Part shown: positions 1-64,000 of the stretch, in pieces | Numbering within the stretch: position 1 is the first letter of the stretch | How the letters are laid out: every line of letters begins with the position of its first letter | Source of the DNA: an uncultured Rhodospirillales bacterium | GTDB taxonomy: Bacteria > Pseudomonadota > Alphaproteobacteria > Rhodospirillales > UBA2165 | DNA length: 64,000 bases | Direction of reading: 5' to 3' | Assembly (NCBI GenBank): GCA_913055735.1 | Contig: CAJXKD010000001.1 | Location: 1,453,099-1,517,098 of the forward strand | Notes under the pieces: model-generated | The model's database searches: none | The model's input: the letters and a program-made list of their open reading frames with translations, nothing else | Told to the model about the DNA's origin: nothing | Position numbers and translations under genes: made by a program

Positions 1-17
1 AGTTGGCAACGGCATTT

Positions 18-2597
18 CTAAACGACAAAGTTGAGAATCCTATTCGGAACAAAAATGACTTTCCGGACTGATTTTCCCGACATGGCTTCGGCAACTTGCG
101 GAAGAACCTTCGCCGCCGCTTCGGCTTCAGATTGGCCGCCATCCCTCGGCAACTCGATGGTTCCCCGCATTTTGCCGCCAACCTGAACGGCAATAGTAAC
201 CGTTTCATCGATCAAAAGGGAAGGATCAGCCTCGGGCCACGGCGTATCGGCCAACAAGGTCGTTTGCCCAAGCTGGCGCCAAAGCTCTTCGGCTAGGTGT
301 GGCACCATAGGATTCATTAACTGCACGATGGTTTCGAGCCCCTCGCGCAATACCCATCCAGCCGCCGTAGCGTCTGACGGCGCAGTACCGTCGCCGACAA
401 AATCATAAAGCACGTTGGTCAACTCGCGGATACGCGCGACACCCCGGTTGAAGCCAAATTTCTCAAGATCGTCAGAGAGCGCCGCGATCGTTTTGTGCGT
501 TGCACGCCGCACCTCGAGTGCCGCGTCATCAAGTGCCGCTGGTGCAGGTGCGTTGGCGGCGGCCAAGTCAACCGCCGGATCTGTCACGAGGCGGTAGACC
601 CGATTGAGGTAGCGCCATGCGCCGTCGACGCCGGCATCCGTCCATTCCAAATCCCGTTCGGGCGGACTATCCGAAAGCATAAACCAGCGGGCAGTATCGG
701 CGCCGTAGGTCTCAATAATGGTTTCCGGATCGACGACGTTCCGCTTCGACTTGCTCATGGACTCCGAACGCCCGACACTTACCGGCTTGCCGGTTTCGAC
801 ATGTGTCGCCGTGCCGTCGGATTTCTTGTCGACTTCTTCCGGAAACAGCCAATGCCCATTGGGATCACGGTAGGTTTCGTGGCACACCATGCCCTGGGTA
901 AAGAGCCCGCTAAACGGTTCTTTCACCGAGAGGTAGCCGCATTTTTCCATAGCGCGTGTGAAGAAGCGGGCGTAGAGCAGGTGCAAAATCGCGTGTTCGA
1001 CGCCACCGATGTATTGATCAACCGGGAGCCAATAATCGACCGCTTCATCGACGGGCCGTTCCGACCTCGGCGAACAGAAGCGCGCAAAATACCATGATGA
1101 ATCGACGAACGTATCCATCGTGTCGGTATCGCGCTCCGCCGCCGCGCCGCATTTCGGACACAGAGTGTGTTTCCATGTGGGGTGGCGCACCAGGGGGTTG
1201 CCGGGCTTGTCGAAGGACACGTCCTCTGGAAGCAGAACCGGCAGCTGGTCCTCGGGAACCGGGACAACGCCGCATGCTTCGCAATGAATAACGGGAATGG
1301 GGCATCCCCAATACCGTTGCCGTGATATTCCCCAGTCTCGGAGGCGGTATTCGGTGACGCCAACGCCCGCATCGAGCTCTTCCAAACGGGCGATGGCCGC
1401 TGCCTTTGCTTCGGCAACCTTCAGTCCGTCCAGGAAGCGGGAGTTAAATGCCGTGCCGTCTCCTGTATAGGCTTCATCGCCGATTTCAACATCCGCGGGA
1501 TCGGTATCCGATGGAAGGACGACCGGGATCACCGGCAGATTATATTTGCGGGCGAAGTCCAGGTCTCGCTGGTCGTGTGCCGGGCAACCGAAAATGGCGC
1601 CGGCGCCATACTCCATCAAAACAAAGTTGGCGACGTAGACGGGCAGTTCCAGATCAGGATCGAATGGATGCGCGACTTTCAGACCGGTGTCGTATCCGAG
1701 CTTTTCGGCCGTTTCGATCGCCTCCTCGCTGGTTCCCAGACGGCCACACTCGGCGATGAAATCGGCCAAGTCGGAATTTGACGATGCGAGTTCAGCTGCC
1801 AACGGATGGTTTGGCGATAAGGCGCAGAACGAGGCGCCGAAAAGTGTATCCGGCCGGGTTGTGAAAACCTCGATACGGTCATCGCGGCCCCGGACCTTGA
1901 AATAGAACCTGGCACCTTCCGAGCGCCCGATCCAATTGGTCTGCATCAGACGGACTTTTTCCGGCCACCGGTCAAGCGCCGACAAGGCTTCCAAAAGGTC
2001 CTGAGCGTAGTCGGTAATCCGCAGAAACCACTGCGAGAGACGGCGCTTCTCGACGATCGCATTCGATCGCCAGCCGCGGCCGTCGATAACCTGTTCGTTG
2101 GCAAGGACCGTATGATCGACGGGATCCCAATTGACCCAAGATTCGCCGCGGTAAACAAGATCGGATTTCAGGAAATCGATGAACATCCGTTGTTGGTGGC
2201 GGTAATATTCCGGGTGGCAGGTGGCGATCTCCCGATCCCAATCGATGGATAGGCCCATGGATTGGAGCTGTCCCCGCATGGTGTCGATATTTTCGTATGT
2301 CCATTTCGCCGGATGAATGCCGCGCTCCATGGCAGCGTTTTCCGCCGGCAGCCCAAACGCATCCCATCCCATGGGGTGCAGCACATTGAATCCTTTGGCC
2401 TTCTTATAGCGCGCGACGACGTCTCCCATGGTGTAGTTTCGGACGTGGCCCATATGGATGCGGCCGGAGGGATAGGGAAACATCTCCAGGACGTAGTATT
2501 TAGGTCGCGCCGGATCCTCGCCGACGCGAAACGTTCCCCTTTTCCGCCATTCATCCTGCCAGCGGATCTCGGTTTCTTTGGGATTGTATCGCGCCAT
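18..2597 (-). CDS. leuS: leucine--tRNA ligase
   Basis: ORF 18..2681. Class I aaRS signatures are visible: [15 protein letters not shown] (HIGH region) and SMSKSKRN (KMSKS). Start trimmed to [10 protein letters not shown] (ATG 2595-2597), the usual LeuS N-terminus. Confidence 0.95.
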
Positions 2598-2636
2598 GAG
2601 GCTGCCTCGGAGTATCACTGAATTGAGGGAGAGTTG

Positions 2637-2662
2637 GCTAAATAGCGCCGCTAAATAGCGCC
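2637..2662. repeat. perfect tandem direct repeat, 2 x 13 bp (GCTAAATAGCGCC), 40-65 nt upstream of the leuS start
   Basis: Read directly: 2637-2649 and 2650-2662 are identical. Confidence 0.9.
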
Positions 2663-2736
2663 TCTGGGGGAGGCTTGGCAAGCCATCCCTGATATTCAGT
2701 ATGAGGGTCGCGGAGAGCCGAAAGCGCGCAGGCGGT

Positions 2737-3282
2737 TCAGCGGCTTACGCTTTGATTCCGCAGTTGCCGCGCCCGCGTAAGGATGGCGTCCTCCAGTTTC
2801 CGGGACGATTCCTTTTGCACCTCGGCATTTTGCCATTCGCCGCTGGTGTTCTGTGTTTGCCGGAACAACGAAACACGCACACCATCCGCGCGTAGAACGC
2901 GATCAAGGATAAAGACATTGAGTTTAAACCGTTCCCCGGGGGCTTCCGGCAGCGAATACCAGTCAGTGATGATAACGCCGCCGAAGGGATCGGCAGAGCT
3001 TATGGGCCATACGGAAACGGTATCCAGTGTTGCCCGCCACAGGAATACATTGACCCCGATCCCGCTTCCGAGCCCCGTGTTCGTTTCTGCATTGTTGTTG
3101 CCGAACAGGCCCCCCGTCCCAAAAACGGTTTCCCGTTTCGACAAATCGACGATCTGGCCATCGATGATGATCTCGTCCGGATTCACCGGTTCGGTTTCGA
3201 CACTGTCACAAGCCGACACCGCCAAGACGGCAAATAACGCCGTCCCGATATAAACGGACCTTATCAGCGAAAACGTGTTCAT
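2737..3282 (-). CDS. small lipoprotein, DUF3576-like
   Basis: ORF 2737..3405 trimmed to [25 protein letters not shown] (signal peptide plus lipobox LAVSA|C). The family name is from memory of alphaproteobacterial leuS neighbourhoods. Confidence 0.6.
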
Positions 3283-3766
3283 TCGGATTTGAAACTCTTC
3301 CACATTTCTTGGGACGGGTCTGCGGCGTCTCACCAGGAAGGCCAGCGAAACCATTCTATTCCCATCATAGCGGGGCCGAATTGACGGTGCCAGCCAAACA
3401 ATCATCGACCAAAAAATTCTGTGGCAACAATCACACAGGGTGCGGCAAACCGGCCTCCAACATCCAATCGAAACACCGTTGTCACACCACCTTCATTTTC
3501 CTCTGATTTTCTGCCCAACGCCGCGGCTGTTGGACCGCACACCGACACGTAGTTCGGCATTGGCGGCAGGTTCGAGCGGGCTTCGATCGGGGCCTAGGCG
3601 AAATCTGGGCGAGAGCCGGGTTGAAATCATCGAGGAAAGGCCATTGGGAGGCCCCATTCAGGGAAACCTAGACGACCGTAGTGATATAGAAGATAGAACT
3701 CGATTCCACCCGGTGATCAGACCGACCGCACCCGCACAAACTCGATATCGTTAGGAGCAAAAACAG

Positions 3767-4888
3767 ATGAAAAACTATCTCAGCACGACGACGGCCTTGG
3801 CCGCCGCGGGAACGGTGGTCTTGGCGAGTTCTGTTGCCATGGCGCAGAGCGCTCCCGAGAAGATCAAGCTTGGTCTCGCCGGGTCGTTCAAGTCGACCAT
3901 CGGTTATGCCGAGCAGGAGGGCGCGTTTGAGGATGCTGTCAACGCGCATTACGGCACCATCAATATGGAGAATGACTCCGAGGTCCATTTTAAGGGCAGC
4001 ACCAGCCTGGACAACGGTATGCGCGTGGATGTGATCGTTCAGTTGGAAACGGATCAGGCCAGTGCCAATACCGGATCGGTAATTGATGAAACCTACCTCA
4101 AGTTGACCGGCGGTTTCGGTGACCTTCGGTTGGGCTCGACCCATGCGGCGACCAACAAGCTCGCCAATACGGTCCCGCAATCGGGCATGAAGGATATCGA
4201 TGGTGACGACTATCAGGACTATGTCGTCAATCCGACCGGTACCGATATGCAGGACGACAACATCGGCACCAGCGACCATATGAAGATCGTGTATTTCACG
4301 CCGAAGTTCAATGGCTTCCAAGCGGGCGCAACCTACACGCCGTCAACATCCAACAGCGATTCGCCGCCGATCACAGGCGGCGCGTCCAGCGGTACGTCCG
4401 CCGACCAATACTGGTTCGATTTTGGGCTCGCCTACAGCAATACGTTCGGTGACGTGTCGTTGGATGCCGACGTCAGCACCTGGCGCAAAGGCGGCAGCGT
4501 CGATCAGGAGGGTTACCGGTTCGGTGCCGTCGTCGGTATGGCCGGGTTCACGGTTGGCGGTACTTATGCTGATGTCGAGAACGAAATCGATGGCATTACG
4601 TCCACGACCGCTGTGAGCGACTATGAAGTTTATGGTGCGGGCGTCACCTATGCGTCTGGACCTTGGGAAGTAGGCGTTTCCTACTACCACTCGAAAACGC
4701 CCCTGCAGGCATCCGTAGCAGGTGCCGACGAGGCGACACACATTAAGGTCGCCGGGACCTATGATATCGGCCCGGGGGTCCAGGTTGGTGCGGACATCGT
4801 TTCTGCCGAGTACGAAGACGAAACGACGGCGGCGGGGTCGAACAACGAAGGCTGGGCGGTCATCGCCGGCATCAAGGTTAGCTTCTGA
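3767..4888 (+). CDS. outer-membrane porin, paralogue 1 of 3
   Basis: 373 aa. Signal peptide ends AMA|QSAPEK, and the C-terminus is ...GIKVSF (aromatic OM beta-barrel terminus). RBS is TTAGGAG, and the gene has its own terminator. Confidence 0.85.
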   Translation: MKNYLSTTTALAAAGTVVLASSVAMAQSAPEKIKLGLAGSFKSTIGYAEQEGAFEDAVNAHYGTINMENDSEVHFKGSTSLDNGMRVDVIVQLETDQASANTGSVIDETYLKLTGGFGDLRLGSTHAATNKLANTVPQSGMKDIDGDDYQDYVVNPTGTDMQDDNIGTSDHMKIVYFTPKFNGFQAGATYTPSTSNSDSPPITGGASSGTSADQYWFDFGLAYSNTFGDVSLDADVSTWRKGGSVDQEGYRFGAVVGMAGFTVGGTYADVENEIDGITSTTAVSDYEVYGAGVTYASGPWEVGVSYYHSKTPLQASVAGADEATHIKVAGTYDIGPGVQVGADIVSAEYEDETTAAGSNNEGWAVIAGIKVSF

Positions 4889-4918
4889 TCCGACCGTAGT
4901 TTTAATTTCTCTCCGTGG

Positions 4919-4950
4919 ACGGGCGGCTCTTGGGCCGCCCGTTTCTTTTG
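4919..4950 (+). terminator. rho-independent terminator of porin 1
   Basis: ACGGGCGGC-tcttgg-GCCGCCCGT followed by TTCTTTTGT. Confidence 0.8.
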
Positions 4951-5208
4951 TCAGGGGCGCGCATTCGCATCGGCGTTTTTTTGTGACAAAATGATCGTTG
5001 CAAGAATACAACAAGTATAAACTTCGTTTTTGTTGCGCGGCGAACCCGCTTGACCGGTGTTAGATGTCATGGCTTTATCACAATACATTGCTCATTTTCT
5101 GTGCATGCGGCGCGTTGAATCTATGTTGCCTAAATATAGGTCAATTTGACAGAGAGCAGTGGCCGACCGGAGGACGCGACATCTACTAGGATCGTCAGGA
5201 GAAACAAA

Positions 5209-6330
5209 ATGAAGAATATCCTCAAATCAACGACCGTGTTGGCGGCGGCAGGGTTGATCGCTCTGTCCGGTGCTGATGCATCGGCGCAAAGCGCCCCCGA
5301 AAAACTCAAGCTCAGTCTCGGCGGCTTCTTTGGTTCCTGGGTGGGGTATGCCGAGAATGACAGTTCATTCGAGAACGCCGTCAATGCGCATTACGGCTCC
5401 ATCAACATGGAAAACGACTCGGAAGTCTTTTTCGTTGGCGATACGACGCTCGACAACGGGATCAACGTTTCGGTCGTGGTCGAGCTCGAAACGGACCAGG
5501 CAAATGCCAATACCGGCAGCGTCTTGGATGAAACCTATCTCAAACTTTCCGGTAGCTTCGGCTCTCTCTTGGCAGGTTCAACCGTCGCCGCCGGTGACGC
5601 CTTGGCCAATTTCGCGCCGTCCGCGGGCGTGCTTGGCCATAACGGCGACGATTTTAGTGAATATGTCATCAACCCAACGGGTACCGGTACGCCGGATGTG
5701 GAGATCGGCGACGATACTTCGATGAAGTTGGTGTACTACACGCCGACCTTTAGTGGTTTCCAGGCTGGTGTGACCTACGTCCCGTCGACCAGTAACAGCG
5801 ATACGCCCCCCATAACGGGCGGTGCGGCCAGCGGCACGACGGCTGAGGAATCTTGGGCAGACATCGCCCTTGCCTACAGCGGCACGGCCGGCGCCGTCGA
5901 TTTCAGCGCCGATGCCGGTTACTGGGTAAAGGGTGGTTCGACCGATCAGGAAGGTTATCGTGTTGGCGCCAACGTGGTCTTCTCAGGCTTCACGGTCGGT
6001 GGTGCCTATGCCGATGTCGACAATGAAATCGGTAATATCACCTCTGCCACATCGGTTAGCGACTACAAAGCCTATGACCTTGGTGTGAGCTATGAAACGG
6101 GTCCGTGGGTTGTGGCCTTGTCCTACTACCACACGGAATCGCCGCTTTCGTCCGCCACGGCCGGTGACGACGAGACCACCCACTACATGGTCAGCGGTAC
6201 CTATGCGATTGGGCCTGGTGTTTCGCTTGGCGCCAATATCTTCATGGCCGAGTACGACGATGAAACCACCGCTGCCGCGTCAAACAACGAAGGTTGGGGC
6301 GTCGTTGGCGGAATTATGGTGGAGTTCTAA
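5209..6330 (+). CDS. outer-membrane porin, paralogue 2 of 3
   Basis: ORF 5146..6330 trimmed to ATG 5209 (MKNILKSTTVLAAAGL...ADASA|QSAPEK) behind RBS TCAGGAG. C-terminus is GGIMVEF. Long blocks are shared with paralogues 1 and 3. Confidence 0.85.
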   Translation: MKNILKSTTVLAAAGLIALSGADASAQSAPEKLKLSLGGFFGSWVGYAENDSSFENAVNAHYGSINMENDSEVFFVGDTTLDNGINVSVVVELETDQANANTGSVLDETYLKLSGSFGSLLAGSTVAAGDALANFAPSAGVLGHNGDDFSEYVINPTGTGTPDVEIGDDTSMKLVYYTPTFSGFQAGVTYVPSTSNSDTPPITGGAASGTTAEESWADIALAYSGTAGAVDFSADAGYWVKGGSTDQEGYRVGANVVFSGFTVGGAYADVDNEIGNITSATSVSDYKAYDLGVSYETGPWVVALSYYHTESPLSSATAGDDETTHYMVSGTYAIGPGVSLGANIFMAEYDDETTAAASNNEGWGVVGGIMVEF

Positions 6331-6360
6331 GTCGGCAAACGACGCCATAAACGTTGAATT

Positions 6361-6394
6361 TCGGGCGGTCTTCGGGCCGCCCGATTTCTTTTTC
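6361..6394 (+). terminator. rho-independent terminator of porin 2
   Basis: TCGGGCGG-tcttcggg-CCGCCCGA followed by TTTCTTTTTC. Confidence 0.8.
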
Positions 6395-6688
6395 AAATGC
6401 AGTGCGCGGTTATTAACCAGCCGAAACAATCATTTGCCAATGGATCGCCATCGTCCGGAAGCAGACAAAACGCGCGTGGCATTTTGGAACCAGGGTGGAA
6501 AAAACAATACGAAATCCGCCGGGCTCAGTTGTTGCAATAACGCCACATCTTGGAAATTATGACACAGCAACGATACCAGTCCCCTTGACCGTTCGGGGGC
6601 TTAGTTGTCATATATTTACCACTTAAATTCTTCAGCCTGAATTCGGGCAGTCCTGCCCGTGGGATGAGGGATCGTTAGGAGGAGTAGC

Positions 6689-7822
6689 ATGAAGAAAACC
6701 CTTTATTCGACAACGGCTTTGGCCGCCGCGGGCTTGTTTGCGCTCACGGGGACTGACGCCGCTGCCCAAAATGCCCCCGAGAAAATTTCTCTTGGTCTCG
6801 GTGGTTTCATGAAAAGCTGGGTGTCCTACAGTGAGCAGGAATCCGCTTTCGAAGATGCCAACAATGCTCACTATGGCTCGATGAACATCATCAACGACTC
6901 GGAAGTTTACTTCCGTGGTAACACCACGCTCGACAATGGCGTGCGCGTTGACGTTGTTGTCCAGCTTGAAACCGATCAGGCTCGCGCCAACAGCGGTTCC
7001 GTGATCGACGAAACCTACCTGAAATTGACCGGTGGTTTCGGTGATCTGCGTATGGGTTCGACGAAAGGCGCCAGCTTCGTTCTGGGAAAGAATGCGCCGA
7101 TCAACGGTATCATTCACTCGTATAACCCTGACACGCTGAACTTCGTCATCAACCCGAACGGTCAAGCCTTCTTTACGGCGGCGGTCGACATCGGTGCCGG
7201 CGATCACATGAAAATCGCCTACTTCACGCCGAAGATGAGCGGTTTCCAGGCCGGTGTGACCTACGTTCCGTCGACCAGCAACTCCGACACTCCGGCGATT
7301 TCGGGTGGCGCGGCCAGCGGTACCAGCGCGGAAACGTCCCTGGCCGACTTGGCCATCACCTATGACGGAAACTTCGGCGATGCCAGCGTTGGCGTCACGG
7401 GTGCTGTGTGGAAGTCCGATGGGTCCGGTACGAGCGATTACACCGGTTACAGCATCGGTGCGAAGGTCGGTTTCGCCGGTTTCACCATCGGTGGCCGCTG
7501 GGGTGAGCATGACGACGACCAAGGCAACGTCACGACCGGTTCGAGCATTGCCGATCAGGAATCCTACAACCTCGGCGTAAGCTACAAGACCGGCGCTTGG
7601 ACGGTCGGTGCGTCCGTGGGCCACCGGGAAGCTCCTGTTACTGAGGGCTCGACCCGCGATGATTCCAGCACGGTCTACTCCGTTGGTGCCAAGTACAACA
7701 TTGGCCCGGGCGTCGACGTCGGTGGTAACATCCTCATGGCCGAATATGAGGACACGACCACGGCGGCGGGCTCCAACAACGAAGGTTGGGCTGTTGTTGC
7801 CGGTGTCAACGTTGCGTTCTAA
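6689..7822 (+). CDS. outer-membrane porin, paralogue 3 of 3
   Basis: 377 aa. Signal peptide is ...TDAAA|QNAPEK, C-terminus is AGVNVAF, and RBS is TTAGGAGG. Confidence 0.85.
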   Translation: MKKTLYSTTALAAAGLFALTGTDAAAQNAPEKISLGLGGFMKSWVSYSEQESAFEDANNAHYGSMNIINDSEVYFRGNTTLDNGVRVDVVVQLETDQARANSGSVIDETYLKLTGGFGDLRMGSTKGASFVLGKNAPINGIIHSYNPDTLNFVINPNGQAFFTAAVDIGAGDHMKIAYFTPKMSGFQAGVTYVPSTSNSDTPAISGGAASGTSAETSLADLAITYDGNFGDASVGVTGAVWKSDGSGTSDYTGYSIGAKVGFAGFTIGGRWGEHDDDQGNVTTGSSIADQESYNLGVSYKTGAWTVGASVGHREAPVTEGSTRDDSSTVYSVGAKYNIGPGVDVGGNILMAEYEDTTTAAGSNNEGWAVVAGVNVAF

Positions 7823-7852
7823 GTTCGCTTAGAAACAAACGTTTCGGTTTGA

Positions 7853-7885
7853 GGGAGCGGCTTTCGGGCCGCTCCCTTTCTATTT
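7853..7885 (+). terminator. rho-independent terminator of porin 3
   Basis: GGGAGCGGC-tttcgg-GCCGCTCCC followed by TTTCTATTT. Confidence 0.8.
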
Positions 7886-7910
7886 GGGGTAAGGTGTGGC
7901 CTGGTTGGCT

Positions 7911-8519
7911 TCAGGAAATGCCGGAAATTCCAGCGATGCCGGTAAAAGCGGTTCCGAAAAGCCGGCGGCCATTACGGGTGCCGATCCCGCCCAGCGCATA
8001 AACAGATACATCACTATCCTTGGCCCAGGCCGTCGTGCGTAAAATGCCGAGAGGTTGTGCTTTGGGATGGCTTGCGGTCGCAAATATGGGTGAGAGGAAA
8101 ACGGCATCTGCGCCAATATCCTTGGCGCGGTTTAGCTCTCTCGGATTATGGGCCGCGGCTGTGACAAGAAAGCCGGGCCGGCGTTGGATCGGGAGGGCCA
8201 TTGGCCCAATCCGTCGAACCATCCAGGCAGGCAGATGCGTCCCGTCCGCGCCGATTTTTGCGGCCAGCCGCCAGTTTCCCGCGATCAACAGCTTCAGATG
8301 GCGTCTCCGGCACAGTCGCAACAAGGCGATGGCCAAGTCTTCACGCCGCGGATCGTTGTAGTGACGGAACAAAATACCGCTGCCCCTTGGGAGTCTTTTG
8401 GCTGAAGGGAAAGGATCCGGCAAACGATGCTCGTCCGTGATCAGGACGATCGGCGGTAAATCCTTGTGTGGCGCCGCACTCAAATTGAGCCGGCGGGCGA
8501 TGTTTGCTAGGGTCGTCAC
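7911..8519 (-). CDS. thiamine-phosphate synthase (ThiE/TenI) family protein
   Basis: 202 aa. The TIM-barrel phosphate-binding pattern resembles ThiE/TenI (...ADGTHLP..., ...VYALGGIG...). The family call comes from motif reading only. Confidence 0.6.
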   Translation of the reverse strand: MTTLANIARRLNLSAAPHKDLPPIVLITDEHRLPDPFPSAKRLPRGSGILFRHYNDPRREDLAIALLRLCRRRHLKLLIAGNWRLAAKIGADGTHLPAWMVRRIGPMALPIQRRPGFLVTAAAHNPRELNRAKDIGADAVFLSPIFATASHPKAQPLGILRTTAWAKDSDVSVYALGGIGTRNGRRLFGTAFTGIAGISGIS

Positions 8520-8550
8520 GGTTCAGTCTTATCAGAAAATCAGACCCGTA

Positions 8551-9270
8551 ATGTTGTCATCCGCACAGATCGCCGACAACTTGAAATCCGTCCACATGCA
8601 GATAGCGGAGGCGGCCGATGAGGGCGGGCGCACACCTGGCGATATCACCCTCGTCGCCGTGTCCAAAACCCATGGACCCGACGCGGTATTGGCGGCGATC
8701 GATGCCGGCCAGCGGGTGTTCGGTGAAAACCGGGTGCAAGAGGCGCAGACGAAATGGCCCGGCATCAAAGAAACCCATCCGGACGTCAAGCTGCACCTGA
8801 TTGGCCCACTGCAACGCAACAAGGCCCGGCAAGCACTTGACTTGTTCGACGTGATCGAAACGATCGACCGCCCCAAGCTCGCTGCTGCCCTAGCGCGCCT
8901 GATGGATGAAACCGGGCACCGCCCCGAATGTTTCATCGAGATCAATACCGGCGAAGAACCCCAGAAATCAGGTATTTTGCCAGCCGATGCGGATTCCTTT
9001 ATTCGGACGTGCCGCGAGGACTATCAGTTGCCGGTCACCGGCCTAATGTGTATCCCCCCTGTCGACGAAGAACCGTCACTGCATTTCGCGCTGCTGCGGA
9101 ATATCGCCGAGCGAAACGGTCTCGCAAAGCTTAGCATGGGGATGAGTGCCGACTTCGATGTCGCCATTCGATTTGGTGCAACATTGGTTCGTGTGGGAAC
9201 GGCGATTTTCGGCCCGCGCGGCACCTGGCCCGGCACTGCCGACGCTACGTCTCCGGCGTCTCAGGGTTAA
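8551..9270 (+). CDS. yggS: YggS-family pyridoxal-phosphate homeostasis protein
   Basis: ORF 8398..9270 trimmed to MLSSAQIADNL (ATG 8551). Motifs LVAVSKTHG (PLP lysine), FGENRVQE and LHLIGPLQRNK are present. Confidence 0.85.
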   Translation: MLSSAQIADNLKSVHMQIAEAADEGGRTPGDITLVAVSKTHGPDAVLAAIDAGQRVFGENRVQEAQTKWPGIKETHPDVKLHLIGPLQRNKARQALDLFDVIETIDRPKLAAALARLMDETGHRPECFIEINTGEEPQKSGILPADADSFIRTCREDYQLPVTGLMCIPPVDEEPSLHFALLRNIAERNGLAKLSMGMSADFDVAIRFGATLVRVGTAIFGPRGTWPGTADATSPASQG

Positions 9271-9769
9271 TCCGCAGCCAAGTTTCCGGATCGCATGCCG
9301 CGAGGACGGATCTCAGATCGTCGATCTCCAACGCGACACACCCCTCGGTTGGCACATAGCCCTCTTTGGCGATGTGCATAAAGATGGCGCTGCCTTTTCC
9401 GGGTTCCACAGGGTCGTCGTTGTAGCCGACAACGGCGATGATGTCGTAGACGTCGTCATCCCGCCAAAGCGTTTCGCAAGATGCTGGATGCGGCAACGTG
9501 ACCAGCTGATTGTAGTCCTGGTGTTCTGGGTCGTCGCACCAGCCCGCGGCCTTGTCGATTGCAGATAGCGGGAGGGCGGTTTTCGGCGCGCTGACTTTGT
9601 CGGCCCGAAAAAAAACACGCCGCAGCTGAAAACGACCGATCGGTGTCGCGCCATCCCCTTCGTGCTTTGTCTTCGAAACCCCACCTCGACCGAGAACACA
9701 TCGGAACGTTTGCGCACCACAGGACAAACGTGCGGGTGGATCAACGACGATTTCGGAACAGGACGCCAT
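9245..9769 (-). CDS. L,D-transpeptidase (YkuD) family protein
   Basis: 174 aa with a catalytic-type motif, SAIFMHIA...PTEGCVAL (His...Cys). Its 3' end overlaps yggS convergently by 26 nt. Confidence 0.65.
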   Translation of the reverse strand: MASCSEIVVDPPARLSCGAQTFRCVLGRGGVSKTKHEGDGATPIGRFQLRRVFFRADKVSAPKTALPLSAIDKAAGWCDDPEHQDYNQLVTLPHPASCETLWRDDDVYDIIAVVGYNDDPVEPGKGSAIFMHIAKEGYVPTEGCVALEIDDLRSVLAACDPETWLRINPETPET

Positions 9770-9824
9770 GATCGCACTGTACCCTGCGGAAGGGTTGTGC
9801 CCAAGAACTCACGCGATCGACCAC

Positions 9825-10796
9825 CTACCGAATTGTCGACACGGAGGAATTTTCGCCATCTGTCTGCAGGCGTGCGGTCGTCTCGTATTTATCGAGGGCG
9901 CGCATCATGGCATTGAAAATCCAGCCGTTTTCAATTTCAACAGGGGTCTCAGTGCTTCCGCCCGATGGAGGCCGGTTCACCGGCGCGGATGCCGGCGCGG
10001 CCGAAATGGAATCCGTTGGCATCTCATCGTTCATCGCGGCGCCACTTGACGCGCCTTCTAGTAGCGCCGGGGACGTCGTTCGTTCCGGACTCAGGGCTTC
10101 CAGGTCCGGACGTGCTGCTGGCCTGTATCGGGCAGTGTTCGCTCTATAAAATGAATCGATCGCCGTGGTGCCGTCGGCAAGCGCGTAGGGACTTTGGCGG
10201 GCGACGGGAATTGCGGCCATACCGGCCGTATCGAAAGCTGCCGTCTCCTTCGATATAGTATTTCGTGAATTGCGATCCTGAGCGCGGGCGAATCCGATTT
10301 CTTGTGAAATGGATCCCGTTTCCGCTCGGCGTTCCGGCGCGGCAGTTTGATTGTCCAGGGGGCGTCGCGTCTCCGTTACTGACGCGACTTGAACCGGTGC
10401 TCCTGTTTCCTCACCGGTGAAGAACGCAACGACATGTTCGCCCAGATCTTTTCCCGACGAATGCTCTACCATGACGTTAGCGGTCGAAAGGGCGGCGCCG
10501 ATGGGGCCGCCGAATAAGGTGCCACCTAGAATGCGCGCGCCGGGATCGATCTCATCTCCCGTTAGGGAGCGGTAGAGCGTCGAGACGACGGGTATGTGCT
10601 GGAGGGGGTTGATGACGTCCAAGAAATCCCAGAAGGAAAATCCGTCCTCCCCGAACATCTTGATTTCCTGCCGAGGCGTCGATCCGTTCTTCGCGGGATC
10701 GCCGGGAACAGCAAGCACCTGCTGAGCCGTGGATACGACTTCCGAAACCATGATTATTTCCCGTTCCTTTGGATTTTCCTTTCCGGAGCAATCCAT
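9825..10796 (-). CDS. hypothetical protein (conserved-looking core FGEDGFSFWDFLDVINPLQHIPVVS)
   Basis: Long ORF with coding-like composition and no recognisable domain. An alternative start is MVSEVV at 10751. Confidence 0.5.
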   Translation of the reverse strand: MDCSGKENPKEREIIMVSEVVSTAQQVLAVPGDPAKNGSTPRQEIKMFGEDGFSFWDFLDVINPLQHIPVVSTLYRSLTGDEIDPGARILGGTLFGGPIGAALSTANVMVEHSSGKDLGEHVVAFFTGEETGAPVQVASVTETRRPLDNQTAAPERRAETGSISQEIGFARAQDRNSRNTISKETAAFDTAGMAAIPVARQSPYALADGTTAIDSFYRANTARYRPAARPDLEALSPERTTSPALLEGASSGAAMNDEMPTDSISAAPASAPVNRPPSGGSTETPVEIENGWIFNAMMRALDKYETTARLQTDGENSSVSTIR

Positions 10797-11089
10797 ATGC
10801 CATTGCTTTTTCTTTTTATTTCAATGCATTAGGGGGGCGGCGCTTAGTGGAAGACCCTGCGAGGCGGCAAAATTTTCCCTCTGCTGTTCGCAAAGGCCCG
10901 GGAATAGTCGGGGATAAGCGGCGTTTCTTCACAAGGACGTAGGGTTTGCGCGGCCAAAAGAGGCTGGCGGTGCCGGGGTCCTGTTGTATGGTAATGGGTG
11001 TCAGACAGGCTAAGTAAATGGGTAAGACAACGAACGGTACGTGTGGTCGGCGTGCCCTTACACCGGTAGGAAATCAGGTAATTACGTCC

Positions 11090-11779
11090 ATGAGTTCAGG
11101 TAGACGCGTTCTTATCGTCGACGACGACAACAACCTGCGTGAAACACTCGCGGAGCAGTTACAGATTCATGAGGAATTCATCTCCGAAGCGGTCGACACG
11201 GCCAGCGCCGCGATAGAGCGCGTGAAGGAGCAGTATTTCGACATCATCCTTTTGGATGTCGGATTGCCGGATATGGATGGTCGTGAAGCATGCCGCGTGT
11301 TGCGCCGGAACGGCGTTAAATCGCCGATTATCATGCTGACGGGGGCGGATACAGATGCCGATACCATTCTCGGCCTTGATGCCGGCGCCAATGATTACAT
11401 CACTAAACCATTTCGCATCGGCGTGTTGATGGCGCGCATTCGCGCCCATATGCGGGAACATGAACAAAGCGAATATGCCGTGTTCAGTATCGGCCCTTAC
11501 AGTTTTCGCCCGGCTGCGAAACTGATGCTGGATACCGAGACCAACAAGAAGGTTCGGCTAACCGACAAGGAAACATCGATCATCAAGTATCTTTATCTTG
11601 CCGGCGACCGGACAGTCAGCCGCGATACGCTTCTCGGCGAGGTCTGGGGGTACAATGCCGATGTGACGACCCATACATTGGAGACTCACGTGTATCGGTT
11701 GCGCCAAAAGATCGAACGCGATCCGTCTAGCGCCGAGATCCTGGTCACGGAACCCAACGGTTACCGCCTCGTTCCCTGA
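11090..11779 (+). CDS. OmpR/PhoB-family response regulator (orphan, no adjacent kinase)
   Basis: ORF 11018..11779 trimmed to MSSGRRVLIVDDD (ATG 11090). It has a receiver domain (LLDVGLPDMDG, ITKPF) and a winged-helix output domain (TLETHVYRLRQKIE...NGYRL). Confidence 0.9.
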   Translation: MSSGRRVLIVDDDNNLRETLAEQLQIHEEFISEAVDTASAAIERVKEQYFDIILLDVGLPDMDGREACRVLRRNGVKSPIIMLTGADTDADTILGLDAGANDYITKPFRIGVLMARIRAHMREHEQSEYAVFSIGPYSFRPAAKLMLDTETNKKVRLTDKETSIIKYLYLAGDRTVSRDTLLGEVWGYNADVTTHTLETHVYRLRQKIERDPSSAEILVTEPNGYRLVP

Positions 11780-11785
11780 AACTTC

Positions 11786-12577
11786 CTAGATATCGAATGA
11801 AGCGATCACCGGCGCGTGGTCGGACGGTTGCGGCCATCCGCGGCCGTCTTTCAGGATTTCAACCGATCTCAATGCGGGAACCAGCTCTTCGCTGATCCAT
11901 ATGTGATCCAGCCGCCGTCCGCGGTCCGCGGCGCGCCAGTCCTTTGCCCGATAACTCCACCAGCTGTAGATCTTTTCGTCGGTTGGGATCAGGTGCCGGA
12001 CGGCATCGATCCAGCGCCCGGCCTGTTGCAGGCCCGCCAGCCGCTCGATCTCAATTTCCGTATGGGACACCACCTTGCGCAGCTGCTTATGTGACCAGAC
12101 ATCGGTTTCCAGCGGCGCGATATTTAAATCGCCGACGAGAATACGTTTGGCCGAAGGGTCTCTCCGCTCCTGGCACCATTCCGTCATTTCATCGAGGAAC
12201 GAGAGTTTGTGTGCAAACTTGTCATTCACCGTTGGGTCCGGCTCGTCGCCGCCCGCCGGCACATAGAAATTATGCAGTTCAATCCCGCCCGCGAGCGCGA
12301 CGCCTGTATGCCGGCAATCTGGTTTGCCGCACCAGTCCCGGCCGCCATTTTCGGTCATGGGTAGCCGGGACAGAATGGCGACACCGTTGTAGCTTTTCAT
12401 GCCGCGAATGGCTTGGTGCGGATATCCAAGGGCCTCGATGTCTGCACGCGGGAACAGCTCGTCGACAACTTTGGTTTCCTGAAGGCAGATGATATCGGGG
12501 TTTGCGGCATCGATCAGGCGCGCCAGATTGTCGAGACGAAGGCGCACGCTGTTAATGTTCCAAGTGGCAATTTTCAT
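11786..12577 (-). CDS. xthA: exodeoxyribonuclease III
   Basis: MKIATWNINSVRLRL...ICLQETK...SDHAPV is the ExoIII/AP-endonuclease signature. Confidence 0.9.
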   Translation of the reverse strand: MKIATWNINSVRLRLDNLARLIDAANPDIICLQETKVVDELFPRADIEALGYPHQAIRGMKSYNGVAILSRLPMTENGGRDWCGKPDCRHTGVALAGGIELHNFYVPAGGDEPDPTVNDKFAHKLSFLDEMTEWCQERRDPSAKRILVGDLNIAPLETDVWSHKQLRKVVSHTEIEIERLAGLQQAGRWIDAVRHLIPTDEKIYSWWSYRAKDWRAADRGRRLDHIWISEELVPALRSVEILKDGRGWPQPSDHAPVIASFDI

Positions 12578-12834
12578 GTCATGAGGTCAGCGATGGGACG
12601 GAAATATGGGCTATTTCAGCAATGAAATTCGGGTCTGAAAAGGGCTGATTTTCTAGAAAAAATTCCCGGGGTTCCGGGAATAATAGGGCGCAATAAGTAT
12701 TAACCGCAATATATGGTAGAACCCACATAATAATTGAAGTTTATTGACACAATACCCAATATGTAGTGGTGTAAACCTCGGGGTTCACCTTTTATAGGAA
12801 TCCTGCGTGGCTTTAATCACCGAAGGGTCAAGAC

Positions 12835-13065
12835 ATGCCTGGTATTTACGATACGGTAAAACGTTTCTTCATCAACGTCACTGAAGCATTCTTGCTATTG
12901 ATCGCGTTGTCGGTCGTGGCAAGCATCGTCTTCGGACCCAGCCTGCCATTTGTTGGCGGTGTGACGGAAAATCTCCTGTCGCTCATCACGCAACTCGGTA
13001 ACGCTGGGTTGGTAGGCTTGATTGCCGCGGGCATTCTGATTTGGCTCGTCAGCAAGCGCGCCTAG
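12835..13065 (+). CDS. small two-helix membrane protein, hypothetical
   Basis: 76 aa with two hydrophobic segments and a basic tail (SKRA). It is visibly AT-richer than its neighbours, is preceded by an AT-rich 257-bp spacer, and is followed by a strong terminator. Confidence 0.45.
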   Translation: MPGIYDTVKRFFINVTEAFLLLIALSVVASIVFGPSLPFVGGVTENLLSLITQLGNAGLVGLIAAGILIWLVSKRA

Positions 13066-13140
13066 CGTTCGAACCCTAAATCGCCCAACAATGTCGGCAT
13101 GGTGATTGTCGCCATGCCGTCGTATTAGAACCTGTCATAT

Positions 13141-13177
13141 GGCCGCCCCGCATTTCCTGGGGCGGCCTATATATTTT
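13141..13177. terminator. bidirectional rho-independent terminator between convergent genes
   Basis: GGCCGCCCC-gcatttcct-GGGGCGGCC followed by TATATATTTT. Confidence 0.75.
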
Positions 13178-13194
13178 CAGAAATCTTTTTCGGC

Positions 13195-13842
13195 TCAGTT
13201 CTGATCGACGGGAACCGTAAATTTGAACAAGCCGGGATCGAGATTGATCCCGGTTTCGACATTGTTCAGCGCCACGGTCGTTTGCGTTCCCTGCGCGTCG
13301 AGGACGGTCCATTTGCGCAACGCCAATGGGCGATCCGAAAAAACCAGCGTGATAGCACCTTCGTCTGGCTCGTCGGTTTGCTGCACGGTGAGGCGCAGGG
13401 TGCCGGCATCGCGGGCGAAATGCGAAACGGTGATCTCATTCGAGAACGAAAGATTTTCTTTGGTCAGCACGCCAATGGGTGTGGCGTTGACGAAAACCTG
13501 CGTCGTTTGGTCCAGCTCCTTGTCGTAATAGTAAAGGATCAGTCCGCTCGACACGATCAGGATGGGAACCGGCGGGTCGTATTCAAACCGGATCTTTCCC
13601 GGGCGGTGCAAATATAACTTTCCCTCGGCCACGGTGCCGTTGGAAGCGACCTGGATAAATCCCGCCCGCAATGTCTTCAGGCCGTTGAGGTAATCTTCGA
13701 TCCGCGCGATATCCGCCCTGTCCTTTTCGCTCAAAGGGACGGGCATAGCGGCTTCCGCAGCCTGCGCCGTCGGGGCGGCGGCCCAGGGCAACATTGCCGC
13801 GATGATGGAAATGGCCAATAGCCACGTACGCATGCGCGTCAT
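13195..13842 (-). CDS. LolA-like outer-membrane lipoprotein carrier protein
   Basis: 215 aa with signal peptide ...APTAQA|AE. FIQ...GKLYLHRPGKIRFEY is the LolA-fold pattern. It lies directly downstream of ftsK, as is typical in alphaproteobacteria. Confidence 0.75.
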   Translation of the reverse strand: MTRMRTWLLAISIIAAMLPWAAAPTAQAAEAAMPVPLSEKDRADIARIEDYLNGLKTLRAGFIQVASNGTVAEGKLYLHRPGKIRFEYDPPVPILIVSSGLILYYYDKELDQTTQVFVNATPIGVLTKENLSFSNEITVSHFARDAGTLRLTVQQTDEPDEGAITLVFSDRPLALRKWTVLDAQGTQTTVALNNVETGINLDPGLFKFTVPVDQN

Positions 13843-13939
13843 AATCCTGATGCAAATATCGTCATCATATAGTCGATAGAGGATCGGATCCGGCCGCGCA
13901 ATGGCCGGTCAAAAGGTTCCATCCAGTTTAGATAGACGA

Positions 13940-16288
13940 TCAGTGGCTGCCCGCAAGCACTTCACGGCGCCCGACGCGATCAGCTTTGCTGATGACGCCT
14001 TCCGCTTCCATGCGTTCGATGATGCGGGCCGCCCGGTTATAGCCGATTTGCAGATGACGTTGGACGAAACTGGTCGAGGCTTTGCCCTCGCGGGTAACGA
14101 TCGCCACGGCTTGGTCGTAAAGCTCGTCGCCGGAATTGTCGCCTCCCATGCCGGGGATGGAAAAGCCGCCCTCGACATCTTCGGTAACCGCCTCTTCGTA
14201 AGTGGGCTCCCCCTGTGCCTTGAGGAACGACACCACGTGTTCGACTTCTTCATCGCTGACGAAGGGGCCGTGAATACGGCTGATCTGACCGCCACCCGCC
14301 ATGTACAGCATATCGCCTTGGCCCAGGAGCTGTTCGGCGCCCTGTTCACCCAGGATTGTCCGGCTATCGATCTTGGAGGTCACTTGGAAGCTGATCCGGG
14401 TGGGGAAATTGGCTTTGATGGTGCCGGTGATCACGTCCACCGACGGCCGTTGGGTGGCCATGATCAGGTGGATGCCGGCGGCCCGTGCCATTTGCGCCAG
14501 ACGCTGGATGGCGGCTTCGATGTCCTTGCCGGCAACCATCATCAAATCCGCCATTTCGTCGACGACGACGACGATGGACGGCAACGGATCCATGCTGAGC
14601 GGCTGTTCTTCGTAGATGGGTTTGCCGGCTTCGTCGAAGCCGGTCTGAACCCGGCGGCTCAGCACTTCGCCTTTTTTGCGGGCTTCCGCGAGGCGGGCAT
14701 TATAGCCGGCGATGTTACGCACGCCCATCTGCGACATGGCGCGATATCGTTCTTCCATTTCGCGGACTGTCCACTTCAGGGCCACGATTGCCTTCGATGG
14801 ATCGGTCACGACCGGCGCCAACAAATTGGGAATGCCGTCATAGACCGAGAGTTCGAGCATCTTGGGATCGATCATGATGAAGCGGCATTCTTCCGGGGGC
14901 AGACGGTAGAGCAGCGACAGGATCATGGTGTTGATGGCGACGGATTTGCCTGACCCCGTAGTGCCGGCGATCAGCAGATGCGGCATGCGGGCGAGGTCCA
15001 CCATGACTGGAGCGCCGCCGATATCCTTGCCGAGCACAAGCGTCAAATTTCCGGAACTGCGTTCAAACGAGTCGGACGCCAACAGTTCGCGCAGATAAAC
15101 GGTTTCGCGCGAGGCATTTGGAAGCTCGATGCCGATAACACTGCGGCCCGGCACCACGGCAATGCGGACCGACAAGGCGCTCATCGAACGAGCAATATCG
15201 TCGGAGAGACCGATCACGCGGGATGTTTTTGTGCCGGGCGCAGGCTCCAGTTCATAGAGGGTGACAACGGGGCCTGGCCGGACTTTGACGATCTCGCCGC
15301 GAATGCCGAAATCCTCGAGCACCGATTCCAAGAGGTTGGCATTCTGTGCCAAGGCATCCTTATCCGCTGTTTTCCGCCCGTCACCGGGGGGAGCCTCCAA
15401 CAGATCGAGCGGCGGCACTTGATAAGAATCCGCCACGGGAAGGGAGAGCGATCCTTGGCGCGCGTCCTTGGCGCGTTTACCCGCGGGCGGCTTGCGGACC
15501 GTGTCGACCACGGCTTTGGTTTTGCGCCGCCGGGCTGGCTTGGGTTTGGTTACGGCTTCGCGATGGTCCGGGATTTCAATTTCATCTTCGTCGACGGCAC
15601 CGAACCCGGGTTCGTTCCGCACACCGCGATCTTCGCGGTTCCACCGGAACATACTGATCCATGTCCACAGTTGCGTTGCGGCACCCCACGAGGTGTCCAC
15701 CAGAAAGCGCCATTCGCGACGCTCCAACCCAGCCGAAAAAGCGAGCAAAGCAATGGCCAGAATGAAACAAACAACCGCGAGCAAAACCGATACCACCGTC
15801 GAATAGGCAGCAGGCACAAAAATAAGGGCAGTATCAAGAAGGACGGCTCCCGACACGCCACCCAAGCCGGCACGCAACGGCCATGCCTCGGGCGGCGGCA
15901 GCGGCGCCAATGCCACGGCCGCTGCCAAAATTGCGGCGATAACGGCGAGCGTGCGGAACCACATGAGCGATAGGAGTTTGCGTCCGGTCAGACGCCAAGC
16001 CCAAGCAATTAACACGGCCGCCGGCGCCCAAGCCGCCAGTCCGAACAACTGCCACATAAGATCGGCGACGACGGCGCCCGGCAGGCCCAACAGGTTCTGG
16101 ACCGGTTCCGCACCGGCGCTATTGAATGACGGGTCCGAGGAATGATAGCTCGCCAACGCCACGGCTAACAGGACGGCAAGCGCCAATACGCCAAGGCCGG
16201 CGAGTTCGATTACGCGCCGCTGAAGTGCCTCCGACAATGATGCCGGAAGCAGGGTCCTTTTGGATCCTTGAGACAGGGTTCGAGCCAT
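13940..16288 (-). CDS. ftsK: DNA translocase FtsK
   Basis: 782 aa with N-terminal TM helices, a basic/Pro-rich linker, Walker A (GTTGSGKS), DEMADLMM, and a C-terminal gamma winged helix (ASTSFVQRHLQIGYNRAARIIERME). Confidence 0.95.
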   Translation of the reverse strand: MARTLSQGSKRTLLPASLSEALQRRVIELAGLGVLALAVLLAVALASYHSSDPSFNSAGAEPVQNLLGLPGAVVADLMWQLFGLAAWAPAAVLIAWAWRLTGRKLLSLMWFRTLAVIAAILAAAVALAPLPPPEAWPLRAGLGGVSGAVLLDTALIFVPAAYSTVVSVLLAVVCFILAIALLAFSAGLERREWRFLVDTSWGAATQLWTWISMFRWNREDRGVRNEPGFGAVDEDEIEIPDHREAVTKPKPARRRKTKAVVDTVRKPPAGKRAKDARQGSLSLPVADSYQVPPLDLLEAPPGDGRKTADKDALAQNANLLESVLEDFGIRGEIVKVRPGPVVTLYELEPAPGTKTSRVIGLSDDIARSMSALSVRIAVVPGRSVIGIELPNASRETVYLRELLASDSFERSSGNLTLVLGKDIGGAPVMVDLARMPHLLIAGTTGSGKSVAINTMILSLLYRLPPEECRFIMIDPKMLELSVYDGIPNLLAPVVTDPSKAIVALKWTVREMEERYRAMSQMGVRNIAGYNARLAEARKKGEVLSRRVQTGFDEAGKPIYEEQPLSMDPLPSIVVVVDEMADLMMVAGKDIEAAIQRLAQMARAAGIHLIMATQRPSVDVITGTIKANFPTRISFQVTSKIDSRTILGEQGAEQLLGQGDMLYMAGGGQISRIHGPFVSDEEVEHVVSFLKAQGEPTYEEAVTEDVEGGFSIPGMGGDNSGDELYDQAVAIVTREGKASTSFVQRHLQIGYNRAARIIERMEAEGVISKADRVGRREVLAGSH

Positions 16289-16421
16289 TCGTTGCTTTTA
16301 CGAAACGGATATTTACAAAACGTTAACGAATTCCGAAGAATCGGCGAAAATCAGCGGATTCTGGTCGGCGAAAAATTAACATATGGATGGACGGCGTGCC
16401 ATACGCCTTGAACGGATGGGA

Positions 16422-17615
16422 CTAGGCGAGTGCGTCCACGACGCGGTGCAAACCGTCGGCCACGGTTTCGGGGTCGTGGACCAGGGCGATCCGGATATAA
16501 CGTTGTCCGGGATTGACCCCGTCGGCGCCCGGCCGGGCGAGATAGGCGCCGGGGATGACCTTTACACCGGCATCGGTCCACAGCGTCTGGGTTGCTTGTT
16601 CACTATCGCCGACATCCAGCCAAAGATAAAATCCGCCATCCGGGTGATAATATCCGAAGCGCCGACCGATGATTTGATCGGCGCGATCGAATTTTTCCCG
16701 ATACAGCGCGCGGTTAGCGTCGACATGTGTTTCATCGCGCCATAAGGCGGCTGCAGCCGCGGCAAGCGGCGGCGGTATGGTCGCACCGCCATAATTGCGA
16801 AGGCGTTTGAGCAATTGGATAAGTTTTGCGTCGCCGGCAACGAAGCCCGACCGTAGGCCCGGCGCGCTCGATCTTTTGGACAAGGAATGAAAGGCGAGCA
16901 CGTTGCTCAAGCCGCCTCCCATCGCGGCGCAGGCCTCCATGATGCCCGTTGGCGCCACGCTGTCGTAGATCTCGGCATAACACTCGTCCATGGCGAGCAC
17001 GAAATCATACTTCCGGGCCAATCCGACGATATGCTCGAGATAGGCGCGATCCGCGGCCATGCCCTGTGGGTTTGCCGGGCTGCACAGAAACGCCAGCGCC
17101 GTCCGTTCGAGAACGGCGGGATCGACGGCGTCGAAGTCGGGCAGAAATCCGGTGTCTGCCGTTGCCGACATATAGACCGGCTCGGCGCCCGACATAACCG
17201 TCGCGCCGACATAGACCTGATAGAACGGATTGGGGATTAGGACCGCGGGAGTCTGCCCCCTTTTTGTGCGCGAGATGGCGATGTCGCCCGCCATGTAGAG
17301 AGCTTCCCGTGTGCCGGACACCGCGCAAACGTGGCGTGAGGGATCGATCATGCCGTCGGGCAACTGGTAGCGGCGTTTCAGCCAATCGGAGATCGCATCC
17401 AACAAATCGGCACTGCCGGCGACGGGCGGATACTTCCCCCACTCGTTTGCATGTGTCGCAACCGTTTGCGCAATGAGTTCGGGCGGCGCGTGCTGCGGCT
17501 CGCCCAGCGACATCACCAGCGGTTCCATCCCGGCAGGCGGCGTGAGACCGTCGAGCAGGGCACGTAGCCGGTCGAAGGGGTAGTCGGTGAGCTCATCGAG
17601 CGCGGTGTTGAACAT
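16422..17615 (-). CDS. class I/II PLP-dependent aminotransferase
   Basis: ORF 16422..17687 trimmed to MFNTALDELTDYPFDRL (ATG 17615). PLP-lysine motif HSLSKRSSAPGLRSG is present. Confidence 0.85.
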   Translation of the reverse strand: MFNTALDELTDYPFDRLRALLDGLTPPAGMEPLVMSLGEPQHAPPELIAQTVATHANEWGKYPPVAGSADLLDAISDWLKRRYQLPDGMIDPSRHVCAVSGTREALYMAGDIAISRTKRGQTPAVLIPNPFYQVYVGATVMSGAEPVYMSATADTGFLPDFDAVDPAVLERTALAFLCSPANPQGMAADRAYLEHIVGLARKYDFVLAMDECYAEIYDSVAPTGIMEACAAMGGGLSNVLAFHSLSKRSSAPGLRSGFVAGDAKLIQLLKRLRNYGGATIPPPLAAAAAALWRDETHVDANRALYREKFDRADQIIGRRFGYYHPDGGFYLWLDVGDSEQATQTLWTDAGVKVIPGAYLARPGADGVNPGQRYIRIALVHDPETVADGLHRVVDALA

Positions 17616-17652
17616 TATTCTTCCGAACGCTGGGGCGAAGTTTGGTTTCCGC

Positions 17653-17685
17653 CAAAATAAGTGCCCCGCGCCAGGGGCGCGGGGC
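17653..17685 (-). terminator. rho-independent terminator after glnK (second unit)
   Basis: Perfect 10-bp stem GCCCCGCGCC-agg-GGCGCGGGGC, followed on the minus strand by ACTTATTTTGG. Confidence 0.8.
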
Positions 17686-17767
17686 AAGCCTTGACTGGCT
17701 CGTGGCCAATATTAGTCCGCTCCCAATGAAGCGGCAAGCTGGGCAGCGAGAGCCGCCCGATCAAGGT

Positions 17768-18106
17768 TTATAACGCTTCCGCGCCGGTCTCACCGGTCCG
17801 GATGCGCACGGCTTCGCTCAGCTCGTAGACGAAAATTTTGCCGTCGCCGATGCTGTTGCTGTTGGCGGCCTCGCGGATGGTACTTACCACCCGTTCGGCC
17901 AAATCGTCCGACGTGGCAACTTCGATTTTGATCTTCGGCGTGAAGTTGATGGTGTATTCGGCGCCACGGTAGATTTCCGTATGGCCCTTTTGGCGGCCGA
18001 ACCCCGAAACTTCGGTGACCGTGAGCCCTTGGACGCCGATTCCGGTTAAGGCCTCGCGGACCGCGTCCAGCTTCGCAGGCTTGATGATCGCCACTATGTA
18101 TTTCAT
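17768..18106 (-). CDS. glnK: nitrogen regulatory protein P-II
   Basis: ORF trimmed to MKYIVAIIKPAKLDAV (112 aa). The T-loop GRQKGHTEIYRGAEY carries the Tyr51 site. RBS is AAGGAG. It lies 37 nt downstream of an amt gene. Confidence 0.9.
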   Translation of the reverse strand: MKYIVAIIKPAKLDAVREALTGIGVQGLTVTEVSGFGRQKGHTEIYRGAEYTINFTPKIKIEVATSDDLAERVVSTIREAANSNSIGDGKIFVYELSEAVRIRTGETGAEAL

Positions 18107-18143
18107 GGCTTTTCTCCTTTCGTTTTCTGCTGGCATACGGTGG

Positions 18144-19466
18144 CTAGAAGTCGTAGCCGCGTTCGCCGTGGGCCGTGATGTCGAGCCCTTCCGTTTCCTC
18201 TTCGGCGGTCGTCCTCAGACCGGTTACACCCTGCACAATTTTAATGATGATGTAACCCGCAACGCCAGCCCAAACGATGGTAATCACCGTGCCAATGAGC
18301 TGCGCCATGAAGGCGGCGCCGATGTCGTGACCTTCGACCAATCCGCCGAACGACGGATGGGCGAATACGCTGGTTAGGAAAATACCCAGGATACCGCCGA
18401 CACCGTGAACGGCGAACACATCCAACGAGTCGTCGAGTTTGAACATATTTTTCACAACGCCGATCATCAAGAAGCAGATGACGCCGGCGAGTACGCCATA
18501 AACCAGCGCGCCGACGGGGCCGACGAAGCCGGAGCCGGGCGTGATCGTGGCCAGCCCCGCGATGGCGCCGGTCGCGATACCCACCAAGCTGGGCTTACCG
18601 AACTTGATCCACTCGATGACGACCCAGGTCAGGCAGGCGGCGGATGCCGAAATGTGGGTCACCGTCATGGCCATACCGGCACTGCCGTCGGCGGCCAGCG
18701 CACTGCCCGCGTTGAAGCCGTACCAGCCGACCCATAGCATAGCCGCGCCGATCATCACCAGACCGGGACTGTGCGGCGGCCGCAAATCGTGCGGAAAACC
18801 CTTCCGGGCACCGAGCGCCGCGGCCAGCAAGAGAGCGGCAACGCCCGCGTTGGCGTGAACCACCAATCCGCCGGCGAAGTCCATGACACCGACACCGGCC
18901 AGGCTGTCGCTTGCCCACCCGAGGTCGGCCAACAGACCACCGCCCCAGATCCAATGGGCCGATGGCGCATAAACGACCAGCAGCCATAGGCCACTGAATA
19001 AAATGACCGCGCTGAATTTGATGCGCTCCACGTAGGTGCCGACGATCAGGCCGGGCGTGATGATGGCAAAGGTCATTTGGAACATAAAGAACACGTTCTC
19101 TGGGATATCGCCGAACAACGTTCCGGTACCGATCCCGGCGAGGAAAGCCTTGCCAAGGCCACCCCACCATTCGTTGCCGTCGCCAAAGGCGATGGAATAT
19201 CCCGCCACCAGCCACAGGATCGACGCCAAACAGCAGATGGCAAAACAATGCATGAGAACAGACAGCACGTTGCGCGATTGCACGAGCCCGCCATAAAAAA
19301 GCGCAAGGCCCGGCATGGTCATGAACAGCACCAAAGCCGTTGCCGTGATGATCCAGGCTGTATTGCCGCCGCTAAGGCTTGCCGTTTCTTGTGCCACGGC
19401 CGTTTCCGGAAAGGCCGCCGCCAGAACAGCGAGCCCGATAGATAGAAATGTCGCAGGGATGCGCAT
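18144..19466 (-). CDS. amtB: ammonium transporter (Amt family), copy 2
   Basis: ORF 18144..19607 trimmed to MRIPATFLSIGLAVLAAAFPETAVA|QE (ATG 19466, RBS GAGGAGGA). Amt motifs DFAGGLVVH and DVFAVHGVGG are present. Confidence 0.9.
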   Translation of the reverse strand: MRIPATFLSIGLAVLAAAFPETAVAQETASLSGGNTAWIITATALVLFMTMPGLALFYGGLVQSRNVLSVLMHCFAICCLASILWLVAGYSIAFGDGNEWWGGLGKAFLAGIGTGTLFGDIPENVFFMFQMTFAIITPGLIVGTYVERIKFSAVILFSGLWLLVVYAPSAHWIWGGGLLADLGWASDSLAGVGVMDFAGGLVVHANAGVAALLLAAALGARKGFPHDLRPPHSPGLVMIGAAMLWVGWYGFNAGSALAADGSAGMAMTVTHISASAACLTWVVIEWIKFGKPSLVGIATGAIAGLATITPGSGFVGPVGALVYGVLAGVICFLMIGVVKNMFKLDDSLDVFAVHGVGGILGIFLTSVFAHPSFGGLVEGHDIGAAFMAQLIGTVITIVWAGVAGYIIIKIVQGVTGLRTTAEEETEGLDITAHGERGYDF

Positions 19467-19584
19467 CGAATGTCCTCCTCTTCTCACCCCCGCGCGGCAT
19501 AGACGGCCATCGCCGCCGTGCAAACACAGAGCGTTTGCCGGCGGTCGGCCGGTTGATTTTGACTTGCCACGCAAACCACCCGTT

Positions 19585-19599
19585 ACAAGAAACGTGCCG
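19585..19599 (-). promoter_or_regulatory. candidate sigma-54-type (-24/-12) promoter upstream of amtB copy 2
   Basis: The minus strand reads CGGCACGTTTCTTGT, versus consensus TGGCACG-N4-TTGCW. The -12 C is replaced. The same GGCACG-N-TTCTTG string recurs upstream of glnK copy 1. Confidence 0.3.
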
Positions 19600-19703
19600 A
19601 ACGGCAAATTTTCTGAAAACGTTTCTTTTTCAGATGGTTGCGAAGATGAAGCAGAGAAATCCGTGGGTGCGCGGCTGACTAACAGGCAGGCAAAAACGGA
19701 ATT

Positions 19704-19722
19704 TTGCTCAACAATTGAGCAA
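19704..19722. promoter_or_regulatory. perfect 8-bp inverted repeat TTGCTCAA-CAA-TTGAGCAA (candidate activator/operator site)
   Basis: Read directly. It lies about 140 nt upstream of the candidate -24/-12 start and has TGC-N11-GCA spacing like NtrC-type sites. Confidence 0.3.
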
Positions 19723-19902
19723 ATGGGATAAGATGATTTTTCGAGATAGAGGTATCAAAAAAGGGTGGGCCGCCCCACGGCGTGGCGGACGCGGGACGGC
19801 CCGTTGGCGGTAGAAACAAGGGAGGACATGCCTGTTCAACCGCCAAAGGCGGGGCTGCCCATTGCAGGCGGCCCCGCCGTTGGTTGGTCGCGGTGAGGCC
19901 GC

Positions 19903-21201
19903 TTAGCGGACCGATTCACCGTGTTGCGTGAGGTCGATGCCTTCGGCTTCGGCATCCGCGTCCACCCGCAGACCGATGGTCTTGTCGACGATGAACAGGA
20001 TGACGGCCGATGCGACACCGCTCCAGATGATGGTGGCAATGATGCCGTAGATCTGTGTCCAGATCTGACCGACGTTGCCTTCCAAGGCACCCGGCGTTCC
20101 GCCGATGGCTTCGACAGCGAAGACACCGGTCAGGATGGCGCCGGTGATCCCGCCGAGGCCATGAACCGCGAACACGTCGAGCGAGTCGTCGTATCCGAGT
20201 TTCGGCTTCAGCCAGGCAGCGCCCCAGAAGCAGACGATACCGGCGATGACACCGATGATCAGCGCTCCGCCGGGGCCGACGAAGCCCGAGGCCGGCGTGA
20301 TCGCCACCAGACCGGCAACGGCACCGGAAATGATGCCGAGAACGGTCGGTTTACGGTGAGTGGCCCATTCGACGATCATCCAGGCCAGTGCCGCGCCACC
20401 GGTTGCAACCTGGGTGACCAGCATGGCCATTCCCGCGCCGCCATTGGCACCCACGGCGGAACCGGCATTGAAGCCGAACCAGCCGACCCACAGGAGGGAG
20501 GCGCCAATCACCGACAGGACAAGGTTGTCGGGGGCGAGATTTTCGGTCCCGTAGCCTTTGCGCTTGCCGATCATGATCGCTGCAACCAAGGCCGCGACAC
20601 CGGAGTTGATGTGAACGACGGTGCCACCGGCGAAATCGAGAACGCCATCGCTACCCAGGAAGCCACCGCCCCATACCCAGTAGGTAATGGGCGAATAGAC
20701 GACGATGGACCAGATGCCGATGAACCACAGCATGGCCGAGAACTTCATGCGTTCGGCGAACGCACCGGTAATCAGCGCCGCGGTGATGATGGCAAAGGTC
20801 GCCTGGAAGACGATGAACACCGTTTCGGGAATGGTCCCGCTTAGGGCGTCTACCGTCACGTGGTTCAACAGCGTGTAGCCGAACCCGCCGACGAAGTTCA
20901 CCGAGCTTTCGGCGAAAGCCAAGCTGTAGCCGATCACCATCCAGATCACGGTGACCAGGGCGGTGATGACAAAGCTTTGGCCGAGCGTGCCGAGCACGTT
21001 TTTCTTGCGGACCATACCGCCGTAGAACAGCGCCACGCCGGGAATGGTCATGAGCAGCACGATCGCGGTTGACGTCAGCATCCACGCCGTGTCGCCCGTG
21101 TCGAGCGTAGGTGTATCCTGCGCAAAAGCAGGATCGGCGGTCAGGCCAACCGCCGCCGCGGCCAGGCCGACGAGCACCGAGAGTTTCAAATATTTATTCA
21201 T
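19903..21201 (-). CDS. amtB: ammonium transporter (Amt family), copy 1
   Basis: ORF 19903..21228 trimmed to MNKYLKLSVLVGLAAAAVGLTADPAFA|QD (ATG 21201), 7 nt after AGGAGG. Motifs DFAGGTVVH and DVFAVHGLGG are present. Confidence 0.9.
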   Translation of the reverse strand: MNKYLKLSVLVGLAAAAVGLTADPAFAQDTPTLDTGDTAWMLTSTAIVLLMTIPGVALFYGGMVRKKNVLGTLGQSFVITALVTVIWMVIGYSLAFAESSVNFVGGFGYTLLNHVTVDALSGTIPETVFIVFQATFAIITAALITGAFAERMKFSAMLWFIGIWSIVVYSPITYWVWGGGFLGSDGVLDFAGGTVVHINSGVAALVAAIMIGKRKGYGTENLAPDNLVLSVIGASLLWVGWFGFNAGSAVGANGGAGMAMLVTQVATGGAALAWMIVEWATHRKPTVLGIISGAVAGLVAITPASGFVGPGGALIIGVIAGIVCFWGAAWLKPKLGYDDSLDVFAVHGLGGITGAILTGVFAVEAIGGTPGALEGNVGQIWTQIYGIIATIIWSGVASAVILFIVDKTIGLRVDADAEAEGIDLTQHGESVR

Positions 21202-21214
21202 CAGGATTTTCCTC

Positions 21215-21553
21215 CTATAGAGCTTCATCGCCTGTTTCCCCGGTGCGGATACGAACCGCCTGGGCTAGGTCGAGGACAAAAATTTTGCCATCGCCGATAT
21301 TGCCGGAATTAGCGGCCTCGCGGATTGCCTCCACGGCAACATCCACCTGGTCATCCGCCACGGCGACCTCAATTTTCGTCTTTGGCACGAAGCTGATCGC
21401 GTACTCGGCGCCGCGGTAAATTTCGGTATGGCCTTTTTGGCGACCGAAACCCGACACCTCGCTCGAGGTCAGCCCCTGAACGCCGCAGCCGATTAGGGCT
21501 TCTCGCACGGCTTCCAGTTTTGCCGGCTTGATGATCGCGGTGATCAGTTTCAT
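21215..21553 (-). CDS. glnK: nitrogen regulatory protein P-II
   Basis: 112 aa beginning MKLITAIIKPAKLEAV, with T-loop GRQKGHTEIYRGAEY. It lies 13 nt upstream of amt copy 1. Confidence 0.9.
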   Translation of the reverse strand: MKLITAIIKPAKLEAVREALIGCGVQGLTSSEVSGFGRQKGHTEIYRGAEYAISFVPKTKIEVAVADDQVDVAVEAIREAANSGNIGDGKIFVLDLAQAVRIRTGETGDEAL

Positions 21554-21740
21554 CGTTGGTTTCCTTTCACATAAAGGTTCGAACGGGAGGCAACTCCGTT
21601 AGAACGATGCCCCCGCGGCAACGGATTTCGTTGCCGCCGCGGCATTGGCTCAATTTGAATTCAGGCGTCCTCATAAGATGTCTTTGCCACACGCGTGGGC
21701 AGACCTTTCCCCCGAGACCCCAACTCAAACGCCAAACCTT

Positions 21741-21757
21741 TCTCAAGAACCGTGCCA
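21741..21757 (-). promoter_or_regulatory. candidate sigma-54-type (-24/-12) promoter upstream of glnK copy 1
   Basis: The minus strand reads TGGCACGGTTCTTGAGA: a perfect -24 TGGCACG with -12 TTGA instead of TTGC. Confidence 0.3.
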
Positions 21758-21935
21758 GACACACGGAATCATTTGTTTTCAATTGGTTATGAGAGAATGT
21801 CTAGCACGATACCCGGGAAGCGGGCGGGAATTATGGTTAAAAAATGGTCATTTTTTAAAACTGACCCATTTTTATGCACTAAATCTGAATTAATCCCGGG
21901 TGGACTTTTCGGCCGATCCGGCGCATGACCAGACG

Positions 21936-23159
21936 ATGGCTGGGAATCTGGAAAATCGGCATGACGTTTTGATTGTCGGCGGCGGTTTCGTCGGCGGCGC
22001 GCTGGGTTGCGCCCTGGCGGGGGCAGGGCTGTCCTGTCTGGTGATCGATCACGATGACCCGTCGGCGCAACTCGATGCCGGTTTTGACGGGCGATCGTCG
22101 GCCATTGCGGCGGCGCCCCGGCGGCTGCTTCGCCGTCTCGGGATCTGGCAACATGTTGAGGAAAAGGCGACGCCGATCGAGGATATCCGCGTCGCCGACG
22201 GGTCGTCGCCCTTTTTCCTGCATTACGACCACACGGATTTGGGGGAAGAGCCGCTGGGCCATATGGTCGAGAACCGCCATCTGCGGCAGGCGGTGCTGGC
22301 ATCGATGAAAACGGTGCCGCGTCTCCACCATCTTGCGCCGGCGGAAGCGGTTGCGCTCGATCAGGAGGGTAGTAGGGTCCGGTTGACGCTAAAGGACGGA
22401 CGGACCGTTGAGGCGCCCCTGGTGATCGGGTGTGATGGCCGGGGATCCTGGTTACGATCCGCGGCGGAAATTCCCCTGACCAAATGGTCGTATGAGCAAG
22501 TCGGCATCGTGTGTACGGTCCGTCATGAACGGTCTCATGACAATGTGGCGCACGAACATTTTCTGCCCTCGGGTCCCTTTGCCATACTACCCCTGACAGA
22601 CAATCGTTCTTCCATCGTATGGACCGAGAAAGCCAATTTGGCGCCGGCATTGCTGGCGTTGCCCGACAACGCGTTCCTCGAAGAGCTGTCGTGGCGTTTC
22701 GGGGATTTCCTGGGAAAGTTGGAGGTTACCGGGCCGCGCTGGTCCTATCCCTTGTCCTTACAATTCGCGCAACGGATTACGGACCGCCGCGTGGCGCTCG
22801 CCGGCGACGCGGCGCAAGCCATGCATCCCATCGCCGGCCAAGGCCTCAATCTCGGTCTGCGCGATGTGGCGGCATTGGCCGAGGTCGTTGTCGACGCGCG
22901 GCGTCTCGGCTTGGATATCGGGGCGGGTAAGGTGCTCGACCGGTATGCAAGTTGGCGACGGTTCGACAGCCATCTGATGTTGGCTCTGACGGACGGTCTG
23001 AACCGCTTGTTCTCCAACGACGTTGCGCCCGTGCGCGTGGTGCGCGATGTCGGACTTGCCGCTGTCGAACACATGGCCCCGTTGAAGGCCTATCTGATGC
23101 GCCATGCCATGGGCGAAGCGGGAAATTTGCCGCGATTGCTTAAAGGCGAAGCGCTCTAG
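21936..23159 (+). CDS. UbiH/UbiF/VisC/COQ6-family FAD-dependent ubiquinone-biosynthesis hydroxylase
   Basis: ORF 21900..23159 (GTG) trimmed to ATG 21936 (MAGNLENRHDVLIVGGGFVGGALG). Motifs are the dinucleotide fold GGGFVGG, then GDAAQAMHPIAGQGLNLGLRD. Confidence 0.85.
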   Translation: MAGNLENRHDVLIVGGGFVGGALGCALAGAGLSCLVIDHDDPSAQLDAGFDGRSSAIAAAPRRLLRRLGIWQHVEEKATPIEDIRVADGSSPFFLHYDHTDLGEEPLGHMVENRHLRQAVLASMKTVPRLHHLAPAEAVALDQEGSRVRLTLKDGRTVEAPLVIGCDGRGSWLRSAAEIPLTKWSYEQVGIVCTVRHERSHDNVAHEHFLPSGPFAILPLTDNRSSIVWTEKANLAPALLALPDNAFLEELSWRFGDFLGKLEVTGPRWSYPLSLQFAQRITDRRVALAGDAAQAMHPIAGQGLNLGLRDVAALAEVVVDARRLGLDIGAGKVLDRYASWRRFDSHLMLALTDGLNRLFSNDVAPVRVVRDVGLAAVEHMAPLKAYLMRHAMGEAGNLPRLLKGEAL

Positions 23160-23548
23160 GCGGGGTCGCGGCTCAACCCATTCGCCGCGAGATCATCGAG
23201 ATAAGCCTGCCACATCTCTTCCCGGCGCTCGCCGAACCTGTAAAGGGTTTGCCAGGAATAGATACCCGTATCGTGGAGATCATCGAAGGTGATCCGAATG
23301 GCGTAATTGCCGACCTGCTCGATATCCATGATACCGACATGGCGGCGGCCGGCGACGGTTTGACGTTGATCCGGTGAATGGCCTTGAACTTCGGCGGACG
23401 GAGAATGAACCCGGAGGAACTCGGCAGAGAACCGAAAGGACATACCGTCATCGAAGTCGATTTCGAGCGCCTTTTCCTTGCTTTTGACCCTGATTTCGAC
23501 TGGTTTGTGGGCGGCGCTGGAGGCGCTGCGATCCTCCAATCCGGTCAT
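23156..23548 (-). CDS. DUF971 (gamma-butyrobetaine-hydroxylase-like N-terminal domain) protein
   Basis: 130 aa. The pattern LEIDFDDG...[14 protein letters not shown]...[19 protein letters not shown] is typical of DUF971. Confidence 0.7.
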
Positions 23549-23733
23549 TCGGCGCCGTCGAGTTTACGCGCTTCGTCCACCAGCATGATGGGGATTCCGT
23601 CCCGGATCGGATAAGCGAGCCCCGCTTTTTCGCTGATCAGCTCCTGTGCATTTGCGTCGTACTTAAGCGGTCCCTTGGTCAACGGACACACCAAAATTTC
23701 CAGGAGTTTCGGGTCAATTTGCGCGGCCGTCAT
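23545..23733 (-). CDS. Trm112-family small zinc-ribbon-like protein
   Basis: 62 aa with [14 protein letters not shown]...[16 protein letters not shown]. Confidence 0.8.
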
Positions 23734-23757
23734 GTCGAGATCTCCCTGTGTATCTTG

Positions 23758-24417
23758 TCAATGCTTCGCGGCCGAACTTTCGTTCTCGGCCATGGAAAGA
23801 AGGGTCATCAACACGTCGCTCATCTCTTGCAGTGTCGCCGCTTCGAGGAGAGCTTGTTTCTCCGTCACATCGAATGGGCACATCATGGCCATCGATGTGA
23901 CCACCGCGTCGTCATCGGCTTCCTGTAACGCTTTCCAATCGATACGCGCGCCGCGCGCGGTGAAATAAACTTTCAACAGATCGAGCAGCCGCTCCCGATC
24001 AAGTGTCAACACCGCGGTTTCTTCAAGATCATGCTTAAATGGATCGTAATCGGCACGCACACGCCGATACCCGTTGCGCCCTTCGATTTCCTGATCGATG
24101 TGGAAGCGGCAAATGCCGCGGAGGGTGATCATGATGCGTCGGTCGTCGGTCTCGCTGAAGGAAATGATCCGTCCCGCGCAGCCGATCTTAAAGAGCCCTG
24201 CTGTTTCGGGGACGGGATCGCGCAGAAGCTCCAGCGGTTGCACCATCCCGATCATGCGTTTTTCCGCCATCGCGTCGATCGCCATATTGAGATAGCGCGG
24301 TTCAAATAAGTTGAGCGGCAGCCTCCCTTTGGGCAGGAGCATGGCGCCGGGCAACGGGAAAATCGGTATGTCTTGCGGCAGTTCCTCGAAAGGGATGCCG
24401 AAAGGATCCGGCATCAT
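23758..24417 (-). CDS. LON-protease N-terminal (substrate-binding) domain protein
   Basis: IPIFPLPGAMLLPKGRLPLNLFEPRYLNM is the Lon N-domain signature. Confidence 0.8.
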   Translation of the reverse strand: MMPDPFGIPFEELPQDIPIFPLPGAMLLPKGRLPLNLFEPRYLNMAIDAMAEKRMIGMVQPLELLRDPVPETAGLFKIGCAGRIISFSETDDRRIMITLRGICRFHIDQEIEGRNGYRRVRADYDPFKHDLEETAVLTLDRERLLDLLKVYFTARGARIDWKALQEADDDAVVTSMAMMCPFDVTEKQALLEAATLQEMSDVLMTLLSMAENESSAAKH

Positions 24418-25355
24418 GAGAACAGCACGGACGAGAGTTTGCGGCGGCCTTCCACGGCGACAGGGTTGCTGAAACCCAATGCCTCGAAGATTTCGAGCAA
24501 CTGTTGGCGGGCCGCGTCGTCATTCCAAGTGCGGTTCCGTTTGATGATCTCGACCAATTGATCGACGGCTTCCTCTGCGGCACCTTGTCCATACAGCGCG
24601 AGCGCAAGATCGTAACGGGCCTGATGATCGTTTTCGTTCTGGGCAAGCGCTTGACGGAGTGGCTCGACATCGCTGCCGGCGCCACTTTTTTCTGACAGAT
24701 CAAGTGCGGCACGGACCGAATTGATTTCGGGCGAATGCTTCAAACTCTCCGGCAGGCCATCGATAAACTCGCGGGCCCGGTCCTGCTGACCGGTGGCCAT
24801 AAGGCACTTGGCAAGCCCCGCATTCGCGGCGGCATTTTCGGGGTCGCTCGATAGAAGCTGATTGAATATGGCGCCGGCTTGTTGGGCGTCGCCCGCGGCA
24901 AGCAGCTGTTCGGCTTGCTCGACCGCATGTTCCACCGGTGAGCCGGCCCCGCCGGTGAGCTTTTCAATGAACTGCCGAAGCTGGCTTTCGGGCAGTGCGC
25001 CCGTAAAGGCATCGACAGGCCGCCCGCCATGGAACGCATAAACCATGGGAATGGATTGCACCCGCAGTTGCTGTGCGAGGCCCTGGTTCTCGTCGACATT
25101 GATCTTCACCAGCTTGACGGCGCCAGCATATTCGCGCGCCAGCTTTTCCATCAATGGCCCGAGCTGCTTACAGGGACCGCACCAGGGTGCCCAGAAATCC
25201 ACCAATACCGGTGTTTCGGCCGAGGCCTCGATGACGTCGGCCGCAAACCCCTTCATATCGGAGTCCTTAATCAGATCCGTTGGGGTTGCGCCGGCCGGGG
25301 CGCCAGGTCCGGGGGCCCCGCTGGGGGTTCCATCTGGATTCAGAATGGTGGACAT
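24414..25355 (-). CDS. thioredoxin-domain/TPR co-chaperone (YbbN/CnoX-like)
   Basis: Thioredoxin active site FWAPWCGPC, followed by a TPR-like C-terminal half. Confidence 0.85.
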   Translation of the reverse strand: MSTILNPDGTPSGAPGPGAPAGATPTDLIKDSDMKGFAADVIEASAETPVLVDFWAPWCGPCKQLGPLMEKLAREYAGAVKLVKINVDENQGLAQQLRVQSIPMVYAFHGGRPVDAFTGALPESQLRQFIEKLTGGAGSPVEHAVEQAEQLLAAGDAQQAGAIFNQLLSSDPENAAANAGLAKCLMATGQQDRAREFIDGLPESLKHSPEINSVRAALDLSEKSGAGSDVEPLRQALAQNENDHQARYDLALALYGQGAAEEAVDQLVEIIKRNRTWNDDAARQQLLEIFEALGFSNPVAVEGRRKLSSVLFS

Positions 25356-25492
25356 GATTTTCTGTTCCGTCTTCGTCTAGGTCCTAGATTTCGTTCCCAT
25401 AATTGGCCGAAAGAGTCGGATGTGCAAGGGGCCGCGGGAACACCCCTGGAACGTCGGAGAATTCCGGGCGAAAAGGTCCGGGATGATCTCGC

Positions 25493-25987
25493 TCAGCCGC
25501 CGATGGACATAATGGCGGGTTCGAACCCGCAATCGCGGATAAAGGCCAGCAGGTCGTCGGATCGAATGGCGGTTGTCGCCCGGTTGGTCAGGGGGTGATA
25601 GTTGACCAGTTCGTGTTCCATCATGGCTGCATCGAGGACCACGTGGATGCCTTTCGCTGTCTCGTTGATCAGGGCGAAGGGCGTGACCGAACCGGGTTCG
25701 ATGCCGAGGCGCTCGTATAGCAATTCCGGCTTGGCGAAGGATAGCCGTGCCGCGCCGATCTGTCCGGCCAGAGATTTCAAATCGATCTGCGTGTCCTCCA
25801 AGGCGACGACCAGCCACAGCTCGCCTTTCTTGTCTTTAAGGAACAGGTTCTTGCAATGGCCGCCGGGAATACTGCCACGCACCCGCTGGGCCTCCTCGAC
25901 GGTGAAGACCGGATCGTGGCGGTGGGTGGTCGCTGCGATGTTCAACTTGTCGAGGCGTTGGAAGAGGTCTTGTTCGCTGGCAGGCAC
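25493..25987 (-). CDS. YbaK/ProX-type aminoacyl-tRNA editing domain protein
   Basis: ORF 25493..26083 trimmed to GTG 25987 so that it no longer overlaps the upstream gene. Motifs GGHCKNLFLKDKKG and EPGSVTPF are present. Confidence 0.7.
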   Translation of the reverse strand: MPASEQDLFQRLDKLNIAATTHRHDPVFTVEEAQRVRGSIPGGHCKNLFLKDKKGELWLVVALEDTQIDLKSLAGQIGAARLSFAKPELLYERLGIEPGSVTPFALINETAKGIHVVLDAAMMEHELVNYHPLTNRATTAIRSDDLLAFIRDCGFEPAIMSIGG

Positions 25988-26019
25988 GTTGGTCCCCCGG
26001 TTCTCGGTTGGGGGACAGA

Positions 26020-28017
26020 TTAAATTCTCTGCTTCGTGATGTCGAATGCCTCGGGCGTTTCCCCCGCCAGGTATTTGTTCCACATGACGTCGTAAGCGGC
26101 TTCCAGCTCCGCCACATGCTGGTCGTAATCGAGCATCCGTTCCCGCATGAGCTCCCGCAAGCCACGACGCAACGCGGCACGGCGTTTATCGTCCCGGGCC
26201 AAGTTAACGGCGGCATCGACGTAGCCATCGCCATCCCGCGCGATGAGATCGGGGAGGTCCAGCTTGGTCAGATAGTTCAATCCCTGGCGGCCCATAAAGG
26301 TGTCGCCCGCCAATGTCACCACCGGCACGCCCATCCACAGCGCATCGCAACTCGTGGTGCCGCCGTTGCAGGGAAAGGTGTCGAGGGCGATGTCGACGTG
26401 ATTGTAGGCAGCGAGATGATCGGCGCGCCCCGGGATGTGCGCTAGGAAATCAACACGATCGCGAGGGATTCCGTGGCCGGCCATTCGGTTGGCGAGCGAT
26501 TGCCAATCCGCGGGATCGTCGGAAGCGTTGATGTTCTTGATCAGCAACCGTGCGCCGGGGACATTGGCGAGGATCCGCCCCCACAACACCATGATATCGG
26601 GCGTGATCTTGGCGATATTATTGAATGTCCCAAAGGTAATATGTCCGGCGGTTTCGGCCGGTGGTGGGCTCACGTCGGGGCAATTATCGGGCGGCAGGTA
26701 GCAATTGCGGTTCGTGACCTTGACCAGCTTCTCGACGTAAAACGCGTCCATCGTGCTACCGGGATCGGTCAAATCCTCGGTAATCATGTAGTCGATGGCG
26801 GCAATGCCGGTGGTCGACACGAGGTTGTGGTAACACACCTGAACCGGCGCCGGTTTGTAGGCTAAGGCCAACCGGTGACGGGCGCGGTAGGATGACACCA
26901 GCGCCAGGATATCGACGCCGTCGGAATGGATTTGCCCCGCGATGTCGGCGGGGTTGAGGTTGCCGACATCGCGCCACATGCCGGCGAATTGCCGCAGCCG
27001 CTCGGTGGTCGCATCGCTGTCCCGGTTGCCCGCGTAAACGACCGTGTCGAATCTGGATGGATTATGGCGGCTGATGACCGGCTCGAAAAAGTAAGACGTC
27101 ACGTGCGTTCCGAACTCATAAGACAGGTAACCGATTTTGAGTTTCTTGGGGCGGTGTGACGGACGCGCATGTGAAAACACGGCCGTCGATGCGGCGACCT
27201 TTCGGCCCCAATCGCGGTTCGCTTCGAACAATTGCTGTGCGGTGACCTTGGGATGAAATGCCAGATAAAAAAGATAGCTCGAGTAGACGGCCTCGTTGAA
27301 CGGCGCGAGGTTATGGGACCGATGAAAGCTTTCCATGGCACCGACGATATCGGCCTGCTCGATTTTGCAGTTGCCGAGCAAGGCGTGGGCCTGGGAAAAA
27401 CCAGGCTCGGCATTTACGGCCCGCTGTAAGTACCGCTGGGCACGGCTGTAGTGGCGCAGATCGAAATGATTTGTGCCGAGAGCCGTGAGAAGTTCGGCGT
27501 CGTTCCCATAGCGATCGACAAGCTTTTCCAACTGATCGGCGGCCTTTTCCAGGTGTCCCTGTGCGCGCAGGAGGAAAGCCTCGACCAGTGTGATCCGGTC
27601 CGGGTCGCCGTTCGTGGCGCGGGCCGTATCCAGACATTCGATGGCGCTGTCGACGTCGCCGGCGGCCACGTGCAGCCGCGCCAGTTGAATCCAGTTGTCG
27701 CCGTTTCGCGGCTCAAGTTCCAGTGCGCGTGAAATCGCCGCTATGGCCGCTTCTCGATCGCGCGCTGCCCATTTCGCGGCCGACAACGTCGCCAGCGCTT
27801 CGGGAAAGTGAGGTTGCCGGTCGAGCGCCCGTTCGACCAATTTGACGGCGGTCGGATGATCGCCGCGATCGAGAGCAATCGCTCCCAAAAGATGCAGCGC
27901 ATTGGGCTCGCTCGGATCGCGGTCGAGCACGCTCCGGTAAAGGACCGAGGCATCGTCGAGGCGTCCCGCCGTGTGGTGGGCGAGCGCCTGGTTGAGGATT
28001 TCCGGTGTATTGGTCAT
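26020..28017 (-). CDS. TPR-repeat protein fused to a GT41 (O-GlcNAc-transferase/SPINDLY-like) glycosyltransferase domain
   Basis: 665 aa. About 250 aa of TPR repeats are followed by ITFGTFNNIAKITP...LDTFPCNGGTTSCDALWMGVPVVT (GT41 C-terminal lobe). Confidence 0.8.
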   Translation of the reverse strand: MTNTPEILNQALAHHTAGRLDDASVLYRSVLDRDPSEPNALHLLGAIALDRGDHPTAVKLVERALDRQPHFPEALATLSAAKWAARDREAAIAAISRALELEPRNGDNWIQLARLHVAAGDVDSAIECLDTARATNGDPDRITLVEAFLLRAQGHLEKAADQLEKLVDRYGNDAELLTALGTNHFDLRHYSRAQRYLQRAVNAEPGFSQAHALLGNCKIEQADIVGAMESFHRSHNLAPFNEAVYSSYLFYLAFHPKVTAQQLFEANRDWGRKVAASTAVFSHARPSHRPKKLKIGYLSYEFGTHVTSYFFEPVISRHNPSRFDTVVYAGNRDSDATTERLRQFAGMWRDVGNLNPADIAGQIHSDGVDILALVSSYRARHRLALAYKPAPVQVCYHNLVSTTGIAAIDYMITEDLTDPGSTMDAFYVEKLVKVTNRNCYLPPDNCPDVSPPPAETAGHITFGTFNNIAKITPDIMVLWGRILANVPGARLLIKNINASDDPADWQSLANRMAGHGIPRDRVDFLAHIPGRADHLAAYNHVDIALDTFPCNGGTTSCDALWMGVPVVTLAGDTFMGRQGLNYLTKLDLPDLIARDGDGYVDAAVNLARDDKRRAALRRGLRELMRERMLDYDQHVAELEAAYDVMWNKYLAGETPEAFDITKQRI

Positions 28018-28163
28018 TTTGCCGGGGATAGGTTTGCAGCAGGACGGTTAACAAACGCTATCCGCTGGCCTTTCAGGGCCTAAATCCGGCGAAGTTGGAC
28101 CTTGCAAACCAAGACGTTTGACGTATTATCTGCCGCTCCCAGCCCAGGTTTGTGGCCGGATAT

Positions 28164-28238
28164 GCGGGCGTAGCTCAGGGGTAGAGCGCAACCTTGCCAA
28201 GGTTGAAGTCGTGAGTTCGAATCTCATCGCCCGCTCCA
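28164..28238 (+). tRNA. tRNA-Gly (anticodon GCC), CCA encoded
   Basis: Cloverleaf folded by hand: acceptor GCGGGCG/CGCCCGC, D stem GCTC/GAGC, anticodon stem CAACC/GGTTG with loop TTGCCAA, T arm GTGAG-TTCGAAT-CTCAT, and discriminator T plus CCA. Confidence 0.9.
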
Positions 28239-28313
28239 TTTCTTCTTCCCATCCATTTTTCCAATCGCGCCGTCGTCGTATACTCTGTCTCGAATGGACT
28301 GAGGGCAGACCGT

Positions 28314-28901
28314 ATGAGCGACCAACTGGCACCGTTGAAACATTTCGTAACCGACATGAGCGCGGTGGTCGCGCGCGCGGGCACTGACGAGGCGATCATT
28401 CTCGAGGAGGGTGCAGCGCTTTTAGGCCAACTGGTCGGCCGGGACGCCGGGGAAAATTGGTTGCCGGAACCCTACGCGGGTGCGGCCGGGGACAGCTATG
28501 GCCAATACCTTCTTTATCGCGCGCCGGACGGCGGCTTTTCGGTGGTCAGTTTCGTCTGGGCGCCGGGGCAATCGACGCCGGTGCATGATCACACGGTGTG
28601 GGGATTGGTCGGGGTGTTGCGCGGCCAGGAACGGAACGTTCCCTATGAGCGCGCGGACGATGGCCGGCTGACGGCTGGTGCACCGGAAATTCTGTCGGCC
28701 GGTGAAGTGTGTGCGGTGTCGCCGACGATTGGTGATATTCACCAAGTATCCAATGCGCTGACAGACGAAACCTCGATCAGCATCCATGTCTACGGCGCGG
28801 ATATCGGCGAGGTGAAACGTCACACCTTTGATCCCAAAACGGGTGCCGCCACGACGTTTGTCTCGGGTTACAGCGACGCTCCCATACCAGATCTTTCCTA
28901 G
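28314..28901 (+). CDS. cysteine-dioxygenase-type-I-like cupin (thiol dioxygenase family; possibly a 3-mercaptopropionate dioxygenase type)
   Basis: 195 aa. The cupin metal triad pattern is TPVHDHTVWG...GDIHQVSN. Overall layout is CDO-like. Confidence 0.7.
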   Translation: MSDQLAPLKHFVTDMSAVVARAGTDEAIILEEGAALLGQLVGRDAGENWLPEPYAGAAGDSYGQYLLYRAPDGGFSVVSFVWAPGQSTPVHDHTVWGLVGVLRGQERNVPYERADDGRLTAGAPEILSAGEVCAVSPTIGDIHQVSNALTDETSISIHVYGADIGEVKRHTFDPKTGAATTFVSGYSDAPIPDLS

Positions 28902-28913
28902 GCCCGACCGTTC

Positions 28914-29777
28914 CTAAAGAGCGTTTACGGGCAGCTTCAGGTAAGAGACGCCGTTGTCTTCCGGCGGCGGCATCTGGCCGGCGCGCATATTCACCTGAAC
29001 CGACGGTAACAACAGGTTTGGCATGTCGAGCGTCTTGTCGCGCTCGGTGCGCATCTTGACGAACTCTTCCTCCGTCACGCCGTCATGGATGTGGATGTTC
29101 TTCGCCTTTTCCTCGGCAACGGTGGTTTCCCAGGCGTATTCGTCCCGCCCCGGTGCCTTGTAGTCGTGGCACAAGAACAACCGCGTGTCTTCCGGCAGGG
29201 CGAAGATTTTCTGGATGGACCGATACAGCGTTGCCGCGTCGCCGCCCGGAAAATCGGCACGCGCGGTGCCGTAATCGGGCATGAACAGCGTGTCGCCGAC
29301 GAACGCCGCGTTACCGACCACATAGGTGAGACAGGCCGGTGTGTGGCCGGGCGTATGGATGACGCGAGCTTCGAGGTCGCCGATGGAAAACGTCTCGCCA
29401 TCCCCGAACAGATGGTCGAATTGATCGCCGTTGGTATGGAAAGATTTCTCGGCGTTGAACACCTTGCCGAAGATTTCCTGCACATCGGCAATGTGCGCGC
29501 CGATGGCCGTTTTGCCACCGACCTTCTCTTTGAGATAGGGCGCTGCGCTCAGATGATCGGCATGGGCATGGGTCTCGAGGATCCAGTCGACGGTCAGCCC
29601 CTGATCTTTGACGAAGGTGATGATTTCATCGGCGGACGCGGTGGTCGTCCGGCCGGAATTCCGGTCGAAATCAAGCACGGAATCGATAATCGCGGCGCGT
29701 TTGCCTTTCGGGTCCCAAACCACATAGGAGACCGTATAGGTGGGTTCGTCGAAAAACGCTTTGACTTCGGGATTCAT
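28914..29777 (-). CDS. MBL-fold metallo-hydrolase, persulfide-dioxygenase (Blh/ETHE1-like) type
   Basis: 287 aa with ETHAHADHLSAA (HxHxDH), HTPGHTP and VGDTLFMPDYGTARADFPGG. It is divergent from a BigR/SqrR-like regulator. Confidence 0.8.
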   Translation of the reverse strand: MNPEVKAFFDEPTYTVSYVVWDPKGKRAAIIDSVLDFDRNSGRTTTASADEIITFVKDQGLTVDWILETHAHADHLSAAPYLKEKVGGKTAIGAHIADVQEIFGKVFNAEKSFHTNGDQFDHLFGDGETFSIGDLEARVIHTPGHTPACLTYVVGNAAFVGDTLFMPDYGTARADFPGGDAATLYRSIQKIFALPEDTRLFLCHDYKAPGRDEYAWETTVAEEKAKNIHIHDGVTEEEFVKMRTERDKTLDMPNLLLPSVQVNMRAGQMPPPEDNGVSYLKLPVNAL

Positions 29778-29831
29778 GCTTCACCTCTTGCTTTGCCTCA
29801 AACGGCGGCTGTTCGTGCGTTCTCTTTACAC

Positions 29832-29864
29832 TTGACATATATTCTAATTTGCATATATTTGCAA
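29832..29864. promoter_or_regulatory. face-to-face overlapping divergent promoters and probable operator (blh-like gene <-> arsR-ygaP-sulP)
   Basis: Plus strand: TTGACA(29832-37)-N16-TATATT(29854-59). Minus strand: TTGCAA(29864-59)-N17-TATATG(29841-36). CATATATT occurs twice, 16 bp apart. Confidence 0.4.
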
Positions 29865-29866
29865 GT

Positions 29867-30214
29867 ATGATTATTGATCGTATGGAGCGGACGGCCGATC
29901 AGATTAGCGACCTGATGAAAGTCCTTTCTAATCAGACGCGGCTCCTGATTTTGTGCCAATTGGTGGACGGTGAAAAGTCTGTCGGCGAATTGGCGCATCT
30001 TCTGAATGCCCGCGAACAGGCGGTATCGCAACAGTTGGCCTTGCTGCGCAAGGACGGCTTGGTGCGGGGCCGGCGGCAGGGACAGGTGGTGTTCTATTCC
30101 GTCGCCCGCGACGACGTCGCGCCTTTAATGAATTTTCTTCACGACACATATTGTATGGTGCCCCCACATTCCTTGCAGGCGCCTTCCCCAAAGGAGAATA
30201 AACATGTCCGATAA
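29867..30214 (+). CDS. ArsR/SmtB-family regulator, two-Cys BigR/SqrR-like (copy 1)
   Basis: ORF 29849 (TTG)..30214 trimmed to ATG 29867 (MIIDRMERT...). It has a wHTH (SVGELAHLLNAREQAVSQQLALLRKDGLV). Cys30 (LILC) and Cys96 (TYC) are 66 residues apart. Confidence 0.85.
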   Translation: MIIDRMERTADQISDLMKVLSNQTRLLILCQLVDGEKSVGELAHLLNAREQAVSQQLALLRKDGLVRGRRQGQVVFYSVARDDVAPLMNFLHDTYCMVPPHSLQAPSPKENKHVR

Positions 30215-30767
30215 GACAATGCAGGAGGTCACACCGGAAACCCTGAAAAGCTGGTTGGATGACGACAAGGCGGTGCTCATCGACATTCGCGAGCCTGACG
30301 AGTTTACGCGCGAACATATTCCCGGTGCGCGGCTGGTGCCTCTTTCCGGCTTCAATCCCGATGACTTTCCGCACGATCATGAAAAGGCCGGTGTTTTCTA
30401 TTGCCACATGGGCGACCGTACCGCGCGCAACGCCGCGCGCATCCTGGCGACCGGGTTTACCCAGGTCTATCAGCTGCAGGGCGGTGTACAGGCCTGGAAG
30501 CGGTCGGGTCTTCCTCTCAACGTAAACAAGAAGGCTCCATTGGCGATCATGCGTCAGGTTCAGATCACGGCGGGTTCGCTTGCCTTGCTTGGCGCTATTC
30601 TCGCCTGGTTCGTCTCGCCTTGGTTCATCATCCTCAGCGGCTTTGTCGGCGCCGGGTTGATTTTCGCGGGCGTTACCGGCGAATGTCCCATGGCGGCGAT
30701 GCTGCAACGGATGCCGTGGAACCAGAACGTGGGCGTAACAGATACGGCTCACGGCGCAACAGCTTAG
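30204..30767 (+). CDS. rhodanese-domain membrane protein (YgaP-like, rhodanese + DUF2892)
   Basis: Active-site loop is FYCHMGDRT. The C-terminal two-helix segment ends in GECPMAAML. RBS is AAGGAG. The start overlaps the arsR stop by 11 nt. Confidence 0.85.
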   Translation: MSDKTMQEVTPETLKSWLDDDKAVLIDIREPDEFTREHIPGARLVPLSGFNPDDFPHDHEKAGVFYCHMGDRTARNAARILATGFTQVYQLQGGVQAWKRSGLPLNVNKKAPLAIMRQVQITAGSLALLGAILAWFVSPWFIILSGFVGAGLIFAGVTGECPMAAMLQRMPWNQNVGVTDTAHGATA

Positions 30768-30789
30768 ATAGCGCGGCGGGGCGCCCATT

Positions 30790-32517
30790 ATGACGTTGCG
30801 GACGATGGGGCGGTTTCTGCCCATCGTGCAGTGGCTGCCCCGTTATCGACGTGCCGATTTGTCGGCCGATACGTTGGCTGGTTTGATCGTCGCCATCATG
30901 CTGGTCCCGCAGGGCATGGCCTATGCCTTGCTTGCCGGCATGCCCCCGGAAACCGGTCTCTATGCCAGCATCGTTCCCTTGATCCTTTATGGCTTGCTCG
31001 GCAGCAGCCGGGCGCTGGCCGTGGGGCCGGTCGCCATCGTTTCGTTGATGGTAGCAAGCGCCGTCGGCGGCCTTGCCGAGACGGGCAGCGACGCATATCT
31101 TGCCGCCGCGCTGCTCCTGGCATTGCTCAGCGGGGTGCTGCTCATTGCCATGGGTGCCGCGCGACTCGGTTTCCTGGTCAATTTCATCAGTCATCCCGTC
31201 ATCTCCGGCTTCATCAGCGCGGCGGCACTGGTCATTGCGCTCAGCCAACTGAAGTACCTGTTGGGGCTCGACATTCCGCGCAGCCACCTGATCACCGATA
31301 CGCTGGCCTTCGCCGTACGTCACGTGGGGGACATCAACTGGGTGACCGCGGCGATCAGCGTCGCGGCGATTGCGTTGCTCGTCTATTGGGGGCCGGTAAC
31401 AAATGCCGTGCTTGGACGGATGGGCATCGGCCAGACGACGTGTGTGGCGGTATCGCGGGCGAGCCCCCTCGCCGCCGTGCTGGTCTCGACCGTTGTCGTT
31501 TGGGCGTTCCGCTTCGATCTCAGCGTCGGTGTGCGTATTGTCGGGGACATTCCGGCCGGACTGCCGCCGTTGACCATGCCGCCTTTTGACAGCGCGTTGT
31601 GGCTGGATCTGTTGCCCGCGGCCGCGCTGATCACCATCGTCGGCTTTCTCGAAAGCGTGTCCATCGCCAAGGCGCTGGCCAGCAAGCGCCGTCAGAAGAT
31701 CGACGCCAATCAGGAACTGGTGGCTTTGGGTGTCGCCAATCTCGGGGCGGCGTTCACCGGCGCTTATCCGGTTGCTGGCGGCTTCGGCCGGTCCATGGTC
31801 AATTTCACCGCCGGTGCGGTGACGCCCATTGCGTCCATCGTTACCGCGATTCTGATCGCGCTCTCCATTCTCGTGTTCACGCCCCTGTTCTATTTCCTGC
31901 CGACGGCGGTTCTGTCGGCGGTGATCGTCGTCGCGGTGGCGCGTTTGGTCGATGTCGCGACGTTGCGGCACGCCTGGGTTTACAACAAAGCGGATGCGGC
32001 CTCCCTCATCGCGACCTTCTTTGCCGTTTTGTCGCTCGGGGTCGAAATTGGCATCGTTACCGGGATCGGCCTGTCCCTGGTGTTGTATCTCTATCGCACC
32101 AGTAAGCCGCATGTCGCCATCGTCGGCCGCGTTGGTTCAAGCGAGCATTTCCGCAATGTTCTGCGCCATCAAGTACGCACCTGCCCCCACGTGTTGGCCA
32201 TGCGTATCGACGAAAGCCTCTATTTCGCCAACACCAACTATCTTGAGGACTATCTCCTGGCGAAGGTGGCCGACGATCGGCGCATCAAGCACGTCGTGCT
32301 GATTTGCAGCGCCATCAATTTCATCGATACCAGTGCCCTCGAGTCCCTCTTCCGGGTGATCAGCGAGCTAAAGGATGCCGGCGTTACGTTGCACCTGGCC
32401 GAGGTGAAGGGCCCGGTGATGGACCGCCTCAAAAAGACCGAGCTGTTGGATCATCTCCTGCCGGGTAAGGTGTTCCTGAGCACCCATGAGGCGATGACCG
32501 ACCTCGATTGCGTCTAA
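30790..32517 (+). CDS. SulP-family anion permease with C-terminal STAS domain
   Basis: 575 aa with WLPRYRRADLSADTLAGLIVAIMLVPQGMAYALLAG (SulP signature) and a STAS tail (...LHLAEVKGPVMDRLKK...). Confidence 0.9.
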   Translation: MTLRTMGRFLPIVQWLPRYRRADLSADTLAGLIVAIMLVPQGMAYALLAGMPPETGLYASIVPLILYGLLGSSRALAVGPVAIVSLMVASAVGGLAETGSDAYLAAALLLALLSGVLLIAMGAARLGFLVNFISHPVISGFISAAALVIALSQLKYLLGLDIPRSHLITDTLAFAVRHVGDINWVTAAISVAAIALLVYWGPVTNAVLGRMGIGQTTCVAVSRASPLAAVLVSTVVVWAFRFDLSVGVRIVGDIPAGLPPLTMPPFDSALWLDLLPAAALITIVGFLESVSIAKALASKRRQKIDANQELVALGVANLGAAFTGAYPVAGGFGRSMVNFTAGAVTPIASIVTAILIALSILVFTPLFYFLPTAVLSAVIVVAVARLVDVATLRHAWVYNKADAASLIATFFAVLSLGVEIGIVTGIGLSLVLYLYRTSKPHVAIVGRVGSSEHFRNVLRHQVRTCPHVLAMRIDESLYFANTNYLEDYLLAKVADDRRIKHVVLICSAINFIDTSALESLFRVISELKDAGVTLHLAEVKGPVMDRLKKTELLDHLLPGKVFLSTHEAMTDLDCV

Positions 32518-32606
32518 AAGGTCCGATTCCGGAATAGCCTTTGCTTGAAATAATTGGGTCGCTTGACCACTATGGCGGCGCGATAACAAATCACTGGGGA
32601 AAAACG

Positions 32607-33653
32607 ATGCTTGCCGACCGCATCGAAGGAAAATGGATCGATACCTTCGCTAAGGTATTCGAGCTTTGCAAAGTCGAAAAAGGCGAGGAAATCGCCATTT
32701 TATCGGAAACCCAATCCCGTCAATTGAATGTCCATCTGGCCGAACTCGCCCTATTGCGCCTGGGCGCACGGCCCTTCCATGTCATCGTGCCGACCCCGCC
32801 GCAAGCCGCGCCGGTGCCGGTGCGTTCCACCGGCGCGTCCGATGCGGTGCGTCAGTTGGGCCCGGTGGTGAAGGCTTTGGCCGCAAGTTCGATGGTTGTC
32901 GATCTTACGGTCGAGGGCATGCTGCATGCGCCCGAACTGCCCGCCATTATCGCCGATGATGCGCGGGTGCTGATGATTTCCAATGAACATCCCGAGGCAC
33001 TCGAACGTTTGCTGCCCGATCCCGCGTTGACCGAAAAGGTCAAAGCGGCGGTCAAGAAAATGCGCGGGGCCAAGCAGATGAAAGTCACGTCCACCGCGGG
33101 TACCGATCTCACCATCGGTATCGAGGGCGCGCCCAGCGCCGGGGTGTGGGGCTATTGCGACCGGCCCAAAACGGTGGCCCATTGGCCGGGCGGCATCGTC
33201 GTCGCTTTCCCGCCCGCCCACTCGGTCAACGGCACGCTGGTGCTCGATGCGGGTGACATCAACCTCACCTTCAAGCGCTACCTGCAGGACCCGGTGCGGC
33301 TGACCATCGAGGACGATTTCGTCACCGACATCGCAGGCGAGGGTACCGACGCCGAATTGTTCCGCCGCTATTGGGCGGCGTGGGGCGACAAAGAAGCCTA
33401 CGGCGTGTCGCATGTCGGCTGGGGCCTCAATCCGGCGGCCCGCTACGAAGCCATGGCCATGTACGATCAGCGCGATTTCAACGGTACCGAACTGCGTGCC
33501 TTTGCCGGCAATTTCCTCTATTCGACGGGCGCCAACGAGTTCGCCAAGCGTCACACGTTGGGCCATTTCGATCTGCCGGTGCGGGGGTGTACGGTTACCC
33601 TTGACGGCGAGGCGGTGGTGGAGAACGGCGATCTCGTCGACGGCAGCGAATGA
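32607..33653 (+). CDS. NicX-like (M29-fold) 2,5-dihydroxypyridine-type ring-cleavage dioxygenase
   Basis: ORF 32541..33653 trimmed to ATG 32607. The blocks GTLVLDAGDINLTFKRY, VSHVGWGLNP, FAGNFLYSTGAN and GHFDLPVRGC parallel the NicX His/Ser/His/Asp iron site, as recalled from P. putida NicX. Confidence 0.75.
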   Translation: MLADRIEGKWIDTFAKVFELCKVEKGEEIAILSETQSRQLNVHLAELALLRLGARPFHVIVPTPPQAAPVPVRSTGASDAVRQLGPVVKALAASSMVVDLTVEGMLHAPELPAIIADDARVLMISNEHPEALERLLPDPALTEKVKAAVKKMRGAKQMKVTSTAGTDLTIGIEGAPSAGVWGYCDRPKTVAHWPGGIVVAFPPAHSVNGTLVLDAGDINLTFKRYLQDPVRLTIEDDFVTDIAGEGTDAELFRRYWAAWGDKEAYGVSHVGWGLNPAARYEAMAMYDQRDFNGTELRAFAGNFLYSTGANEFAKRHTLGHFDLPVRGCTVTLDGEAVVENGDLVDGSE

Positions 33654-34426
33654 GTTTTCCCATCACATATATCGAGGCCGGCAGCGGCCCGGCAGTGATT
33701 TTCCTGCATGGCATCGGCGGCGACGCGGAGGCTTTCTCAAAGCAGGTGGATTACTTCGCCCGCGAACATCGGGCCATTGCCTGGAACATGCCCGGCTATC
33801 GCGGCTCCGACCTGCTCGATCCCATGACTTTCCCCGGGCTTGCGAAGGCGCTGCTGTCGCTGATGGATCATCTCGGCATCGACAAGGCCCATGTGGTCGG
33901 CCATTCCATCGGCGGCATGATCGCCCTCGAGTTCGCCGCGACCTATCCCGACCGGGTGCTCAGCGTCGTGCTTGCGCAGACCAGCCCCGCCTTCGGCCGC
34001 CCCGACGGCGACTTCCAGAAACAGTTCATTGCCGACCGGCTCGGGCCCCTCGACGCGGGCCAGACCATGGCCGAGATCGCCGACGAGGTGATCGCCACTT
34101 TTTTCGGCCCCAACGCGGCGCCCGCCGATATCGAAGTGGCGCGCAAGGCGATGGCCGCGGTGCCGGAGGCAACCTATCGCGCGGCCATGCATTGCCTGGT
34201 CGCCTTTGATCGGCGTGATGCCTTGTCGAACCTATCGGTGCCCACGCTCGTGCTCGCCGGCGAAAAGGACAGCAACGCCCCCGCGCCGATGATGGAGCGC
34301 ATGGCGGGCAAGATCCCCGGCGCCGAATACGCCTGCATGGCTGGGGCCGGCCATCTCGCCAATCTTGAATGTCCCGAGGCGTTCAACGACGCCATCGGCA
34401 GTTTCATAAACAAACTCAAAAACTGA
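33650..34426 (+). CDS. alpha/beta-fold hydrolase (NicD-like deformylase candidate)
   Basis: 258 aa with VIFLHGIGG, nucleophile elbow GHSIGG, and C-terminal AGHLANLE. An ATGA start/stop overlap joins it to the upstream gene. Confidence 0.8.
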   Translation: MSFPITYIEAGSGPAVIFLHGIGGDAEAFSKQVDYFAREHRAIAWNMPGYRGSDLLDPMTFPGLAKALLSLMDHLGIDKAHVVGHSIGGMIALEFAATYPDRVLSVVLAQTSPAFGRPDGDFQKQFIADRLGPLDAGQTMAEIADEVIATFFGPNAAPADIEVARKAMAAVPEATYRAAMHCLVAFDRRDALSNLSVPTLVLAGEKDSNAPAPMMERMAGKIPGAEYACMAGAGHLANLECPEAFNDAIGSFINKLKN

Positions 34427-34445
34427 TCACCAGGAGACCAGACGC

Positions 34446-35702
34446 ATGGCGCGCGCATCCCTTCCCGTCGATCCCCCCATGTACGACCCGAAGTCGTTCG
34501 GCCTGACCAAGAAACAGGCCCAACTGACGGCCAAGGCCCGCAAGCTGGGCGCCGAGAAATTCGCGCCGCGTGCCGACAAGTGGGATCGTGAAGCCATCTT
34601 TCCCATGGAGAACTACAAGGATCTGCACAAAGCAGGCTTTCTCGGCATTTGTGTGCCGGAGAAGCATGGCGGTATCGGCGCGGATTACATGACCTATGCG
34701 CTGACGGCGGCGGAAATCGGCCGCTATTGCGGCACCACCTCGCTTACTTGGAACATGCACGTCAGTTCGTGTTTGTGGACCGGCGATCTCGCCGACGATC
34801 TCAAGATGACGGCGGCGCAACGCAAATCACACAACCGCCGCCGCGCCATTCACTACAAGCGCATCGTCGAGGACGGGGCCATTTACGCGCAGCCCTTTTC
34901 CGAAGGCGGTGCCGCGGCGGCCGGCGCCGCGCCGTTCGGCACCACGGCGACAAAGACCAAAGGCGGCTGGCTGATCAACGGCAAGAAGATTTTCGCTTCC
35001 CTCGCCGGGTCGGCGGACTATTACGGCGTGTTGTGCACGGAGAAGAAACCCAACCTGTCGCGCCGCGACACCATGTATGTGGCGGTGCCCGGCGATGCGG
35101 AGGGCGTGTCGGTCGTCGGCGATTGGGATCCGCTGGGTATGCGCGGCACCGTGTCGCGTAACCTGCTGTTTGACAATGTGTTCGTTCCCGATGATGCGGC
35201 GCTGATGCCCAAGGGCGTTTATTTCCTCGCCGCCACCCGCTGGCCGCACATGTTCCTCACGCTGACACCCACCTATATGGGTATCGCTCAGGCGGCCTAT
35301 GATTTCACGGTGAAGTATCTGCGCGGCGAAGCGCCGAACACGCCGCCCGTAAAACGTCGCATGTATCCGACCAAGCAGCACGCGATCGCCGAGATGCACA
35401 TGAAGCTGGAGCAGACCAAGGCGATTTGGTTCCAGGCCATCCGCGAGGCTGGCCCCAACCCGACCAAGGAACAGATATTGCGTGCCTACACGGCGCAATA
35501 TTCGGCGATGGAGAATGCCAACGAGCTTTGCCGCCTGGCCATCCGCACCTGCGGTGGGCAGTCGATGCTCAAGAGCCTGCCGCTGGAGCGTCTTTACCGC
35601 GATAGCCGTTGCGGTTCACTGATGTTGCCGTGGACTGCGGAAATCTGCGTCGACCGGCTGGGCCGCGAGGCGCTCTACAATCCGGGCGAAAGCGACGAAT
35701 GA
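34446..35702 (+). CDS. acyl-CoA-dehydrogenase-fold flavoprotein, non-canonical (MCAD-type catalytic Glu not evident)
   Basis: 418 aa with the ACAD N/M/C domain pattern (FLGICVPEKHGGIG..., ...GGQSMLKSLPLERLYRD...). The position of the usual YEGT motif reads LMLPWT. Confidence 0.8.
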   Translation: MARASLPVDPPMYDPKSFGLTKKQAQLTAKARKLGAEKFAPRADKWDREAIFPMENYKDLHKAGFLGICVPEKHGGIGADYMTYALTAAEIGRYCGTTSLTWNMHVSSCLWTGDLADDLKMTAAQRKSHNRRRAIHYKRIVEDGAIYAQPFSEGGAAAAGAAPFGTTATKTKGGWLINGKKIFASLAGSADYYGVLCTEKKPNLSRRDTMYVAVPGDAEGVSVVGDWDPLGMRGTVSRNLLFDNVFVPDDAALMPKGVYFLAATRWPHMFLTLTPTYMGIAQAAYDFTVKYLRGEAPNTPPVKRRMYPTKQHAIAEMHMKLEQTKAIWFQAIREAGPNPTKEQILRAYTAQYSAMENANELCRLAIRTCGGQSMLKSLPLERLYRDSRCGSLMLPWTAEICVDRLGREALYNPGESDE

Positions 35703-37234
35703 CCGATATCTCGCACTGGCTGAAAACGCATGCGGCCTTCGATCCGGAAAAGGTCGCACTGCGTCATGCCGGCGGCGAGGAAACCTACGCGCAGTTTGCT
35801 GATCAGGTTCGATGTCATGCGGCCATGCTGCAGCACGGGCTCGGCATCGGGCGCGGCGATCGTATTGCCTATCTCGGCCCAAATACCGCCGACTTCCTGT
35901 TTCTGTTTTTCGCCGCTGCACGCCTCGGCGCGATGTTTCTACCGCTCAATTGGCGCCTGGCACCGGGGGAACATGCCTATATCATCGCCGATGCGTCACC
36001 CAAGGCGGTGTTCTGCGATGCCAGTTTCATCGAGCATACGGACACTTTTCGGGGCCGGTATCCGACGATCGCCTTTGTCGATTGCAACGGCGGGACCGAC
36101 GGATGGAACTCTTTACGCGGCCTGCTCGATGACACGTCTGGCCAGGACGTGCCCCGATTGGGCGATCTCGCCGATCCCCTGTTGCTGGTCTATACATCAG
36201 GCACTACAGGACGCCCCAAAGGCGCGGTCCTCACCCAAAATGCGGTGCAGGTCAACGCGCTCAATAGCCTCCATATGCACGATCTGCGCAGCGACGACCG
36301 CATCCTCACGATGATCCCGTTGTTTCATGTGGGCGGACTTAATATTCACACGACACCCGCCTTCTATGCCGGCGCAACGGTGACCTTGCATGAACGGTTC
36401 GATCCCGGGATGGCGCTCAAGACTATCGAAGAAGAAAAAATTACCCTCACCGTTATGGTGCCGGCCGTCATTCAGGCGGCGATGAAACACCCAAAATGGG
36501 ACGCGGCCAATCTGTCGTCGTTGCGGATGCTGACCACCGGCTCGTCAATCGTGCCCTTGCCGCTGATCCAGGCGTTCCATGACCTTGGTGTTCCCGTGGT
36601 ACAGGTCTATGGCGCGACGGAAACAGCGCCCGTGGCGATATACCAGCGGGCCGCGGATGGGTTCCGCAAGCCCAGTTCGACCGGGAAGGCAGCGCTTCAC
36701 TGCGACGTACGGGTCGTAGACGACAACGGCCACGATGTGGCGCCCGGCGTATCGGGCGAGATCTGGGTGCGGGGCGGCAATATCCTGCGCGAATACTGGA
36801 ATAATCCCGACGCGACGGCGGCAGCCTTGACCGATGGTTGGTTCCATACCGGTGACGTCGGTTATCTGGATGAGGAAGGCGACTATTTCATCAATGACCG
36901 CAAGAAAGACGTGATTATCTCGGGCGGTGAAAACATTTATCCAGCCGAGGTGGAAGCGGTGCTACACGAAATGACGGAAATTGCCGATGCGGCGGTTGTC
37001 GGCCGAGCCGATGACCGGTGGGGAGAAGTACCAATTGCTGTCGTCGAAGCAAAGGAAGGTGCGCAGATCGACGTGGCCGCGATCCTCGGGCGTTTCGATG
37101 GTGTGCTGGCGCGCTTCAAGCATCCCAAGGACATCATCGTCGTAGACGCACTGCCGCGGAATGCCATGGGCAAGGTGCTGAAATACGAAGTGCGGGGCCT
37201 GGCGGTGAAAAGCCCGGATTACGCTGGGCAATAG
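35699..37234 (+). CDS. AMP-forming acyl-CoA ligase (ANL superfamily)
   Basis: ORF 35609..37234 trimmed to ATG 35699 (ATGA overlap with the ACAD stop). Motifs LLVYTSGTTGRPKG, YGATE, GWFHTGD and ISGGENIYPAEVE are present. Confidence 0.9.
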   Translation: MTDISHWLKTHAAFDPEKVALRHAGGEETYAQFADQVRCHAAMLQHGLGIGRGDRIAYLGPNTADFLFLFFAAARLGAMFLPLNWRLAPGEHAYIIADASPKAVFCDASFIEHTDTFRGRYPTIAFVDCNGGTDGWNSLRGLLDDTSGQDVPRLGDLADPLLLVYTSGTTGRPKGAVLTQNAVQVNALNSLHMHDLRSDDRILTMIPLFHVGGLNIHTTPAFYAGATVTLHERFDPGMALKTIEEEKITLTVMVPAVIQAAMKHPKWDAANLSSLRMLTTGSSIVPLPLIQAFHDLGVPVVQVYGATETAPVAIYQRAADGFRKPSSTGKAALHCDVRVVDDNGHDVAPGVSGEIWVRGGNILREYWNNPDATAAALTDGWFHTGDVGYLDEEGDYFINDRKKDVIISGGENIYPAEVEAVLHEMTEIADAAVVGRADDRWGEVPIAVVEAKEGAQIDVAAILGRFDGVLARFKHPKDIIVVDALPRNAMGKVLKYEVRGLAVKSPDYAGQ

Positions 37235-37515
37235 TTCTTGTGCAGAAAGCGTAAGAGCTTGGAGATCTTCTTTTTGGCCAGCGAATAATAAATGGTCTGC
37301 CCGTCGCGGCGGGTTTTGACCAAACCGTCCTTGCGCAGCAGAGCGAGCTGCTGGGACATGGCCTGTTCGCGAACGTCGAGCAACTTGGCCAATTCGCCGA
37401 CGGAAGATTCCCCTTCGACAAGCCGGCATAGGATCAACAGCCGATTGCGGTTGGACAGAACCTTCATAAGGTCCGAAACCTCCTCAGCGGATTTTTGCAT
37501 GTCTTTTAGGTTCAT
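37219..37515 (-). CDS. ArsR/SmtB-family regulator, two-Cys BigR/SqrR-like (copy 2)
   Basis: ORF 37219..37551 starts at a TTG. I trimmed it to ATG 37515 (MNLKDMQKS...), which aligns residue-for-residue with copy 1, including Cys30 (LILC) and Cys96 (NYC). Confidence 0.8.
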   Translation of the reverse strand: MNLKDMQKSAEEVSDLMKVLSNRNRLLILCRLVEGESSVGELAKLLDVREQAMSQQLALLRKDGLVKTRRDGQTIYYSLAKKKISKLLRFLHKNYCPA

Positions 37516-37601
37516 ATTTGCGAACCTATGATGATATCTATTTTCCGTCAAGCCGGATTGGTTGCGAAGCTCAGATTTTCAGGCCTCCGTTGAAAAAATC
37601 C

Positions 37602-37619
37602 CATTGATGCGCATCAATG
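37602..37619. promoter_or_regulatory. perfect 18-bp palindrome CATTGATGCGCATCAATG in the divergent intergenic region (operator candidate)
   Basis: Verified by hand as its own reverse complement. It lies between arsR copy 2 and the dehydrogenase/OFOR operon. Confidence 0.45.
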
Positions 37620-37686
37620 CGGTTAAAAGTCATTGTCCGCAAAATCGAGCCAAATTGCAGACTGCGGTCTGGGAGGACAGTGCGCC

Positions 37687-38844
37687 ATGGATGCTTCGAT
37701 GTATAAACCGGAGACGTCCGCCGCCGATATTAAGTCGCTCTTCGGTTTCGGCGACGGGCTTGGCCCCAACAAAGTGATCCACGTTCATGAAGACTCCATC
37801 GGCCTCGATGGGGTGCTGGTCGTCGACAATGTGGCGGCCGGCCCGTCTATCGGCGGTCTGCGCATGGCCCCCGACGTGACCACCGAGGAATGCTATCGCC
37901 TCGCGCGGGCGATGACCCTCAAGAACGCAGCGGCCGGGCTGCCGCACGGCGGCGGCAAGTCGGTGATTAAGGCGGACCCCCGTATGCCGGCGACCAAGAA
38001 GGAAACGCTGGTACGCGCCTTCGCCTGCGCTCTGCGCGGGGTCGAGGACTATATCTTCGGCCCTGATATGGGTACCAACGAACTTTGCATGGGCTGGGTG
38101 CGTGACGAGATCGGCCGGTCAGTCGGTCTGCCGCGTGCGGTCGGCGGTATTCCCTTGGACGACCTCGGAGCGACCGGCTGGGGCCTGCATCACGCGGTTA
38201 AGACGGCATTGGATTTCGTCGATATGAAGCTCGACGGCGCACGGGTCGTTGTTCAGGGGTTCGGTGCGGTGGGCTATCACGCGGCCCGTTTCCTCAAGGG
38301 TGACGGCGCCAAGCTAATCGCGGCTTCCGATTCCCAAGGCGGGATCCGAAACGATGAGGGTCTTGATGTTGCCGCCCTTCACGCCTTCAAACAAACCGGG
38401 AAGAGCGTCGCCGAATTCGACGGCGGCACACCGCTCGATCGTGACGATCTCATCGCTGTGCCTTGCGATATTTGGGTGCCGGCGGCGCGGCCCGACGTCA
38501 TTACTGCCGACAACGTGGACCGGTTGGAAGCGCGCTTGGTTGCGCAAGGGGCCAATATTCCGGTGACGCTGGAGGCGGAGAGGCGTTTGCACGAACGCAA
38601 TATTCTTAGCCTCCCCGATTTTATTGCCAATGCGGGCGGCGTGATCTGTGCCGCGATGGAATGGCACGAAGCGAGCGAATCGGCGGCGTTCCAGGCGATC
38701 GAAGACAAGATTACGCTCAATGTTCGCGAGGTGCTGGAGCGCGCGACGACGTCCGGCGAGTTGCCCCGAGACGCGGCGGTGACCATGGCTCAGGATCGCG
38801 TGCGGGCCGCGATGAATACCCGGCGTTGGAGAACGTTCTACTAA
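37687..38844 (+). CDS. Glu/Leu/Phe/Val-family amino-acid dehydrogenase
   Basis: ORF 37633..38844 trimmed to ATG 37687 behind GGGAGG. Motifs are GPSIGGLRM, LPHGGGKSVI (catalytic Lys region) and NAD fold VQGFGAVG. Confidence 0.85.
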   Translation: MDASMYKPETSAADIKSLFGFGDGLGPNKVIHVHEDSIGLDGVLVVDNVAAGPSIGGLRMAPDVTTEECYRLARAMTLKNAAAGLPHGGGKSVIKADPRMPATKKETLVRAFACALRGVEDYIFGPDMGTNELCMGWVRDEIGRSVGLPRAVGGIPLDDLGATGWGLHHAVKTALDFVDMKLDGARVVVQGFGAVGYHAARFLKGDGAKLIAASDSQGGIRNDEGLDVAALHAFKQTGKSVAEFDGGTPLDRDDLIAVPCDIWVPAARPDVITADNVDRLEARLVAQGANIPVTLEAERRLHERNILSLPDFIANAGGVICAAMEWHEASESAAFQAIEDKITLNVREVLERATTSGELPRDAAVTMAQDRVRAAMNTRRWRTFY

Positions 38845-38866
38845 ATCGCTTGGGAAGGAGGCATAG

Positions 38867-39799
38867 ATGTACCGGATCCGCTTTCATGGCCGTGGCGGCC
38901 AGGGAATGAAAACGGCGAGCCGCGTGCTCGGATCGGCCTTCTTTCACGAGGGCTTCGAAGTCCAGGATGCCCCGCGCTACGGCGCCGAGCGCCGGGGCGC
39001 GCCGATGAACGCCTATGTTCGCGCCGACCGGGCGCCGATTTACGAGCGCGGCATCATTCTGCGACCTGATCTTGTGATTGTTGCCGACGATACCTTGGTG
39101 CCGATCCCTGCCGCGGGCGTTTTGCAAGGGTTGGATAACCGGAGCGTTTTGTTGATCGACAGCGCCACACCGGAAGACGAATGGCGCAAACGCACCAACA
39201 TCGGTGGTCCCATACTCGTGCTGCCGTTGCCTGACACGGTCGATCGTTCCTCTCTGGCGATGATCGGAATTGCCTGTGCGGGGGCCGCCGCGCGTCTGAT
39301 CGGGGTAATTTCCGAAGACGCCCTCGAGCAAGCGGTGCGCGATGAGCTGGCGCCCTTGGGCGAGGCGGTCGTGGAGAAAAACATCCAAGCGGCCATGGCT
39401 GGTTATGCCGCCATGTCTGACCACGCAGGAACGGTTTCCGAGGGCGTTCCCGCTGCGGCCAGTGGCGCCGGTTCGCCGGACTGGGTGGACGTGCCGGTCG
39501 AAGAAGTGCGGCTTTCCGGTCCGGCTATTCATGCCGGGGCAACGTCGGTGGAGGTGCGCACAGGCCTATGGCGTACATTTCGGCCGGTGATCCATTACGA
39601 TCGCTGCAACCACTGCAACTGGGTTTGCAGCTCTTTCTGTCCGGATAACGCCATATCCGTTGCCGAAGATGGCCGCCCGGTGATCGATTATGATCACTGC
39701 AAGGGGTGCATGATCTGCGTCGTCCAATGTCCGCCGCATGCCATCGAGTCGGTTCTCGAGGTCGAGGCGGCAGCCGCGGAACGAAGGGGGTCGGCATGA
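38867..39799 (+). CDS. 2-oxoacid:ferredoxin oxidoreductase, fused gamma + delta (2x[4Fe-4S]) subunit
   Basis: The N-terminus IRFHGRGGQGMKTASRVLG is a gamma signature. The C-terminus carries CNHCNWVCSSFCP and CKGCMICVVQCP ferredoxin motifs. Confidence 0.85.
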   Translation: MYRIRFHGRGGQGMKTASRVLGSAFFHEGFEVQDAPRYGAERRGAPMNAYVRADRAPIYERGIILRPDLVIVADDTLVPIPAAGVLQGLDNRSVLLIDSATPEDEWRKRTNIGGPILVLPLPDTVDRSSLAMIGIACAGAAARLIGVISEDALEQAVRDELAPLGEAVVEKNIQAAMAGYAAMSDHAGTVSEGVPAAASGAGSPDWVDVPVEEVRLSGPAIHAGATSVEVRTGLWRTFRPVIHYDRCNHCNWVCSSFCPDNAISVAEDGRPVIDYDHCKGCMICVVQCPPHAIESVLEVEAAAAERRGSA

Positions 39800-41040
39800 C
39801 CCGCGCGCTGATCACCGGCAATGCCGCTGCCGCTTGGGGCGGGCGGTTGGCGCGTATGGATTACGTGCCGGCTTTCCCCATTACCCCGCAAACCGAAATC
39901 ATCGAAACCATCGCGAAATGGACCGAGCGTGGCGACATCGCCACACGCATGGTGATGTACGAATCCGAACACAGCATGATCACCGGGGCCGGTGCCGCGG
40001 CCGCCACCGGGGTTAGGGTATTTACCGCCACCTCCAGCCAGGGTCTGCTTTATGGGATGGAGATGCTCTACACCGTCGCGGGCTGGCGTGCCCCGTTTGT
40101 GCTGGTCAACGTTTCGCGTGGCTTGGCCTCGCCCATCACGCTTGAGCCCGATCACAACGACATCATGGCGGCGCGTGATAGCGGGTTCCTGCAAATCCAT
40201 TGCGCGACGTGTCAGGAGGTCGTCGACAGTGTGTTGATGGCCTACCGTCTTGGCGAGGATCATCGGGTACGCTTGCCTGTGATCGTCAACCTAGACGGTT
40301 TTTATCTGTCTTTCACCCGCGAGGCCGTGGACCTGCCGTCGGCCGACGCGGCGGCGGAATTCCTGCCCGCCTTCGATCCGCAAGGCACCGAATTTCGCGC
40401 CGGAAAGCCGGTGAGCCAGGCAGTCGCGGTCTTGGGAGGCGGCACCTATTCCTATTTCCGCTACGAACAGCATCTGGCCGCGCAGGCCGCACTTCCCGTT
40501 TATGACGAGGTTGCCGCCGAGTTCAACGACCGCTTCGGCCGTTTGCATCCGGCGATCGAGTCCTATCGGGCCGAAGATGCTGAGATGGTGTTCGTTATGA
40601 TGGGATCCTTTGCGACAAAGGCCAAGGACGCGGTGGACCGGCTGCGCGAGGCGGGTATCGCGGCGGGCCTTCTGCGCCCGCGTTTGTTCCGGCCGTTCCC
40701 GCGAGATGCGTTCCGGTCCGCCTTGGTGGGCAAGAAAGGCGTTGCGGTGATCGATCAGAACCTGTCCATGGGCATGGGGGGTGTGCTGCATTCGGAATTG
40801 GCGTCGGCACTTTACGGCGCCCCGGATGCCCCCCGCGCCTTGACCAGTTTCGTCGGCGGCCTGGGCGGACGCGATATCGCGCCGGCCGAATTCTATGAAA
40901 TGGCGCACGCGACCCTGCGGGCCGCTGAAACCGGCGAAACGCCGCCGCCACGCCTTATGTATACCCACAGCGAATTGCGCGAGATGCGCAAATTGCAGGC
41001 GGCCGCCCATGTGGAACGCCATGAACAGGATATTGCGTGA
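39796..41040 (+). CDS. 2-oxoacid:ferredoxin oxidoreductase, alpha subunit
   Basis: ORF 39706..41040 trimmed to ATG 39796 (ATGA overlap). MTRALITGNAAAAWGGRLARMDYVPAFPITPQTEI is typical of PorA/VorA. Confidence 0.85.
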   Translation: MTRALITGNAAAAWGGRLARMDYVPAFPITPQTEIIETIAKWTERGDIATRMVMYESEHSMITGAGAAAATGVRVFTATSSQGLLYGMEMLYTVAGWRAPFVLVNVSRGLASPITLEPDHNDIMAARDSGFLQIHCATCQEVVDSVLMAYRLGEDHRVRLPVIVNLDGFYLSFTREAVDLPSADAAAEFLPAFDPQGTEFRAGKPVSQAVAVLGGGTYSYFRYEQHLAAQAALPVYDEVAAEFNDRFGRLHPAIESYRAEDAEMVFVMMGSFATKAKDAVDRLREAGIAAGLLRPRLFRPFPRDAFRSALVGKKGVAVIDQNLSMGMGGVLHSELASALYGAPDAPRALTSFVGGLGGRDIAPAEFYEMAHATLRAAETGETPPPRLMYTHSELREMRKLQAAAHVERHEQDIA

Positions 41041-41975
41041 TGACCGACGTACATTTCCAACGCATGAAGGATCTTCCCTCGACGCATTTGCTTGGAGCTG
41101 GAACGGCCATGTGCGCCGGCTGCGGCGGCCTCGAGATGATCAAGGAGGTCTACGACGTCCTCGGCGAGAACACCGTGTTCGTCAATGCGGCGGGCTGCAT
41201 GACTTTGTTGTCGGTCTATCCGTTTACGCCGTTTCGAGGCTCTTGGCTCTACACCGCGATGGCGTCGTCGCCGGCGGGCGCGCAGGGCGTGCGCGATGCC
41301 CTCGATATCCTCAAAGCCAACGGCCGCATGACCGAGGAAGAAGACCTCGAGGTGGTGGTCCTTTCCGGCGATGGCTCGGCGTCGGGCATGGGCTTGTCGG
41401 CGACGTCGGGGGCGATCGATCGCGGCCTCGATTTCATTTATCTCTGTTACGACAACGAAGGCTACGGCAATACCGGCCAGCAAACGTCACCGGAATCGCC
41501 GCACGGTGCGCGTACCGCGACGGACGCCGTCGGTCCCGGCAACATCGGCTACAAGAAAGACTTGTTCTCCATCTGGGTAGCCAACAAACCCGCTTATGCC
41601 GCGACAGTCGTTGGCGCCGAACCACTCGATCTCGCCCGCAAGATCGAAAAGGCACACGAACTCGAGGGACCACGGCTTATTCTATCATTGGCGCCCTGCC
41701 CGACCGGCTGGGGCTATGATCCCGCGCATACCGTCGAAATTGGCCGCTTGGCGGTGAAAACCGGCGTTTGGCCGCTGAAGGAATATGTCGACGGCAAAGT
41801 CGTGCATACGCGCCATCCCGGAAAACGAACGCCGGTCGAAGCCTACCTCGAGACCCAGGATCGTTTCCGCCATCTGTTTGAACCGGTGCGCAACGACAAG
41901 GTGATCGCCGAAATTCAGGCGCGGGTAGACGCCTATTGGGCCGAGGTGGACGTGGACGATGGCACAAAAGCCTGA
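41040..41975 (+). CDS. 2-oxoacid:ferredoxin oxidoreductase, beta (TPP-binding) subunit
   Basis: MCAGCGG (cluster Cys), GDGSASGMG...YDNEGYGNTGQQ (TPP motif). The start overlaps the alpha stop (GTGATG). Confidence 0.85.
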   Translation: MTDVHFQRMKDLPSTHLLGAGTAMCAGCGGLEMIKEVYDVLGENTVFVNAAGCMTLLSVYPFTPFRGSWLYTAMASSPAGAQGVRDALDILKANGRMTEEEDLEVVVLSGDGSASGMGLSATSGAIDRGLDFIYLCYDNEGYGNTGQQTSPESPHGARTATDAVGPGNIGYKKDLFSIWVANKPAYAATVVGAEPLDLARKIEKAHELEGPRLILSLAPCPTGWGYDPAHTVEIGRLAVKTGVWPLKEYVDGKVVHTRHPGKRTPVEAYLETQDRFRHLFEPVRNDKVIAEIQARVDAYWAEVDVDDGTKA

Positions 41976-43680
41976 TTCCCATCCGGACAAACTGACCAAG
42001 AGCTACTGCCATGTGGGCGGTGACCTTCCGCTTCTGGGCGACACCATCGACGAATGGTTCAAGAAAATCGTCGCACAGTTCCCCGACCGCGACGCCATCG
42101 TTTGCCGTCACCAAGACCGGTGCCTGACCTATCGCGAATTCGACGAGAAGATCGATGCAGCGGCAAAAGGGTTGCTGGGTCTGGGTTTCGCGCGCGGCGA
42201 CCGGATCGGTGTTTGGTCCACCGACAATATCGAATGGCTGATCCTCCAGATGGCGACGGCCCGCATTGGTGCCGTTCTGGTCAATATCAATCCGGCCTAC
42301 CGGCCCCGTGAGCTGGCCTATGCGCTGCAGACATCCGAAGTACAGGGCCTGTTCGTGATCCCGGCATTCAAGAGCAGCGACTATGTCGCGATGCTGCTCG
42401 AAATCATGCCGGAATTAAAAACGGCGGGTGAACCCGAATTCGAAGCCGAATTTCCCCATCTACGCCGCGTGGTGATTTTCGATCCCGCCTGTCCTGACGC
42501 GACGCATGCGCCCGCCGAAGGCTTCGTGACGTGGCAACGGTTTCTGAACGTCGGCCAAACCATCTCTTCTGCCTTGTACCATCAAGCAACCACGGGCCTC
42601 GATGCCGATGACGACATCAATATCCAATACACATCGGGCACGACTGGATTTCCCAAGGCTGTGGTGCTGACCCACCATAATATTCTCAACAACGCCTATT
42701 TTACGGCGCGGGCCATGCGCTTCACCGAACAGGATCGGCTTTGTGTGCCGGTGCCGTTCTATCATTGCTTCGGCATGGTGTTGTCCAACCTGTTATGCTT
42801 TTCCGTCGGCGCCTGCCTGGTGATCCCCGCCGAGCACTTCGATCCTTTGGCGGTGCTGGAAGCGATCGATGCGGAAAAATGCACCGCGTTGCATGGTGTG
42901 CCGACCATGTTCATCGCCGAACTGGAGCATCCCCGGTACGCGGAGTTCGACCTTTCCAGCCTTCGCACGGGCATTATGGCCGGCGCGCCGTGCCCGCCCG
43001 AGTTGATGACACGGGTGATGAAGGACCTGCATTGCCCCGAAATTCTGATCGGCTATGGCCAGACAGAAGCATCGCCGATCACCCATTTGACCCGTCCCGA
43101 CGACAGTTTGGAGCGGCGCACCGAAACCGTCGGCACGAACCTGCCTCATCAGGAAGTGAAGATCATCGATCCCGACGGGCGTACGCTGCCCATCGGCGAT
43201 ATCGGCGAAGTCTGCTTTCGCGGCTATCACGTGATGCGTGGTTATTACGGCAATGAAGAAGCGACGGCCAAGACCATTGATTCCGCCGGGTGGCTTCATT
43301 CCGGCGATCTCGGCGCCATGGACGCGGATGGCTACGTGCGGATTACCGGCCGCCTCAAGGATATGATCATCCGCGGTGGCGAAAATATCTATCCGGCGGA
43401 GATCGAAGCCTTTTTGTTTACTCATCCGAAGATCGCACAAGTCGCGGTATTCGGCGTGCCGGACGAACGGATGGGTGAAGAGGTTGCCGCCTGGGTTCAA
43501 TTGCACGAAGGCAAAACGATGACGGCGGAGGAACTAACGAATTTTTGTGCTGGCGAGATCGCGCATTTCAAAGTTCCCAAGACCATCCGTTTCGTCGATG
43601 GGTTCCCCATGACGGTAACCGGCAAGCTTCAAAAATTCCGCATGCGCGAAATTATGGCGGAAGAACGCGGCGCGGCTTAA
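41959..43680 (+). CDS. AMP-forming acyl-CoA synthetase (ANL superfamily, medium/branched-chain-like)
   Basis: 573 aa with IQYTSGTTGFPKAV, GYGQTE, GWLHSGD and IIRGGENIYPAEIE. The start overlaps the beta-subunit gene by 17 nt. Confidence 0.9.
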   Translation: MAQKPDSHPDKLTKSYCHVGGDLPLLGDTIDEWFKKIVAQFPDRDAIVCRHQDRCLTYREFDEKIDAAAKGLLGLGFARGDRIGVWSTDNIEWLILQMATARIGAVLVNINPAYRPRELAYALQTSEVQGLFVIPAFKSSDYVAMLLEIMPELKTAGEPEFEAEFPHLRRVVIFDPACPDATHAPAEGFVTWQRFLNVGQTISSALYHQATTGLDADDDINIQYTSGTTGFPKAVVLTHHNILNNAYFTARAMRFTEQDRLCVPVPFYHCFGMVLSNLLCFSVGACLVIPAEHFDPLAVLEAIDAEKCTALHGVPTMFIAELEHPRYAEFDLSSLRTGIMAGAPCPPELMTRVMKDLHCPEILIGYGQTEASPITHLTRPDDSLERRTETVGTNLPHQEVKIIDPDGRTLPIGDIGEVCFRGYHVMRGYYGNEEATAKTIDSAGWLHSGDLGAMDADGYVRITGRLKDMIIRGGENIYPAEIEAFLFTHPKIAQVAVFGVPDERMGEEVAAWVQLHEGKTMTAEELTNFCAGEIAHFKVPKTIRFVDGFPMTVTGKLQKFRMREIMAEERGAA

Positions 43681-43698
43681 ATATACCTTCCGTCTGGC

Positions 43699-43739
43699 GC
43701 AAATATATACTTGCGAAGGTATGAAGGTAAGAATATATT
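43699..43739 (+). promoter_or_regulatory. candidate sqr promoter (TTGCGA-N17-TATATT) overlapped by near-palindrome GCAAATATATACTTGC
   Basis: -35 at 43711-16 and -10 at 43734-39. The 16-bp element at 43699-43714 is 14/16 self-complementary. Further ATATATT cores occur at 43733-39 and 43784-90. Confidence 0.35.
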
Positions 43740-43855
43740 ATTAGCTGATTATACGCCTTGTGACCGCGCCGCGCGGACCAAACATATATTAATAAGCCTC
43801 ATTTTGAGGTGCGCGACGATGGGATGGGGGAGCCTTCCGGGAAAGGAGTCTGAAC

Positions 43856-45145
43856 ATGTCTCACATCGTCATTCTAGGGGCCGGTCTGGGTGGTATCCCC
43901 ATGGCCTATGAAATGCGCGCGCAACTCGGCAAGGAAGATCGTCTGACGGTCATTTCCGACCGTGACCATTTTCAGTTCACACCGTCCAATCCGTGGCTCG
44001 CCGTCAATTGGCGGAAACCCGACCAAATAACAGTCAAGCTCGAGCCTATTTTCAAAAAACGCAAAATAGGATTCCATTCGGTCGGTGCCAAAAGGGTCGT
44101 GCCTGAGAAAAACCAAGTTGAGCTCAACGATGGCCAAGTTGTCGATTACGACTATCTCGTGATCGCAACAGGGCCCGAACTCGCCTTCGACGAGATCGAC
44201 GGGTTGGGACCGCATACCGGCTTCACCCAATCGATCTGTACGGTTGAACATGCCACGACGGCATCGGAGGCCTGGGAAAAGTTCGTCAAAAATCCGGGGC
44301 CCATCATCATCGGTGCGGTGCAGGGGGCGTCCTGCTTCGGCCCTGCTTACGAGTTTGCGTTCATCGTCGATACGGAGTTGCGCCGCCGCAAGCTGCGTGA
44401 CCAGGTGCCCATTACTTATGTAACTCCGGAGCCCTACATCGGACATTTGGGCTTGGACGGGGTCGGCGATACCAAGTCGATGTTGGAATCCGAATTCCGC
44501 CAGCGCCACATCAAATGGATCACCAACGCCAGCGTCGAAAAGGTCGCCGATGGCACCATGACCGTGGTTGAACACAACGCAGATGGCGAAGAAAAAGAAC
44601 GTCACGACCTGCCCTTCGGTTACAGCATGATGCTGCCGGCGTTCCGCGGCATTCCGGCTGTGTTCGGTATTGAGGGGCTGACCAATCCGCGCGGTTTCAT
44701 CACCATCGACGAGTTCCAGCGGAACCAAAAGTATCAGAACGTGTACTCGGTGGGTGTCTGCGTCGCCATCGCGCCGCCGGAGGCGACCCCTGTCGCCACT
44801 GGCGTTCCCAAGACCGGGTTTATGATCGAAAGCATGGTGACGGCCGCCGTGCATAACATTCGCCAGGCAATGGATGGTAAGGATCCAACGCATAAAGCCA
44901 CCTGGAATGCCCTTTGCCTCGCCGATTTCGGCGACACGGGCGTGGCCTTCCTCGCCATGCCTCAAATTCCGCCACGCAACGTCAGCTGGGCGTCCGAAGG
45001 CAAATGGGTCCATCTCGCCAAGATCGCGTTCGAGAAATACTTTTTGCGCAAGGTGCGGACGGGTAACGTCGATCCCATCGTCGAGAAGTACGTACTCAAG
45101 CTGCTCGGCATTGATAAACTCAAGACACCGGCGCCCGGCGAGTAA
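43856..45145 (+). CDS. sqr: sulfide:quinone oxidoreductase (type-I-like SQR)
   Basis: 429 aa. FAD fold is IVILGAGLGG. Three Cys sit in SQR-like contexts (QSICTVEH, GASCFGPAYE, NALCLADFGD). RBS is AAGGAG. Confidence 0.85.
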   Translation: MSHIVILGAGLGGIPMAYEMRAQLGKEDRLTVISDRDHFQFTPSNPWLAVNWRKPDQITVKLEPIFKKRKIGFHSVGAKRVVPEKNQVELNDGQVVDYDYLVIATGPELAFDEIDGLGPHTGFTQSICTVEHATTASEAWEKFVKNPGPIIIGAVQGASCFGPAYEFAFIVDTELRRRKLRDQVPITYVTPEPYIGHLGLDGVGDTKSMLESEFRQRHIKWITNASVEKVADGTMTVVEHNADGEEKERHDLPFGYSMMLPAFRGIPAVFGIEGLTNPRGFITIDEFQRNQKYQNVYSVGVCVAIAPPEATPVATGVPKTGFMIESMVTAAVHNIRQAMDGKDPTHKATWNALCLADFGDTGVAFLAMPQIPPRNVSWASEGKWVHLAKIAFEKYFLRKVRTGNVDPIVEKYVLKLLGIDKLKTPAPGE

Positions 45146-45163
45146 GGTCCGGAGAAAGAAAGA

Positions 45164-46153
45164 ATGTATCGAATCTTTCGTTTTGGACGACGGCTCGCCA
45201 GCGCCTTGGCCATGTTTTTCGTGCTGGCTCATGGCGCTGTCGCGGCGGAAACCTTCGCCGTTACGGTGTCGCAGATCGACGACCGTAAAGCCGTATTTGC
45301 TACCGTGCAAAGCGTCGATCAGACCGTTGCCCGAACTCAGATCGGTGGCACTATCCGAGAGCTGACAGTTGATGAGGGGGCCCCCGTTTTTCACGGGCAG
45401 ATCATCGCTCGTGTCCACGATCCGAAGCTGGCGTTGCAGATATCGGCGCTTCAGGCACGCAAAAAATCCCTAGAGGCCCAACTCAAACTCGCGACCATTG
45501 AAATGGAGCGGGCACGTGATCTGCGCCGTAGCGGCGTGGGAAGCCAAGCGCGCCTTGACGACGCACAAACCCAACTCGACGTGGTGACGTCCGATCTTGC
45601 GGCGTTAAAAGCCGAGATCAAAGTCATTGAGCAACAAGTAACCGAAGGCGACGTGCTGGCACCAACGGACGGGCGTGTTCTGAAGGTGCATGTCACCGAC
45701 GGTAGTGTCGTGCTTCCAGGCGACATCGTCGCGACCATCGCAACCGAGACTTATATACTGCGTCTTCACCTGCCCGAGCGGCACGCGCGGTATATTTCGC
45801 CCGACGACCGCGTCCTCGTCGGCACGCGGGGCATGGAAACGGTCGCGCAGGATCTGGTCGAAGGCCGTGTCCGCCAGGTTTATCCCGAAATGGAAGATGG
45901 CCGTGTCGTTGCCGATGTGGAGGTTCACGGCCTTGGCGATTTCTTCGTCGGGGAACGCACTCGCGTTTATGTGGCGACCGGCAAGCGCGAGGCTATCATC
46001 GTGCCCGAGGGCTATATTTATCAGCGTTTCGGCGTCAGCTTCGCCCGTCTCGAGAACGGCAAGGAAGTGGCGGTTCGGGTCGGTTTGCCGGTAGACGGCG
46101 GCCTTGAAATCCTCGCCGGCTTGCGTCCCGGAGACGTTTTGGTGCGTCCATGA
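45164..46153 (+). CDS. RND efflux periplasmic adaptor (MFP/HlyD family)
   Basis: Signal/anchor, coiled-coil segment (LQARKKSLEAQLKLATIEMERARDL...), and beta-barrel C-terminal part. It begins 18 nt after the sqr stop. Confidence 0.85.
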   Translation: MYRIFRFGRRLASALAMFFVLAHGAVAAETFAVTVSQIDDRKAVFATVQSVDQTVARTQIGGTIRELTVDEGAPVFHGQIIARVHDPKLALQISALQARKKSLEAQLKLATIEMERARDLRRSGVGSQARLDDAQTQLDVVTSDLAALKAEIKVIEQQVTEGDVLAPTDGRVLKVHVTDGSVVLPGDIVATIATETYILRLHLPERHARYISPDDRVLVGTRGMETVAQDLVEGRVRQVYPEMEDGRVVADVEVHGLGDFFVGERTRVYVATGKREAIIVPEGYIYQRFGVSFARLENGKEVAVRVGLPVDGGLEILAGLRPGDVLVRP

Positions 46154-49100
46154 AGCTGGGAATCTCGGGCGGGATCACCCGCGCTTTTATCCAATCACCG
46201 CTGACCCCGCTGTTGATGATCGCGGCATTCCTGATGGGTGGGATCGCGCTCTGGGATCTTCCGCGTGAAGAGGAACCGCAGATCAGCGTGCCCATGGTCG
46301 ACATCATGGTCGAGGCCCCCGGTTTGCGCGCCGTCGACGCTGTCGAATTGGTGACGGAGCCGCTGGAAGACATCGTCAAGGGCATTGACGCGGTCGAGCA
46401 TGTGTACTCCCGCACCGAAGACGACCGCGTCCTCGTAACTGCGCGCTTTTTTGTCGGCACCGATGAAGACCGAGCCATCTTGCGGGTTCACGAAGACGTC
46501 CGCGCCAACCTCAACCGGATTCCCGTCGGCATTCCAGAGCCGCTGATCATCGGGCGCGGCATCAATGATGTCGCGATCATCACACTGACCTTGTTTCCCA
46601 AGGACGCCACCGATGACCGATGGACCGACAACACGCTTTACCGCCTCGCCGACGAGTTACAACACGAATTGATCAAGGTGAAGGATTCCGGCCTTACCTA
46701 TATTGTTGGTGGCCGGCCCGATCAAATCCGGATCGAGCCCGATCCGGAGCGGCTGTCGCTCTATGGCATCACCCTCAATCAACTCGTCGAAAAGGTGCGC
46801 AACGCCAATCGCTCCTTCCTCGCGGGGGCGTTGCGCGAAACCAATGCCGAGGTGCCCGTGTTTGCCGGGCAGACCCTGCGCGGCGTACCCGATGTCGGTT
46901 TGCTCACGATTACCAGCCGTGACGGTCGGCCGGTCTACGTCAAGGATGTGGCGAATATCGTTGTCGGCGCCGAGCCGCCCGACAGCCGGGCTTGGCATTT
47001 GACGCCGACCCTCGACGGTTTCGACCGCCGCCCGGCGGTGACCATCGCGTTCGCCAAGCGCCAAGGGGCCAATGCCGTTACCGTCTCCGAGGAACTGCTC
47101 GCCCGGCTCGACATGGTCCGGGAACGCCTCTTGCCGGAGGGCGTCGAAGTCGCGGTCACCCGCAACTACGGCGAGACGGCCCGCGACAAAGCGGACGAGT
47201 TGCTGTCACACCTTCTCGGCGCCACGGTGGTGATCGTTCTGATCATCGCCGTGTTTATCGGCTGGCGCGAGGGCATCGTGGTCATGGTGGTGATCCCCGC
47301 GACCATCCTGCTGACCTTCTTCTCGGCGTGGCTGATGGGCTTCACTATCAACCGGGTCAGTCTGTTCGCGCTCATTTTCGCCATCGGTATTCTGGTCGAC
47401 GACGCCATCGTGGTGGTGGAGAACATCGTCCGCCATTGGCATATGGACGACGACCGTAGCATCGTCGCCGCCGCTATCGACGCGGTGGCCGAAGTCGGCA
47501 ACCCGACGATCATCGCGACGTTGACGGTCATTTCCGCGCTGCTGCCCATGATGTTTGTTTCCGGCCTCATGGGCCCCTATATGAGCCCCATTCCCGCCAA
47601 CGCGTCGGCGGCAATGGTGTTCTCCTTCTTCGTGGCCGTCGTCATCACGCCGTGGCTTCTCGTCAAGCTGCATGGCCTGATGTCGCGCGGCAAAAAGAAA
47701 GACGGGCATGCCGCCGAGGAGGAAAACGCCCTCGGCCGGATCTACCGGGGTTTGGCGCGGCCCCTGGTCAAAGGCCGCGCCCCGTCACTGCTGTTCCTGT
47801 TGATCGTGGCGGTGGCGACGGTGGCCTCCATGGGACTGTTCGTCAGCAAGGATGTCGTCGTCAAACTGCTGCCCTTCGACAACAAATCCGAACTTCAGGT
47901 GGTTGTCGATCTTCCCGAGGGCAGCAGTTTGGAAGCGACCGAACGTACCTTGATGGCGGCCGCCGACCGGCTGGTCACGATCCCGGAACTTTCGAACATT
48001 CAGCTGTATGCCGGTGCGTCGGCGCCATTCGGCTTCAATGGCCTGGTGCGGCAGTTCTATCTGCGCACCCGGGCGGAGCTCGGCGATCTGCAGGTCAACC
48101 TGCTGCCCAAGGAAGAGCGCGACCGGACGAGCCATGTGGTCGCGCTCGAGGTGCGGGAGCTTCTAAAGGATCTGCCTACGCCTGAAGGCACCAGCATCAA
48201 GGTGGTGGAAGTGCCGCCGGGCCCGCCGGTTTGGGCGACATTGCTGGCGGAAGTTTATGGCCCTGACGAACAAAGCCGCCGGTCGGCGGCCATGCAGGTC
48301 CGCGAGGCCTTCTCCGCCGTCGATTTCGTCGTCGATATCGATGACAGCTATGGCGTGCCCAGTGAGCGCTTCCGCGTCGAGATCGATCAGGAGAATCTCG
48401 AGTTTCACGGTGTCGAGGAAGCGGATGTCTATGACACCATCGCGTCCCTGATCGGCGGGGTGAGCGTCGGCTACTCTCATCGCGGCCAGGGTGCCAATCC
48501 GGTAGAGATCGCCGTTCGCCTTCCCAATAGCGACCTGTTCCCGAGCGAACGTCTGTGGTCGACGCCGGTGCCGTCGCGGGGCGGGGTGGTTGAGTTGGGC
48601 GACGTGGTGCGGCTCAAGCGCGAACGTGCGTCCTATCCCCTGTTCCGCCGCGATGGGCGCTACGCCGAAATGGTGACGGCGGAACTCGCCGGGCAGTTCG
48701 AAGCGCCGATATATGGCATGCTCGCCGTCGAGGACGTCTTGAAAAACCGTTTCGGCGATGCAGGCCCGACGATCGGCTATCACGGCCAGCCCGCCGACGA
48801 ATCCAAGATCACGCTGCTTTGGGATGGGGAGTGGGAGGTGACCTATACGACCTTCCGCGATCTCGGGGCCGCCTTCGGTGTCGCCCTATTGGCCATTTAT
48901 CTCCTGGTGGTCGGGCAATTCTCGAGCTTCCGGCTGCCCATCGTCATTATGATCCCCATCCCCTTAACCTTCACCGGCATCCTTGTCGGTCACTGGCTGG
49001 TTGGGGCGGCGTTTACCGCGACGTCCATGATCGGCTTCATCGCCCTCGCCGGTATTATGGTGCGCAACTCGATTCTGTTGGTGGATTTCATCCGTGCCCG

Positions 49101-49350
49101 TCAGGCCGAGGGGGCGCCGCTGAGGGTATGCCTGCTGGACGCGGGCGCGATCCGGGTGCGGCCGATCTTCCTCACCGCGATTACCGCCATGGTCGGCGCA
49201 GCCTTCATTCTGCTCGATCCGATCTTCCAGGGACTGGCGGTGTCGCTGCTGTTCGGTCTCGCCTCGTCGACCATCCTGACGCTGTTCGTTATTCCCGCCC
49301 TTTATGTTTGGCGGCGGGACGACGGACGCGGTTTCGGAGAAGCGGTCTAG
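46150..49350 (+). CDS. RND-family efflux permease (AcrB-like, 12 TM)
   Basis: 1066 aa with two large periplasmic loops and conserved TM4-type GILVDDAIVVVENI. ATGA overlap with the adaptor gene. Confidence 0.9.
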   Translation: MKLGISGGITRAFIQSPLTPLLMIAAFLMGGIALWDLPREEEPQISVPMVDIMVEAPGLRAVDAVELVTEPLEDIVKGIDAVEHVYSRTEDDRVLVTARFFVGTDEDRAILRVHEDVRANLNRIPVGIPEPLIIGRGINDVAIITLTLFPKDATDDRWTDNTLYRLADELQHELIKVKDSGLTYIVGGRPDQIRIEPDPERLSLYGITLNQLVEKVRNANRSFLAGALRETNAEVPVFAGQTLRGVPDVGLLTITSRDGRPVYVKDVANIVVGAEPPDSRAWHLTPTLDGFDRRPAVTIAFAKRQGANAVTVSEELLARLDMVRERLLPEGVEVAVTRNYGETARDKADELLSHLLGATVVIVLIIAVFIGWREGIVVMVVIPATILLTFFSAWLMGFTINRVSLFALIFAIGILVDDAIVVVENIVRHWHMDDDRSIVAAAIDAVAEVGNPTIIATLTVISALLPMMFVSGLMGPYMSPIPANASAAMVFSFFVAVVITPWLLVKLHGLMSRGKKKDGHAAEEENALGRIYRGLARPLVKGRAPSLLFLLIVAVATVASMGLFVSKDVVVKLLPFDNKSELQVVVDLPEGSSLEATERTLMAAADRLVTIPELSNIQLYAGASAPFGFNGLVRQFYLRTRAELGDLQVNLLPKEERDRTSHVVALEVRELLKDLPTPEGTSIKVVEVPPGPPVWATLLAEVYGPDEQSRRSAAMQVREAFSAVDFVVDIDDSYGVPSERFRVEIDQENLEFHGVEEADVYDTIASLIGGVSVGYSHRGQGANPVEIAVRLPNSDLFPSERLWSTPVPSRGGVVELGDVVRLKRERASYPLFRRDGRYAEMVTAELAGQFEAPIYGMLAVEDVLKNRFGDAGPTIGYHGQPADESKITLLWDGEWEVTYTTFRDLGAAFGVALLAIYLLVVGQFSSFRLPIVIMIPIPLTFTGILVGHWLVGAAFTATSMIGFIALAGIMVRNSILLVDFIRARQAEGAPLRVCLLDAGAIRVRPIFLTAITAMVGAAFILLDPIFQGLAVSLLFGLASSTILTLFVIPALYVWRRDDGRGFGEAV

Positions 49351-50027
49351 CTGTCCAAGTCTGGCGCTTCGAGGGGCTTCCAATCGTTGGCAAGACGTAG
49401 GGTTGCACCGGTGCGATCCTGCAGTTCGTCGAAGGTCATGCCGTCGATCATTTCGCGCACCACCATGCCGTCGGGGGTCCGGTCGATCACCGCGATATCG
49501 GTGAACACCCGGCTCACGCATTCGCGTCCCGTCAGTGGTAGCTCGGTCTTCTTGACGATCTTGGGCGAGCCGTCCTTGGAATTGTGATCGCAGATCACGT
49601 AGACCTGCTTCGCCCCGTAGGCAAGGTCCATGGCGCCGCCGACGGCTGGGGCGGTCTTTGAATTGGGCAGCCGCCAGTTGGCGAGATCGCCGTTCTCCGC
49701 AACCTCATAGGCGCCGAGGACGGTGTAATCCAGGTGCCCGCCCCGGACCATAAGGAAGGAGTCCGCGTGGTGGAAGAAGGCGCCGCCCGGGTTCATCTTA
49801 ACCGGGCGCTTGCCGGCATTGACCAGTTCCGGATCTTCGGGATCGCCCGGGTCCAGGGCCTTCATGCCGAGAATGCCGTTTTCGGAGTGGAAAATGATCT
49901 CGCGGTCATCGGGGGTTTGGTCGAGCACCGCCAGCGGGATGCCGACGCCAAGGTTGACGACCGATCCTTCGGGGATGTCGTGGGCACAGCGCCACGCCAT
50001 CTGGAGACGATTAAGGGGCTGGGTCAT
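49347..50027 (-). CDS. 3-oxoacid CoA-transferase, subunit B
   Basis: NLGVGIPLAV...FHSENGILG (catalytic Glu motif SENG). Confidence 0.9.
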   Translation of the reverse strand: MTQPLNRLQMAWRCAHDIPEGSVVNLGVGIPLAVLDQTPDDREIIFHSENGILGMKALDPGDPEDPELVNAGKRPVKMNPGGAFFHHADSFLMVRGGHLDYTVLGAYEVAENGDLANWRLPNSKTAPAVGGAMDLAYGAKQVYVICDHNSKDGSPKIVKKTELPLTGRECVSRVFTDIAVIDRTPDGMVVREMIDGMTFDELQDRTGATLRLANDWKPLEAPDLDS

Positions 50028-50698
50028 GCGTTCATGGGCTCCACTTCAACGACGCGGTCAACGAAGATGCTGGGCGTCACGATAACTTCCGGATCGAGCT
50101 CTCCGAGCTCGACGACCGTCTTGACCTGGGCGATGGTCATTTCCGCTCCCATGGCCATGACGGGGTTAAAATTCCGCATGGATTTAGTATAGACCAGATT
50201 GCCCCAGCGGTCGCCCTTGAGGCCCTTCACGAGGGCGACATCGCCGCGAATGGCGCGCTCCATAAGGTATTCCTTGCCGTCGAACTCGCGCACTTCCTTG
50301 CCCTCGGCAAGGGGTGTGCCCCAGGCGGTGCGGGTATAGAAGGCGGGAACCCCGGCAGCCCCGGCGCGGACCCGTTCGGCGATGGTCCCTTGGGGCACAA
50401 TCTCCAGGTCTATCTTGCCGGCCTCGTAAAGCTCCTCGAACACGGTGGAGCCTGGTACCCGCGGGTAGGAACAGACCAGCTTGGCGACGCAGCCCTCGGC
50501 CAGCATTCGCCCGATCCCCGCTTCGCCGGACCCGGCATTGTTGGTAACGATGGTCAAATCGCGGACTTTCCGCCGGGCCAGTGCGTCGCATAGCTCCTGC
50601 GGCTCGCCGGTCATGCCGAACCCGCCGATCAGCACGATGGAGCCGTCCTTGACGTCGGCGACGGCTTCTTCGGCACTTTCTCTTATTTTATTGATCAA
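50024..50698 (-). CDS. 3-oxoacid CoA-transferase, subunit A
   Basis: ORF 50024..50755 trimmed to TTG 50698 (INKIRESAEEAVADVKDGSIVLIGGFG) behind GGGAGGA. The start call is tentative. Confidence 0.8.
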   Translation of the reverse strand: MINKIRESAEEAVADVKDGSIVLIGGFGMTGEPQELCDALARRKVRDLTIVTNNAGSGEAGIGRMLAEGCVAKLVCSYPRVPGSTVFEELYEAGKIDLEIVPQGTIAERVRAGAAGVPAFYTRTAWGTPLAEGKEVREFDGKEYLMERAIRGDVALVKGLKGDRWGNLVYTKSMRNFNPVMAMGAEMTIAQVKTVVELGELDPEVIVTPSIFVDRVVEVEPMNA

Positions 50699-50810
50699 TT
50701 CCGATCCTCCCGTCCGTAGTCCGCACAAATTGGTAAATCGGACATGGTAAGTCAATCACCCGCGACCTATAACCGGGCCAACAATCAACAGCAGAGTGGG
50801 AGGAATCCTC

Positions 50811-51203
50811 ATGGCCGATTCCGCATCTTCGCCATTTGCCGGCGATGGGCCGGAACTGACGTTCCGCAAAGGCCTCGACTCCGGCGAGTTCAAAATCCAG
50901 AAATGTAACGATTGCGGCAGCACCATCTATTACCCGCGCGCCGTCTGCAATCATTGCGGCTCCGCCAACTACAGCTGGCACACCGCGTCGGGGAACGGCA
51001 CCGTTTATTCGACCAGCGTCGAGCGCACGCCGCCGGAAAAGGGCGGTAATCAGAACCTCGCCATCATCGATCTCGAGGAAGGCGGCCGTCTAATGAGCCG
51101 CGTCGTCGATATCGATCCCACCGAGGTCAAGATCGGCATGGCGGTCAAGGCCTTCATCGGCGAGATCGGCGGCACCAAGCTGATCCTGTTCCGTCCCGCC
51201 TAA
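50811..51203 (+). CDS. DUF35 Zn-ribbon/OB-fold protein (thiolase partner)
   Basis: CNDCGSTIYYPRAVCNHCGS is a rubredoxin-like ribbon, followed by an OB fold. ATG 50811 sits behind GGGAGGA. Confidence 0.8.
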   Translation: MADSASSPFAGDGPELTFRKGLDSGEFKIQKCNDCGSTIYYPRAVCNHCGSANYSWHTASGNGTVYSTSVERTPPEKGGNQNLAIIDLEEGGRLMSRVVDIDPTEVKIGMAVKAFIGEIGGTKLILFRPA

Positions 51204-51225
51204 GCCAGTCACAGGGAGAAGAAGA

Positions 51226-52386
51226 ATGACACATCCTCTACGCGGCTCCTCCGCCGTCGTCGGCATCGGCCTGACGGAGTTCGGCGATCTGCCTGGCAAG
51301 ACGGCCATCGAAGTATTGGCCGAAGCCTCCCACAACGCCCTCGCTGACGCAGGCCTCACCCTCCGGGACGTGGACGGGTTGTTTACCTCGTCCATGGAGC
51401 GCGTGTTCCACCCGCTTCAGGTCTGCGAATATCTCGGCGTGCAGCCCAAGGTCATCGACGGCACCAACATCGGCGGCTCGGCTTTCGTCAATTGCGTTCA
51501 TACCGCGGCGATGGCCATCGCTACCGGCGAATGTGAGGTCGCGTTGATCTGCTACGGCTCCATTTCCCGGTCCAACCGCAAGAACAAGGTGCGCGGCGCC
51601 AATCCCAACGCGGGCGCGCTGCACATGTCGGAATACCAATCGCGCCAGCCCATCGTGTCTTATGCCATGGCCGCCGCGCGGCACATGTATCAATACGGCA
51701 CGACGCGGGAGCAGTTGAGTCATGTCGCGGTTTCGGCCCGCCAATGGGCGATGAAGAACCCGCGCGCCGAGATGCGCGACCCGTTGACGGTCGAGGAAGT
51801 TTCGAACGCGCGTCTGATCTGCGATCCGTTCACGCTGTTCGATTGTTGTCTGGTGTCCGACGCGGGCGCGGCAATCGTCATGACGTCGGCAGAGCGGGCC
51901 AAGGACTTCCCGCACAAGCCGGTCTATCTGCTTGGCATCGGCACCGCCATCACCCATGACCAGATCGGCCAAATGCCCGATCTAACGGTGACGGCGGCGG
52001 CACAGTCGGGCCCGCGCGCGTTCGCGATGGCCGAGATGAAACCCTCCGACATCGACGTCGCGGAGTTCTACGACGCTTTCACCATCAATACGCTGCTGTT
52101 CCTGGAAGACCTCGGCTTCGTGCCGAAAGGCGAGGCGGGCCCCTTCGTGGCCGACGGCAATATTGCGCCCGGTGGTTCATTGCCGGTGAATACCAACGGC
52201 GGCGGGCTTTCCTGTGTGCATCCCGGCATGTACGGCATGTTCGTCACCATCGAGGCGGTCGAGCAGTTGCGTGGTGGGTGCGGCGAGCGGCAGATCGACG
52301 GCGCTCAGGTCGCGCTCGCCAACGGCAATGGCGGCGTGCTGTCGAGCCAGGTGACGGCCATCTACGGGACCGACGAGACATTGTAA
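51226..52386 (+). CDS. thiolase-fold protein (SCP-x/DUF35-associated type)
   Basis: 386 aa. It has a thiolase-like N-terminal region and C-terminal NTNGGGLSCVHPG and GNGG motifs. Confidence 0.8.
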   Translation: MTHPLRGSSAVVGIGLTEFGDLPGKTAIEVLAEASHNALADAGLTLRDVDGLFTSSMERVFHPLQVCEYLGVQPKVIDGTNIGGSAFVNCVHTAAMAIATGECEVALICYGSISRSNRKNKVRGANPNAGALHMSEYQSRQPIVSYAMAAARHMYQYGTTREQLSHVAVSARQWAMKNPRAEMRDPLTVEEVSNARLICDPFTLFDCCLVSDAGAAIVMTSAERAKDFPHKPVYLLGIGTAITHDQIGQMPDLTVTAAAQSGPRAFAMAEMKPSDIDVAEFYDAFTINTLLFLEDLGFVPKGEAGPFVADGNIAPGGSLPVNTNGGGLSCVHPGMYGMFVTIEAVEQLRGGCGERQIDGAQVALANGNGGVLSSQVTAIYGTDETL

Positions 52387-52397
52387 GGCAGGCCGCA

Positions 52398-52442
52398 CAA
52401 AAAACACCGGCATCGGGACCACCGATGCCGGTGTTTTGTTTT
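52398..52442. terminator. bidirectional rho-independent terminator
   Basis: Perfect 14-bp stem AACACCGGCATCGG-gacca-CCGATGCCGGTGTT, flanked by A-run and T-run. Confidence 0.85.
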
Positions 52443-52451
52443 GAATAGGGG

Positions 52452-52883
52452 TCAAAGACCCTTGATTTTGATCTTACGTTCCTTGGCTTCCGGTGCGGAC
52501 TTCTGCACCTTGATGCTGAGGACGCCGTTCTTCAGCTCGGCTGCAACGTTGTCGGGATTCGTGTCCTCCGGCAGGCGGAAGGAGCGTTCGAAGGCGCCGT
52601 AATGGCGTTCGTCGAAATAGAGCTTATGCTCCTCGCTCAGTGTTGCCGGCTTCTTCTCGCCTTTCACGATCAATGTGTGGTCGTTAAGCGTGATGTCGAC
52701 GTCGGCTTCCGCCACGCCCGGTAGCTCGATGTTGATTTCATAGTAGGCCTCCGTCGACGAGGCGTCGGCGGCCGGGGAATAGTATTCCGCGAATTTCGTT
52801 CCCATGTGGCGGAACGGGTCGGCATATGTAGGCCACCAATCCGCGCCCTGACGGAACGGCGCGGTATGGGATTTCTCAACCAT
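52452..52883 (-). CDS. Hsp20/alpha-crystallin-family small heat-shock protein
   Basis: Alpha-crystallin domain pattern: YEINIELPGVAEADVDITLNDHTLIVKGEKK...FERSFRLPEDT...AELKNGVLSIKV. Confidence 0.9.
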   Translation of the reverse strand: MVEKSHTAPFRQGADWWPTYADPFRHMGTKFAEYYSPAADASSTEAYYEINIELPGVAEADVDITLNDHTLIVKGEKKPATLSEEHKLYFDERHYGAFERSFRLPEDTNPDNVAAELKNGVLSIKVQKSAPEAKERKIKIKGL

Positions 52884-53002
52884 GGCTCGCTCCTAAGTTA
52901 TCAGCTTCTCTTACCGGGTTGCTCCGGATTCATCTTGCCGAGACTCTCTGCTACACACCCGGTTGGCGCCTTGATGGACGTCAATCGGCCGTTCGGTTTC
53001 CG

Positions 53003-53554
53003 CTATGCGGCCTGCGGTAGATCGTGAAGGTGCACGTCGTGCGCGGAATGGGTCGACAGGATTTTTTGCGCCTTTTCCTCGTGCGCGGCATCGCGGGTGT
53101 GGACCCATAGCAGCAACCCGCCTTTTTCCAACTGTTCGTTCAGATAGTCGGCGTGGTGTTTCTCGAGCATGGCCGACAGGACGGTGCCGATAGCGGCGCC
53201 CGCACCGCCTGCCAGCGCAGCCGCCCCCGCGGCGGCGGCAACGGTCCCACCGGTGGCGACGACAAGGCCGATGGCCGTTGCGGCCGCGACATAGAGGGGG
53301 GCACCGATCAGCGCGCCTTCGGCATCGCCGATGGTTTCCGGCGCCATATAGGCGGCTCGGGATGATTGCGGGTCGTCTTCCAAATCCTCGACCTTTTCAT
53401 AGATATGGCCGAGCTTTTCCTCGACGGCCTGATGGCCGGCCAGCAGGCTTAGATCGACGCGGTTGAAGCCCGAACTCAGCAGTTCGTCGATGGCGGCTTG
53501 TAATGTTTCGGCGTCGTCGAAAACGCCGACGGCCTCACGAACGGTCGTGGACAT
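53003..53554 (-). CDS. hypothetical Gly/Ala-rich membrane-associated (stress-type) protein
   Basis: ORF 53003..53614 trimmed to MSTTVREAVGVF (ATG 53554) behind GGGAGGA. A central G/A-rich hydrophobic stretch is present. Co-oriented with hsp20. Confidence 0.55.
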   Translation of the reverse strand: MSTTVREAVGVFDDAETLQAAIDELLSSGFNRVDLSLLAGHQAVEEKLGHIYEKVEDLEDDPQSSRAAYMAPETIGDAEGALIGAPLYVAAATAIGLVVATGGTVAAAAGAAALAGGAGAAIGTVLSAMLEKHHADYLNEQLEKGGLLLWVHTRDAAHEEKAQKILSTHSAHDVHLHDLPQAA

Positions 53555-53721
53555 GTGCGTATCCTCCCACTTGTGATAGGCGAAAACCCTATACCCGACG
53601 TGTCGTGGGCTCATTGATAACGATCAAACTGGACCCATCCCGTCTGTTCATTTAAGGGTTGATGACAATAAATCGATTCGTCCGAATGGACGGCGGAATG
53701 AAGACCAGGGAGGCTCATTTT

Positions 53722-54753
53722 ATGAAAGCGATGGTTCTCGACGGACCCAACCAACCCTTCAGATTGGCCGAGGTGCCGGACCCGGTCGCCGGTTCCGGCG
53801 AAGCAGTGGCCAAGGTCATTGCCTGCGGGTCCGGATTGACCATTCAGCACGTCAAAGCGGGGCGGACGCCCGCCGAATTCCCGCGCATCATCGGCCATGA
53901 AATCGCCGCTGAAATCGTCGAGGTGGGGCCGGGTGTGGACAACCTTGCCGTCGGCGACGCGGTGACGGCGCACTATTATCTGACCTGCGGCCACTGCCGC
54001 TGGTGCCTCTCCGACCGTGAATCCCTATGTCAGACCAATTCCGGCAATGTCGGGCGCATCATCGATGGCGGCTATGCCGAATACATCAAACTGCCGGCGC
54101 GCACTTTCATCAAGTTTCCGGAAGGCCTCGACTACAAGGCACACCCGGCCGAAGCGGGCGTGGCGGCGGATGCCTTGGCGACGCCGGTAAAAGTATTGAA
54201 GCGCGCCCGGGTCAAACCAGGCGAATGGGTCGCGGTGTTCGGTGCTGGCGGCGGGGTCGGCATCCACATGGTGATGATGGGCGCCTATGCGCATGCGCGG
54301 GTGATCGCCGTCGATACCAAGCCGGAAAAGTTCGATGCCTGTAAGAAGGCGGGGGCCGAAATTTGCATCGACGGCGGCCGCAACGATCTTCCCGAGGCGC
54401 TTTTGGACATAACCGGCGGCGGCGTCGACGTGGCCGTGGATTTCGTCTCCGCGCGCCAGACGTTGGAGACCGGGTTCAAGTCGTTGGGCATCGGTGGCCG
54501 CTTGGTAACCTTGGGCGGCTCCGGCCAGCCGTTCGAGGTGACGGCATCTTCCTTGCTGTTCGGCGAGCGCGAAGTGCTGGGCAGCCGCTATTGCACCAAG
54601 GGCGAGTTGGTCGAAACCTTGGAACTGGTTGCACGCCGCGAAGTGTGGCCGTTGGTGACGGATGTCCGCCCGCTGGAAGAAGCCGAAGCGCTGCACGCCG
54701 ATGTGGAGGCGGGCCTGGTCATCGGCCGTGCCGCCCTGATGGTGGCGCCGTAA
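53722..54753 (+). CDS. zinc-dependent alcohol dehydrogenase (MDR) family oxidoreductase
   Basis: ORF 53659..54753 trimmed to MKAMVLDG (ATG 53722) behind GGGAGG. Motifs are GHEIAAEIVEVG, structural-Zn cysteines CGHCRWC, and VFGAGGGVG. Confidence 0.85.
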   Translation: MKAMVLDGPNQPFRLAEVPDPVAGSGEAVAKVIACGSGLTIQHVKAGRTPAEFPRIIGHEIAAEIVEVGPGVDNLAVGDAVTAHYYLTCGHCRWCLSDRESLCQTNSGNVGRIIDGGYAEYIKLPARTFIKFPEGLDYKAHPAEAGVAADALATPVKVLKRARVKPGEWVAVFGAGGGVGIHMVMMGAYAHARVIAVDTKPEKFDACKKAGAEICIDGGRNDLPEALLDITGGGVDVAVDFVSARQTLETGFKSLGIGGRLVTLGGSGQPFEVTASSLLFGEREVLGSRYCTKGELVETLELVARREVWPLVTDVRPLEEAEALHADVEAGLVIGRAALMVAP

Positions 54754-54769
54754 GCCCATGGGAGCAGCC

Positions 54770-55675
54770 ATGACCCCCGTCCTCGACGCCCATCATCATA
54801 TCTGGCGGATGGCGGACCTCGCCTGGCTGCAAGGTCCCATGCAGCCGCGCATCTTCGGCCCGTACGAACCACTCCGCCGCGATTATCCCATCGATGAATT
54901 CCGCGCTGATCTCGACGGGCACGGGGTCGTCGGCTCAGTGTATATTCAGGTCAATTGGCCGCCGGGCGGCGAAGTGGACGAGGCGTGCTGGGTGCAGTCG
55001 GTGGCCGACGAAACCGGCTGGCCCAACGCCATTGTCGGTTATGTGGATTTCGCGGCGGCGGATGCCGCCGATACGTTGGCCGAACTTGCCCGTGTGCCGC
55101 TTATGCGGGGTATCCGACAGCAGCTCCATTGGCACGAAAACCCGGAGTATAAGTTCGCGCCGACGCCGGATTTGATGAACGATCCTACATGGCGCGCAGG
55201 CTTTGCCCATATTCAGGATCACGGCTGGCCGTTCGATCTGCAGGTGTTCACCTCGCAGATGACCGATGCAGCGATTTTTGCCGGGGACTTCCCGGATGTG
55301 CCGATGATCCTGCAACACGCGGGCATGCCCGAAGATACCAGTGCGGCCGGCATGGCGACGTGGCGGGACGGCATGCGACGATTTGCTGATTTGCCCAATA
55401 TCCATGCCAAGCTCTCCGGCCTGGGCACGTTCCTTCACCGCAATGATCCGGCCTTCATTGCCGAGATCGTCGGGGAAACGGTGGAGATGTTCGGCGCGGC
55501 GCGGTGCGTCTATGGCAGCAACTTTCCCATCGAGAAACTGTGGACGGACTATGGTCCGCTGATCGGTGCCTACCGCGATGCCGTGGCATCGTTACCCGAA
55601 GAAGACCAGCGCGCGATCTTCTTCGACAACGCGGTGCGGCTCTACCGCCCTGCGGGAATTGAAGCCAATCGTTGA
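54770..55675 (+). CDS. amidohydrolase-2 (TIM-barrel metal-dependent hydrolase, lactonase/decarboxylase-like) family protein
   Basis: LDAHHHIW..., ...ILQHAG..., ...SNFP... is the amidohydrolase_2 pattern. An alternative start is ATG 54758. Confidence 0.75.
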   Translation: MTPVLDAHHHIWRMADLAWLQGPMQPRIFGPYEPLRRDYPIDEFRADLDGHGVVGSVYIQVNWPPGGEVDEACWVQSVADETGWPNAIVGYVDFAAADAADTLAELARVPLMRGIRQQLHWHENPEYKFAPTPDLMNDPTWRAGFAHIQDHGWPFDLQVFTSQMTDAAIFAGDFPDVPMILQHAGMPEDTSAAGMATWRDGMRRFADLPNIHAKLSGLGTFLHRNDPAFIAEIVGETVEMFGAARCVYGSNFPIEKLWTDYGPLIGAYRDAVASLPEEDQRAIFFDNAVRLYRPAGIEANR

Positions 55676-55840
55676 AGCGCCTGGTGAGAATGCCTGGCGA
55701 AAGCGTCTGGACGCCCCTGGCCGTCGTCTCTATATGGTCTTTTCGGCCAATGGGTTTTCGATAGGACGGTTGACCACCGTCAATGTTCAAGACCGGGGAT
55801 CGCGTGACGATCAGGACGAGATCCAGGGAGAAAGGGAGCT

Positions 55841-56245
55841 ATGCTCGAAATCGATATTGAGAAAGTCTGTTTTATCATCGCCAAGGCGCGTGAGTTTGAA
55901 ACGCATGAATCGCTGGGCGATGAGGTGTTCGAAGGTGACGAGCCCGAGGACCACATCGAGAATATCGACGATATTTCCGATGCCCATGCGGACGAGGAAA
56001 CGGACGATAATACCGAGGACGAGATCAAGGCCTGGGTCAACGCCATGAACGAGGACGAGCAGTGTCAGGTGGTGGCGCTGGCCTGGATCGGGCGCGGCGA
56101 TTTCACCGCCGACGATTGGGACGAAGCCTTGCGCATCGCGACCGAGGAACATAACGACCGCACTGCCGAGTATCTTCTCGGTATGCCGTTGTTACCGGAT
56201 TATCTCGATGAAGGGTTGGCGGCCTTCGATCTCAGTTGCGACTGA
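55841..56245 (+). CDS. DUF3775-like acidic protein
   Basis: 134 aa with a very acidic centre and a C-terminal LLGMPLLPDYLDEGL motif. The family name is from memory. Confidence 0.6.
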   Translation: MLEIDIEKVCFIIAKAREFETHESLGDEVFEGDEPEDHIENIDDISDAHADEETDDNTEDEIKAWVNAMNEDEQCQVVALAWIGRGDFTADDWDEALRIATEEHNDRTAEYLLGMPLLPDYLDEGLAAFDLSCD

Positions 56246-58097
56246 ACTTGCGATTTAACTGAGCCAAGTCTTCCGCCATTTTTTCGATCACGGTGGTCCA
56301 ATCGCCGATGGCCGGCTGCCGGTAGAGCGTCAAGCCGGGATACCAGGGACAATCGGTTCGTTTCGTTCCCCACCGCCAATCAGGTGCGAAAGGTAAAAGG
56401 ACCCAAGCCGGGCGGCCCATTGCCCCGGCGAGGTGGACCAGTGCCGTGTCCACCGAGATGACCAAATCGAGATGTGCGAGGATCGCCGCCGTGTCGGCGA
56501 AATCCTCGATGTGGGGACTCAGGTCGGTGATTTTGTTTCCCCATCCCAGCTTATCGATATCCGCTGCCCGTCCGTCGACCTGCAGGCCGAATACGTCAAT
56601 TCCGGCAACGTCCAACAGAGGCGCGAAGGCGTCGAGCGAAAGGGAGCGGTTGCGATCGTTCTTGTGGGTCGGCCGGCCCGCCCAAACAATTCCGACCTTG
56701 AAGGATTTCCCGTCGAGCCCAAATGATTCCGCCGGCCGGGCCGACGCGCGCAAATAGGGCGTGTCCTTCGGAATCCGGCGCGCCGTTATGCGCAGTAAAT
56801 GCGGCAGGCTCATGATCGGAACTTGCAGTTGGATATCGCCGGGAATTTTTTCTCCCCGGGTAATGACCTGCTCGACACCCGGTGCCGTTTCCAGCAACCG
56901 TTTAAGCGGCGGGTGGGTTTCGACGACCACTTGGATGTTCTGCTCGGCTAGGTGACGGGCGAAGCGGATCATGTGGATGGTATCGCCGTATCCTTGTTCG
57001 GAATGGACCAGCAGCCGTTTCCCGGAAATGTCCTCGCCTTTCCAGGCCGGTATTCTGGTGTGGCGGCGCTTGAACTCGGGTAGCTTCCAGCGAACTTCGT
57101 AGTCGGCGAAACCGCCGACCAAATCGCCCGAGAGCAGCCTGGCGATACCCCTGTTCCACCGCGCATCCACATGGGTCGGGTCGATCATCACGGCCCGTTC
57201 GAGCGTCTCGACGGCGGCTTTGACCTTCCCGGCGGCTTGCAAGGCGCCGCCACGATTGGCGAGGATGCCCGCATCGTCCAGCGACATTTCCAATGCTCGA
57301 TTGAACCATGCCAATGCTTCCTGGGGTTGGCCGGCGCGGGTCAACGCGGCGCCCATGTTGTTGGCGGCATCGGCGGATTCGGGATCGAGTTTCACCGCAT
57401 GGGCGAAAACGTCGATGGCGCGGTCGATTTCGCCCCGTGCCAGTTGGACGTTGCCGAGGGCATTGTGGGCGGCAGCATTTTTCGGTGCATTCGCGATGGC
57501 CGCTTCCGCCGCAGCTTGGGCTTCGTTTAGTTTGCCGAGCCGGCGGAACGCCTCGCTCAAGTTGATGTGCGCGTCGAGAAGCGCCGGTTCCAACCGCGCC
57601 GCCATATCGAACGCGGTGGCCGCGTCTTCGGTCTCGCCACGATCGAGCAGAACGGCGCCGAGATTGTTGTAGCCAGAGGCGAACCCTGGTTTGAGGGTGA
57701 CGGCACGGCGACAGGCTTTTTCGGCAGCCGGTAAATCGCCCATGAGCCGGCGGGCATCGCCGATGTTGCTCCAGGCTTCGGCGAAATCGGGAATATGTTT
57801 CAACGCCCGTTCGTAGGCAGCGAGTGCTCCAAGGATATCCCCCTGATCCTTATAAACGTTTCCGAGATTATTGAGCGCCTCAGGGAAAGCAGGGTCTATG
57901 TCCAAGGCGCGCTTGATCTTATGTTCTGCGTCGTCGAGACGCCCGCGAGCGTGATCGAGACATCCCATGAGGTGCCAGGCATCGGCATTGCGGGGATTGG
58001 TCTCTATGACGTCACCGTAGAGTTGCGCGGCTTCGTCCAGCCGGCCGGCTTGGTGTGCGGAAAGGGCTTGTTTCAGGGTGTCTTGGGCAGGCTGCAA
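56232..58097 (-). CDS. TPR-repeat protein fused to a GT9 (heptosyltransferase-like) glycosyltransferase domain
   Basis: 621 aa. About 330 aa of TPR repeats are followed by LLVHSEQGYGDTIHMIRF...VISVDTALVHLAGAMGRPAWVLLP (GT9 signature). Confidence 0.8.
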   Translation of the reverse strand: MQPAQDTLKQALSAHQAGRLDEAAQLYGDVIETNPRNADAWHLMGCLDHARGRLDDAEHKIKRALDIDPAFPEALNNLGNVYKDQGDILGALAAYERALKHIPDFAEAWSNIGDARRLMGDLPAAEKACRRAVTLKPGFASGYNNLGAVLLDRGETEDAATAFDMAARLEPALLDAHINLSEAFRRLGKLNEAQAAAEAAIANAPKNAAAHNALGNVQLARGEIDRAIDVFAHAVKLDPESADAANNMGAALTRAGQPQEALAWFNRALEMSLDDAGILANRGGALQAAGKVKAAVETLERAVMIDPTHVDARWNRGIARLLSGDLVGGFADYEVRWKLPEFKRRHTRIPAWKGEDISGKRLLVHSEQGYGDTIHMIRFARHLAEQNIQVVVETHPPLKRLLETAPGVEQVITRGEKIPGDIQLQVPIMSLPHLLRITARRIPKDTPYLRASARPAESFGLDGKSFKVGIVWAGRPTHKNDRNRSLSLDAFAPLLDVAGIDVFGLQVDGRAADIDKLGWGNKITDLSPHIEDFADTAAILAHLDLVISVDTALVHLAGAMGRPAWVLLPFAPDWRWGTKRTDCPWYPGLTLYRQPAIGDWTTVIEKMAEDLAQLNRKFSRN

Positions 58098-58107
58098 ATG
58101 GAGTCCC

Positions 58108-58473
58108 TCAAAATTCGATGAGGGACGAGTGGATCGCTAGTGCAAATGCGGCAAAAATATAAAACAAAGCGCCAATGCCGATGACGAACAAAATGTTCGC
58201 GGCCGTATACACCGGATGCCGCACGCGCTCCTGGGCGCGGCGGTCCGCTGTGCGGCGTTCGCTACCTCCGACAATGGTCAGATAAAACCGTTTGCCGAAA
58301 AACGGAATACTCAGCCGGATGTTGACCGGGTGATTGCCCCAGTTGCTCTTATCCAGCGCTTGATGGATGGCTTGTTGCTGCCCGGCAGAAAGCGATTCGG
58401 CGACATGCGCCGGTAATCGGGTGAGCAGCCAATGGCCGCTATCTTGGCCAGATGCGGAGGGGGTCTCCGCCAT
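58108..58473 (-). CDS. hypothetical membrane protein (C-terminal TM helix)
   Basis: 121 aa, lying 10 nt upstream of and co-oriented with the TPR-GT9 gene. No recognisable domain. Confidence 0.5.
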   Translation of the reverse strand: MAETPSASGQDSGHWLLTRLPAHVAESLSAGQQQAIHQALDKSNWGNHPVNIRLSIPFFGKRFYLTIVGGSERRTADRRAQERVRHPVYTAANILFVIGIGALFYIFAAFALAIHSSLIEF

Positions 58474-58557
58474 GGTTCGTGTCTCCTGCCGTCGATGGAC
58501 GTCTTACAACCATATGGGGACCGGAATGCCTGCTGTCTATGCCCTTCGCCGCCTCAA

Positions 58558-58588
58558 TTTTCGCCCCCGTTTTCGCCGGTATTTTCGC
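58558..58588 (+). repeat. three phased direct repeats TTTTCGC(C/G) with exact 12-bp period, upstream of NAD-GDH
   Basis: Copies start at 58558, 58570 and 58582. A second 12-bp-phased pair, GTATAAG, sits at 58629 and 58641. Confidence 0.7.
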
Positions 58589-58693
58589 GGGTCGAACTGG
58601 TTGCGTCATCGTGGTTTAATGCCAACCTGTATAAGATCGCGTATAAGGAAATTCAGGCGCCTCGGGGGGCTCAAACTCGAGCGAGACAGCACC

Positions 58694-61600
58694 ATGGCTA
58701 CCGGAACAGATCGGCGTAAATCCGCGCTTTTGCGAGAAGCGGCAAAACGGCTTACGGGCCAGGGCCGGGCCAAAAGCGAGGCGTTCTTACGCCAGTATTA
58801 TGCGAACGTTTCGGTTCCGGACCTAATCGAACGGGGTGCCGACAACCTGGCCGGCGGCGCCCAAGCCATTTTCAAATTTGCCGCAAATCGCAAGCCCGGC
58901 GAAGCCAAAATCAGGGTCTACAACCCAGGCGAAGCCAAAGATGGCTGGGAATGCGGCCATACGGTTATCGAGATCGTCAATGACGATATGCCGTTTCTTG
59001 TCGACTCGGTGACCGCCGAGCTGTCGCGGCAAGGACTCATCGTCTATCTCGTTATCCATCCCGTGATACAGGTACACCGCGATGCCAGCGGAGCGCTCAA
59101 AAAAATAATTCCCAAGAAGGAATCGGGTGACGGCTTCAACACAGAATCCGTCATGTCGATCGAAGTGAGCCAACAACGGGACCCGGCTCGGCTGAAAGAG
59201 CTGGAAAAAGCCGTCAAGGCAGTTCTTGTCGATGTCAAATATGCCGTGGCGGACTGGCGCACCATGCGCAACCGGGTTCAGGAAATCATCGACGAGATGA
59301 AGCTGCGCTATGCCGAGGGCGCGGCAGCGGAAGTCGCCGAGGCGCAGGATTTTCTTCAGTGGTTGCATGATGATAATTTCACGTTTCTCGGTTACCGCGA
59401 CTACGATTTCAGTGGCACGGGCACCAAGGCGAAGGTCTCGGTCAATGCCAAGACCGGTCTCGGTATCCTACGCGATCCGGGACGTCTCGTGTTCGACGAA
59501 CTGCGTCACCTTGACAAAATGCCGGCCGACGTTCGCCGCTTTGTGCGCCGGTCAGATCCCGTCGTTGTCAGCAAGGCCGACGCCCGTTCCACCGTTCACC
59601 GGCCGGTCCGCCTCGACGCCATCGGCGTCAAGCGTTTCGACAAGGAGGGCAAGGTCGTCGGTGAACGATTGATCGTCGGGTTGTTCACCTCCGTCGCCTA
59701 CTCATCGTCGCCGCGCAACATCCCGTTTCTCCGCCGTAAGCTGGACAAGACCGTTGCCCGCGCGGGCTTGCCGGCCGCCAGCCACGACGGCAAGGCGCTA
59801 CTGCACATTTTGGAAACCTACCCGCGTGACGAGTTGTTCCAGATCCGCGACGACGACCTATTGGAGATTTCCATGGGCGTCCTGCAGTTGCAGGAACGCC
59901 AGCGCGTCGCCCTTTTCGTTCGTCAGGACGATTTCGACCGCTTTGTTTCCTGTTTGGTCTACATACCCCGTGATCGCTACACGACGGGGCTGGGTTTGCA
60001 GATCCAGAAAATTCTTTCCCGGGCATTCGACGGTGAGGTCGGCGGTTTCAATACGGAAATCGGCGATTCGCCCCTGGCGCGGTTGCACCTTTCCATCACG
60101 ACCCGAGCCCGCAAGAAGGCCAAATACGATCACGAGGCCGTGGAAGCGGAGCTTGCCGCCGCAACGCAATCCTGGGCGGACAATCTGCGCAAGAGCCTTT
60201 CGGCCGAGTTGGGAGAGGAGGTCGCGGACCGGCTTTTGAGCACATATGCCGAGGCGTTTCCGGCGAGCTATACGGAGCGATTCAGCGCGGATGCGGCGGT
60301 AGGAGACATTCAACGTCTTGAGGAAACGGTCTCGCGCGATGCCTTGAACCTGGATCTATATCGTCCGGCCGACGGCATCGAAAATGAAATCCGATTCAAG
60401 GTCTTCCACCCACATACGGCGTTGCCCTTATCCGACGTCCTGCCGGTCCTGGAACATATGGGGCTCAAGGTTATTGATGAAGTTCCGCACGATGTTCATC
60501 TCGACTACGAAACGCATCAACTCATTTTGATCCACGACTTCGGACTGGTTTCCCGCTCCGGCGACGAAGTCGATTTGGATGAGGTGCGGGACAATTTTCA
60601 TGAAGCGTTTCGCCGGGTGTGGAGCGGCGAGATGGAATCCGACGGCTTCAATGCCCTGGTTCTGAGCGCTGGTCTGACATGGCGGGAGATTTCGATTTTG
60701 CGCGCGTTCGCAAAGTATCTACGCCAAACCGGCATCCCGTTTTCTCAGGATTACATGGAACAGACGTTATGCAACAACCATTCGGTTGCAGCTAAGATCG
60801 TACGCCTGTTCCAAGCCAAATTCGATCCAGACTCGCGAACCAAGCACAATCGCTTGACCATTAAACTTGGGCAGGAAATTCTCGACGAACTGGAACTGGT
60901 CGATAGTGCCGACGAAGATCGTATTCTGAGGCGTTTCTTGAACTTGGTCGAAGCCGCTCTGCGAACCAACTACTATCAGTTCGACGCCGAGGGGCAGGCT
61001 AAACCTTATATCGCCATCAAGTATGATTCCGGTGCGGTCGAGGAGCTTCCGCTGCCGCGCCCTCTTCGCGAAATCTTCGTCTACTCACCGCGTGTCGAGG
61101 CAATCCATCTGCGCGGCGGCATGGTGGCGCGCGGCGGCCTGCGTTGGTCAGACCGGCCCGAGGATTTCAGAACGGAAATTCTCGGTCTGATGAAAGCCCA
61201 GATGGTCAAGAACACGGTCATTGTGCCCGTTGGGTCAAAAGGTGGTTTCGTGGTCAAACGCCCGCCCGTCGATGGTGGTCGCGAAGCTTTCTTGGAAGAA
61301 GGCATTGCCTGCTACAAGATCTTTATGTCGGGTCTCCTCGACATTACGGACAATATCGTCAAGGGAAAGATCGAGCCCCCCAAGCGGGTGGTTCGTGAAG
61401 ACGGCGATGATCCTTATCTTGTCGTCGCGGCGGATAAAGGCACGGCAACTTTCTCGGACATCGCCAACGGGGTTGCGCTGGATTACGGATTTTGGCTCGG
61501 TGATGCATTTGCCTCCGGCGGCAGCGTTGGATACGACCATAAGAAGATGGGGATTACCGCGCGTGGCGCGTGGGAATCGGTCAAGCGCCATTTCCGTGAA

Positions 61601-63520
61601 ATGGGCAAAGACATCCAGTCGGAAAGTTTTACCGCCGTGGGTGTCGGCGATATGTCGGGCGACGTATTCGGTAATGGCATGCTGCTCAGCGAGCACACGA
61701 AGCTGATTGCCGCGTTCAACCATATGCACATTTTTATCGATCCCGACCCTGATCCGGCGAAAAGCTTTGCCGAGCGTAAGCGCCTGTTCGGCCTCGCGCG
61801 GTCGTCCTGGAGTGACTACGACACAAAAGTGCTGTCCAAGGGTGGCGGCATTTTTGAACGGCGTGCGAAGACAGTCACGTTGACGCCGGAAATAAAAAAG
61901 GCGTTGGGCGTATCGAAAACTCAAATGACGCCCAACGAACTGATCCGGACTATCCTCACGGCCAATGTCGAGCTTCTTTGGTTCGGCGGAATCGGCACGT
62001 ATGTCAAATCTTCGCACGAGTCCAATGTCGATGCGGGCGACCGGTCCAACGATAGTATCCGCGTCGACGCGGCGGCGCTCAAATGCTCGGTGATCGGCGA
62101 AGGCGCCAATCTCGGCGTAACTCAGTTGGGTCGCATCGAATACGCGCAAGCGGGCGGGCGCCTCAATACGGACTTTATCGATAACTCGGCCGGCGTCGAT
62201 TGTTCCGACCATGAAGTGAACATCAAGATCCTGCTCAACGCGGTGGTGGCCAAAAAGGGGCTGACCGGGGCCGCGCGCAACAAATTGCTTGAAAGCATGA
62301 CTGATGAGGTCGGTCAATTGGTGCTGCGCGATAATTATCAGCAAAGCCAGGCGATCTCCGTGGTCGAAGCGGAAAGTCCGAAGACCATTGGCGTACAAGG
62401 CCGCTTTATCCGCTATCTGGAAAAAGCCGGGCGGCTCGACCGAAGCGTTGAATTCCTCCCCAACGACGAAGAACTGTCGGAGCGGGAAAGAGCGGGCAAA
62501 GGTCTGACGCGTCCCGAAATCGCGGTCCTCATGTCCTACGCAAAATTGTGGCTGTATGACGAAATTCTGGATTCCGACCTGCCCGAGGCGAAGGATCTCG
62601 AACAGGATCTCATCTCTTATTTCCCCGAGCCGCTGCGGGAAAAGTATAAAACGGCCATTTGCGATCATCAGCTGCGTCGCGAACTCATCGCTACCATGAT
62701 CACCAACAGCATGATCAATCGCGTGTGCGAAAGTTTCGTGACCGATTTGATGGAACGCACGAGCGTCTTACCTTCCGAAGTGGCGCGCGCCTATATCGTC
62801 GCCCGGGCGTGTTTCAACGTGCGCGAGATTTGGGCAGAGATCGAGTCTTTGGATAACAAAATCCCATCGACGGCACAGGTCAGTCTGCTGTTGAGGGTCA
62901 ACCAATTGTTGGAGCGGGTCACATTCTGGCTGTTGCGCAATGTAGACCATCCGATGGATCTGGGGGCGACGACGGCGGAGTTCGCGCCGTCCGTCAGACG
63001 GCTCGCGCAAAATATCGAGAACGTCATTCCGCCGGGCGTGCAGAAAAGAGCGAACGAGTGGACCGCTCGGTTCAAGCGTGAGGGTGCACCCGAACCCCTC
63101 GCACGGCAGATGGGGCATTTGATGCTCCAGGTCTCGGCCCTTGATATCGTGCGCACGGCGTCGGCTTGCAAATTGGATGTCGAGACGGTGGCCAAGTTGT
63201 ACTTCGAGATAAGCGAACGTTTCGGCATCGGCTGGCTAAGATTATCGGCGGAGGCCTTGCCGGTTGAAACCCATTGGCAAAAGCTTGCGATCGACGCTGT
63301 CATCGAAGAACTGTACGCGCACCAAAAGGCAATTACGCTGAATGTCGTGCTGGATGCAAATGGGGCCGACAACCCTCTCGACGAATGGATAAAGAAGCAT
63401 CAGGCGGATGCCGAAAGAGCATGGAGTCTGGTCAAGGAATTGAAGGCTTCCGAGCAGATGGATTTATCCATGCTGGCGGTGGCCAGCCGACGGTTTGCCG
63501 CTCTTGCCCATAACGGGTGA
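58694..63520 (+). CDS. large NAD-specific glutamate dehydrogenase (about 1600-aa class)
   Basis: ORF 58367..63520 trimmed to MATGTDRRKSALLREA (ATG 58694), giving 1608 aa. The blocks HTVIEIVNDDMPFLVDSV and GGLRWSDRPEDFRTEILGLMKAQMVKNTVIVPVGSKGGF are typical of this class. Confidence 0.9.
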   Translation: MATGTDRRKSALLREAAKRLTGQGRAKSEAFLRQYYANVSVPDLIERGADNLAGGAQAIFKFAANRKPGEAKIRVYNPGEAKDGWECGHTVIEIVNDDMPFLVDSVTAELSRQGLIVYLVIHPVIQVHRDASGALKKIIPKKESGDGFNTESVMSIEVSQQRDPARLKELEKAVKAVLVDVKYAVADWRTMRNRVQEIIDEMKLRYAEGAAAEVAEAQDFLQWLHDDNFTFLGYRDYDFSGTGTKAKVSVNAKTGLGILRDPGRLVFDELRHLDKMPADVRRFVRRSDPVVVSKADARSTVHRPVRLDAIGVKRFDKEGKVVGERLIVGLFTSVAYSSSPRNIPFLRRKLDKTVARAGLPAASHDGKALLHILETYPRDELFQIRDDDLLEISMGVLQLQERQRVALFVRQDDFDRFVSCLVYIPRDRYTTGLGLQIQKILSRAFDGEVGGFNTEIGDSPLARLHLSITTRARKKAKYDHEAVEAELAAATQSWADNLRKSLSAELGEEVADRLLSTYAEAFPASYTERFSADAAVGDIQRLEETVSRDALNLDLYRPADGIENEIRFKVFHPHTALPLSDVLPVLEHMGLKVIDEVPHDVHLDYETHQLILIHDFGLVSRSGDEVDLDEVRDNFHEAFRRVWSGEMESDGFNALVLSAGLTWREISILRAFAKYLRQTGIPFSQDYMEQTLCNNHSVAAKIVRLFQAKFDPDSRTKHNRLTIKLGQEILDELELVDSADEDRILRRFLNLVEAALRTNYYQFDAEGQAKPYIAIKYDSGAVEELPLPRPLREIFVYSPRVEAIHLRGGMVARGGLRWSDRPEDFRTEILGLMKAQMVKNTVIVPVGSKGGFVVKRPPVDGGREAFLEEGIACYKIFMSGLLDITDNIVKGKIEPPKRVVREDGDDPYLVVAADKGTATFSDIANGVALDYGFWLGDAFASGGSVGYDHKKMGITARGAWESVKRHFREMGKDIQSESFTAVGVGDMSGDVFGNGMLLSEHTKLIAAFNHMHIFIDPDPDPAKSFAERKRLFGLARSSWSDYDTKVLSKGGGIFERRAKTVTLTPEIKKALGVSKTQMTPNELIRTILTANVELLWFGGIGTYVKSSHESNVDAGDRSNDSIRVDAAALKCSVIGEGANLGVTQLGRIEYAQAGGRLNTDFIDNSAGVDCSDHEVNIKILLNAVVAKKGLTGAARNKLLESMTDEVGQLVLRDNYQQSQAISVVEAESPKTIGVQGRFIRYLEKAGRLDRSVEFLPNDEELSERERAGKGLTRPEIAVLMSYAKLWLYDEILDSDLPEAKDLEQDLISYFPEPLREKYKTAICDHQLRRELIATMITNSMINRVCESFVTDLMERTSVLPSEVARAYIVARACFNVREIWAEIESLDNKIPSTAQVSLLLRVNQLLERVTFWLLRNVDHPMDLGATTAEFAPSVRRLAQNIENVIPPGVQKRANEWTARFKREGAPEPLARQMGHLMLQVSALDIVRTASACKLDVETVAKLYFEISERFGIGWLRLSAEALPVETHWQKLAIDAVIEELYAHQKAITLNVVLDANGADNPLDEWIKKHQADAERAWSLVKELKASEQMDLSMLAVASRRFAALAHNG

Positions 63521-63556
63521 GGGGCTTACAACATCTATTATCTAATAGTGTGAGTT

Positions 63557-63607
63557 GACGAAGCACGGCCGGCTGGATAACGCGGTCCTGGGTGTTTCGT
63601 CTTTTTT
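63557..63607 (+). terminator. rho-independent terminator after NAD-GDH
   Basis: GACGAAGCAC...GTGTTTCGTC (one G-U pair) followed by TTTTTTG. Confidence 0.6.
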
Positions 63608-63616
63608 GTATTCGGA

Positions 63617-64000
63617 ATGGTGATGGCGGACGCGCCAAAGAGCGAAGTCGACGGGCCAGGGATCGATAAACGCGGTATTGCCGCCTGGTGTGTCTACGAT
63701 TGGGCGAATTCGGCGTTTACCACGGTCATCATCACGTTTGTTTTCGCAACCTACTTTACGAAATCGGTGGCCGCCGATCCGGTCATCGGATCGGCGCAGT
63801 GGAGCTTCGCTATCAGCGCATCGGGACTGGCCGTTGCGCTTCTAGCGCCGGTTCTGGGGGCCATTGCGGATCGGGGCGGTCCCCGGAAACCGTGGATTCT
63901 CGTTTTTACATCGATGGCGGTTTTGGCGACGGGGGCGTTGTGGTTCGTCGAGCCGGACCAGCATTTCCTGTATTTGGCGCTGATTGCAGCGGCCGTCGCC
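63617..64000 (+). CDS. MFS transporter, UMF1 (Atg22-like) family, 5' partial (runs off the window)
   Basis: Not in the ORF track because no stop is reached. Hand translation gives MVMADAPKSEVDGPGIDKRGIAAWCVYDWANSAFTTVIITFVFATYF..., and WCVYDWANSAF is the UMF1 hallmark. Confidence 0.7.
   Translation, partial: MVMADAPKSEVDGPGIDKRGIAAWCVYDWANSAFTTVIITFVFATYFTKSVAADPVIGSAQWSFAISASGLAVALLAPVLGAIADRGGPRKPWILVFTSMAVLATGALWFVEPDQHFLYLALIAAAVA

Follow-up and report, generated by a model that had tools for sequence, protein, structure and literature searches.

A likely persulfide detoxification module with a SulP permease under a two-Cys ArsR repressor, next to a thiol dioxygenase gene, in an uncultured Rhodospirillales bacterium

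Here, we describe five genes within a stretch of 64,000 nucleotides of an uncultured Rhodospirillales bacterium (the window, i.e., all of the DNA analysed). A cupin gene (28314-28901, plus strand; domain CDO_I) and a gene for an MBL protein (pdo, 28914-29777, minus strand; Lactamase_B) converge, with 12 nt, GCCCGACCGTTC, between their stop codons (28902-28913). On the plus strand follow arsR1 (candidate starts 29849, 29867 and 29882, end 30214; HTH_5/ArsR), a gene for a YgaP-type rhodanese (30204-30767; Rhodanese and YgaP-like_TM), which overlaps arsR1 by 11 nt (30204-30214), and, after 22 nt (30768-30789), sulP (30790-32517; Sulfate_transp and STAS). Genes, orientations and distances had been described in the same way in a sequence-only reading of this DNA, and all of them match the ORF coordinates. 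The five ORFs are real genes and not chance ORFs, since each has strong homologues (cupin, 1e-50; PDO, 6e-120; SulP, 477 bits). A second, independent metagenome contig (L001) carries the same five genes with identical proteins. A tRNA-Gly(GCC) gene, called by ARAGORN, is located 75 nt upstream of the cupin gene (28164-28238, plus strand). In a repeat search, no further copy of its 3' end was found within the window, and thus nothing points to an integrated island.

The product of pdo is a stand-alone type II persulfide dioxygenase (PDO) of 287 aa, classified according to PMC5702731; this answers the question of the PDO type, which the earlier reading had raised. It matches the P. putida PDO (4YSK/4YSL) with an E-value of 6e-120, and of the Blh model NF040641 it covers no more than positions 141-423 (420 bits, cutoff 625). 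A DUF442 domain is absent from the protein.

ArsR1 (29867-30214, plus strand) is a BigR/SqrR/YgaV-type two-Cys winged-helix repressor, whose length is 115 aa with the ATG at 29867 as start and 110 aa with a start at 29882. Its only two Cys, C30 and C96 by the 115-aa numbering, align with those that serve sensing in SqrR, BigR, HlyU and YgaV. The matches to solved structures are HlyU (7e-20), SqrR (1e-18), BigR (1e-17) and YgaV (4e-12). YgaV, with Cys31/Cys98 and de-repression of ygaVP by sulfide, provides a precedent (PMC9774250). A sigma-70-type promoter (TTGACA, 16-nt spacer, TATATT; 11 of 12 matches in a promoter scan) is predicted at 29832-29859 on the plus strand. As its predicted transcription start lies at or adjoins the ATG at 29867, the arsR1 mRNA may be leaderless. 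An inverted repeat, ATATTTGCAAGTAT (29855-29868), overlaps the -10 box as well as the transcription start and this ATG, and lies upstream of the divergent pdo, 84 nt from its start codon; we predict it to be the operator. The motif ATAyTTGC(GC)AAGTATGAA is kept in five other organisms at their arsR promoters, and the -35 element recurs in the same register in L082, L083, L086, L091 and L139 as well as at a second repressor gene of the window, arsR2.

ArsR2 (37.2-37.5 kb) and a sulfide:quinone oxidoreductase (SQR, 43.9-45.1 kb) were not mentioned in the sequence-only reading. The former (37219-37515, minus strand; 98 aa, C30 and C96) is a second BigR/YgaV-type two-Cys repressor, paralogous to ArsR1 with 65% identity (tblastn and pairwise alignment). 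An N-terminal M-x-x-x-x-M is common to both repressors and their Roseobacter-group homologues. At the arsR2 start codon, an operator-like site, ATATTTGCGAACCTAT (37514-37529), is accompanied by CTTGAC at -35 in the conserved register. The SQR is of type I (43856-45145, plus strand; 429 aa) and matches the A. ferrooxidans SQR (3SZ0/3T31, 1e-147) and the Aquifex SQR (3HYV, 5e-106). Its gene is preceded, at a distance of 134 nt, by an operator-like palindrome, ATACTTGCGAAGGTAT (43707-43722), which has two mismatches to the 16-mer palindrome and lacks the -35 element of the arsR promoters. In the window, the 16-mer palindrome has 4 matches versus 0.45 expected, representing three distinct sites, before arsR1, arsR2 and sqr, while the match count of looser operator patterns is not above chance. 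These predicted operator copies suggest that the regulon is probably dispersed over arsR1, arsR2 and sqr.

The YgaP-type membrane rhodanese (30204-30767, plus strand; 187 aa) carries its catalytic Cys67 in a CHMGDRT loop and has two transmembrane helices C-terminal to it. It matches E. coli YgaP in the transmembrane domain (2MPN, 5e-20) as well as in the rhodanese domain (2MOI/5HBL, 3e-17). The last of the five genes encodes a SulP/SLC26 anion permease with a STAS domain (30790-32517, plus strand; 575 aa), which scores 477 bits on TIGR00815 (cutoff 380).

We consider it likely that the core at 28.9-32.5 kb is a detoxification module for sulfide and persulfide (reactive sulfur species, RSS) under a BigR/SqrR/YgaV-type two-Cys ArsR repressor, and that the adjoining dioxygenase is not coupled to it. 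The sequence-only reading had proposed a persulfide-response locus of this kind, which is supported by the gene identities and the sensing Cys. In the mechanism we propose, H2S would be oxidised by the type I SQR, 11 kb further on, to sulfane sulfur in the form of polysulfide or glutathione persulfide; the sulfane sulfur to which the repressors respond thus probably stems from SQR. Sulfane sulfur would cross-link Cys30 and Cys96 of ArsR1, and likewise of ArsR2, the repressor would be released from its predicted operator, and the divergent units pdo and arsR1-ygaP-sulP would then be expressed. The PDO would convert glutathione persulfide to sulfite, while the membrane-anchored YgaP may shift sulfane sulfur at the membrane, e.g., from sulfite and sulfane to thiosulfate. 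Finally, the oxyanion product would be exported by SulP.

To place the module among related loci, we used 80 metagenome loci anchored on close relatives of the PDO, and 80 loci anchored on homologues of the thiol dioxygenase. The arrangement of pdo (287 aa) on the minus and arsR-ygaP-sulP on the plus strand also occurs in two genomes of the Roseobacter group, Aestuariibius (L082) and Cognatiyoonia (L083), beside sox or FCSD genes, with identities of 70-73% for PDO, 50-55% for ArsR, 56-60% for YgaP and 67% for SulP. Across the same module of Roseobacter-group genomes, SulP homologues are 64-68% identical. The PDO-anchored loci contain ArsR (37 out of 80), DUF6691/YeeE (28), SulP (24), a DUF442-SQR fusion (23), TauE (21), peroxiredoxin (18) and YgaP (6). 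SulP is the most frequent transporter beside close relatives of this PDO, and the set of repressor, PDO, membrane rhodanese and SulP permease is a common bacterial module. Clusters of pdo, sqr and sulP have also been described in Methylophaga thiooxydans (PMC6548844). The earlier view of SulP as an unusual partner therefore has to be given up.

The direction and substrate of transport are read from this genomic context: SulP and TauE, a sulfite exporter family, never occur together in the 80 PDO loci, while about 6 joint occurrences are expected (hypergeometric P = 1.3e-4). This strict mutual exclusion supports the earlier proposal that SulP takes the exporter position, and we infer that it exports sulfite and/or thiosulfate. 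Most SulP proteins that have been characterised act as importers or exchangers. SulP could accordingly serve the uptake of sulfate, thiosulfate or bicarbonate, with its linkage to pdo reflecting the supply of a substrate or counter-ion rather than the removal of sulfite. We regard this as unlikely. It would fit the presence of BicA, which imports bicarbonate, and DauA, which transports dicarboxylates, among the characterised members, both being family-level matches, as well as a putative carbonic-anhydrase-like gene (Pro_CA_2) after pdo in Roseobacter-group loci and the annotators' name "sulfate permease" for such proteins. However, SulP scores far below the cutoffs of the BicA (108 versus 880) and DauA (208 versus 614) models, and the exclusion with TauE would be unexpected for an importer. 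Furthermore, the locus with the closest PDO relative (L086, 75%) has YeeE-DUF6691-TauE where YgaP-SulP stands here, and there is no evident need of sulfate uptake in a sulfide-induced detoxification operon.

The cupin (28314-28901, plus strand; 195 aa) is, on the basis of its residues and structural matches, a genuine Gln-type thiol dioxygenase of the 3-mercaptopropionate dioxygenase (3MDO) family. It scores 27.1 bits on CDO_I (cutoff 23) and matches 4QMA (1e-50), Av3MDO (6XB9, 3e-49) and Pa3MDO (3USS/4TLF, 1e-47), whereas mammalian CDO is matched with about 1e-5 only. It has Q64, H91, H93, G97, H143, S156, H158, Y160 and R169, all of which are invariant among 22 homologues; the Gln/Arg check that the sequence-only reading had suggested assigns the protein to the 3-mercaptopropionate (Gln) type. 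The closest 3MDO homologue has only 58-63% identity. The claim that this dioxygenase is attached to the locus found no support: its gene is convergent with pdo, which makes co-transcription of the two impossible, a motif search found no operator copy upstream of it, and a pairing of 3MDO and PDO occurs in 0 of 80 PDO-anchored and 0 of 80 3MDO-anchored loci. Elsewhere, 3MDO homologues are usually accompanied by a class III CoA-transferase, a multi-domain rhodanese and an enoyl-CoA hydratase; CoA-activating enzymes occur in 12 and rhodaneses in 7 of the 80 3MDO-anchored loci. The window holds no match to the CoA-transferase or the hydratase, and the multi-domain rhodanese gives a weak match only, to the rhodanese domain of YgaP itself. 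Most likely, the dioxygenase beside the module is a lineage-specific juxtaposition, probably without regulatory or metabolic coupling. A functional link is conceivable in that its product pathway would likewise end in sulfite.

Downstream of sulP, four more genes follow on the plus strand: a NicX-like ring-cleavage dioxygenase of the 2,5-dihydroxypyridine 5,6-dioxygenase family (32607-33653; 7CN3, 5.5e-60), an alpha/beta-fold hydrolase (33650-34426; Abhydrolase_1), an ACAD-fold flavoprotein (34446-35702; assigned from profile scores and orthologues) and an acyl-CoA ligase (35699-37234; AMP-binding domains), whose first 4 nt (35699-35702) are also the last of the ACAD gene and which reached no equivalog cutoff in the profile search. 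The 89-nt spacer between sulP and the NicX-like gene has a fold z-score of -0.08, i.e., no terminator is evident there, and read-through into the NicX-like gene is therefore possible. On Ensifer and Aminobacter plasmids, a triad of NicX-like, ACAD and hydrolase genes is conserved without sulfur genes; the NicX-like orthologues are 52-53% identical, the adjoining ACAD-family gene, with flavin reductase genes nearby, 49-50%, and the hydrolase 32%. The ligase is outside this triad. To judge from these homologues, the NicX-like dioxygenase, the hydrolase and the ACAD are a separate catabolic cassette, unrelated to the sulfide module. A role of the ACAD as 3-sulfinopropionyl-CoA desulfinase is ruled out by its score on NF042439 (108 bits, cutoff 600) together with the triad context, and the analogy to the Advenella/Variovorax 3-mercaptopropionate pathway, drawn in the sequence-only reading, breaks down at this protein.

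It is for these reasons quite improbable that 3MDO, RSS module, ACAD and ligase are joined in one organosulfur pathway under a persulfide sensor, leading from 3-mercaptopropionate via 3-sulfinopropionate and its CoA ester to sulfite by desulfination, with a shared SulP as sulfite exporter. Such a pathway would draw on the complete set of 3MDO signature residues, on sulfite as the common end of the dioxygenase pathway and the PDO reaction, on the common strand and close spacing (no gap above 89 nt) of the genes from sulP to the ligase and the lack of a terminator behind sulP, on the presence of an acyl-CoA ligase with an ACAD-fold protein, and on the CoA-activating enzymes and rhodaneses linked to 3MDO homologues elsewhere. 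Against it stand the desulfinase score and the sulfur-free triad, the ring-cleavage dioxygenase homologue inserted between sulP and ACAD, the convergent orientation and missing operator of the 3MDO gene, the absence of the pairing from all 160 comparison loci, and the lack of a class III CoA-transferase in the window.

That the ArsR proteins sense metals, organometals or general redox state, and the module serves another stress response, is hardly credible. In its favour, the generic metalloregulator model ArsR/SmtB NF033788 is the best NCBIfam match above cutoff (82 and 85 bits, cutoff 55), both proteins miss the BigR equivalog cutoff of 155 on NF040642 (80 bits for ArsR1, 98 for ArsR2), and ygaVP was first found to be de-repressed by tributyltin (PMC9774250). 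Against it, the solved structures nearest to both proteins are those of HlyU, SqrR and BigR and not of the metal sensors CzrA, SmtB or NmtR, the sole Cys are the two RSS-sensing ones, PDO, rhodanese and anion permease are the products of the regulated genes, the second repressor copy and SQR are preceded by operator-like sites, and sulfide oxidation is the uniform family context in the 80 loci.

The likely RSS detoxification module can be set beside the known systems of this type. The published SqrR/YgaV box, ATTC-N8-GAAT, differs from the operator predicted here and is absent from these promoters. For BigR, binding to the -10 region has been reported, and a TauE-related exporter is encoded in its operon (PMC5823870). 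In the bigR operon of Xylella and Agrobacterium, TauE/SafE occupies the slot that is filled by SulP in the module described here.

The six-frame ORF list, read together with Pfam and NCBIfam matches, establishes the gene identities at the level of sequence and agrees with the sequence-only reading in all five genes and in their spacing. A cupin gene (CDO_I, 195 aa; 28314-28901, plus strand) converges across a 12-nt gap with the gene of an MBL-fold protein (Lactamase_B, 287 aa; 28914-29777, minus strand), here called pdo. On the plus strand follow arsR1, which encodes a regulator with an ArsR HTH domain (ORF end at 30214), a rhodanese gene that overlaps it by 11 nt (Rhodanese and YgaP-like_TM, 187 aa; 30204-30767), and, after a gap of 22 nt, sulP (Sulfate_transp and STAS, 575 aa; 30790-32517). 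An independent metagenome contig codes for identical proteins in unchanged gene order. For a housekeeping-type protein encoded nearby, the closest named relatives are from Rhodospirillales/Rhodospirillaceae MAGs (56-60% identity), which points to a Rhodospirillales-like alphaproteobacterium. The core of the locus is a sulfide-detoxification module under a regulator of the BigR/YgaV type. A tRNA-Gly is located 75 nt 5' of the cupin gene; a genomic island at this tRNA was rejected, because no repeat of the tRNA 3' end was found and GC and GC3 of the dioxygenase and the module show no deviation.

Persulfide dioxygenases (PDOs) are grouped into type I (ETHE1), type II (PpPDO/SdoA/Blh) and type III (CstB). 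The MBL protein matches the Pseudomonas putida PDO best (4YSK, 6e-120), ahead of ETHE1 (4CHL, 2e-21) and CstB-like structures (3TP9/3R2U, 4e-8 and 4e-6). On the bifunctional Blh model it spans only positions 141-423, the C-terminal PDO part, and reaches 420 bits against a cutoff of 625. No DUF442/BLH_phosphatase domain is fused to it, nor does a DUF442 match occur anywhere in the window. An identity as bifunctional Blh is ruled out by the missing domain and the score. Since SdoA, Blh and PpPDO-like enzymes are classed as type II (PMC5702731), the classification that the sequence-only reading had left to be made is that of a stand-alone type II PDO. The rhodanese carries a single Rhodanese domain (71 bits) and two C-terminal transmembrane helices (YgaP-like_TM, 33 bits; both Pfam). 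Its alignment with E. coli YgaP extends over both domains and places C67 at the catalytic Cys of the E. coli FHCQAGKRT loop; we refer to the protein as YgaP.

ArsR1 aligns with HlyU, SqrR and BigR, and both sensing Cys residues are kept, one in alpha2 and one in the C-terminal helix of the winged-helix fold. A second two-Cys repressor of the BigR/YgaV type, ArsR2 (37219-37515, minus strand), is 65% identical to ArsR1, and in both proteins C30 and C96 occupy the positions of the Cys pairs in SqrR, BigR and HlyU. Neither protein reaches the curated BigR equivalog NF040642 (79.7 bits for ArsR1 and 98 bits for ArsR2, against 155), and by sequence they are family members and not strict BigR orthologues. 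The arsR2 gene is convergent with the acyl-CoA ligase gene, with overlapping 3' ends; on its other side, a Glu/Leu/Phe/Val-dehydrogenase gene is transcribed away from it. The pair of repressors, 65% identical and with similar predicted operators, recalls the paired sHdrR/SoxR repressors described in Hyphomicrobium.

A near-consensus promoter, TTGACA-16-TATATT (29832-29859), precedes arsR1. The palindrome ATATTTGCAAGTAT (29855-29868) overlaps both its -10 box and an in-frame ATG at 29867, and is predicted to be the operator. A start at this ATG gives the N-terminus MIIDRM..., which fits the M-x-x-x-x-M of ArsR2 and of the Roseobacter-group homologues. The same architecture, TTGAC, about 20 nt and ATAyTTGC(GC)AAGTATGAA, is kept at arsR2 and at the arsR promoters of five other loci: those of Aestuariibius (L082) and Cognatiyoonia (L083), both of the Roseobacter group, and three metagenome loci found by their PDO (L086, L091 and L139). 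A search of the window for the 16-mer palindrome yielded four matches where 0.45 were expected. They fall on three distinct sites: at arsR1, at the start of arsR2 (37514-37529), and 134 nt ahead of the ORF at 43856-45145. When the pattern is loosened, the window contains no more matches in total than chance would give, and the argument for an operator therefore rests on the location of the sites and on their conservation across species. The published SqrR/YgaV box, ATTC-N8-GAAT, has two matches in the window (6627 and 59108), which is the chance level, and none near these genes; a literature search on "BigR box" found nothing. For BigR, binding to the -10 region within its own operon has been reported (PMC5823870). 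YgaV represses ygaVP, its own operon, until sulfide releases it by way of the two Cys residues C31 and C98 (PMC9774250).

The arsR1 mRNA is probably leaderless, because only 7 nt separate the end of the -10 box from the ATG at 29867, too few for a Shine-Dalgarno sequence. This geometry (29854-29869) is repeated at arsR2 and at the homologues in L082, L083, L086 and L091.

The ORF at 43856-45145 (plus strand), 11 kb past sulP, encodes a type I sulfide:quinone oxidoreductase (SQR; PDB 3SZ0, E = 1e-147). The operator-like palindrome upstream of it, ATACTTGCGAAGGTAT, lies at 43707-43722, and the sequence that flanks it, GTATGAAGGTAAGAATAT, is similar to how the arsR genes begin at their 5' end. 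Genes of an HlyD/AcrB RND pump (45164-49350) follow sqr. A further palindrome, CATTGATGCGCATCAATG (37602-37619), has perfect arms of 8 bp and is located between arsR2 and a dehydrogenase/2-oxoacid:ferredoxin oxidoreductase cluster (37633-41975); a second CoA ligase gene (41959-43680) comes next. This palindrome is unrelated to the arsR motif and may be the operator of another regulator.

The SulP protein matches Sulfate_transp with 363 bits, the C-terminal STAS domain with 71 bits and TIGR00815 with 476.7 bits (cutoff 380.45). It stays below the cutoffs of the DauA and BicA models. Its closest homologues (64-68% identity) belong to Roseobacter-group bacteria; those of Aestuariibius and Cognatiyoonia lie in the same module, with pdo (287 aa) on the minus strand and arsR-ygaP-sulP on the plus strand. 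Remoter homologues on Paracoccus and Chelativorans plasmids occur among DUF442-SQR fusions, MBL-fold proteins, rhodaneses and YeeE genes. A metagenome scan anchored on the PDO gave 80 best loci (63-75% identity), in which its neighbours were ArsR (37), DUF6691/YeeE (28), SulP (24), DUF442-SQR fusions (23), TauE (21), peroxiredoxin (18) and YgaP (6). The fusion proteins beside the PDO have about 560 aa, and the peroxiredoxins are of the 1-Cys type. SulP and TauE never share one of these 80 loci, although about six overlaps would be expected (hypergeometric P = 1.3e-4); in the 38 PDO loci that extend for 3 kb or more to each side, the exclusion has P = 4e-6. The closest PDO relative (L086, 75%) has the arrangement arsR<>pdo-YeeE-DUF6691-TauE.

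The exclusion is thus established among these loci and supports the proposal that SulP takes the exporter position. That SulP is an unusual partner does not hold: it stands in 24 of the 80 loci, the identical module is present in the two Roseobacter-group genomes, and Methylophaga thiooxydans has pdo-sqr-sulP, all of which makes the arrangement a common one. From its exclusivity with TauE beside this PDO clade, SulP becomes a testable candidate for a sulfite or thiosulfate exporter, with substrate and direction inferred from sequence context. To our knowledge, such export has not been shown for the SulP family.

These observations can be put together into a mechanism that we consider the most likely one, and for which we infer the inducer, the binding to DNA, the promoter of pdo and the membership of sqr in the regulon. 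SQR would produce sulfane sulfur, which would cross-link C30 with C96 in each of the repressors, ArsR1 and ArsR2. This would de-repress pdo, arsR1-ygaP-sulP and arsR2, and probably also sqr. PDO would then oxidize GSSH to sulfite, YgaP would transfer sulfane sulfur at the membrane, and SulP would export sulfite or thiosulfate.

It had also been proposed that a thiol dioxygenase is attached to the module. The cupin matches the Ralstonia structure 4QMA (1e-50) and the 3-mercaptopropionate (3MP) dioxygenases (3MDOs) of Azotobacter (6XB9, 3e-49) and Pseudomonas (3USS/4TLF, 1e-47), mercaptosuccinate dioxygenase at 2e-11, and mammalian CDO merely at about 1e-5. With the Pseudomonas (Pa) and Azotobacter (Av) enzymes it aligns from end to end and shares the whole set of functional residues: the 3-His iron site H91/H93/H143 (H89/H91/H142 in Pa3MDO), the SHY motif S156-H158-Y160 (S155-H157-Y159) and the relocated Arg R169 (R168). 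In place of the Cys for the Cys-Tyr cross-link it has G97 (VWGLVG), which corresponds to G95 of Pa3MDO, a position marked by the G95C variant 4WVZ. All these residues are invariant in 22 homologues. In 3MDOs a Gln replaces the Arg that binds the substrate carboxylate in true CDOs (Arg60 in rat; Gln62 in Pa and Gln63 in Av). Gln-type thiol dioxygenases are distinguished by this residue, and Arg168 binds the 3MP carboxylate (PMC8050391). Q64 of the cupin (YGQYLL) aligns with the second Q of the Pa3MDO motif YQQYLL, which is residue 62 when counted from H89/H91, and its column is invariant in the family alignment of the 22 homologues. The diagnostic Gln/Arg position hence decides for a Gln-type thiol dioxygenase of the 3MDO family and against a true CDO, as judged from sequence. 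No known homologue is more than 63% identical to the cupin (58-63% for the nearest 3MDO homologue); its matches to PDB structures are given as E-values.

A link with the module is another matter. The gene runs convergently to pdo, and a search that allowed up to 3 mismatches found no operator copy upstream of it. The family alignment was run against one genome per GTDB species: among the 80 best loci no PDO, BigR-like ArsR or YgaP gene lies within 10 kb of a 3MDO homologue, and none of the 80 best PDO-anchored metagenome loci contains a 3MDO gene. What recurs beside the 3MDO homologues in the 80 GTDB loci is instead a class III CoA-transferase gene directly upstream (in 12 loci), a four-domain rhodanese gene directly downstream (in 7) or a gene for an enoyl-CoA hydratase (in 4). 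The pairing with the CoA-transferase agrees with the way in which Variovorax activates 3-sulfinopropionate, its 'Act' step. In tblastn searches of the window, the class III CoA-transferase and the enoyl-CoA hydratase had no match and the multi-domain rhodanese had only a weak one, to the rhodanese domain of YgaP itself. In its genomic partners the cupin differs from the Pa and Av enzymes, since it has neither a CoA-transferase nor a multi-domain rhodanese beside it. A literature search found no paper that treats 3MDO together with PDO. The thiol dioxygenase is correctly typed, and we find no evidence that connects it with the module.

The genes downstream of sulP were likened to the 3MP pathway of Advenella mimigardefordensis and Variovorax paradoxus, which consists of Mdo, CoA activation and a 3-sulfinopropionyl-CoA desulfinase. 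The likeness, offered as an analogy only, is a 3MDO-type dioxygenase with an ACAD-fold protein and a CoA ligase within 8 kb. The ORF after sulP (370 aa, likely start M23 at 32607) has no Pfam or NCBIfam match and is a clear homologue of the 2,5-dihydroxypyridine 5,6-dioxygenase NicX (7CN3, 5.5e-60); NicX-like proteins of this kind are annotated as 'peptidase M29'. Plasmids of Ensifer and Aminobacter carry orthologues of the NicX-like protein (52-53%), the ACAD (49-50%) and a hydrolase (32%) as a conserved triad (32607-35702 in the window; 7004-10682 in L166 and 7040-10717 in L167, the loci of these plasmids). There it is accompanied by genes for a flavin reductase, a glutamine-synthetase-family protein and an APC permease, and no sulfur genes are found. 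It looks like an uncharacterised catabolic cassette for N-heterocycles or aromatic amines. On the 3-sulfinopropanoyl-CoA desulfinase model NF042439 the ACAD scores 108.5 bits against a cutoff of 600. This score and the sulfur-free synteny rule it out as a desulfinase of the AcdDPN7 type, and the analogy has to be rejected for the downstream genes. Unlike in the Advenella/Variovorax pathway, the ACAD belongs to the NicX-like cassette, and conserved linkage is absent.

One could still imagine that the dioxygenase was recruited into the response of this lineage to reactive sulfur species, or that read-through from arsR1-ygaP-sulP brings the NicX-like cassette under sulfide control, or both. The 89 nt that separate sulP from the NicX-like gene contain no evident terminator (fold z-score -0.08), so read-through is possible. 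If recruitment were true, the substrate of the dioxygenase might be a low-molecular-weight thiol, or a pool of thiols and persulfides that builds up in sulfide stress, and its product a sulfinate. SulP, as the shared exporter, would then release the sulfur as sulfite, in a second, thiol-dioxygenase branch of persulfide detoxification. The adjacency would matter only with co-regulation, which would then tie organic thiol oxidation to persulfide sensing. We consider this whole scenario very improbable.

The BigR/YgaV-type module is a further example of a widespread heterotrophic toolkit for sulfide oxidation, which comprises SQR, type II PDO, rhodanese, an anion exporter and a two-Cys ArsR. Three results are likely to be of most use: the SulP/TauE exclusivity, a conserved predicted operator that is not the SqrR box, and a probably dispersed two-repressor regulon with SQR, the last of which was absent from the sequence-only reading and is added here. 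The predicted operator, ATAyTTGC(GC)AAGTAT, is distinct from the SqrR box of the literature. It permits regulon prediction in the Roseobacter group and related Alphaproteobacteria.

Among known systems, ygaVP of E. coli likewise has a two-Cys ArsR of the SqrR/BigR type directly followed by a YgaP rhodanese with two C-terminal transmembrane helices; arsR1 and ygaP overlap in the window, and C30/C96 nearly coincide with C31/C98 of YgaV. Unlike ygaVP, the operon here runs on into a SulP permease, is divergent from pdo, and has the predicted operator ATAyTTGC(GC)AAGTAT in place of ATTC-N8-GAAT. YgaV is also a weaker match to ArsR1 (4e-12) than HlyU, SqrR and BigR. The bigR operon of Xylella and Agrobacterium (PMC5823870) shares a two-Cys winged-helix repressor, an operator over the -10 region (predicted here), a type II PDO catalytic domain, a sulfurtransferase function and a membrane anion exporter (putative here). 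In contrast to Blh of that operon, the PDO of the window stands alone, without DUF442, and the sulfurtransferase is a separate membrane rhodanese of the YgaP type. Moreover, SulP replaces TauE, pdo is divergent from the regulator instead of co-operonic, and both ArsR proteins stay under the BigR equivalog cutoff.

In the mto clusters of Methylophaga thiooxydans (mtoX ... pdo-sqrB-sulP), the genes for PDO, SQR and a SulP 'sulfate/sulfite permease' lie together and are expressed during the oxidation of organosulfur compounds, DMS and methanethiol (PMC6548844). These clusters belong to a gammaproteobacterium, are associated with methanethiol oxidase, and no ArsR/YgaP pair is described for them. 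The uncharacterised loci of Aestuariibius sp. 2305UL40-4 and Cognatiyoonia sp. IB215182 differ in their neighbouring sox or FCSD genes, in the absence of the NicX-like cassette, and in a Pro_CA_2 gene (PF20393, putative carbonic-anhydrase-like) that follows pdo on the pdo strand (4586-5050, minus, and 4577-5062, minus, respectively). Pro_CA_2 occupies the slot that the convergent thiol dioxygenase has in the window. With the window they share the four genes at 50-73% identity, their order and orientation, a PDO of 287 aa, the arsR/ygaP overlap, and the promoter with its predicted operator.

Follow-up and report, generated by a model that had tools for sequence, protein, structure and literature searches.

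Indole-hydroxylating enzymes with the acyl-CoA dehydrogenase (ACAD) fold have been described. XiaF, IacA, IdoA and the BEC protein of Cupriavidus necator are group D two-component flavin monooxygenases of this kind (PMC5481743; PMC4577076), and C. necator BEC is listed among those that form indigo (PMC5481743). TdaE of tropone biosynthesis is an ACAD-like flavoprotein dioxygenase; it first dehydrogenates a CoA ester, then oxygenates it, and needs no separate reductase (PMC8283759). For indole itself, PMC6221969 cites a route to N-formylanthranilate put forward in 1953 and the purification of a "dihydroxyindole oxygenase" in 1968; it cites the 2-aminobenzoyl-CoA pathway as well.

Here we compare these systems with a gene currently annotated as an acyl-CoA dehydrogenase, whose product we call P0001, and with the genes that surround it.

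Gene organization of the cassette

The reading frame of P0001 (34446-35702, forward strand) is open and encodes 418 aa. The Shine-Dalgarno sequence AGGAGA precedes its ATG by about 8 nt, and its stop codon overlaps the start codon of the following ligase gene in the sequence ATGA. The operon comprises the following features, given in positions of the window (the whole 64-kb stretch of DNA analysed):

32607..33653, + strand: NicX-like non-haem Fe(II) ring-cleavage dioxygenase (match to NicX, PDB 7cn3, E 5.5e-60)
33650..34426, + strand: alpha/beta-fold hydrolase, 258 aa (Pfam Abhydrolase_1/6), with a 4-nt overlap with the NicX-like gene
34446..35702, + strand: P0001, Glu-less ACAD-fold flavoprotein, proposed oxygenase component of a two-component flavin monooxygenase (Pfam, NCBIfam, AlphaFold2, MAFFT)
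35699..37234, + strand: AMP-forming acyl/aryl-CoA ligase, 511 aa (Pfam AMP-binding), its start overlapping the stop of P0001
37212..37229, + strand: terminator-like hairpin at the end of the ligase gene (consensus scan only), the likely end of the operon

The NicX-like frame is open from a TTG at 32541; its likely start is the ATG at 32607, giving a product of 348 aa, the length of its homologues. All 86 NicX-like copies from cassettes retain the Fe ligands H265/S302/H318/D320 and H105/H189. In NicX, Glu177 binds N1-H/O1 of 2,5-dihydroxypyridine (PMC7910607); this position is V/G/I/T in all 86 copies, which suggests a less polar, non-pyridone substrate for the NicX-like enzyme.

The best NCBIfam match of the hydrolase is PcaD, below its cut-off (161.6 bits vs 255.85). 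Its best PDB matches are esterases and an enol-lactonase, and weak Pfam Thioesterase matches are also present; we propose a role as an N-formyl (NicD-like) or ester hydrolase. The ligase is Fcs/FadD/MenE-like, with feruloyl-CoA synthetase 8wev as its best PDB match (E 3e-103), and is of no known 2-aminobenzoate-CoA ligase type.

With the nicX-nicD genes of the Pseudomonas putida nicotinate (maleamate) pathway (PMC7910607), the cassette shares a NicX homologue and a translationally coupled alpha/beta hydrolase. Ring cleavage would likewise be preceded by the action of a flavin hydroxylase, NicC in the nicotinate pathway and P0001 in our proposal. However, the hydroxylase of the cassette would be of the ACAD fold and not of class A, Glu177 is replaced, nicF and nicE are absent, and a CoA ligase follows.

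Conservation of the cassette and linkage to flavin reductases

Flanking genes were counted by tblastn with reference proteins; unsupervised clustering of flanking ORFs was dropped, being swamped by spurious antisense ORFs in high-GC genomes, and the contigs of two homologues (P0131 and P0132) were too short for gene context. Across homologous loci the fixed cassette consists of the NicX-like dioxygenase, the alpha/beta hydrolase, the ACAD-fold protein and the CoA ligase. Within the main clade, 76 of 85 loci have the hydrolase gene upstream of the ACAD-fold gene, and 83 of 85 have the ligase gene downstream of it. As the ligase is translationally coupled and adjacent in most of this clade, a CoA-ester substrate is possible for P0001. 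The NicX-like, hydrolase and ACAD-fold trio is kept from 100% to 45% identity. It persists without the ligase at two loci (L123 and L124), and at three others (L104, L105 and L127) a GS-like gene takes the place of the ligase; the ACAD-fold step therefore belongs with the ring-cleavage enzyme, not with CoA chemistry.

Of the 106 loci, 17 have a Flavin_Reduct (PF01613) gene beside the cassette, and all sister-clade loci examined are among those with one. It mostly takes one fixed place, on the upstream side of the NicX-like gene and transcribed away from the operon. The two annotated plasmid loci of the sister clade carry such a gene, as does the locus of a relative with 41% identity. The chance of such adjacency, calculated from the three PF01613 genes in this 3.7-Mb genome, is about 1%. 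These three genes all lie outside the window, which holds no reductase gene, and 89 of the 106 homologous loci are likewise without an adjoining one.

The cassette was found in 20 of 400 evenly sampled Alphaproteobacteria, and also in most Bradyrhizobium genomes returned and in Comamonadaceae. A second homologue search, from a representative with 64% identity (P0123), returned Comamonadaceae only. Among the 106 loci, 5 carry a gene for tryptophan 2,3-dioxygenase no more than 10 kb from the cassette. TRAP or ABC transporter genes adjoin some cassettes and suggest an imported carboxylate, not free indole.

P0001 has the ACAD fold but neither catalytic glutamate

The AlphaFold2 model of P0001 has a three-domain ACAD fold (pLDDT 94.2, pTM 0.93) and superposes on classical ACADs at a Z of about 45 (44-45.5 for SCAD 2vig, MCAD 3mdd, IVD 1ivh and iBD 1rx0). 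An earlier note on this DNA had called for such a superposition; it established the ACAD fold, but Foldseek and VIA-align searches left dehydrogenases, oxygenases and a desulfinase undistinguished, all at Z 40-45, and the fold thus yields no functional verdict.

The same note had aligned the C-terminus by hand and placed L/P/W where the MCAD-type Y-E-G is expected. MAFFT alignments, with ACAD paralogues of the same genome as positive controls for each Glu type, agree: Leu394-Pro395-Trp396 of P0001 stands against Y-E-G in the paralogues L088 and L091. In an ungapped HMMER-style register Leu394 falls under the catalytic Glu, and Leu394 and Pro395 are both non-acidic. The alternative IVD/LCAD-type Glu on helix G, which the note had named as the finding that would speak for a normal dehydrogenase, was looked for too. 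That column holds Phe270 in P0001 and Glu ("MNAER") in L089 and L090, paralogues without Y-E-G. The two sites are located as follows:

35247..35255, + strand: codons of His268-Met269-Phe270 at the start of helix G (alignment with L089 and L090, conservation, model helix 267-292)
35625..35630, + strand: codons of Leu394-Pro395 at the position of the MCAD-type catalytic Glu (MAFFT with L088 and L091; invariant in 121 members)

Both Glu-less columns are invariant in 121 family members (at least 70% identity), and, of the 150 best 50%-cluster representatives, no protein of full length has Y-E-G-T. The absence of Glu is a family trait, neither a chance event nor a sequencing error. To judge from conservation, the invariant His268 is a candidate active-site residue. 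Glu399 lies 4-5 residues past the MCAD-type column and occupies the column of the non-catalytic Glu in canonical Y-E-G-T-x-E. Two further motifs that concern flavin and substrate, canonically W-I-[ST]-N and S-E-P-x-x-G-S-D, are replaced by I-F-A-S-L and S-E-G-G-A-A-A-A. Two PROSITE-like ACAD signature patterns occur in 0 of 121 family members, a weak test in which four of six controls matched one pattern and two neither.

Relationship to characterized flavoproteins

P0001 matches Pfam Acyl-CoA_dh_N, _M, _1 and _2, so that the choice between _1 and _2 raised in the earlier note ends with both. Its 18 NCBIfam matches are all far under cut-off (best AcrC, 142.7 bits vs 640), and no ACAD equivalog cut-off is reached. 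Altogether, P0001 shares its fold with the classical ACADs but differs from them in both catalytic Glu positions, in the flavin and substrate motifs and in falling under every NCBIfam ACAD cut-off.

The best solved relative by sequence is 5z8t/5gj7 (E 2e-36; Z 43.9; about 26-27% identity in structural alignments), deposited under the names "flavin-containing monooxygenase" and "acyl-CoA dehydrogenase type 2 domain protein". Like P0001 it has a Glu-less R-D-x-R-x-G...P motif and a Pro-rich insertion after helix G, although the relationship is distant; our literature search found no paper citing either entry code. The view that P0001 is no plain dehydrogenase is supported by these comparisons, since its closest relatives are all Glu-less and the nearest solved one bears a monooxygenase name.

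Among characterized sequences SCAD scores best (E 1e-31), whereas DszC/MsuC-type oxygenases reach only E ~1e-13. P0001 is thus nearer to classical ACADs than to DszC/MsuC-type enzymes in sequence and fold; this, and the majority of loci without an adjoining reductase, count against a two-component monooxygenase. The NCBIfam equivalogs of known oxygenases remain under cut-off for P0001: DszC 66.6 vs 850, SfnB 99.1 vs 430.9, HsaA 59 vs 450 and HpaH-C2 44.3 vs 650. Of the earlier suggestion of a DszC/SfnB-like group D monooxygenase, the group D type survives as the best reading and the DszC/SfnB family assignment falls away.

With the group D indole hydroxylases P0001 has in common the ACAD fold at about 390-420 aa, the lack of the ACAD catalytic Glu and, at the level of the family, a putative flavin reductase partner, encoded next to it or elsewhere in the genome. 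It differs from XiaF, IacA, IdoA and BEC in its fixed operon with NicX-like, hydrolase and CoA ligase genes; we found no report of such an operon for those four. P0021, 76% identical to P0001, is named "BEC protein" in its source, with an automatic Atlas cluster name pointing the same way, so that the putative likeness of P0001 to BEC (AAK38074) is one of names and listing. IifC, considered as an analogue among ACAD-fold indole oxygenases, was rejected as it is styrene-monooxygenase-like (PMC4577076).

Association with an aroyl-CoA hydroxylase module

A full-length FAD_binding_3+OYE aroyl-CoA hydroxylase/oxidoreductase is encoded in 17 of 20 genomes with the cassette, compared with 57 of 380 without it (odds ratio 32 across the 400 Alphaproteobacteria, phylogenetic relatedness ignored). 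Its gene adjoins the cassette in 38 of 106 loci and is always accompanied by enoyl-CoA hydratase (ECH), SDR and canonical ACAD genes. At one locus (L116) the arrangement is colinear: reductase, divided from NicX-like, hydrolase, ACAD-fold, ligase, hydroxylase/OYE, SDR, ECH and canonical ACAD. In the genome studied here the module lies about 1 Mb from the cassette and has no ligase gene within 9 kb. The hydroxylase scores above the NF006101 cut-off as "salicylyl-CoA 5-hydroxylase/oxidoreductase", and the aryl acid could therefore be salicylate, not anthranilate. P0001 as a stand-in for the beta-oxidation ACAD of this pathway was rejected, because canonical ACADs coexist in the same clusters.

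CoA-dependent routes for aryl acids include the salicylyl-CoA routes of sdgABCD and cehGHI and the 2-aminobenzoyl-CoA pathway of Azoarcus. Genomes with the cassette share with them an aryl-CoA ligase, the FAD_binding_3+OYE aroyl-CoA 5-hydroxylase/oxidoreductase and ECH/SDR/ACAD, whereas those routes are not known to include a NicX-like enzyme or a Glu-less ACAD-fold protein.

Proposed function of P0001

What we observed directly is the ACAD fold, a lack of catalytic Glu of either type, the conserved gene partners and the altered pocket of the NicX-like enzyme. Our best explanation, a tentative one that we hold with slightly less than even confidence, is that P0001 is no acyl-CoA dehydrogenase but the oxygenase component of a group-D-type, ACAD-fold two-component flavin monooxygenase in a ring-opening module.

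We infer the following course, including its oxygenase chemistry, the sequence of its steps and its substrate. A free NAD(P)H:flavin reductase, unlinked here and adjacent in some genomes, would supply reduced flavin to P0001, which would hydroxylate a heteroaromatic ring beside the ring nitrogen to give an enol. The co-transcribed NicX-like Fe(II) dioxygenase would cleave this enol, the alpha/beta hydrolase would then take off the N-formyl (or N-acyl) group, and the translationally coupled ligase would convert the aryl acid to its CoA thioester. This thioester would enter the module of salicylyl/2-aminobenzoyl-CoA 5-hydroxylase-oxidoreductase, enoyl-CoA hydratase, SDR and canonical ACAD. With an indole-type substrate the route would run through 3-hydroxyindole (indoxyl), N-formylanthranilate and anthranilate to 2-aminobenzoyl-CoA. 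That P0001 and the NicX-like enzyme supply the missing genes for the conversion of indole via indoxyl/dihydroxyindole and N-formylanthranilate to anthranilate, feeding the 2-aminobenzoyl-CoA pathway, is a more specific idea that we regard as possible but rather unlikely.

Alternative explanations

P0001 may instead be an ACAD-like enzyme, an oxidase or internal oxygenase, whose substrate is the CoA thioester that the neighbouring ligase produces; TdaE would be a precedent. The near-constant adjacency and ATGA overlap with the ligase gene fit this, as do the many loci without a reductase gene; TdaE, like P0001, has an architecture nearer to classical ACADs than to typical group D enzymes (PMC8283759), and the sequence and backbone of P0001 are closest to classical ACADs. 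Yet TdaE is independent of a reductase and takes a paa-derived CoA ester, whereas the P0001 locus has no paa or tda genes nearby and reductase adjacency in this family is enriched and fixed in position. P0001 also has no base for an initial dehydrogenation, the trio is kept where the ligase is missing or exchanged for the GS-like gene, and no plasmid-borne tdaE-like match was found at E <= 1e-20. We consider this explanation improbable on balance, though a serious contender.

Less probable still is a route that runs in reverse, of the Sdg/Ceh type. The ligase would form an aroyl-CoA, the unlinked hydroxylase/oxidoreductase would 5-hydroxylate it, the hydrolase would serve as thioesterase, and the NicX-like enzyme would replace gentisate dioxygenase on a para-diol, leaving P0001 an accessory hydroxylase or a side role. 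The strong co-occurrence with the NF006101 hydroxylase speaks for it, together with the weak Thioesterase matches of the hydrolase and the para-dihydroxy ring of the natural NicX substrate. On the other hand, the company of ECH, SDR and canonical ACAD suits processing of a dearomatized product at the CoA level, not a thioesterase followed by a dioxygenase; a hydrophobic residue at NicX position 177 is ill-suited to a carboxylated diol, and P0001, the best-conserved partner of the NicX-like gene, is left without a role.

More doubtful again is a genuine alpha,beta-dehydrogenase with an unconventional base. The ACAD fold is complete, and the invariant His268, two residues ahead of the IVD-type column, or Glu399, just past the MCAD-type one, might serve. 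But Glu399 aligns with a Glu that is non-catalytic in canonical enzymes, the flavin and substrate motifs are altered, no NCBIfam ACAD equivalog is reached, and a canonical ACAD is present in the same clusters.

A 3-sulfinopropionyl-CoA-type desulfinase tied to the thiol dioxygenase and SulP permease upstream, as the earlier note also entertained, is very improbable: a CDO-like cupin, a persulfide-dioxygenase-like MBL and SulP do lie just upstream in the window, a Glu-less ACAD fold adjoins a CoA ligase and AcdDPN7 superposes at Z 42.3, but the desulfinase model NF042439 gives 108.5 bits vs a cut-off of 600, PDB 5af7 only E 2.3e-14, and the conserved partners are the NicX-like, hydrolase and ligase genes. 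It was rejected as effectively refuted by synteny, because the sulfur genes are not kept beside the cassette: of the 106 homologous loci, none has CDO-like, SulP or rhodanese-like genes next to it, and 1 has the MBL gene there. The link of P0001 to its sulfur neighbours is coincidental. Of the sulfur/heterocycle context that had been noted, the heterocycle half holds, through the NicX-like ring-cleavage partner.

Implications

In our literature search, no paper was found describing the module (NicX with CoA ligase and ACAD), and nothing on dihydroxypyridine with ACAD and flavin reductase, nor on salicylyl-/gentisyl-CoA. The cassette joins a NicX-type ring opener to an aroyl-CoA pathway, a combination that this search found in no paper, in a four-gene module that is common among the Alphaproteobacteria sampled and occurs in Comamonadaceae as well. 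In databases, thousands of entries of the family go under the names "acyl-CoA dehydrogenase family protein" and "AidB-like"; if the family consists of hydroxylases, pathway reconstructions that count its members as beta-oxidation enzymes would be wrong. Should the indole reading be true, NicX-type enzymes would open C2-C3 of the indole ring besides pyridine rings, in a route that in many Alpha- and Betaproteobacteria would lead directly into the 2-aminobenzoyl-CoA pathway. It would also supply the genes for a branch of indole/tryptophan turnover that has long been known without any, and that is of relevance to signalling between plants and rhizobia and between algae and bacteria.

Fold and catalytic residues of P0001

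P0001, the acyl-CoA dehydrogenase (ACAD)-fold protein under study, is encoded by the third gene of a four-gene operon, hereafter the cassette. Its reading frame is real, and the ATG is preceded at about 8 nt by an AGGAGA ribosome-binding site.

32607-33653, gene 1: NicX-like dioxygenase (PDB 7cn3, E 5.5e-60)
33650-34426, gene 2: alpha/beta hydrolase, 4-nt overlap with the NicX-like gene
34446-35702, + strand, gene 3: P0001, open frame of 418 aa
35699-37234, gene 4: AMP-forming CoA ligase, ATGA overlap with the ACAD-fold gene

All ACAD domains were matched by Pfam (N, 1.6e-20; M, 9.9e-15; C-terminal type 1, 3e-11; type 2, 1.2e-9), and the AlphaFold2 model built with 57 homologues is confident (pLDDT 94.2, pTM 0.93). 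Paralogues from the same genome, whose assembly has 12 Acyl-CoA_dh_1 matches, served as positive controls for the missing glutamates. In a MAFFT L-INS-i alignment with these paralogues, P0001 has L394-P395-W396 under the MCAD-type Y-E-G present in L088 and L091, which bears out both the claim of the earlier note that this catalytic glutamate is absent and its manual C-terminal alignment placing L/P/W there. Paralogues L089 and L090 lack Y-E-G and carry the alternative, IVD/LCAD-type glutamate on helix G ('MNAER'); P0001 has Phe270 in that column, and the absence of a catalytic glutamate stands. Both features are invariant in 121 homologues (≥70% identity). The sole nearby acid, Glu399, aligns to the non-catalytic glutamate of Y-E-G-T-x-E. 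Two further canonical motifs are altered in the alignment, W-I-[ST]-N to I-F-A-S-L and S-E-P-x-x-G-S-D to S-E-G-G-A-A-A-A.

P0001 reaches the cut-off of no NCBIfam equivalog model, including AcrC (142.7 bits, cut-off 640), the desulfinase NF042439 (108.5, cut-off 600), SfnB (99.1, cut-off 430.9) and DszC (66.6, cut-off 850). By sequence, its top solved relative is 5gj7/5z8t (E 2e-36), the latter deposited as 'flavin-containing monooxygenase', followed by short-chain ACADs (1e-31) and, much more weakly, AcdDPN7 (2.3e-14) and DszC/MsuC (about 1e-13). The structure prediction and superposition proposed in the earlier note confirmed the ACAD fold but did not separate the functional class: Z-scores lie between 42.3 and 45.5 throughout (classical ACADs 44-45.5, 5z8t 43.9, AcdDPN7 42.3), and fold comparison does not decide between dehydrogenase, monooxygenase and desulfinase.

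Conservation of the cassette

Compared with 1.84 billion cluster representatives, P0001 falls in a tight family (≥62% identity), below which a gap extends down to 42-44%; among the 150 best representatives, no full-length protein carries Y-E-G-T. The family is large, with members in Roseibium, Stappia, Rhodobacteraceae, Bradyrhizobium and Comamonadaceae. The gene is single-copy in its own genome and occurs in 20 of 400 evenly sampled Alphaproteobacteria, spanning 17 genera, nearly always with a NicX-like gene directly upstream. Of 85 loci, 76 have the hydrolase upstream of the ACAD-fold gene and 83 have the ligase downstream of it; in 71, a NicX homologue is no more than 7 kb away. Two loci (L123, L124) keep the other three genes without the ligase. 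Flavin_Reduct genes adjoin the cassette in 17/106 loci, mostly divergent from the operon and beside a MarR gene; since the 3.7-Mb genome of P0001 contains three of them, about 1% would be expected by chance.

A sister clade at about 48% identity was found on Aminobacter and Ensifer plasmids and on one chromosome (G258). All three loci (L104, L105, L127) share the order NicX-like, ACAD-fold, 430-aa hydrolase and glutamine-synthetase-like gene, and both annotated plasmid copies (Aminobacter pAA02, Ensifer adhaerens p1) add a flavin reductase, a TetR regulator and an APC permease. In Aminobacter, genes for a cupin, an FAH-family protein and a C-N hydrolase lie next to it. The make-up of this sister module and its surroundings suggests an amine, and not a carboxylate, as substrate.

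Other arrangements were also observed. At L002:5016-9251, the hydrolase gene is replaced: between the NicX-like gene and the ACAD-fold gene stand a Uma2-family endonuclease gene and, on the opposite strand, a 311-aa ORF without annotation. Bradyrhizobium-type clusters (L067:12768-14852; 51-52/106 loci) have Octopine_DH-like and 3-hydroxyacyl-CoA dehydrogenase genes after the ligase, neither of which is in the window. A lone 59%-identical copy on the conjugative cyanobacterial plasmid pDol_DET69_01 (Dolichospermum), lying between XisH/XisI and large hypothetical genes with no cassette partner, is probably a transferred fragment.

In NicX, Leu104/His105 contact 2,5-dihydroxypyridine, Glu177 and His189 hold its N1-H and 2-oxo group, and His265, Ser302, His318 and Asp320 bind the iron (PMC7910607). 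All 86 cassette NicX-like proteins retain the four iron ligands as well as His105 and His189, and position 177 is Val in 72, Gly in 7, Ile in 4, Thr in 3 and Glu in none. From this combination, the partner is very likely an active dioxygenase that acts on a compound other than 2,5-dihydroxypyridine, one less polar at that edge.

Association with an aroyl-CoA pathway

In Bradyrhizobium, the cassette stands back-to-back with genes for an SDR, an enoyl-CoA hydratase (ECH) and a 783-aa FAD_binding_3+OYE protein. The genome of P0001 encodes a 55%-identical copy of the latter outside the window (G000:C1:2463780-2466212, locus L133), which passes NF006101, 'bifunctional salicylyl-CoA 5-hydroxylase/oxidoreductase' (1138.6, cut-off 1078). 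Its neighbours are an ECH (PRK08258), an SDR, a canonical Y-E-G-T ACAD and a Tct transporter (TctA/TctC), with no CoA ligase gene within 9 kb; L133 is presumably the second locus of the proposed pathway in this genome. The hydroxylase is convergent with the canonical ACAD, and the locus also holds a 228-aa ORF without a family match.

The full-length hydroxylase is present in 17/20 cassette genomes versus 57/380 others among the 400 Alphaproteobacteria (odds ratio 32, Fisher p 5e-11, a significance overstated because relatives are not independent). It adjoins the cassette in 38/106 loci, and the ECH in 46/106. Locus L116 (G104:C151:1-13099), the most compact version observed, is fully colinear: reductase, then NicX-like, hydrolase, ACAD-fold, ligase, hydroxylase/OYE, SDR, ECH and canonical ACAD. 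Because a canonical ACAD is encoded in the same cluster as the Glu-less protein there, the latter is ruled out as a replacement for the pathway's ordinary ACAD. A tryptophan 2,3-dioxygenase gene lies within 10 kb of the cassette in 5/106 loci.

Proposed function and alternatives

NicX breaks the bond that joins an enol carbon to the carbon adjoining the ring NH, so that a carboxylate and an N-formyl group result. Applied to 3-hydroxyindole, such cleavage would yield N-formylanthranilate, from which a NicD-like hydrolase would free anthranilate; a ligase would convert this to 2-aminobenzoyl-CoA, feeding the hydroxylase/oxidoreductase module. Hydroxylation of indole at C3 is known chemistry for ACAD-fold group D monooxygenases that work with a free flavin reductase, XiaF being the example (PMC5481743), and an ACAD-like 'indigo-producing' class of 387-416 aa has been described (PMC4577076). 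BEC of C. necator belongs to these indigo-forming enzymes (PMC5481743); a 76%-identical homologue bears the source-given name 'BEC protein'. A review records a proposed route from indole through indoxyl to N-formylanthranilate and anthranilate, a purified but gene-less 'dihydroxyindole oxygenase', and a 2-aminobenzoyl-CoA cluster involved in Cupriavidus indole degradation (PMC6221969). That P0001 is the oxygenase partner of the NicX-like enzyme is, in our judgement, slightly short of an even chance; the indole route in particular is given roughly half that probability.

Coupling of a ligase to the ACAD-fold gene and a backbone resembling classical ACADs would also suit a CoA-ester oxidase or oxygenase acting in the manner of TdaE, yet trios without a ligase and the adjoining flavin reductase genes argue against this rather unlikely role. 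Still less likely is an Sdg/Ceh-like scheme, in which the hydrolase is a thioesterase and the NicX-like protein takes the place of gentisate dioxygenase; it gives the ACAD-fold protein no role and leaves the ECH/SDR/ACAD set, constant companion of the hydroxylase, unexplained. A dehydrogenase with an unconventional base is more doubtful again. The desulfinase, one of two readings that the earlier note took from a C-terminal motif and held to fit the sulfur/heterocycle context, is hardly credible: the CDO-like, SulP and rhodanese-like genes that lie upstream in the window adjoin the cassette in 0/106 homologous loci and the MBL gene, also upstream here, in 1/106, so the sulfur context is coincidental.

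In the window, ArsR/HTH_5-type regulators (29849-30214, + strand; 37219-37551, - strand) flank the cassette region, which sits between two sulfide-responsive modules without its own MarR regulator; most marine copies differ. A 665-aa protein (26020-28017, - strand) combines TPR repeats at its N-terminus with an O-GlcNAc-transferase-like domain (Glyco_transf_41) at its C-terminus.

That an ACAD-fold protein should lack the glutamate is in itself unsurprising, since group D monooxygenases are a familiar class. No published description of its partnership with a NicX-type dioxygenase and the aroyl-CoA coupling was found in the literature searched. The novelty lies in how the P0001 family is constantly paired with a NicX-type dioxygenase and tied to an aroyl-CoA pathway.

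Follow-up and report, generated by a model that had tools for sequence, protein, structure and literature searches.

The 64-kb stretch of DNA analyzed here (the window) holds a five-gene operon for amino acid and 2-oxoacid metabolism, flanked by a gene for a persulfide-type ArsR repressor (arsR1) and a sulfide:quinone oxidoreductase gene (sqr). We read the locus as probably two unrelated units side by side, a metabolic cassette (Unit 1) and a persulfide circuit (Unit 2). The cassette is widespread, self-contained and horizontally spread, and is apparently unstudied so far.

A recurring five-gene operon

37687-38844, plus strand: ELFV-type amino-acid dehydrogenase, 385 aa (Pfam ELFV_dehydrog and ELFV_dehydrog_N)
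38867-39799, plus strand: 2-oxoacid:ferredoxin oxidoreductase (OFOR) gamma-delta fusion (Pfam POR and Fer4)
39796-41040, plus strand: OFOR alpha, domains I and II (Pfam POR_N and PFOR_II)
41040 (or GTG 41037)-41975, plus strand: OFOR beta, TPP-binding domain VI with proximal cluster (Pfam TPP_enzyme_C)
41959-43680, plus strand: AMP-forming acyl-CoA ligase (NCBIfam PRK12583)

The five-gene operon is real. Gene calls and a reading of the sequence confirmed the positions of the seven genes and all junctions in the initial annotation, and its packing is as tight as described there. A 22-nt gap separates the dehydrogenase from gamma-delta, gamma-delta and alpha share an ATGA overlap, alpha and beta meet at GTGATG, and beta overlaps the ligase by 17 nt. 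A purine-rich, Shine-Dalgarno-like stretch closely precedes every start. The interval 41900-41960, where a separate ligase promoter had been considered, contains no promoter-like site.

The comparison of the module covered up to 82 loci in other genomes, of which a scan of species representatives supplied 80. Of the 60 loci from other species with enough flanking sequence, 57 have the dehydrogenase gene directly 5' of the OFOR, and the four-gene core order is kept in the same proportion (57/60 species), which indicates that the locus is more than chance. In 43 of 65 other loci the next gene after beta is the ligase, an accessory member of the cassette that is usually present. No flanking genes are conserved around the module in the other loci.

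Identity of the enzymes

All NCBIfam equivalogs score far below their cut-offs against the dehydrogenase. Its PDB matches are glutamate dehydrogenase (182 bits) and leucine dehydrogenase (LeuDH; 144 bits, 28% identity), so that by score it is closer to the hexameric glutamate dehydrogenases than to LeuDH. Aligned with LeuDH 1LEH, it retains the catalytic K68, K80 and D115 (1LEH numbering), and its pocket reads L40->I, A113->G, V291->V and V294->A; pocket and catalytic positions are conserved across 64 family members. By this alignment the Lys/Lys/Asp triad is intact and the side-chain pocket is all hydrophobic, as in leucine, valine and phenylalanine dehydrogenases. Its length of about 385 aa is that of short ELFV enzymes. 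The pocket departs from that of a typical LeuDH in having G/A at 113 and A at 294. Glutamate dehydrogenase was rejected as its identity because the side-chain pocket is hydrophobic.

The gamma-delta protein combines the CoA-binding domain III with a ferredoxin-like domain V (2x[4Fe-4S]). It exceeds the NCBIfam subfamily cut-offs for PorC_KorC (124.7 bits) and PorD_KorD (88.9 bits) and matches the fused oxalate oxidoreductase (OOR) delta model along its entire length, with 280 residues of the model covered. Alpha scores 359.8 bits against PorA_Arch (cut-off 550), followed by VOR (273), Pad (267) and OOR (238); against PDB sequences, the Methanosarcina acetivorans pyruvate enzyme (POR) leads OOR by 243 to 205 bits. 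Beta likewise scores below every cut-off, with PorB at 248 bits (cut-off 405), VorB-type at 235 and OOR beta at 205. A search with alpha matched 7991 of 8000 scored candidates at E <= 0.001, and the best 120 relatives listed are 73-77% identical. Alpha carries a conserved FPITPQTE motif that resembles the YPITP of pyruvate enzymes, presumably at the position of Arg31 in OOR.

As judged from its domains, the OFOR has the full set for the ferredoxin-linked interconversion of a 2-oxoacid and an acyl-CoA. This set is common to archaeal-type PorABCD/VorABCD (e.g., M. acetivorans POR, PDB 9BT4), in which alpha has domains I and II, gamma has domain III, delta has domain V with its two [4Fe-4S] motifs, and beta has domain VI with TPP; these enzymes are also its best HMM and structure-sequence matches. 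Unlike the four-subunit enzymes, gamma and delta are fused here, giving three polypeptides from three genes as in Moorella thermoacetica OOR (PDB 5C4I). However, all subunits score lower against OOR than against POR/VOR. The OFOR is also set apart from POR/VOR by the wide margin by which it misses every equivalog cut-off and by the ELFV dehydrogenase gene that almost always precedes it, an arrangement that we did not find described for POR/VOR.

The ligase scores 896.6 bits against PRK12583 (cut-off 832), which marks it as an AMP-forming enzyme converting an acid to an acyl-CoA. The other matches listed are fatty-acid, aromatic-acid and malonyl-CoA ligases, with no acetate--CoA ligase among them. 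No close homolog was found among solved structures.

Substrates and direction

The gene identities uphold the three-step chemistry proposed in the initial annotation, linking amino acid, 2-oxoacid, acyl-CoA and acid. The cassette would form a node at which a neutral or hydrophobic amino acid and its 2-oxoacid interconvert, the 2-oxoacid interconverts with an acyl-CoA, and a free acid enters as acyl-CoA. The OFOR is nearest to archaeal-type pyruvate enzymes but stays under all equivalog cut-offs. We keep the amino-acid reading because of the near-obligate linkage of the OFOR to the dehydrogenase.

The node could instead be an ordinary pyruvate node. Acetate would be activated to acetyl-CoA by the ligase, acetyl-CoA and CO2 interconverted with pyruvate by a POR, and pyruvate with alanine by the dehydrogenase in the role of an alanine dehydrogenase. 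We consider this unlikely. Each OFOR subunit does score best against POR models (PorA_Arch 360 versus VOR 273, PorB 248 versus 235, PorC 110), the nearest OFOR structure is the M. acetivorans POR, and public annotations name the OFOR pyruvate synthase or POR (PMC10892978). But the POR equivalog cut-offs are far from reached (360 versus 550, 248 versus 405), and the ligase has no acetate--CoA ligase among its listed matches. Judging by residue sizes, the pocket (I, G/A, V, A) seems at least as roomy as that of LeuDH and so not obviously shaped for a methyl side chain. To our knowledge, the known alanine dehydrogenases belong to a family other than ELFV.

For the amino-acid node, our tentative preference is that the cassette mainly runs reductively under anoxia, because most hosts are sulfur-oxidizing or sediment autotrophs. 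In this mode, short or branched (or aryl) fermentation acids would be assimilated into amino acids. It is also possible that the cassette is catabolic, a low-oxygen substitute for NAD-linked 2-oxoacid dehydrogenase complexes. An amino acid would then be deaminated and oxidatively decarboxylated to an acyl-CoA, with the ligase feeding the cognate free acid into the same pool. About one third of loci have the conserved core but no ligase, in keeping with this route. The ligase may be of the same family as the CoA ligase PP_4063 of Pseudomonas putida. Fitness data suggest that PP_4063 may activate isovalerate, and its gene number immediately precedes that of the isovaleryl-CoA dehydrogenase gene, PP_4064 (bioRxiv 10.1101/2020.07.04.188060). 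Against a catabolic role, no downstream catabolic genes are conserved beside the cassette. Many hosts are, moreover, chemolithoautotrophs, in which little amino-acid catabolism is expected. In this genome the oxidative, convergent-entry reading is nearly as likely as the reductive one because the neighbors in the window are acyl-CoA-catabolic genes (an acyl-CoA dehydrogenase, a second ligase, CoA-transferases and a thiolase-like gene).

A probable low-oxygen signal ahead of the operon

37604-37617, plus strand: perfect FNR/FixK/CRP-type box, TTGATGCGCATCAA, inside an 18-bp perfect palindrome (37602-37619)
37640-37645, plus strand: candidate -10 hexamer CAAAAT, at a distance that fits a box at -41.5

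The box is a perfect TTGAT-N4-ATCAA, and its center lies 76.5 nt before the dehydrogenase start codon. With this center at -41.5, the operon would start near 37652. The consensus promoter scan did not pick up CAAAAT (37640-37645); such scans usually miss activator-dependent promoters. Of 62 other loci, 10 have a box with at most one mismatch 5' of the orthologous dehydrogenase, where the intergenic background predicts 1.9 (P about 3e-5). The recurring boxes are mostly centered 68-91 nt upstream of the alignment start and come from alpha-, beta- and gammaproteobacterial MAGs.

The perfect motif, the distance compatible with a -41.5 center, the short leader and the recurrence in orthologous loci are all features of FNR/FixK/Anr class II promoters, and, as in anaerobically induced genes with such promoters, the target is an oxygen-labile Fe-S enzyme. 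By comparison, the predicted -10 here is weak. No gene for the cognate FNR/FixK regulator was found in the 64-kb window, and the activator is assumed to be encoded outside it. A perfect box at class II-compatible spacing argues for low-oxygen activation of the OFOR operon, whereby an oxygen-responsive activator of the CRP/FNR family would turn on an oxygen-sensitive enzyme at low oxygen. It is thus likely that the signals in the operon DNA point to FNR/FixK-type control. Such control would be lineage-limited, since the box is present in only some 16% of orthologous loci.

The window contains two perfect FNR/FixK matches. One is the dehydrogenase box, and the second lies with two near-perfect boxes at 52971-53672, beside hsp20 and an alcohol dehydrogenase gene.

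The predicted persulfide circuit

37219-37515, minus strand: arsR1, two-Cys ArsR/SmtB repressor of the BigR/SqrR/HlyU/YgaV clade, 98 aa (Pfam HTH_5)
37516-37553, minus strand: predicted leaderless arsR1 promoter and autoregulatory operator (TTGACG, 8-bp TATATTC-like repeats, GCAAAT-ATG)
43709-43740, minus strand: predicted ArsR-family operator, three 8-bp repeats, on the sqr promoter
43711-43739, plus strand: predicted sqr promoter TTGCGA-17-TATATT, a sigma-70-like site under the operator
43856-45145, plus strand: sqr, type I sulfide:quinone oxidoreductase
28914-29777, minus strand: blh-type persulfide dioxygenase, in a second persulfide regulon (28914-32517)
29835-29866: predicted operator in the arsR2 promoter
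29867-30214, plus strand: arsR2, second persulfide regulon
30204-30767, plus strand: YgaP-type rhodanese, second persulfide regulon
30790-32517, plus strand: SulP transporter, second persulfide regulon

ArsR1 is of the two-Cys persulfide type, as had been proposed. Its best solved relatives are HlyU (88.5 bits), BigR (79.5), SqrR (78.5) and YgaV, with which it shares the fold. In the alignment, C30 and C96 occupy the positions of their Cys pair, and both are invariant in 33 family members. Against the BigR equivalog, ArsR1 scores under the NCBIfam cut-off (98.6 versus 155 bits). Its gene and the convergent ligase gene upstream of it share 16 nt. The sqr directly downstream of the operon is genuine as well, matching Acidithiobacillus ferrooxidans SQR over its full length (495 bits) with all three catalytic Cys contexts conserved. 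ArsR1 is not, however, the only such regulator nearby, as the initial annotation had it. A paralog, ArsR2 (61% identical), is encoded about 7 kb upstream in the textbook blh/rhodanese/transporter arrangement of BigR-type regulons. Both proteins carry the same SQQLALLRKDG stretch, which we take to be the DNA-recognition helix.

An ArsR operator matrix trained solely on foreign arsR promoters (training median 26.3) singles out just three sites in the 64 kb, the promoters of arsR2 (36.0, the top score), sqr (28.5, second best and above the training median) and arsR1 (17.7); the next unrelated match scores 12.4. The sqr operator boxes also occur in the arsR2 promoter and in foreign arsR promoters, and the operator would span the sqr promoter from -35 to -10. 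The arsR1 match (37516-37547) is the fifth-best score in the window. Its promoter architecture is common to about 45 foreign arsR promoters and suggests the leaderless reading given above. A predicted operator in its own promoter and another over sqr are in line with BigR/SqrR/YgaV/HlyU regulons, but unlike in these, arsR1 has no co-transcribed sulfur gene. The operator also resembles three 8-bp direct repeats (TATATTCA-like), unlike the SqrR operator, quoted as an ATTC-N8-GAAT dyad (PMC9774250). ArsR1 most likely controls the downstream sqr rather than the operon. ArsR1 and ArsR2 would both act as two-Cys repressors, and the genes derepressed by sulfide or persulfide would be sqr and the blh/rhodanese/SulP set rather than the OFOR operon.

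Is the operon wired to ArsR1?

The core novelty claim of the initial annotation was that ArsR1 represses the divergent operon until released by persulfide, giving a sulfide-triggered, ferredoxin-linked 2-oxoacid metabolism coordinated with sqr. arsR1 is divergent from the dehydrogenase gene, with only 171 nt between them, and its product is of the right type. Cassette hosts come mostly from sulfidic habitats, and effects of persulfide-sensing ArsRs on genes for anaerobic respiration and biosynthesis have been reported (PMC9774250, PMC12423496). Furthermore, the stretch from the ligase to sqr has no predicted intrinsic terminator, and read-through could couple the two units transcriptionally.

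The link is nevertheless absent from all relatives surveyed, in both directions. At 82 other module loci, TBLASTN (E <= 0.05) detected no ArsR or SQR relatives out to 10 kb from the module, and the module is present in 0 of 85 loci with ArsR1 relatives (55-74% identical). These ArsR relatives occur with a rhodanese or peroxiredoxin gene, never with the module, and 29 of the 85 loci have a YgaP-type rhodanese. The operator evidence also goes against the claim. Between the two genes, the matrix matches nothing but the 32 nt closest to arsR1, which lie 100 nt or more upstream of where the operon is predicted to start. It has no match in 37560-37686, beside the dehydrogenase gene. The operon also carries an FNR-type box of its own that recurs independently. 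We therefore regard repression of the operon by ArsR1 as very unlikely, and its adjacency to arsR1 is, we believe, local gene order confined to this lineage. The low-oxygen half of the proposed anoxic switch stands, and the persulfide sensor as its trigger is not supported. With a perfect, recurring FNR/FixK box and neither an ArsR operator nor a conserved ArsR link, the switch would act via an oxygen sensor. An ArsR dimer bound 65-95 bp before the box might still influence the divergent promoter; YgaV reportedly binds katG at a far-upstream site (PMC9774250).

Gene organization and conservation of the cassette

Seven genes were checked by ORF listing, translation and profile scans, which place every gene where the initial annotation had put it (all coordinates are window positions):

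37219-37515, minus strand: arsR1, the two-Cys ArsR gene
37687-38844, plus strand: ELFV-family dehydrogenase
38867-39799, plus strand: gamma-delta fusion of the ferredoxin-dependent 2-oxoacid oxidoreductase (OFOR)
39796-41040, plus strand: OFOR alpha
41040-41975, plus strand: OFOR beta
41959-43680, plus strand: AMP-forming ligase
43856-45145, plus strand: flavoprotein gene, sqr

The tight packing claimed for the five-gene operon is visible at all four junctions: the dehydrogenase and gamma-delta genes are 22 nt apart, gamma-delta and alpha overlap at ATGA, alpha and beta meet at GTGATG, and beta and the ligase overlap by 17 nt. Purine-rich sequence resembling a Shine-Dalgarno element is found a short distance 5′ of each start. 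The claim of a single unit would be weakened by a promoter of the ligase's own inside 41900-41960; a promoter scan of that interval returned no promoter-like site. A terminator search 3′ of the ligase gave no convincing candidate, and the sole Rfam match in a search of the whole window for RNA leaders and riboswitches is a tRNA-Gly.

The operon constitutes a portable, conserved cassette, present in metagenomes and in 80 species or more. Of 8000 candidates scored with the alpha subunit, 7991 matched, the best 120 listed being 73-77% identical; between phyla, alpha subunits share 67-77% identity. We surveyed 82 loci, 80 from a one-genome-per-species scan and two MAG contigs. The dehydrogenase gene is immediately upstream of the OFOR in 57 of the 60 loci with enough flank, and a ligase gene follows beta in 43/65. 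When up to four ORFs per side were clustered over the 82 loci, no cluster was present in more than six, and the genes after beta in ligase-less loci are mutually unrelated (amidase, dihydroorotate dehydrogenase, MFS transporter and others). Since nothing else is conserved on either flank, the unit consists of the dehydrogenase, gamma-delta, alpha and beta genes with or without the ligase, and this unit has been placed in otherwise unrelated contexts.

Many of the hosts (one genome per species) are key sulfur-cycle organisms (Sedimenticola, Thiodiazotropha, Sulfuricella, Thiobacillus, Chromatiaceae, Sulfurovum). The cassette was also found in Ectothiorhodospiraceae, Sulfurimonadaceae, Competibacteraceae, Crenothrix, Rhodospirillaceae, Burkholderiales, Desulfobacterota including SEEP-SRB2, Geobacteraceae, Chlorobiota and Gaiellales. 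We did not find a description of a dehydrogenase-OFOR-ligase unit in the open-access literature. A three-gene OFOR cluster of Thiocapsa (gamma-type subunit, alpha, beta) is listed as POR (PMC10892978) and is presumably the same cassette; routine automatic annotation of the cassette OFOR is pyruvate synthase. The tightly conserved combination of a dehydrogenase, a three-polypeptide OFOR and a ligase is worth attention in itself and deserves biochemical characterisation.

Enzymes of the cassette

Among solved structures, hexameric glutamate dehydrogenases gave the dehydrogenase its highest score (182 bits), with leucine dehydrogenases second (144 bits); the enzyme falls far under all NCBIfam equivalog cut-offs. 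Its translation contains the dinucleotide fold motif GxGxxG as GFGAVG. The pocket was mapped by alignment to leucine dehydrogenase 1LEH, using a sequence that differs from the PDB chain at a few of 364 residues (~98% identity). The catalytic Lys80, the carboxylate-binding Lys68 and Asp115 (1LEH numbering) are kept and are invariant in 64 cassette dehydrogenases. Of the pocket residues, L40 is replaced by I, A113 by G and V294 by A, and V291 is retained; among the 64 enzymes the respective positions hold I in 60, G or A in 32 each, A in 61 and V in all 64. We take L40 and V294 to correspond to K89 and S380 of the Clostridium glutamate dehydrogenase, the Lys and the Ser with which that enzyme type binds the gamma-carboxylate of its substrate. 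Identity as a glutamate dehydrogenase was rejected on the Ile (60/64) and Ala (61/64) found there. Because both positions are hydrophobic, the enzyme, whose pocket is unusual, is predicted to act on neutral or hydrophobic amino acids. The ASDS motif is found in NAD as well as NADP enzymes, so no cofactor preference was drawn. The window also carries a gene for a 1717-aa NAD-specific large glutamate dehydrogenase (58367-63520), and the cassette dehydrogenase is therefore an extra enzyme, not the cell's glutamate dehydrogenase.

The OFOR has complete domains I, II, III, V (2x[4Fe-4S]) and VI (TPP and proximal cluster), matched by Pfam POR_N, PFOR_II, POR, Fer4 and TPP_enzyme_C, and the gamma-delta translation contains the Cys motifs CxxCxxxCxxxCP and CxxCxxCxxxCP. 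This full domain set is shared with the POR/VOR branch, and the best scores are to archaeal POR models, all well under their cut-offs. In NCBIfam, alpha scored 359.8 against PorA_Arch (cut-off 550), followed by VOR (273), Pad (267) and OOR (238), and the best score of beta was 248.3 against PorB (cut-off 405). KOR and IOR models also scored below POR for the OFOR subunits. Assignment to POR, VOR, OOR, Pad, KOR or IOR by equivalog cut-off was rejected, as none was reached. The nearest solved structures are the M. acetivorans POR and then OOR; gamma and delta are fused in the Moorella oxalate oxidoreductase, as they are here. We regard the cassette OFOR as a distinct subfamily with a substrate that is not readable from sequence alone.

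The ligase scored 896.6 bits against NCBIfam PRK12583, passing the cut-off of 832; that model defines no substrate. We take the CoA ligase PP_4063 of Pseudomonas putida to be in the same family. Fitness work in P. putida indicated that PP_4063 may activate isovalerate, and by locus number the gene immediately precedes PP_4064, the isovaleryl-CoA dehydrogenase gene (bioRxiv 10.1101/2020.07.04.188060).

Direction of the pathway

Three enzyme types with invariant catalytic residues, their linkage in a cassette and the cis elements are observed directly. Together, the enzymes would form a node in which amino acid and 2-oxoacid interconvert, 2-oxoacid and acyl-CoA interconvert, and an acid enters as acyl-CoA. 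We lean, at a little under even probability, toward reductive operation in assimilation, because many hosts are autotrophs of sulfidic, acid-rich sediments and because all three steps would be used. The acid would be activated to acyl-CoA, ferredoxin-driven reductive carboxylation would yield the 2-oxoacid, and reductive amination would yield the amino acid. Oxidative operation in catabolism is a lesser prospect, though a substantial one: one third of cassettes are without a ligase, acyl-CoA-catabolic genes neighbor the operon in the window, and the ligase would also suit convergent entry of free acid. A plain pyruvate/alanine/acetate node, which overlaps both directions, is the least likely of these readings.

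In its most specific form, reductive operation would make the cassette a widely transferred pathway that converts fermentation-derived fatty or aryl acids to amino acids under anoxia in sulfur-oxidising, phototrophic and sediment bacteria, a proposal that we offer tentatively and consider rather doubtful. Routes to amino acids by reductive carboxylation were described in Chromatium, Rhodospirillum and rumen bacteria decades ago, and an anoxic acid-to-amino-acid cassette, if true, would be a gene basis for them. Knowledge of the substrate and direction of the cassette would change metabolic reconstructions of its hosts with respect to mixotrophy, amino-acid scavenging and heterotrophic CO2 fixation.

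A predicted low-oxygen control element upstream of the operon

The spacer between arsR1 and the dehydrogenase gene holds a perfect 18-bp palindrome, CATTGATGCGCATCAATG (37602-37619). Its core, TTGAT-GCGC-ATCAA (37604-37617), is a perfect match to the FNR/FixK/Anr consensus (TTGAT-N4-ATCAA) and one of two perfect FNR boxes in the 64 kb. The palindrome can also be read as an SqrR-like dyad (ATTG-N8-CAAT); this reading was dropped because the FNR box is perfect and because arsR promoters from other genomes show a different, repeat-type operator. The box is centered 76.5 nt upstream of the dehydrogenase ATG. A class II arrangement would place the start site near 37652 and the -10 element CAAAAT at 37640-37645, and would leave a 35-nt leader with a GGGAGGA ribosome-binding site.

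Boxes with at most one mismatch were counted in the 230 nt upstream of orthologous dehydrogenase genes at 62 loci, with other intergenic DNA of the same loci as background. They are present at 10/62 loci, four of them perfect, against an expected 1.9 (Poisson P ~3e−5), and most have their center 68-91 nt 5′ of the point where the alignment begins. Loci with a box, a subset only, come from Alpha-, Beta- and Gammaproteobacteria. These boxes are consistent with an oxygen-responsive activator that would switch on the cassette at low oxygen. That an oxygen-labile Fe-S enzyme should be activated at low oxygen is unremarkable as regulation, and this logic recurs independently for the cassette.

A cluster of FNR-like boxes was also seen at 52971-53672 (perfect at 53614, one mismatch at 52971 and 53659). 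Its neighbors are hsp20 (52452-52883, minus strand), a gene for a 183-aa protein with no assigned function (53003-53554, minus strand) and a zinc alcohol dehydrogenase gene (53722-54753, plus strand). The cluster hints at a local low-oxygen regulon.

ArsR1, ArsR2 and a predicted persulfide circuit

ArsR1 has the ArsR/SmtB winged-helix fold (Pfam HTH_5 and HTH_20; NCBIfam HTH_metalloreg, 84.9 bits, cut-off 55). Its best solved relatives are HlyU, BigR, SqrR and YgaV, with both Cys aligned. C30 and C96 (the alpha2 Cys and the C-terminal alpha5 Cys) line up with the cysteine pair of HlyU and BigR (C42/C108 in BigR, C41/C107 in SqrR) and are invariant among 33 homologues, which bears out the earlier view of ArsR1 as a two-Cys, persulfide-sensor type. 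The score against the NCBIfam BigR equivalog is 98.6 bits, under the cut-off of 155, and ArsR1 therefore belongs to the clade without being an orthologue of BigR.

The initial annotation went further and proposed that ArsR1 governs the operon as a sulfide-triggered switch, an idea that it would give up if the neighborhood were conserved in no relative. No relative of ArsR1, ArsR2 or SQR was found within 10 kb of the cassette in 82 other loci (tblastn E ≤ 0.05). Conversely, the dehydrogenase, gamma-delta, beta and sqr genes were sought beside ArsR-family genes and found in 0/85 metagenome loci, 29 of which have a YgaP-type rhodanese. By that criterion the regulatory link fails, and chance gene order probably accounts for the proposed persulfide-sensor/OFOR regulon. 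Genes next to the closest ArsR1 relatives (70-74% identity) encode a rhodanese, YgaP-type rhodanese, peroxiredoxin or aminotransferase. Named relatives belong to Kiloniellales, Rhodospirillales and Geminicoccaceae, which makes an alphaproteobacterial origin of the window plausible. Even the idea of such a regulon would have precedent in kind, since the persulfide-sensing ArsRs YgaV (PMC9774250) and sHdrR/SoxR (PMC12423496) have already been reported to affect anaerobic genes. Two of the metagenome loci (L146 907-2031, L147 1115-2110, minus strand) have, ~2 kb upstream of arsR, a distant relative of OFOR alpha (28% identical), which probably represents a separate, unrelated 2-oxoacid oxidoreductase.

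Upstream regions of foreign arsR genes, lined up on the start codon, share TTGACA, three 8-bp TATATTCA-like direct repeats and GCAAGT abutting the ATG. This promoter type was seen upstream of arsR in the metagenome loci (L086-L170) and in the window at 29827-29869 and 37513-37553, and it suggests a leaderless mRNA with the operator inside the promoter. An ATTC-N8-GAAT dyad is quoted as the operator of SqrR; the arsR-type promoters here carry 8-bp direct repeats instead. A 32-nt operator matrix, built from 45 foreign promoters only, was scanned over both strands of the window and marks three places, the next unrelated match scoring 12.4. These sites and the second persulfide regulon are:

28914-32517: second persulfide regulon, arsR2 divergent from a blh-type persulfide dioxygenase gene, then YgaP-type rhodanese and SulP/STAS transporter genes
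29835-29866: predicted operator, arsR2 promoter (arsR2/blh intergenic), matrix score 36.0, the strongest in the window
37516-37547: predicted operator, arsR1 promoter, matrix score 17.7
43709-43740, minus strand: predicted operator, ligase-sqr intergenic region, matrix score 28.5

In the dehydrogenase-proximal part of the arsR1-dehydrogenase spacer (37560-37686) the best matrix score is negligible. The site in front of sqr covers a sigma-70-like promoter, TTGCGA-17-TATATT (43711-43739). The flavoprotein gene downstream had only a weak family match in NCBIfam. Its product aligns over the full length with the solved Acidithiobacillus ferrooxidans SQR (495 bits), including three catalytic Cys contexts (QSICTV, GASCFGPAYE and WNALC), and its earlier identification as a type I sulfide:quinone oxidoreductase is upheld.

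The surroundings of arsR2 are a textbook persulfide regulon. ArsR2 is 61% identical to ArsR1, and both contain the stretch SQQLALLRKDG, which we take to be the DNA-recognition helix; either or both proteins may bind the predicted operators. The operator sites at the arsR1, arsR2 and sqr promoters, together with the arsR2 arrangement, suggest a persulfide circuit in which arsR1 and arsR2 would act on sqr and on the blh/rhodanese/SulP set. The control logic looks conventional at the level of predicted sites, with an FNR-type box before an oxygen-labile enzyme and an ArsR-type operator before sqr. The locus is an OFOR subfamily with a fixed dehydrogenase partner beside an ordinary persulfide circuit.

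The operator in front of sqr (43709-43745, minus strand) resembles a full arsR-type promoter facing away from sqr and ends in GCAAGT plus ATA, not ATG. One possibility is that arsR and sqr once formed an ancestral divergent pair, of which this promoter is a remnant, and that the arrangement of arsR1 and the cassette came in later.

Other genes in the window

An RND efflux pair (a membrane-fusion protein gene, then that of a 1066-aa pump) begins 18 nt after sqr (45164-49350) and may be co-transcribed with it; efflux of sulfur or organic species tied to sulfide stress is possible. The stretch of sulfur, acyl-CoA, OFOR, sqr and RND genes is immediately preceded by a tRNA-Gly (GCC) gene (28164-28238), which may mark one end of an integrated island; no clear boundary shows in the GC content. 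An acyl-CoA dehydrogenase gene and a second AMP-forming ligase gene, overlapping or closely adjacent, occupy 34446-37234. This second ligase has no certain start (its ORF opens at 35609, the gene call at ~35699), and it is convergent on arsR1, the gene ends overlapping by 16 nt. CoA-transferase, ChsH2-like and thiolase-like genes are present at 49347-52386, and the region is rich in acyl-CoA metabolism. Elsewhere in the window are three tandem Porin_4 genes (3767-7822) and two tandem ammonium transporter genes (18144-21228).
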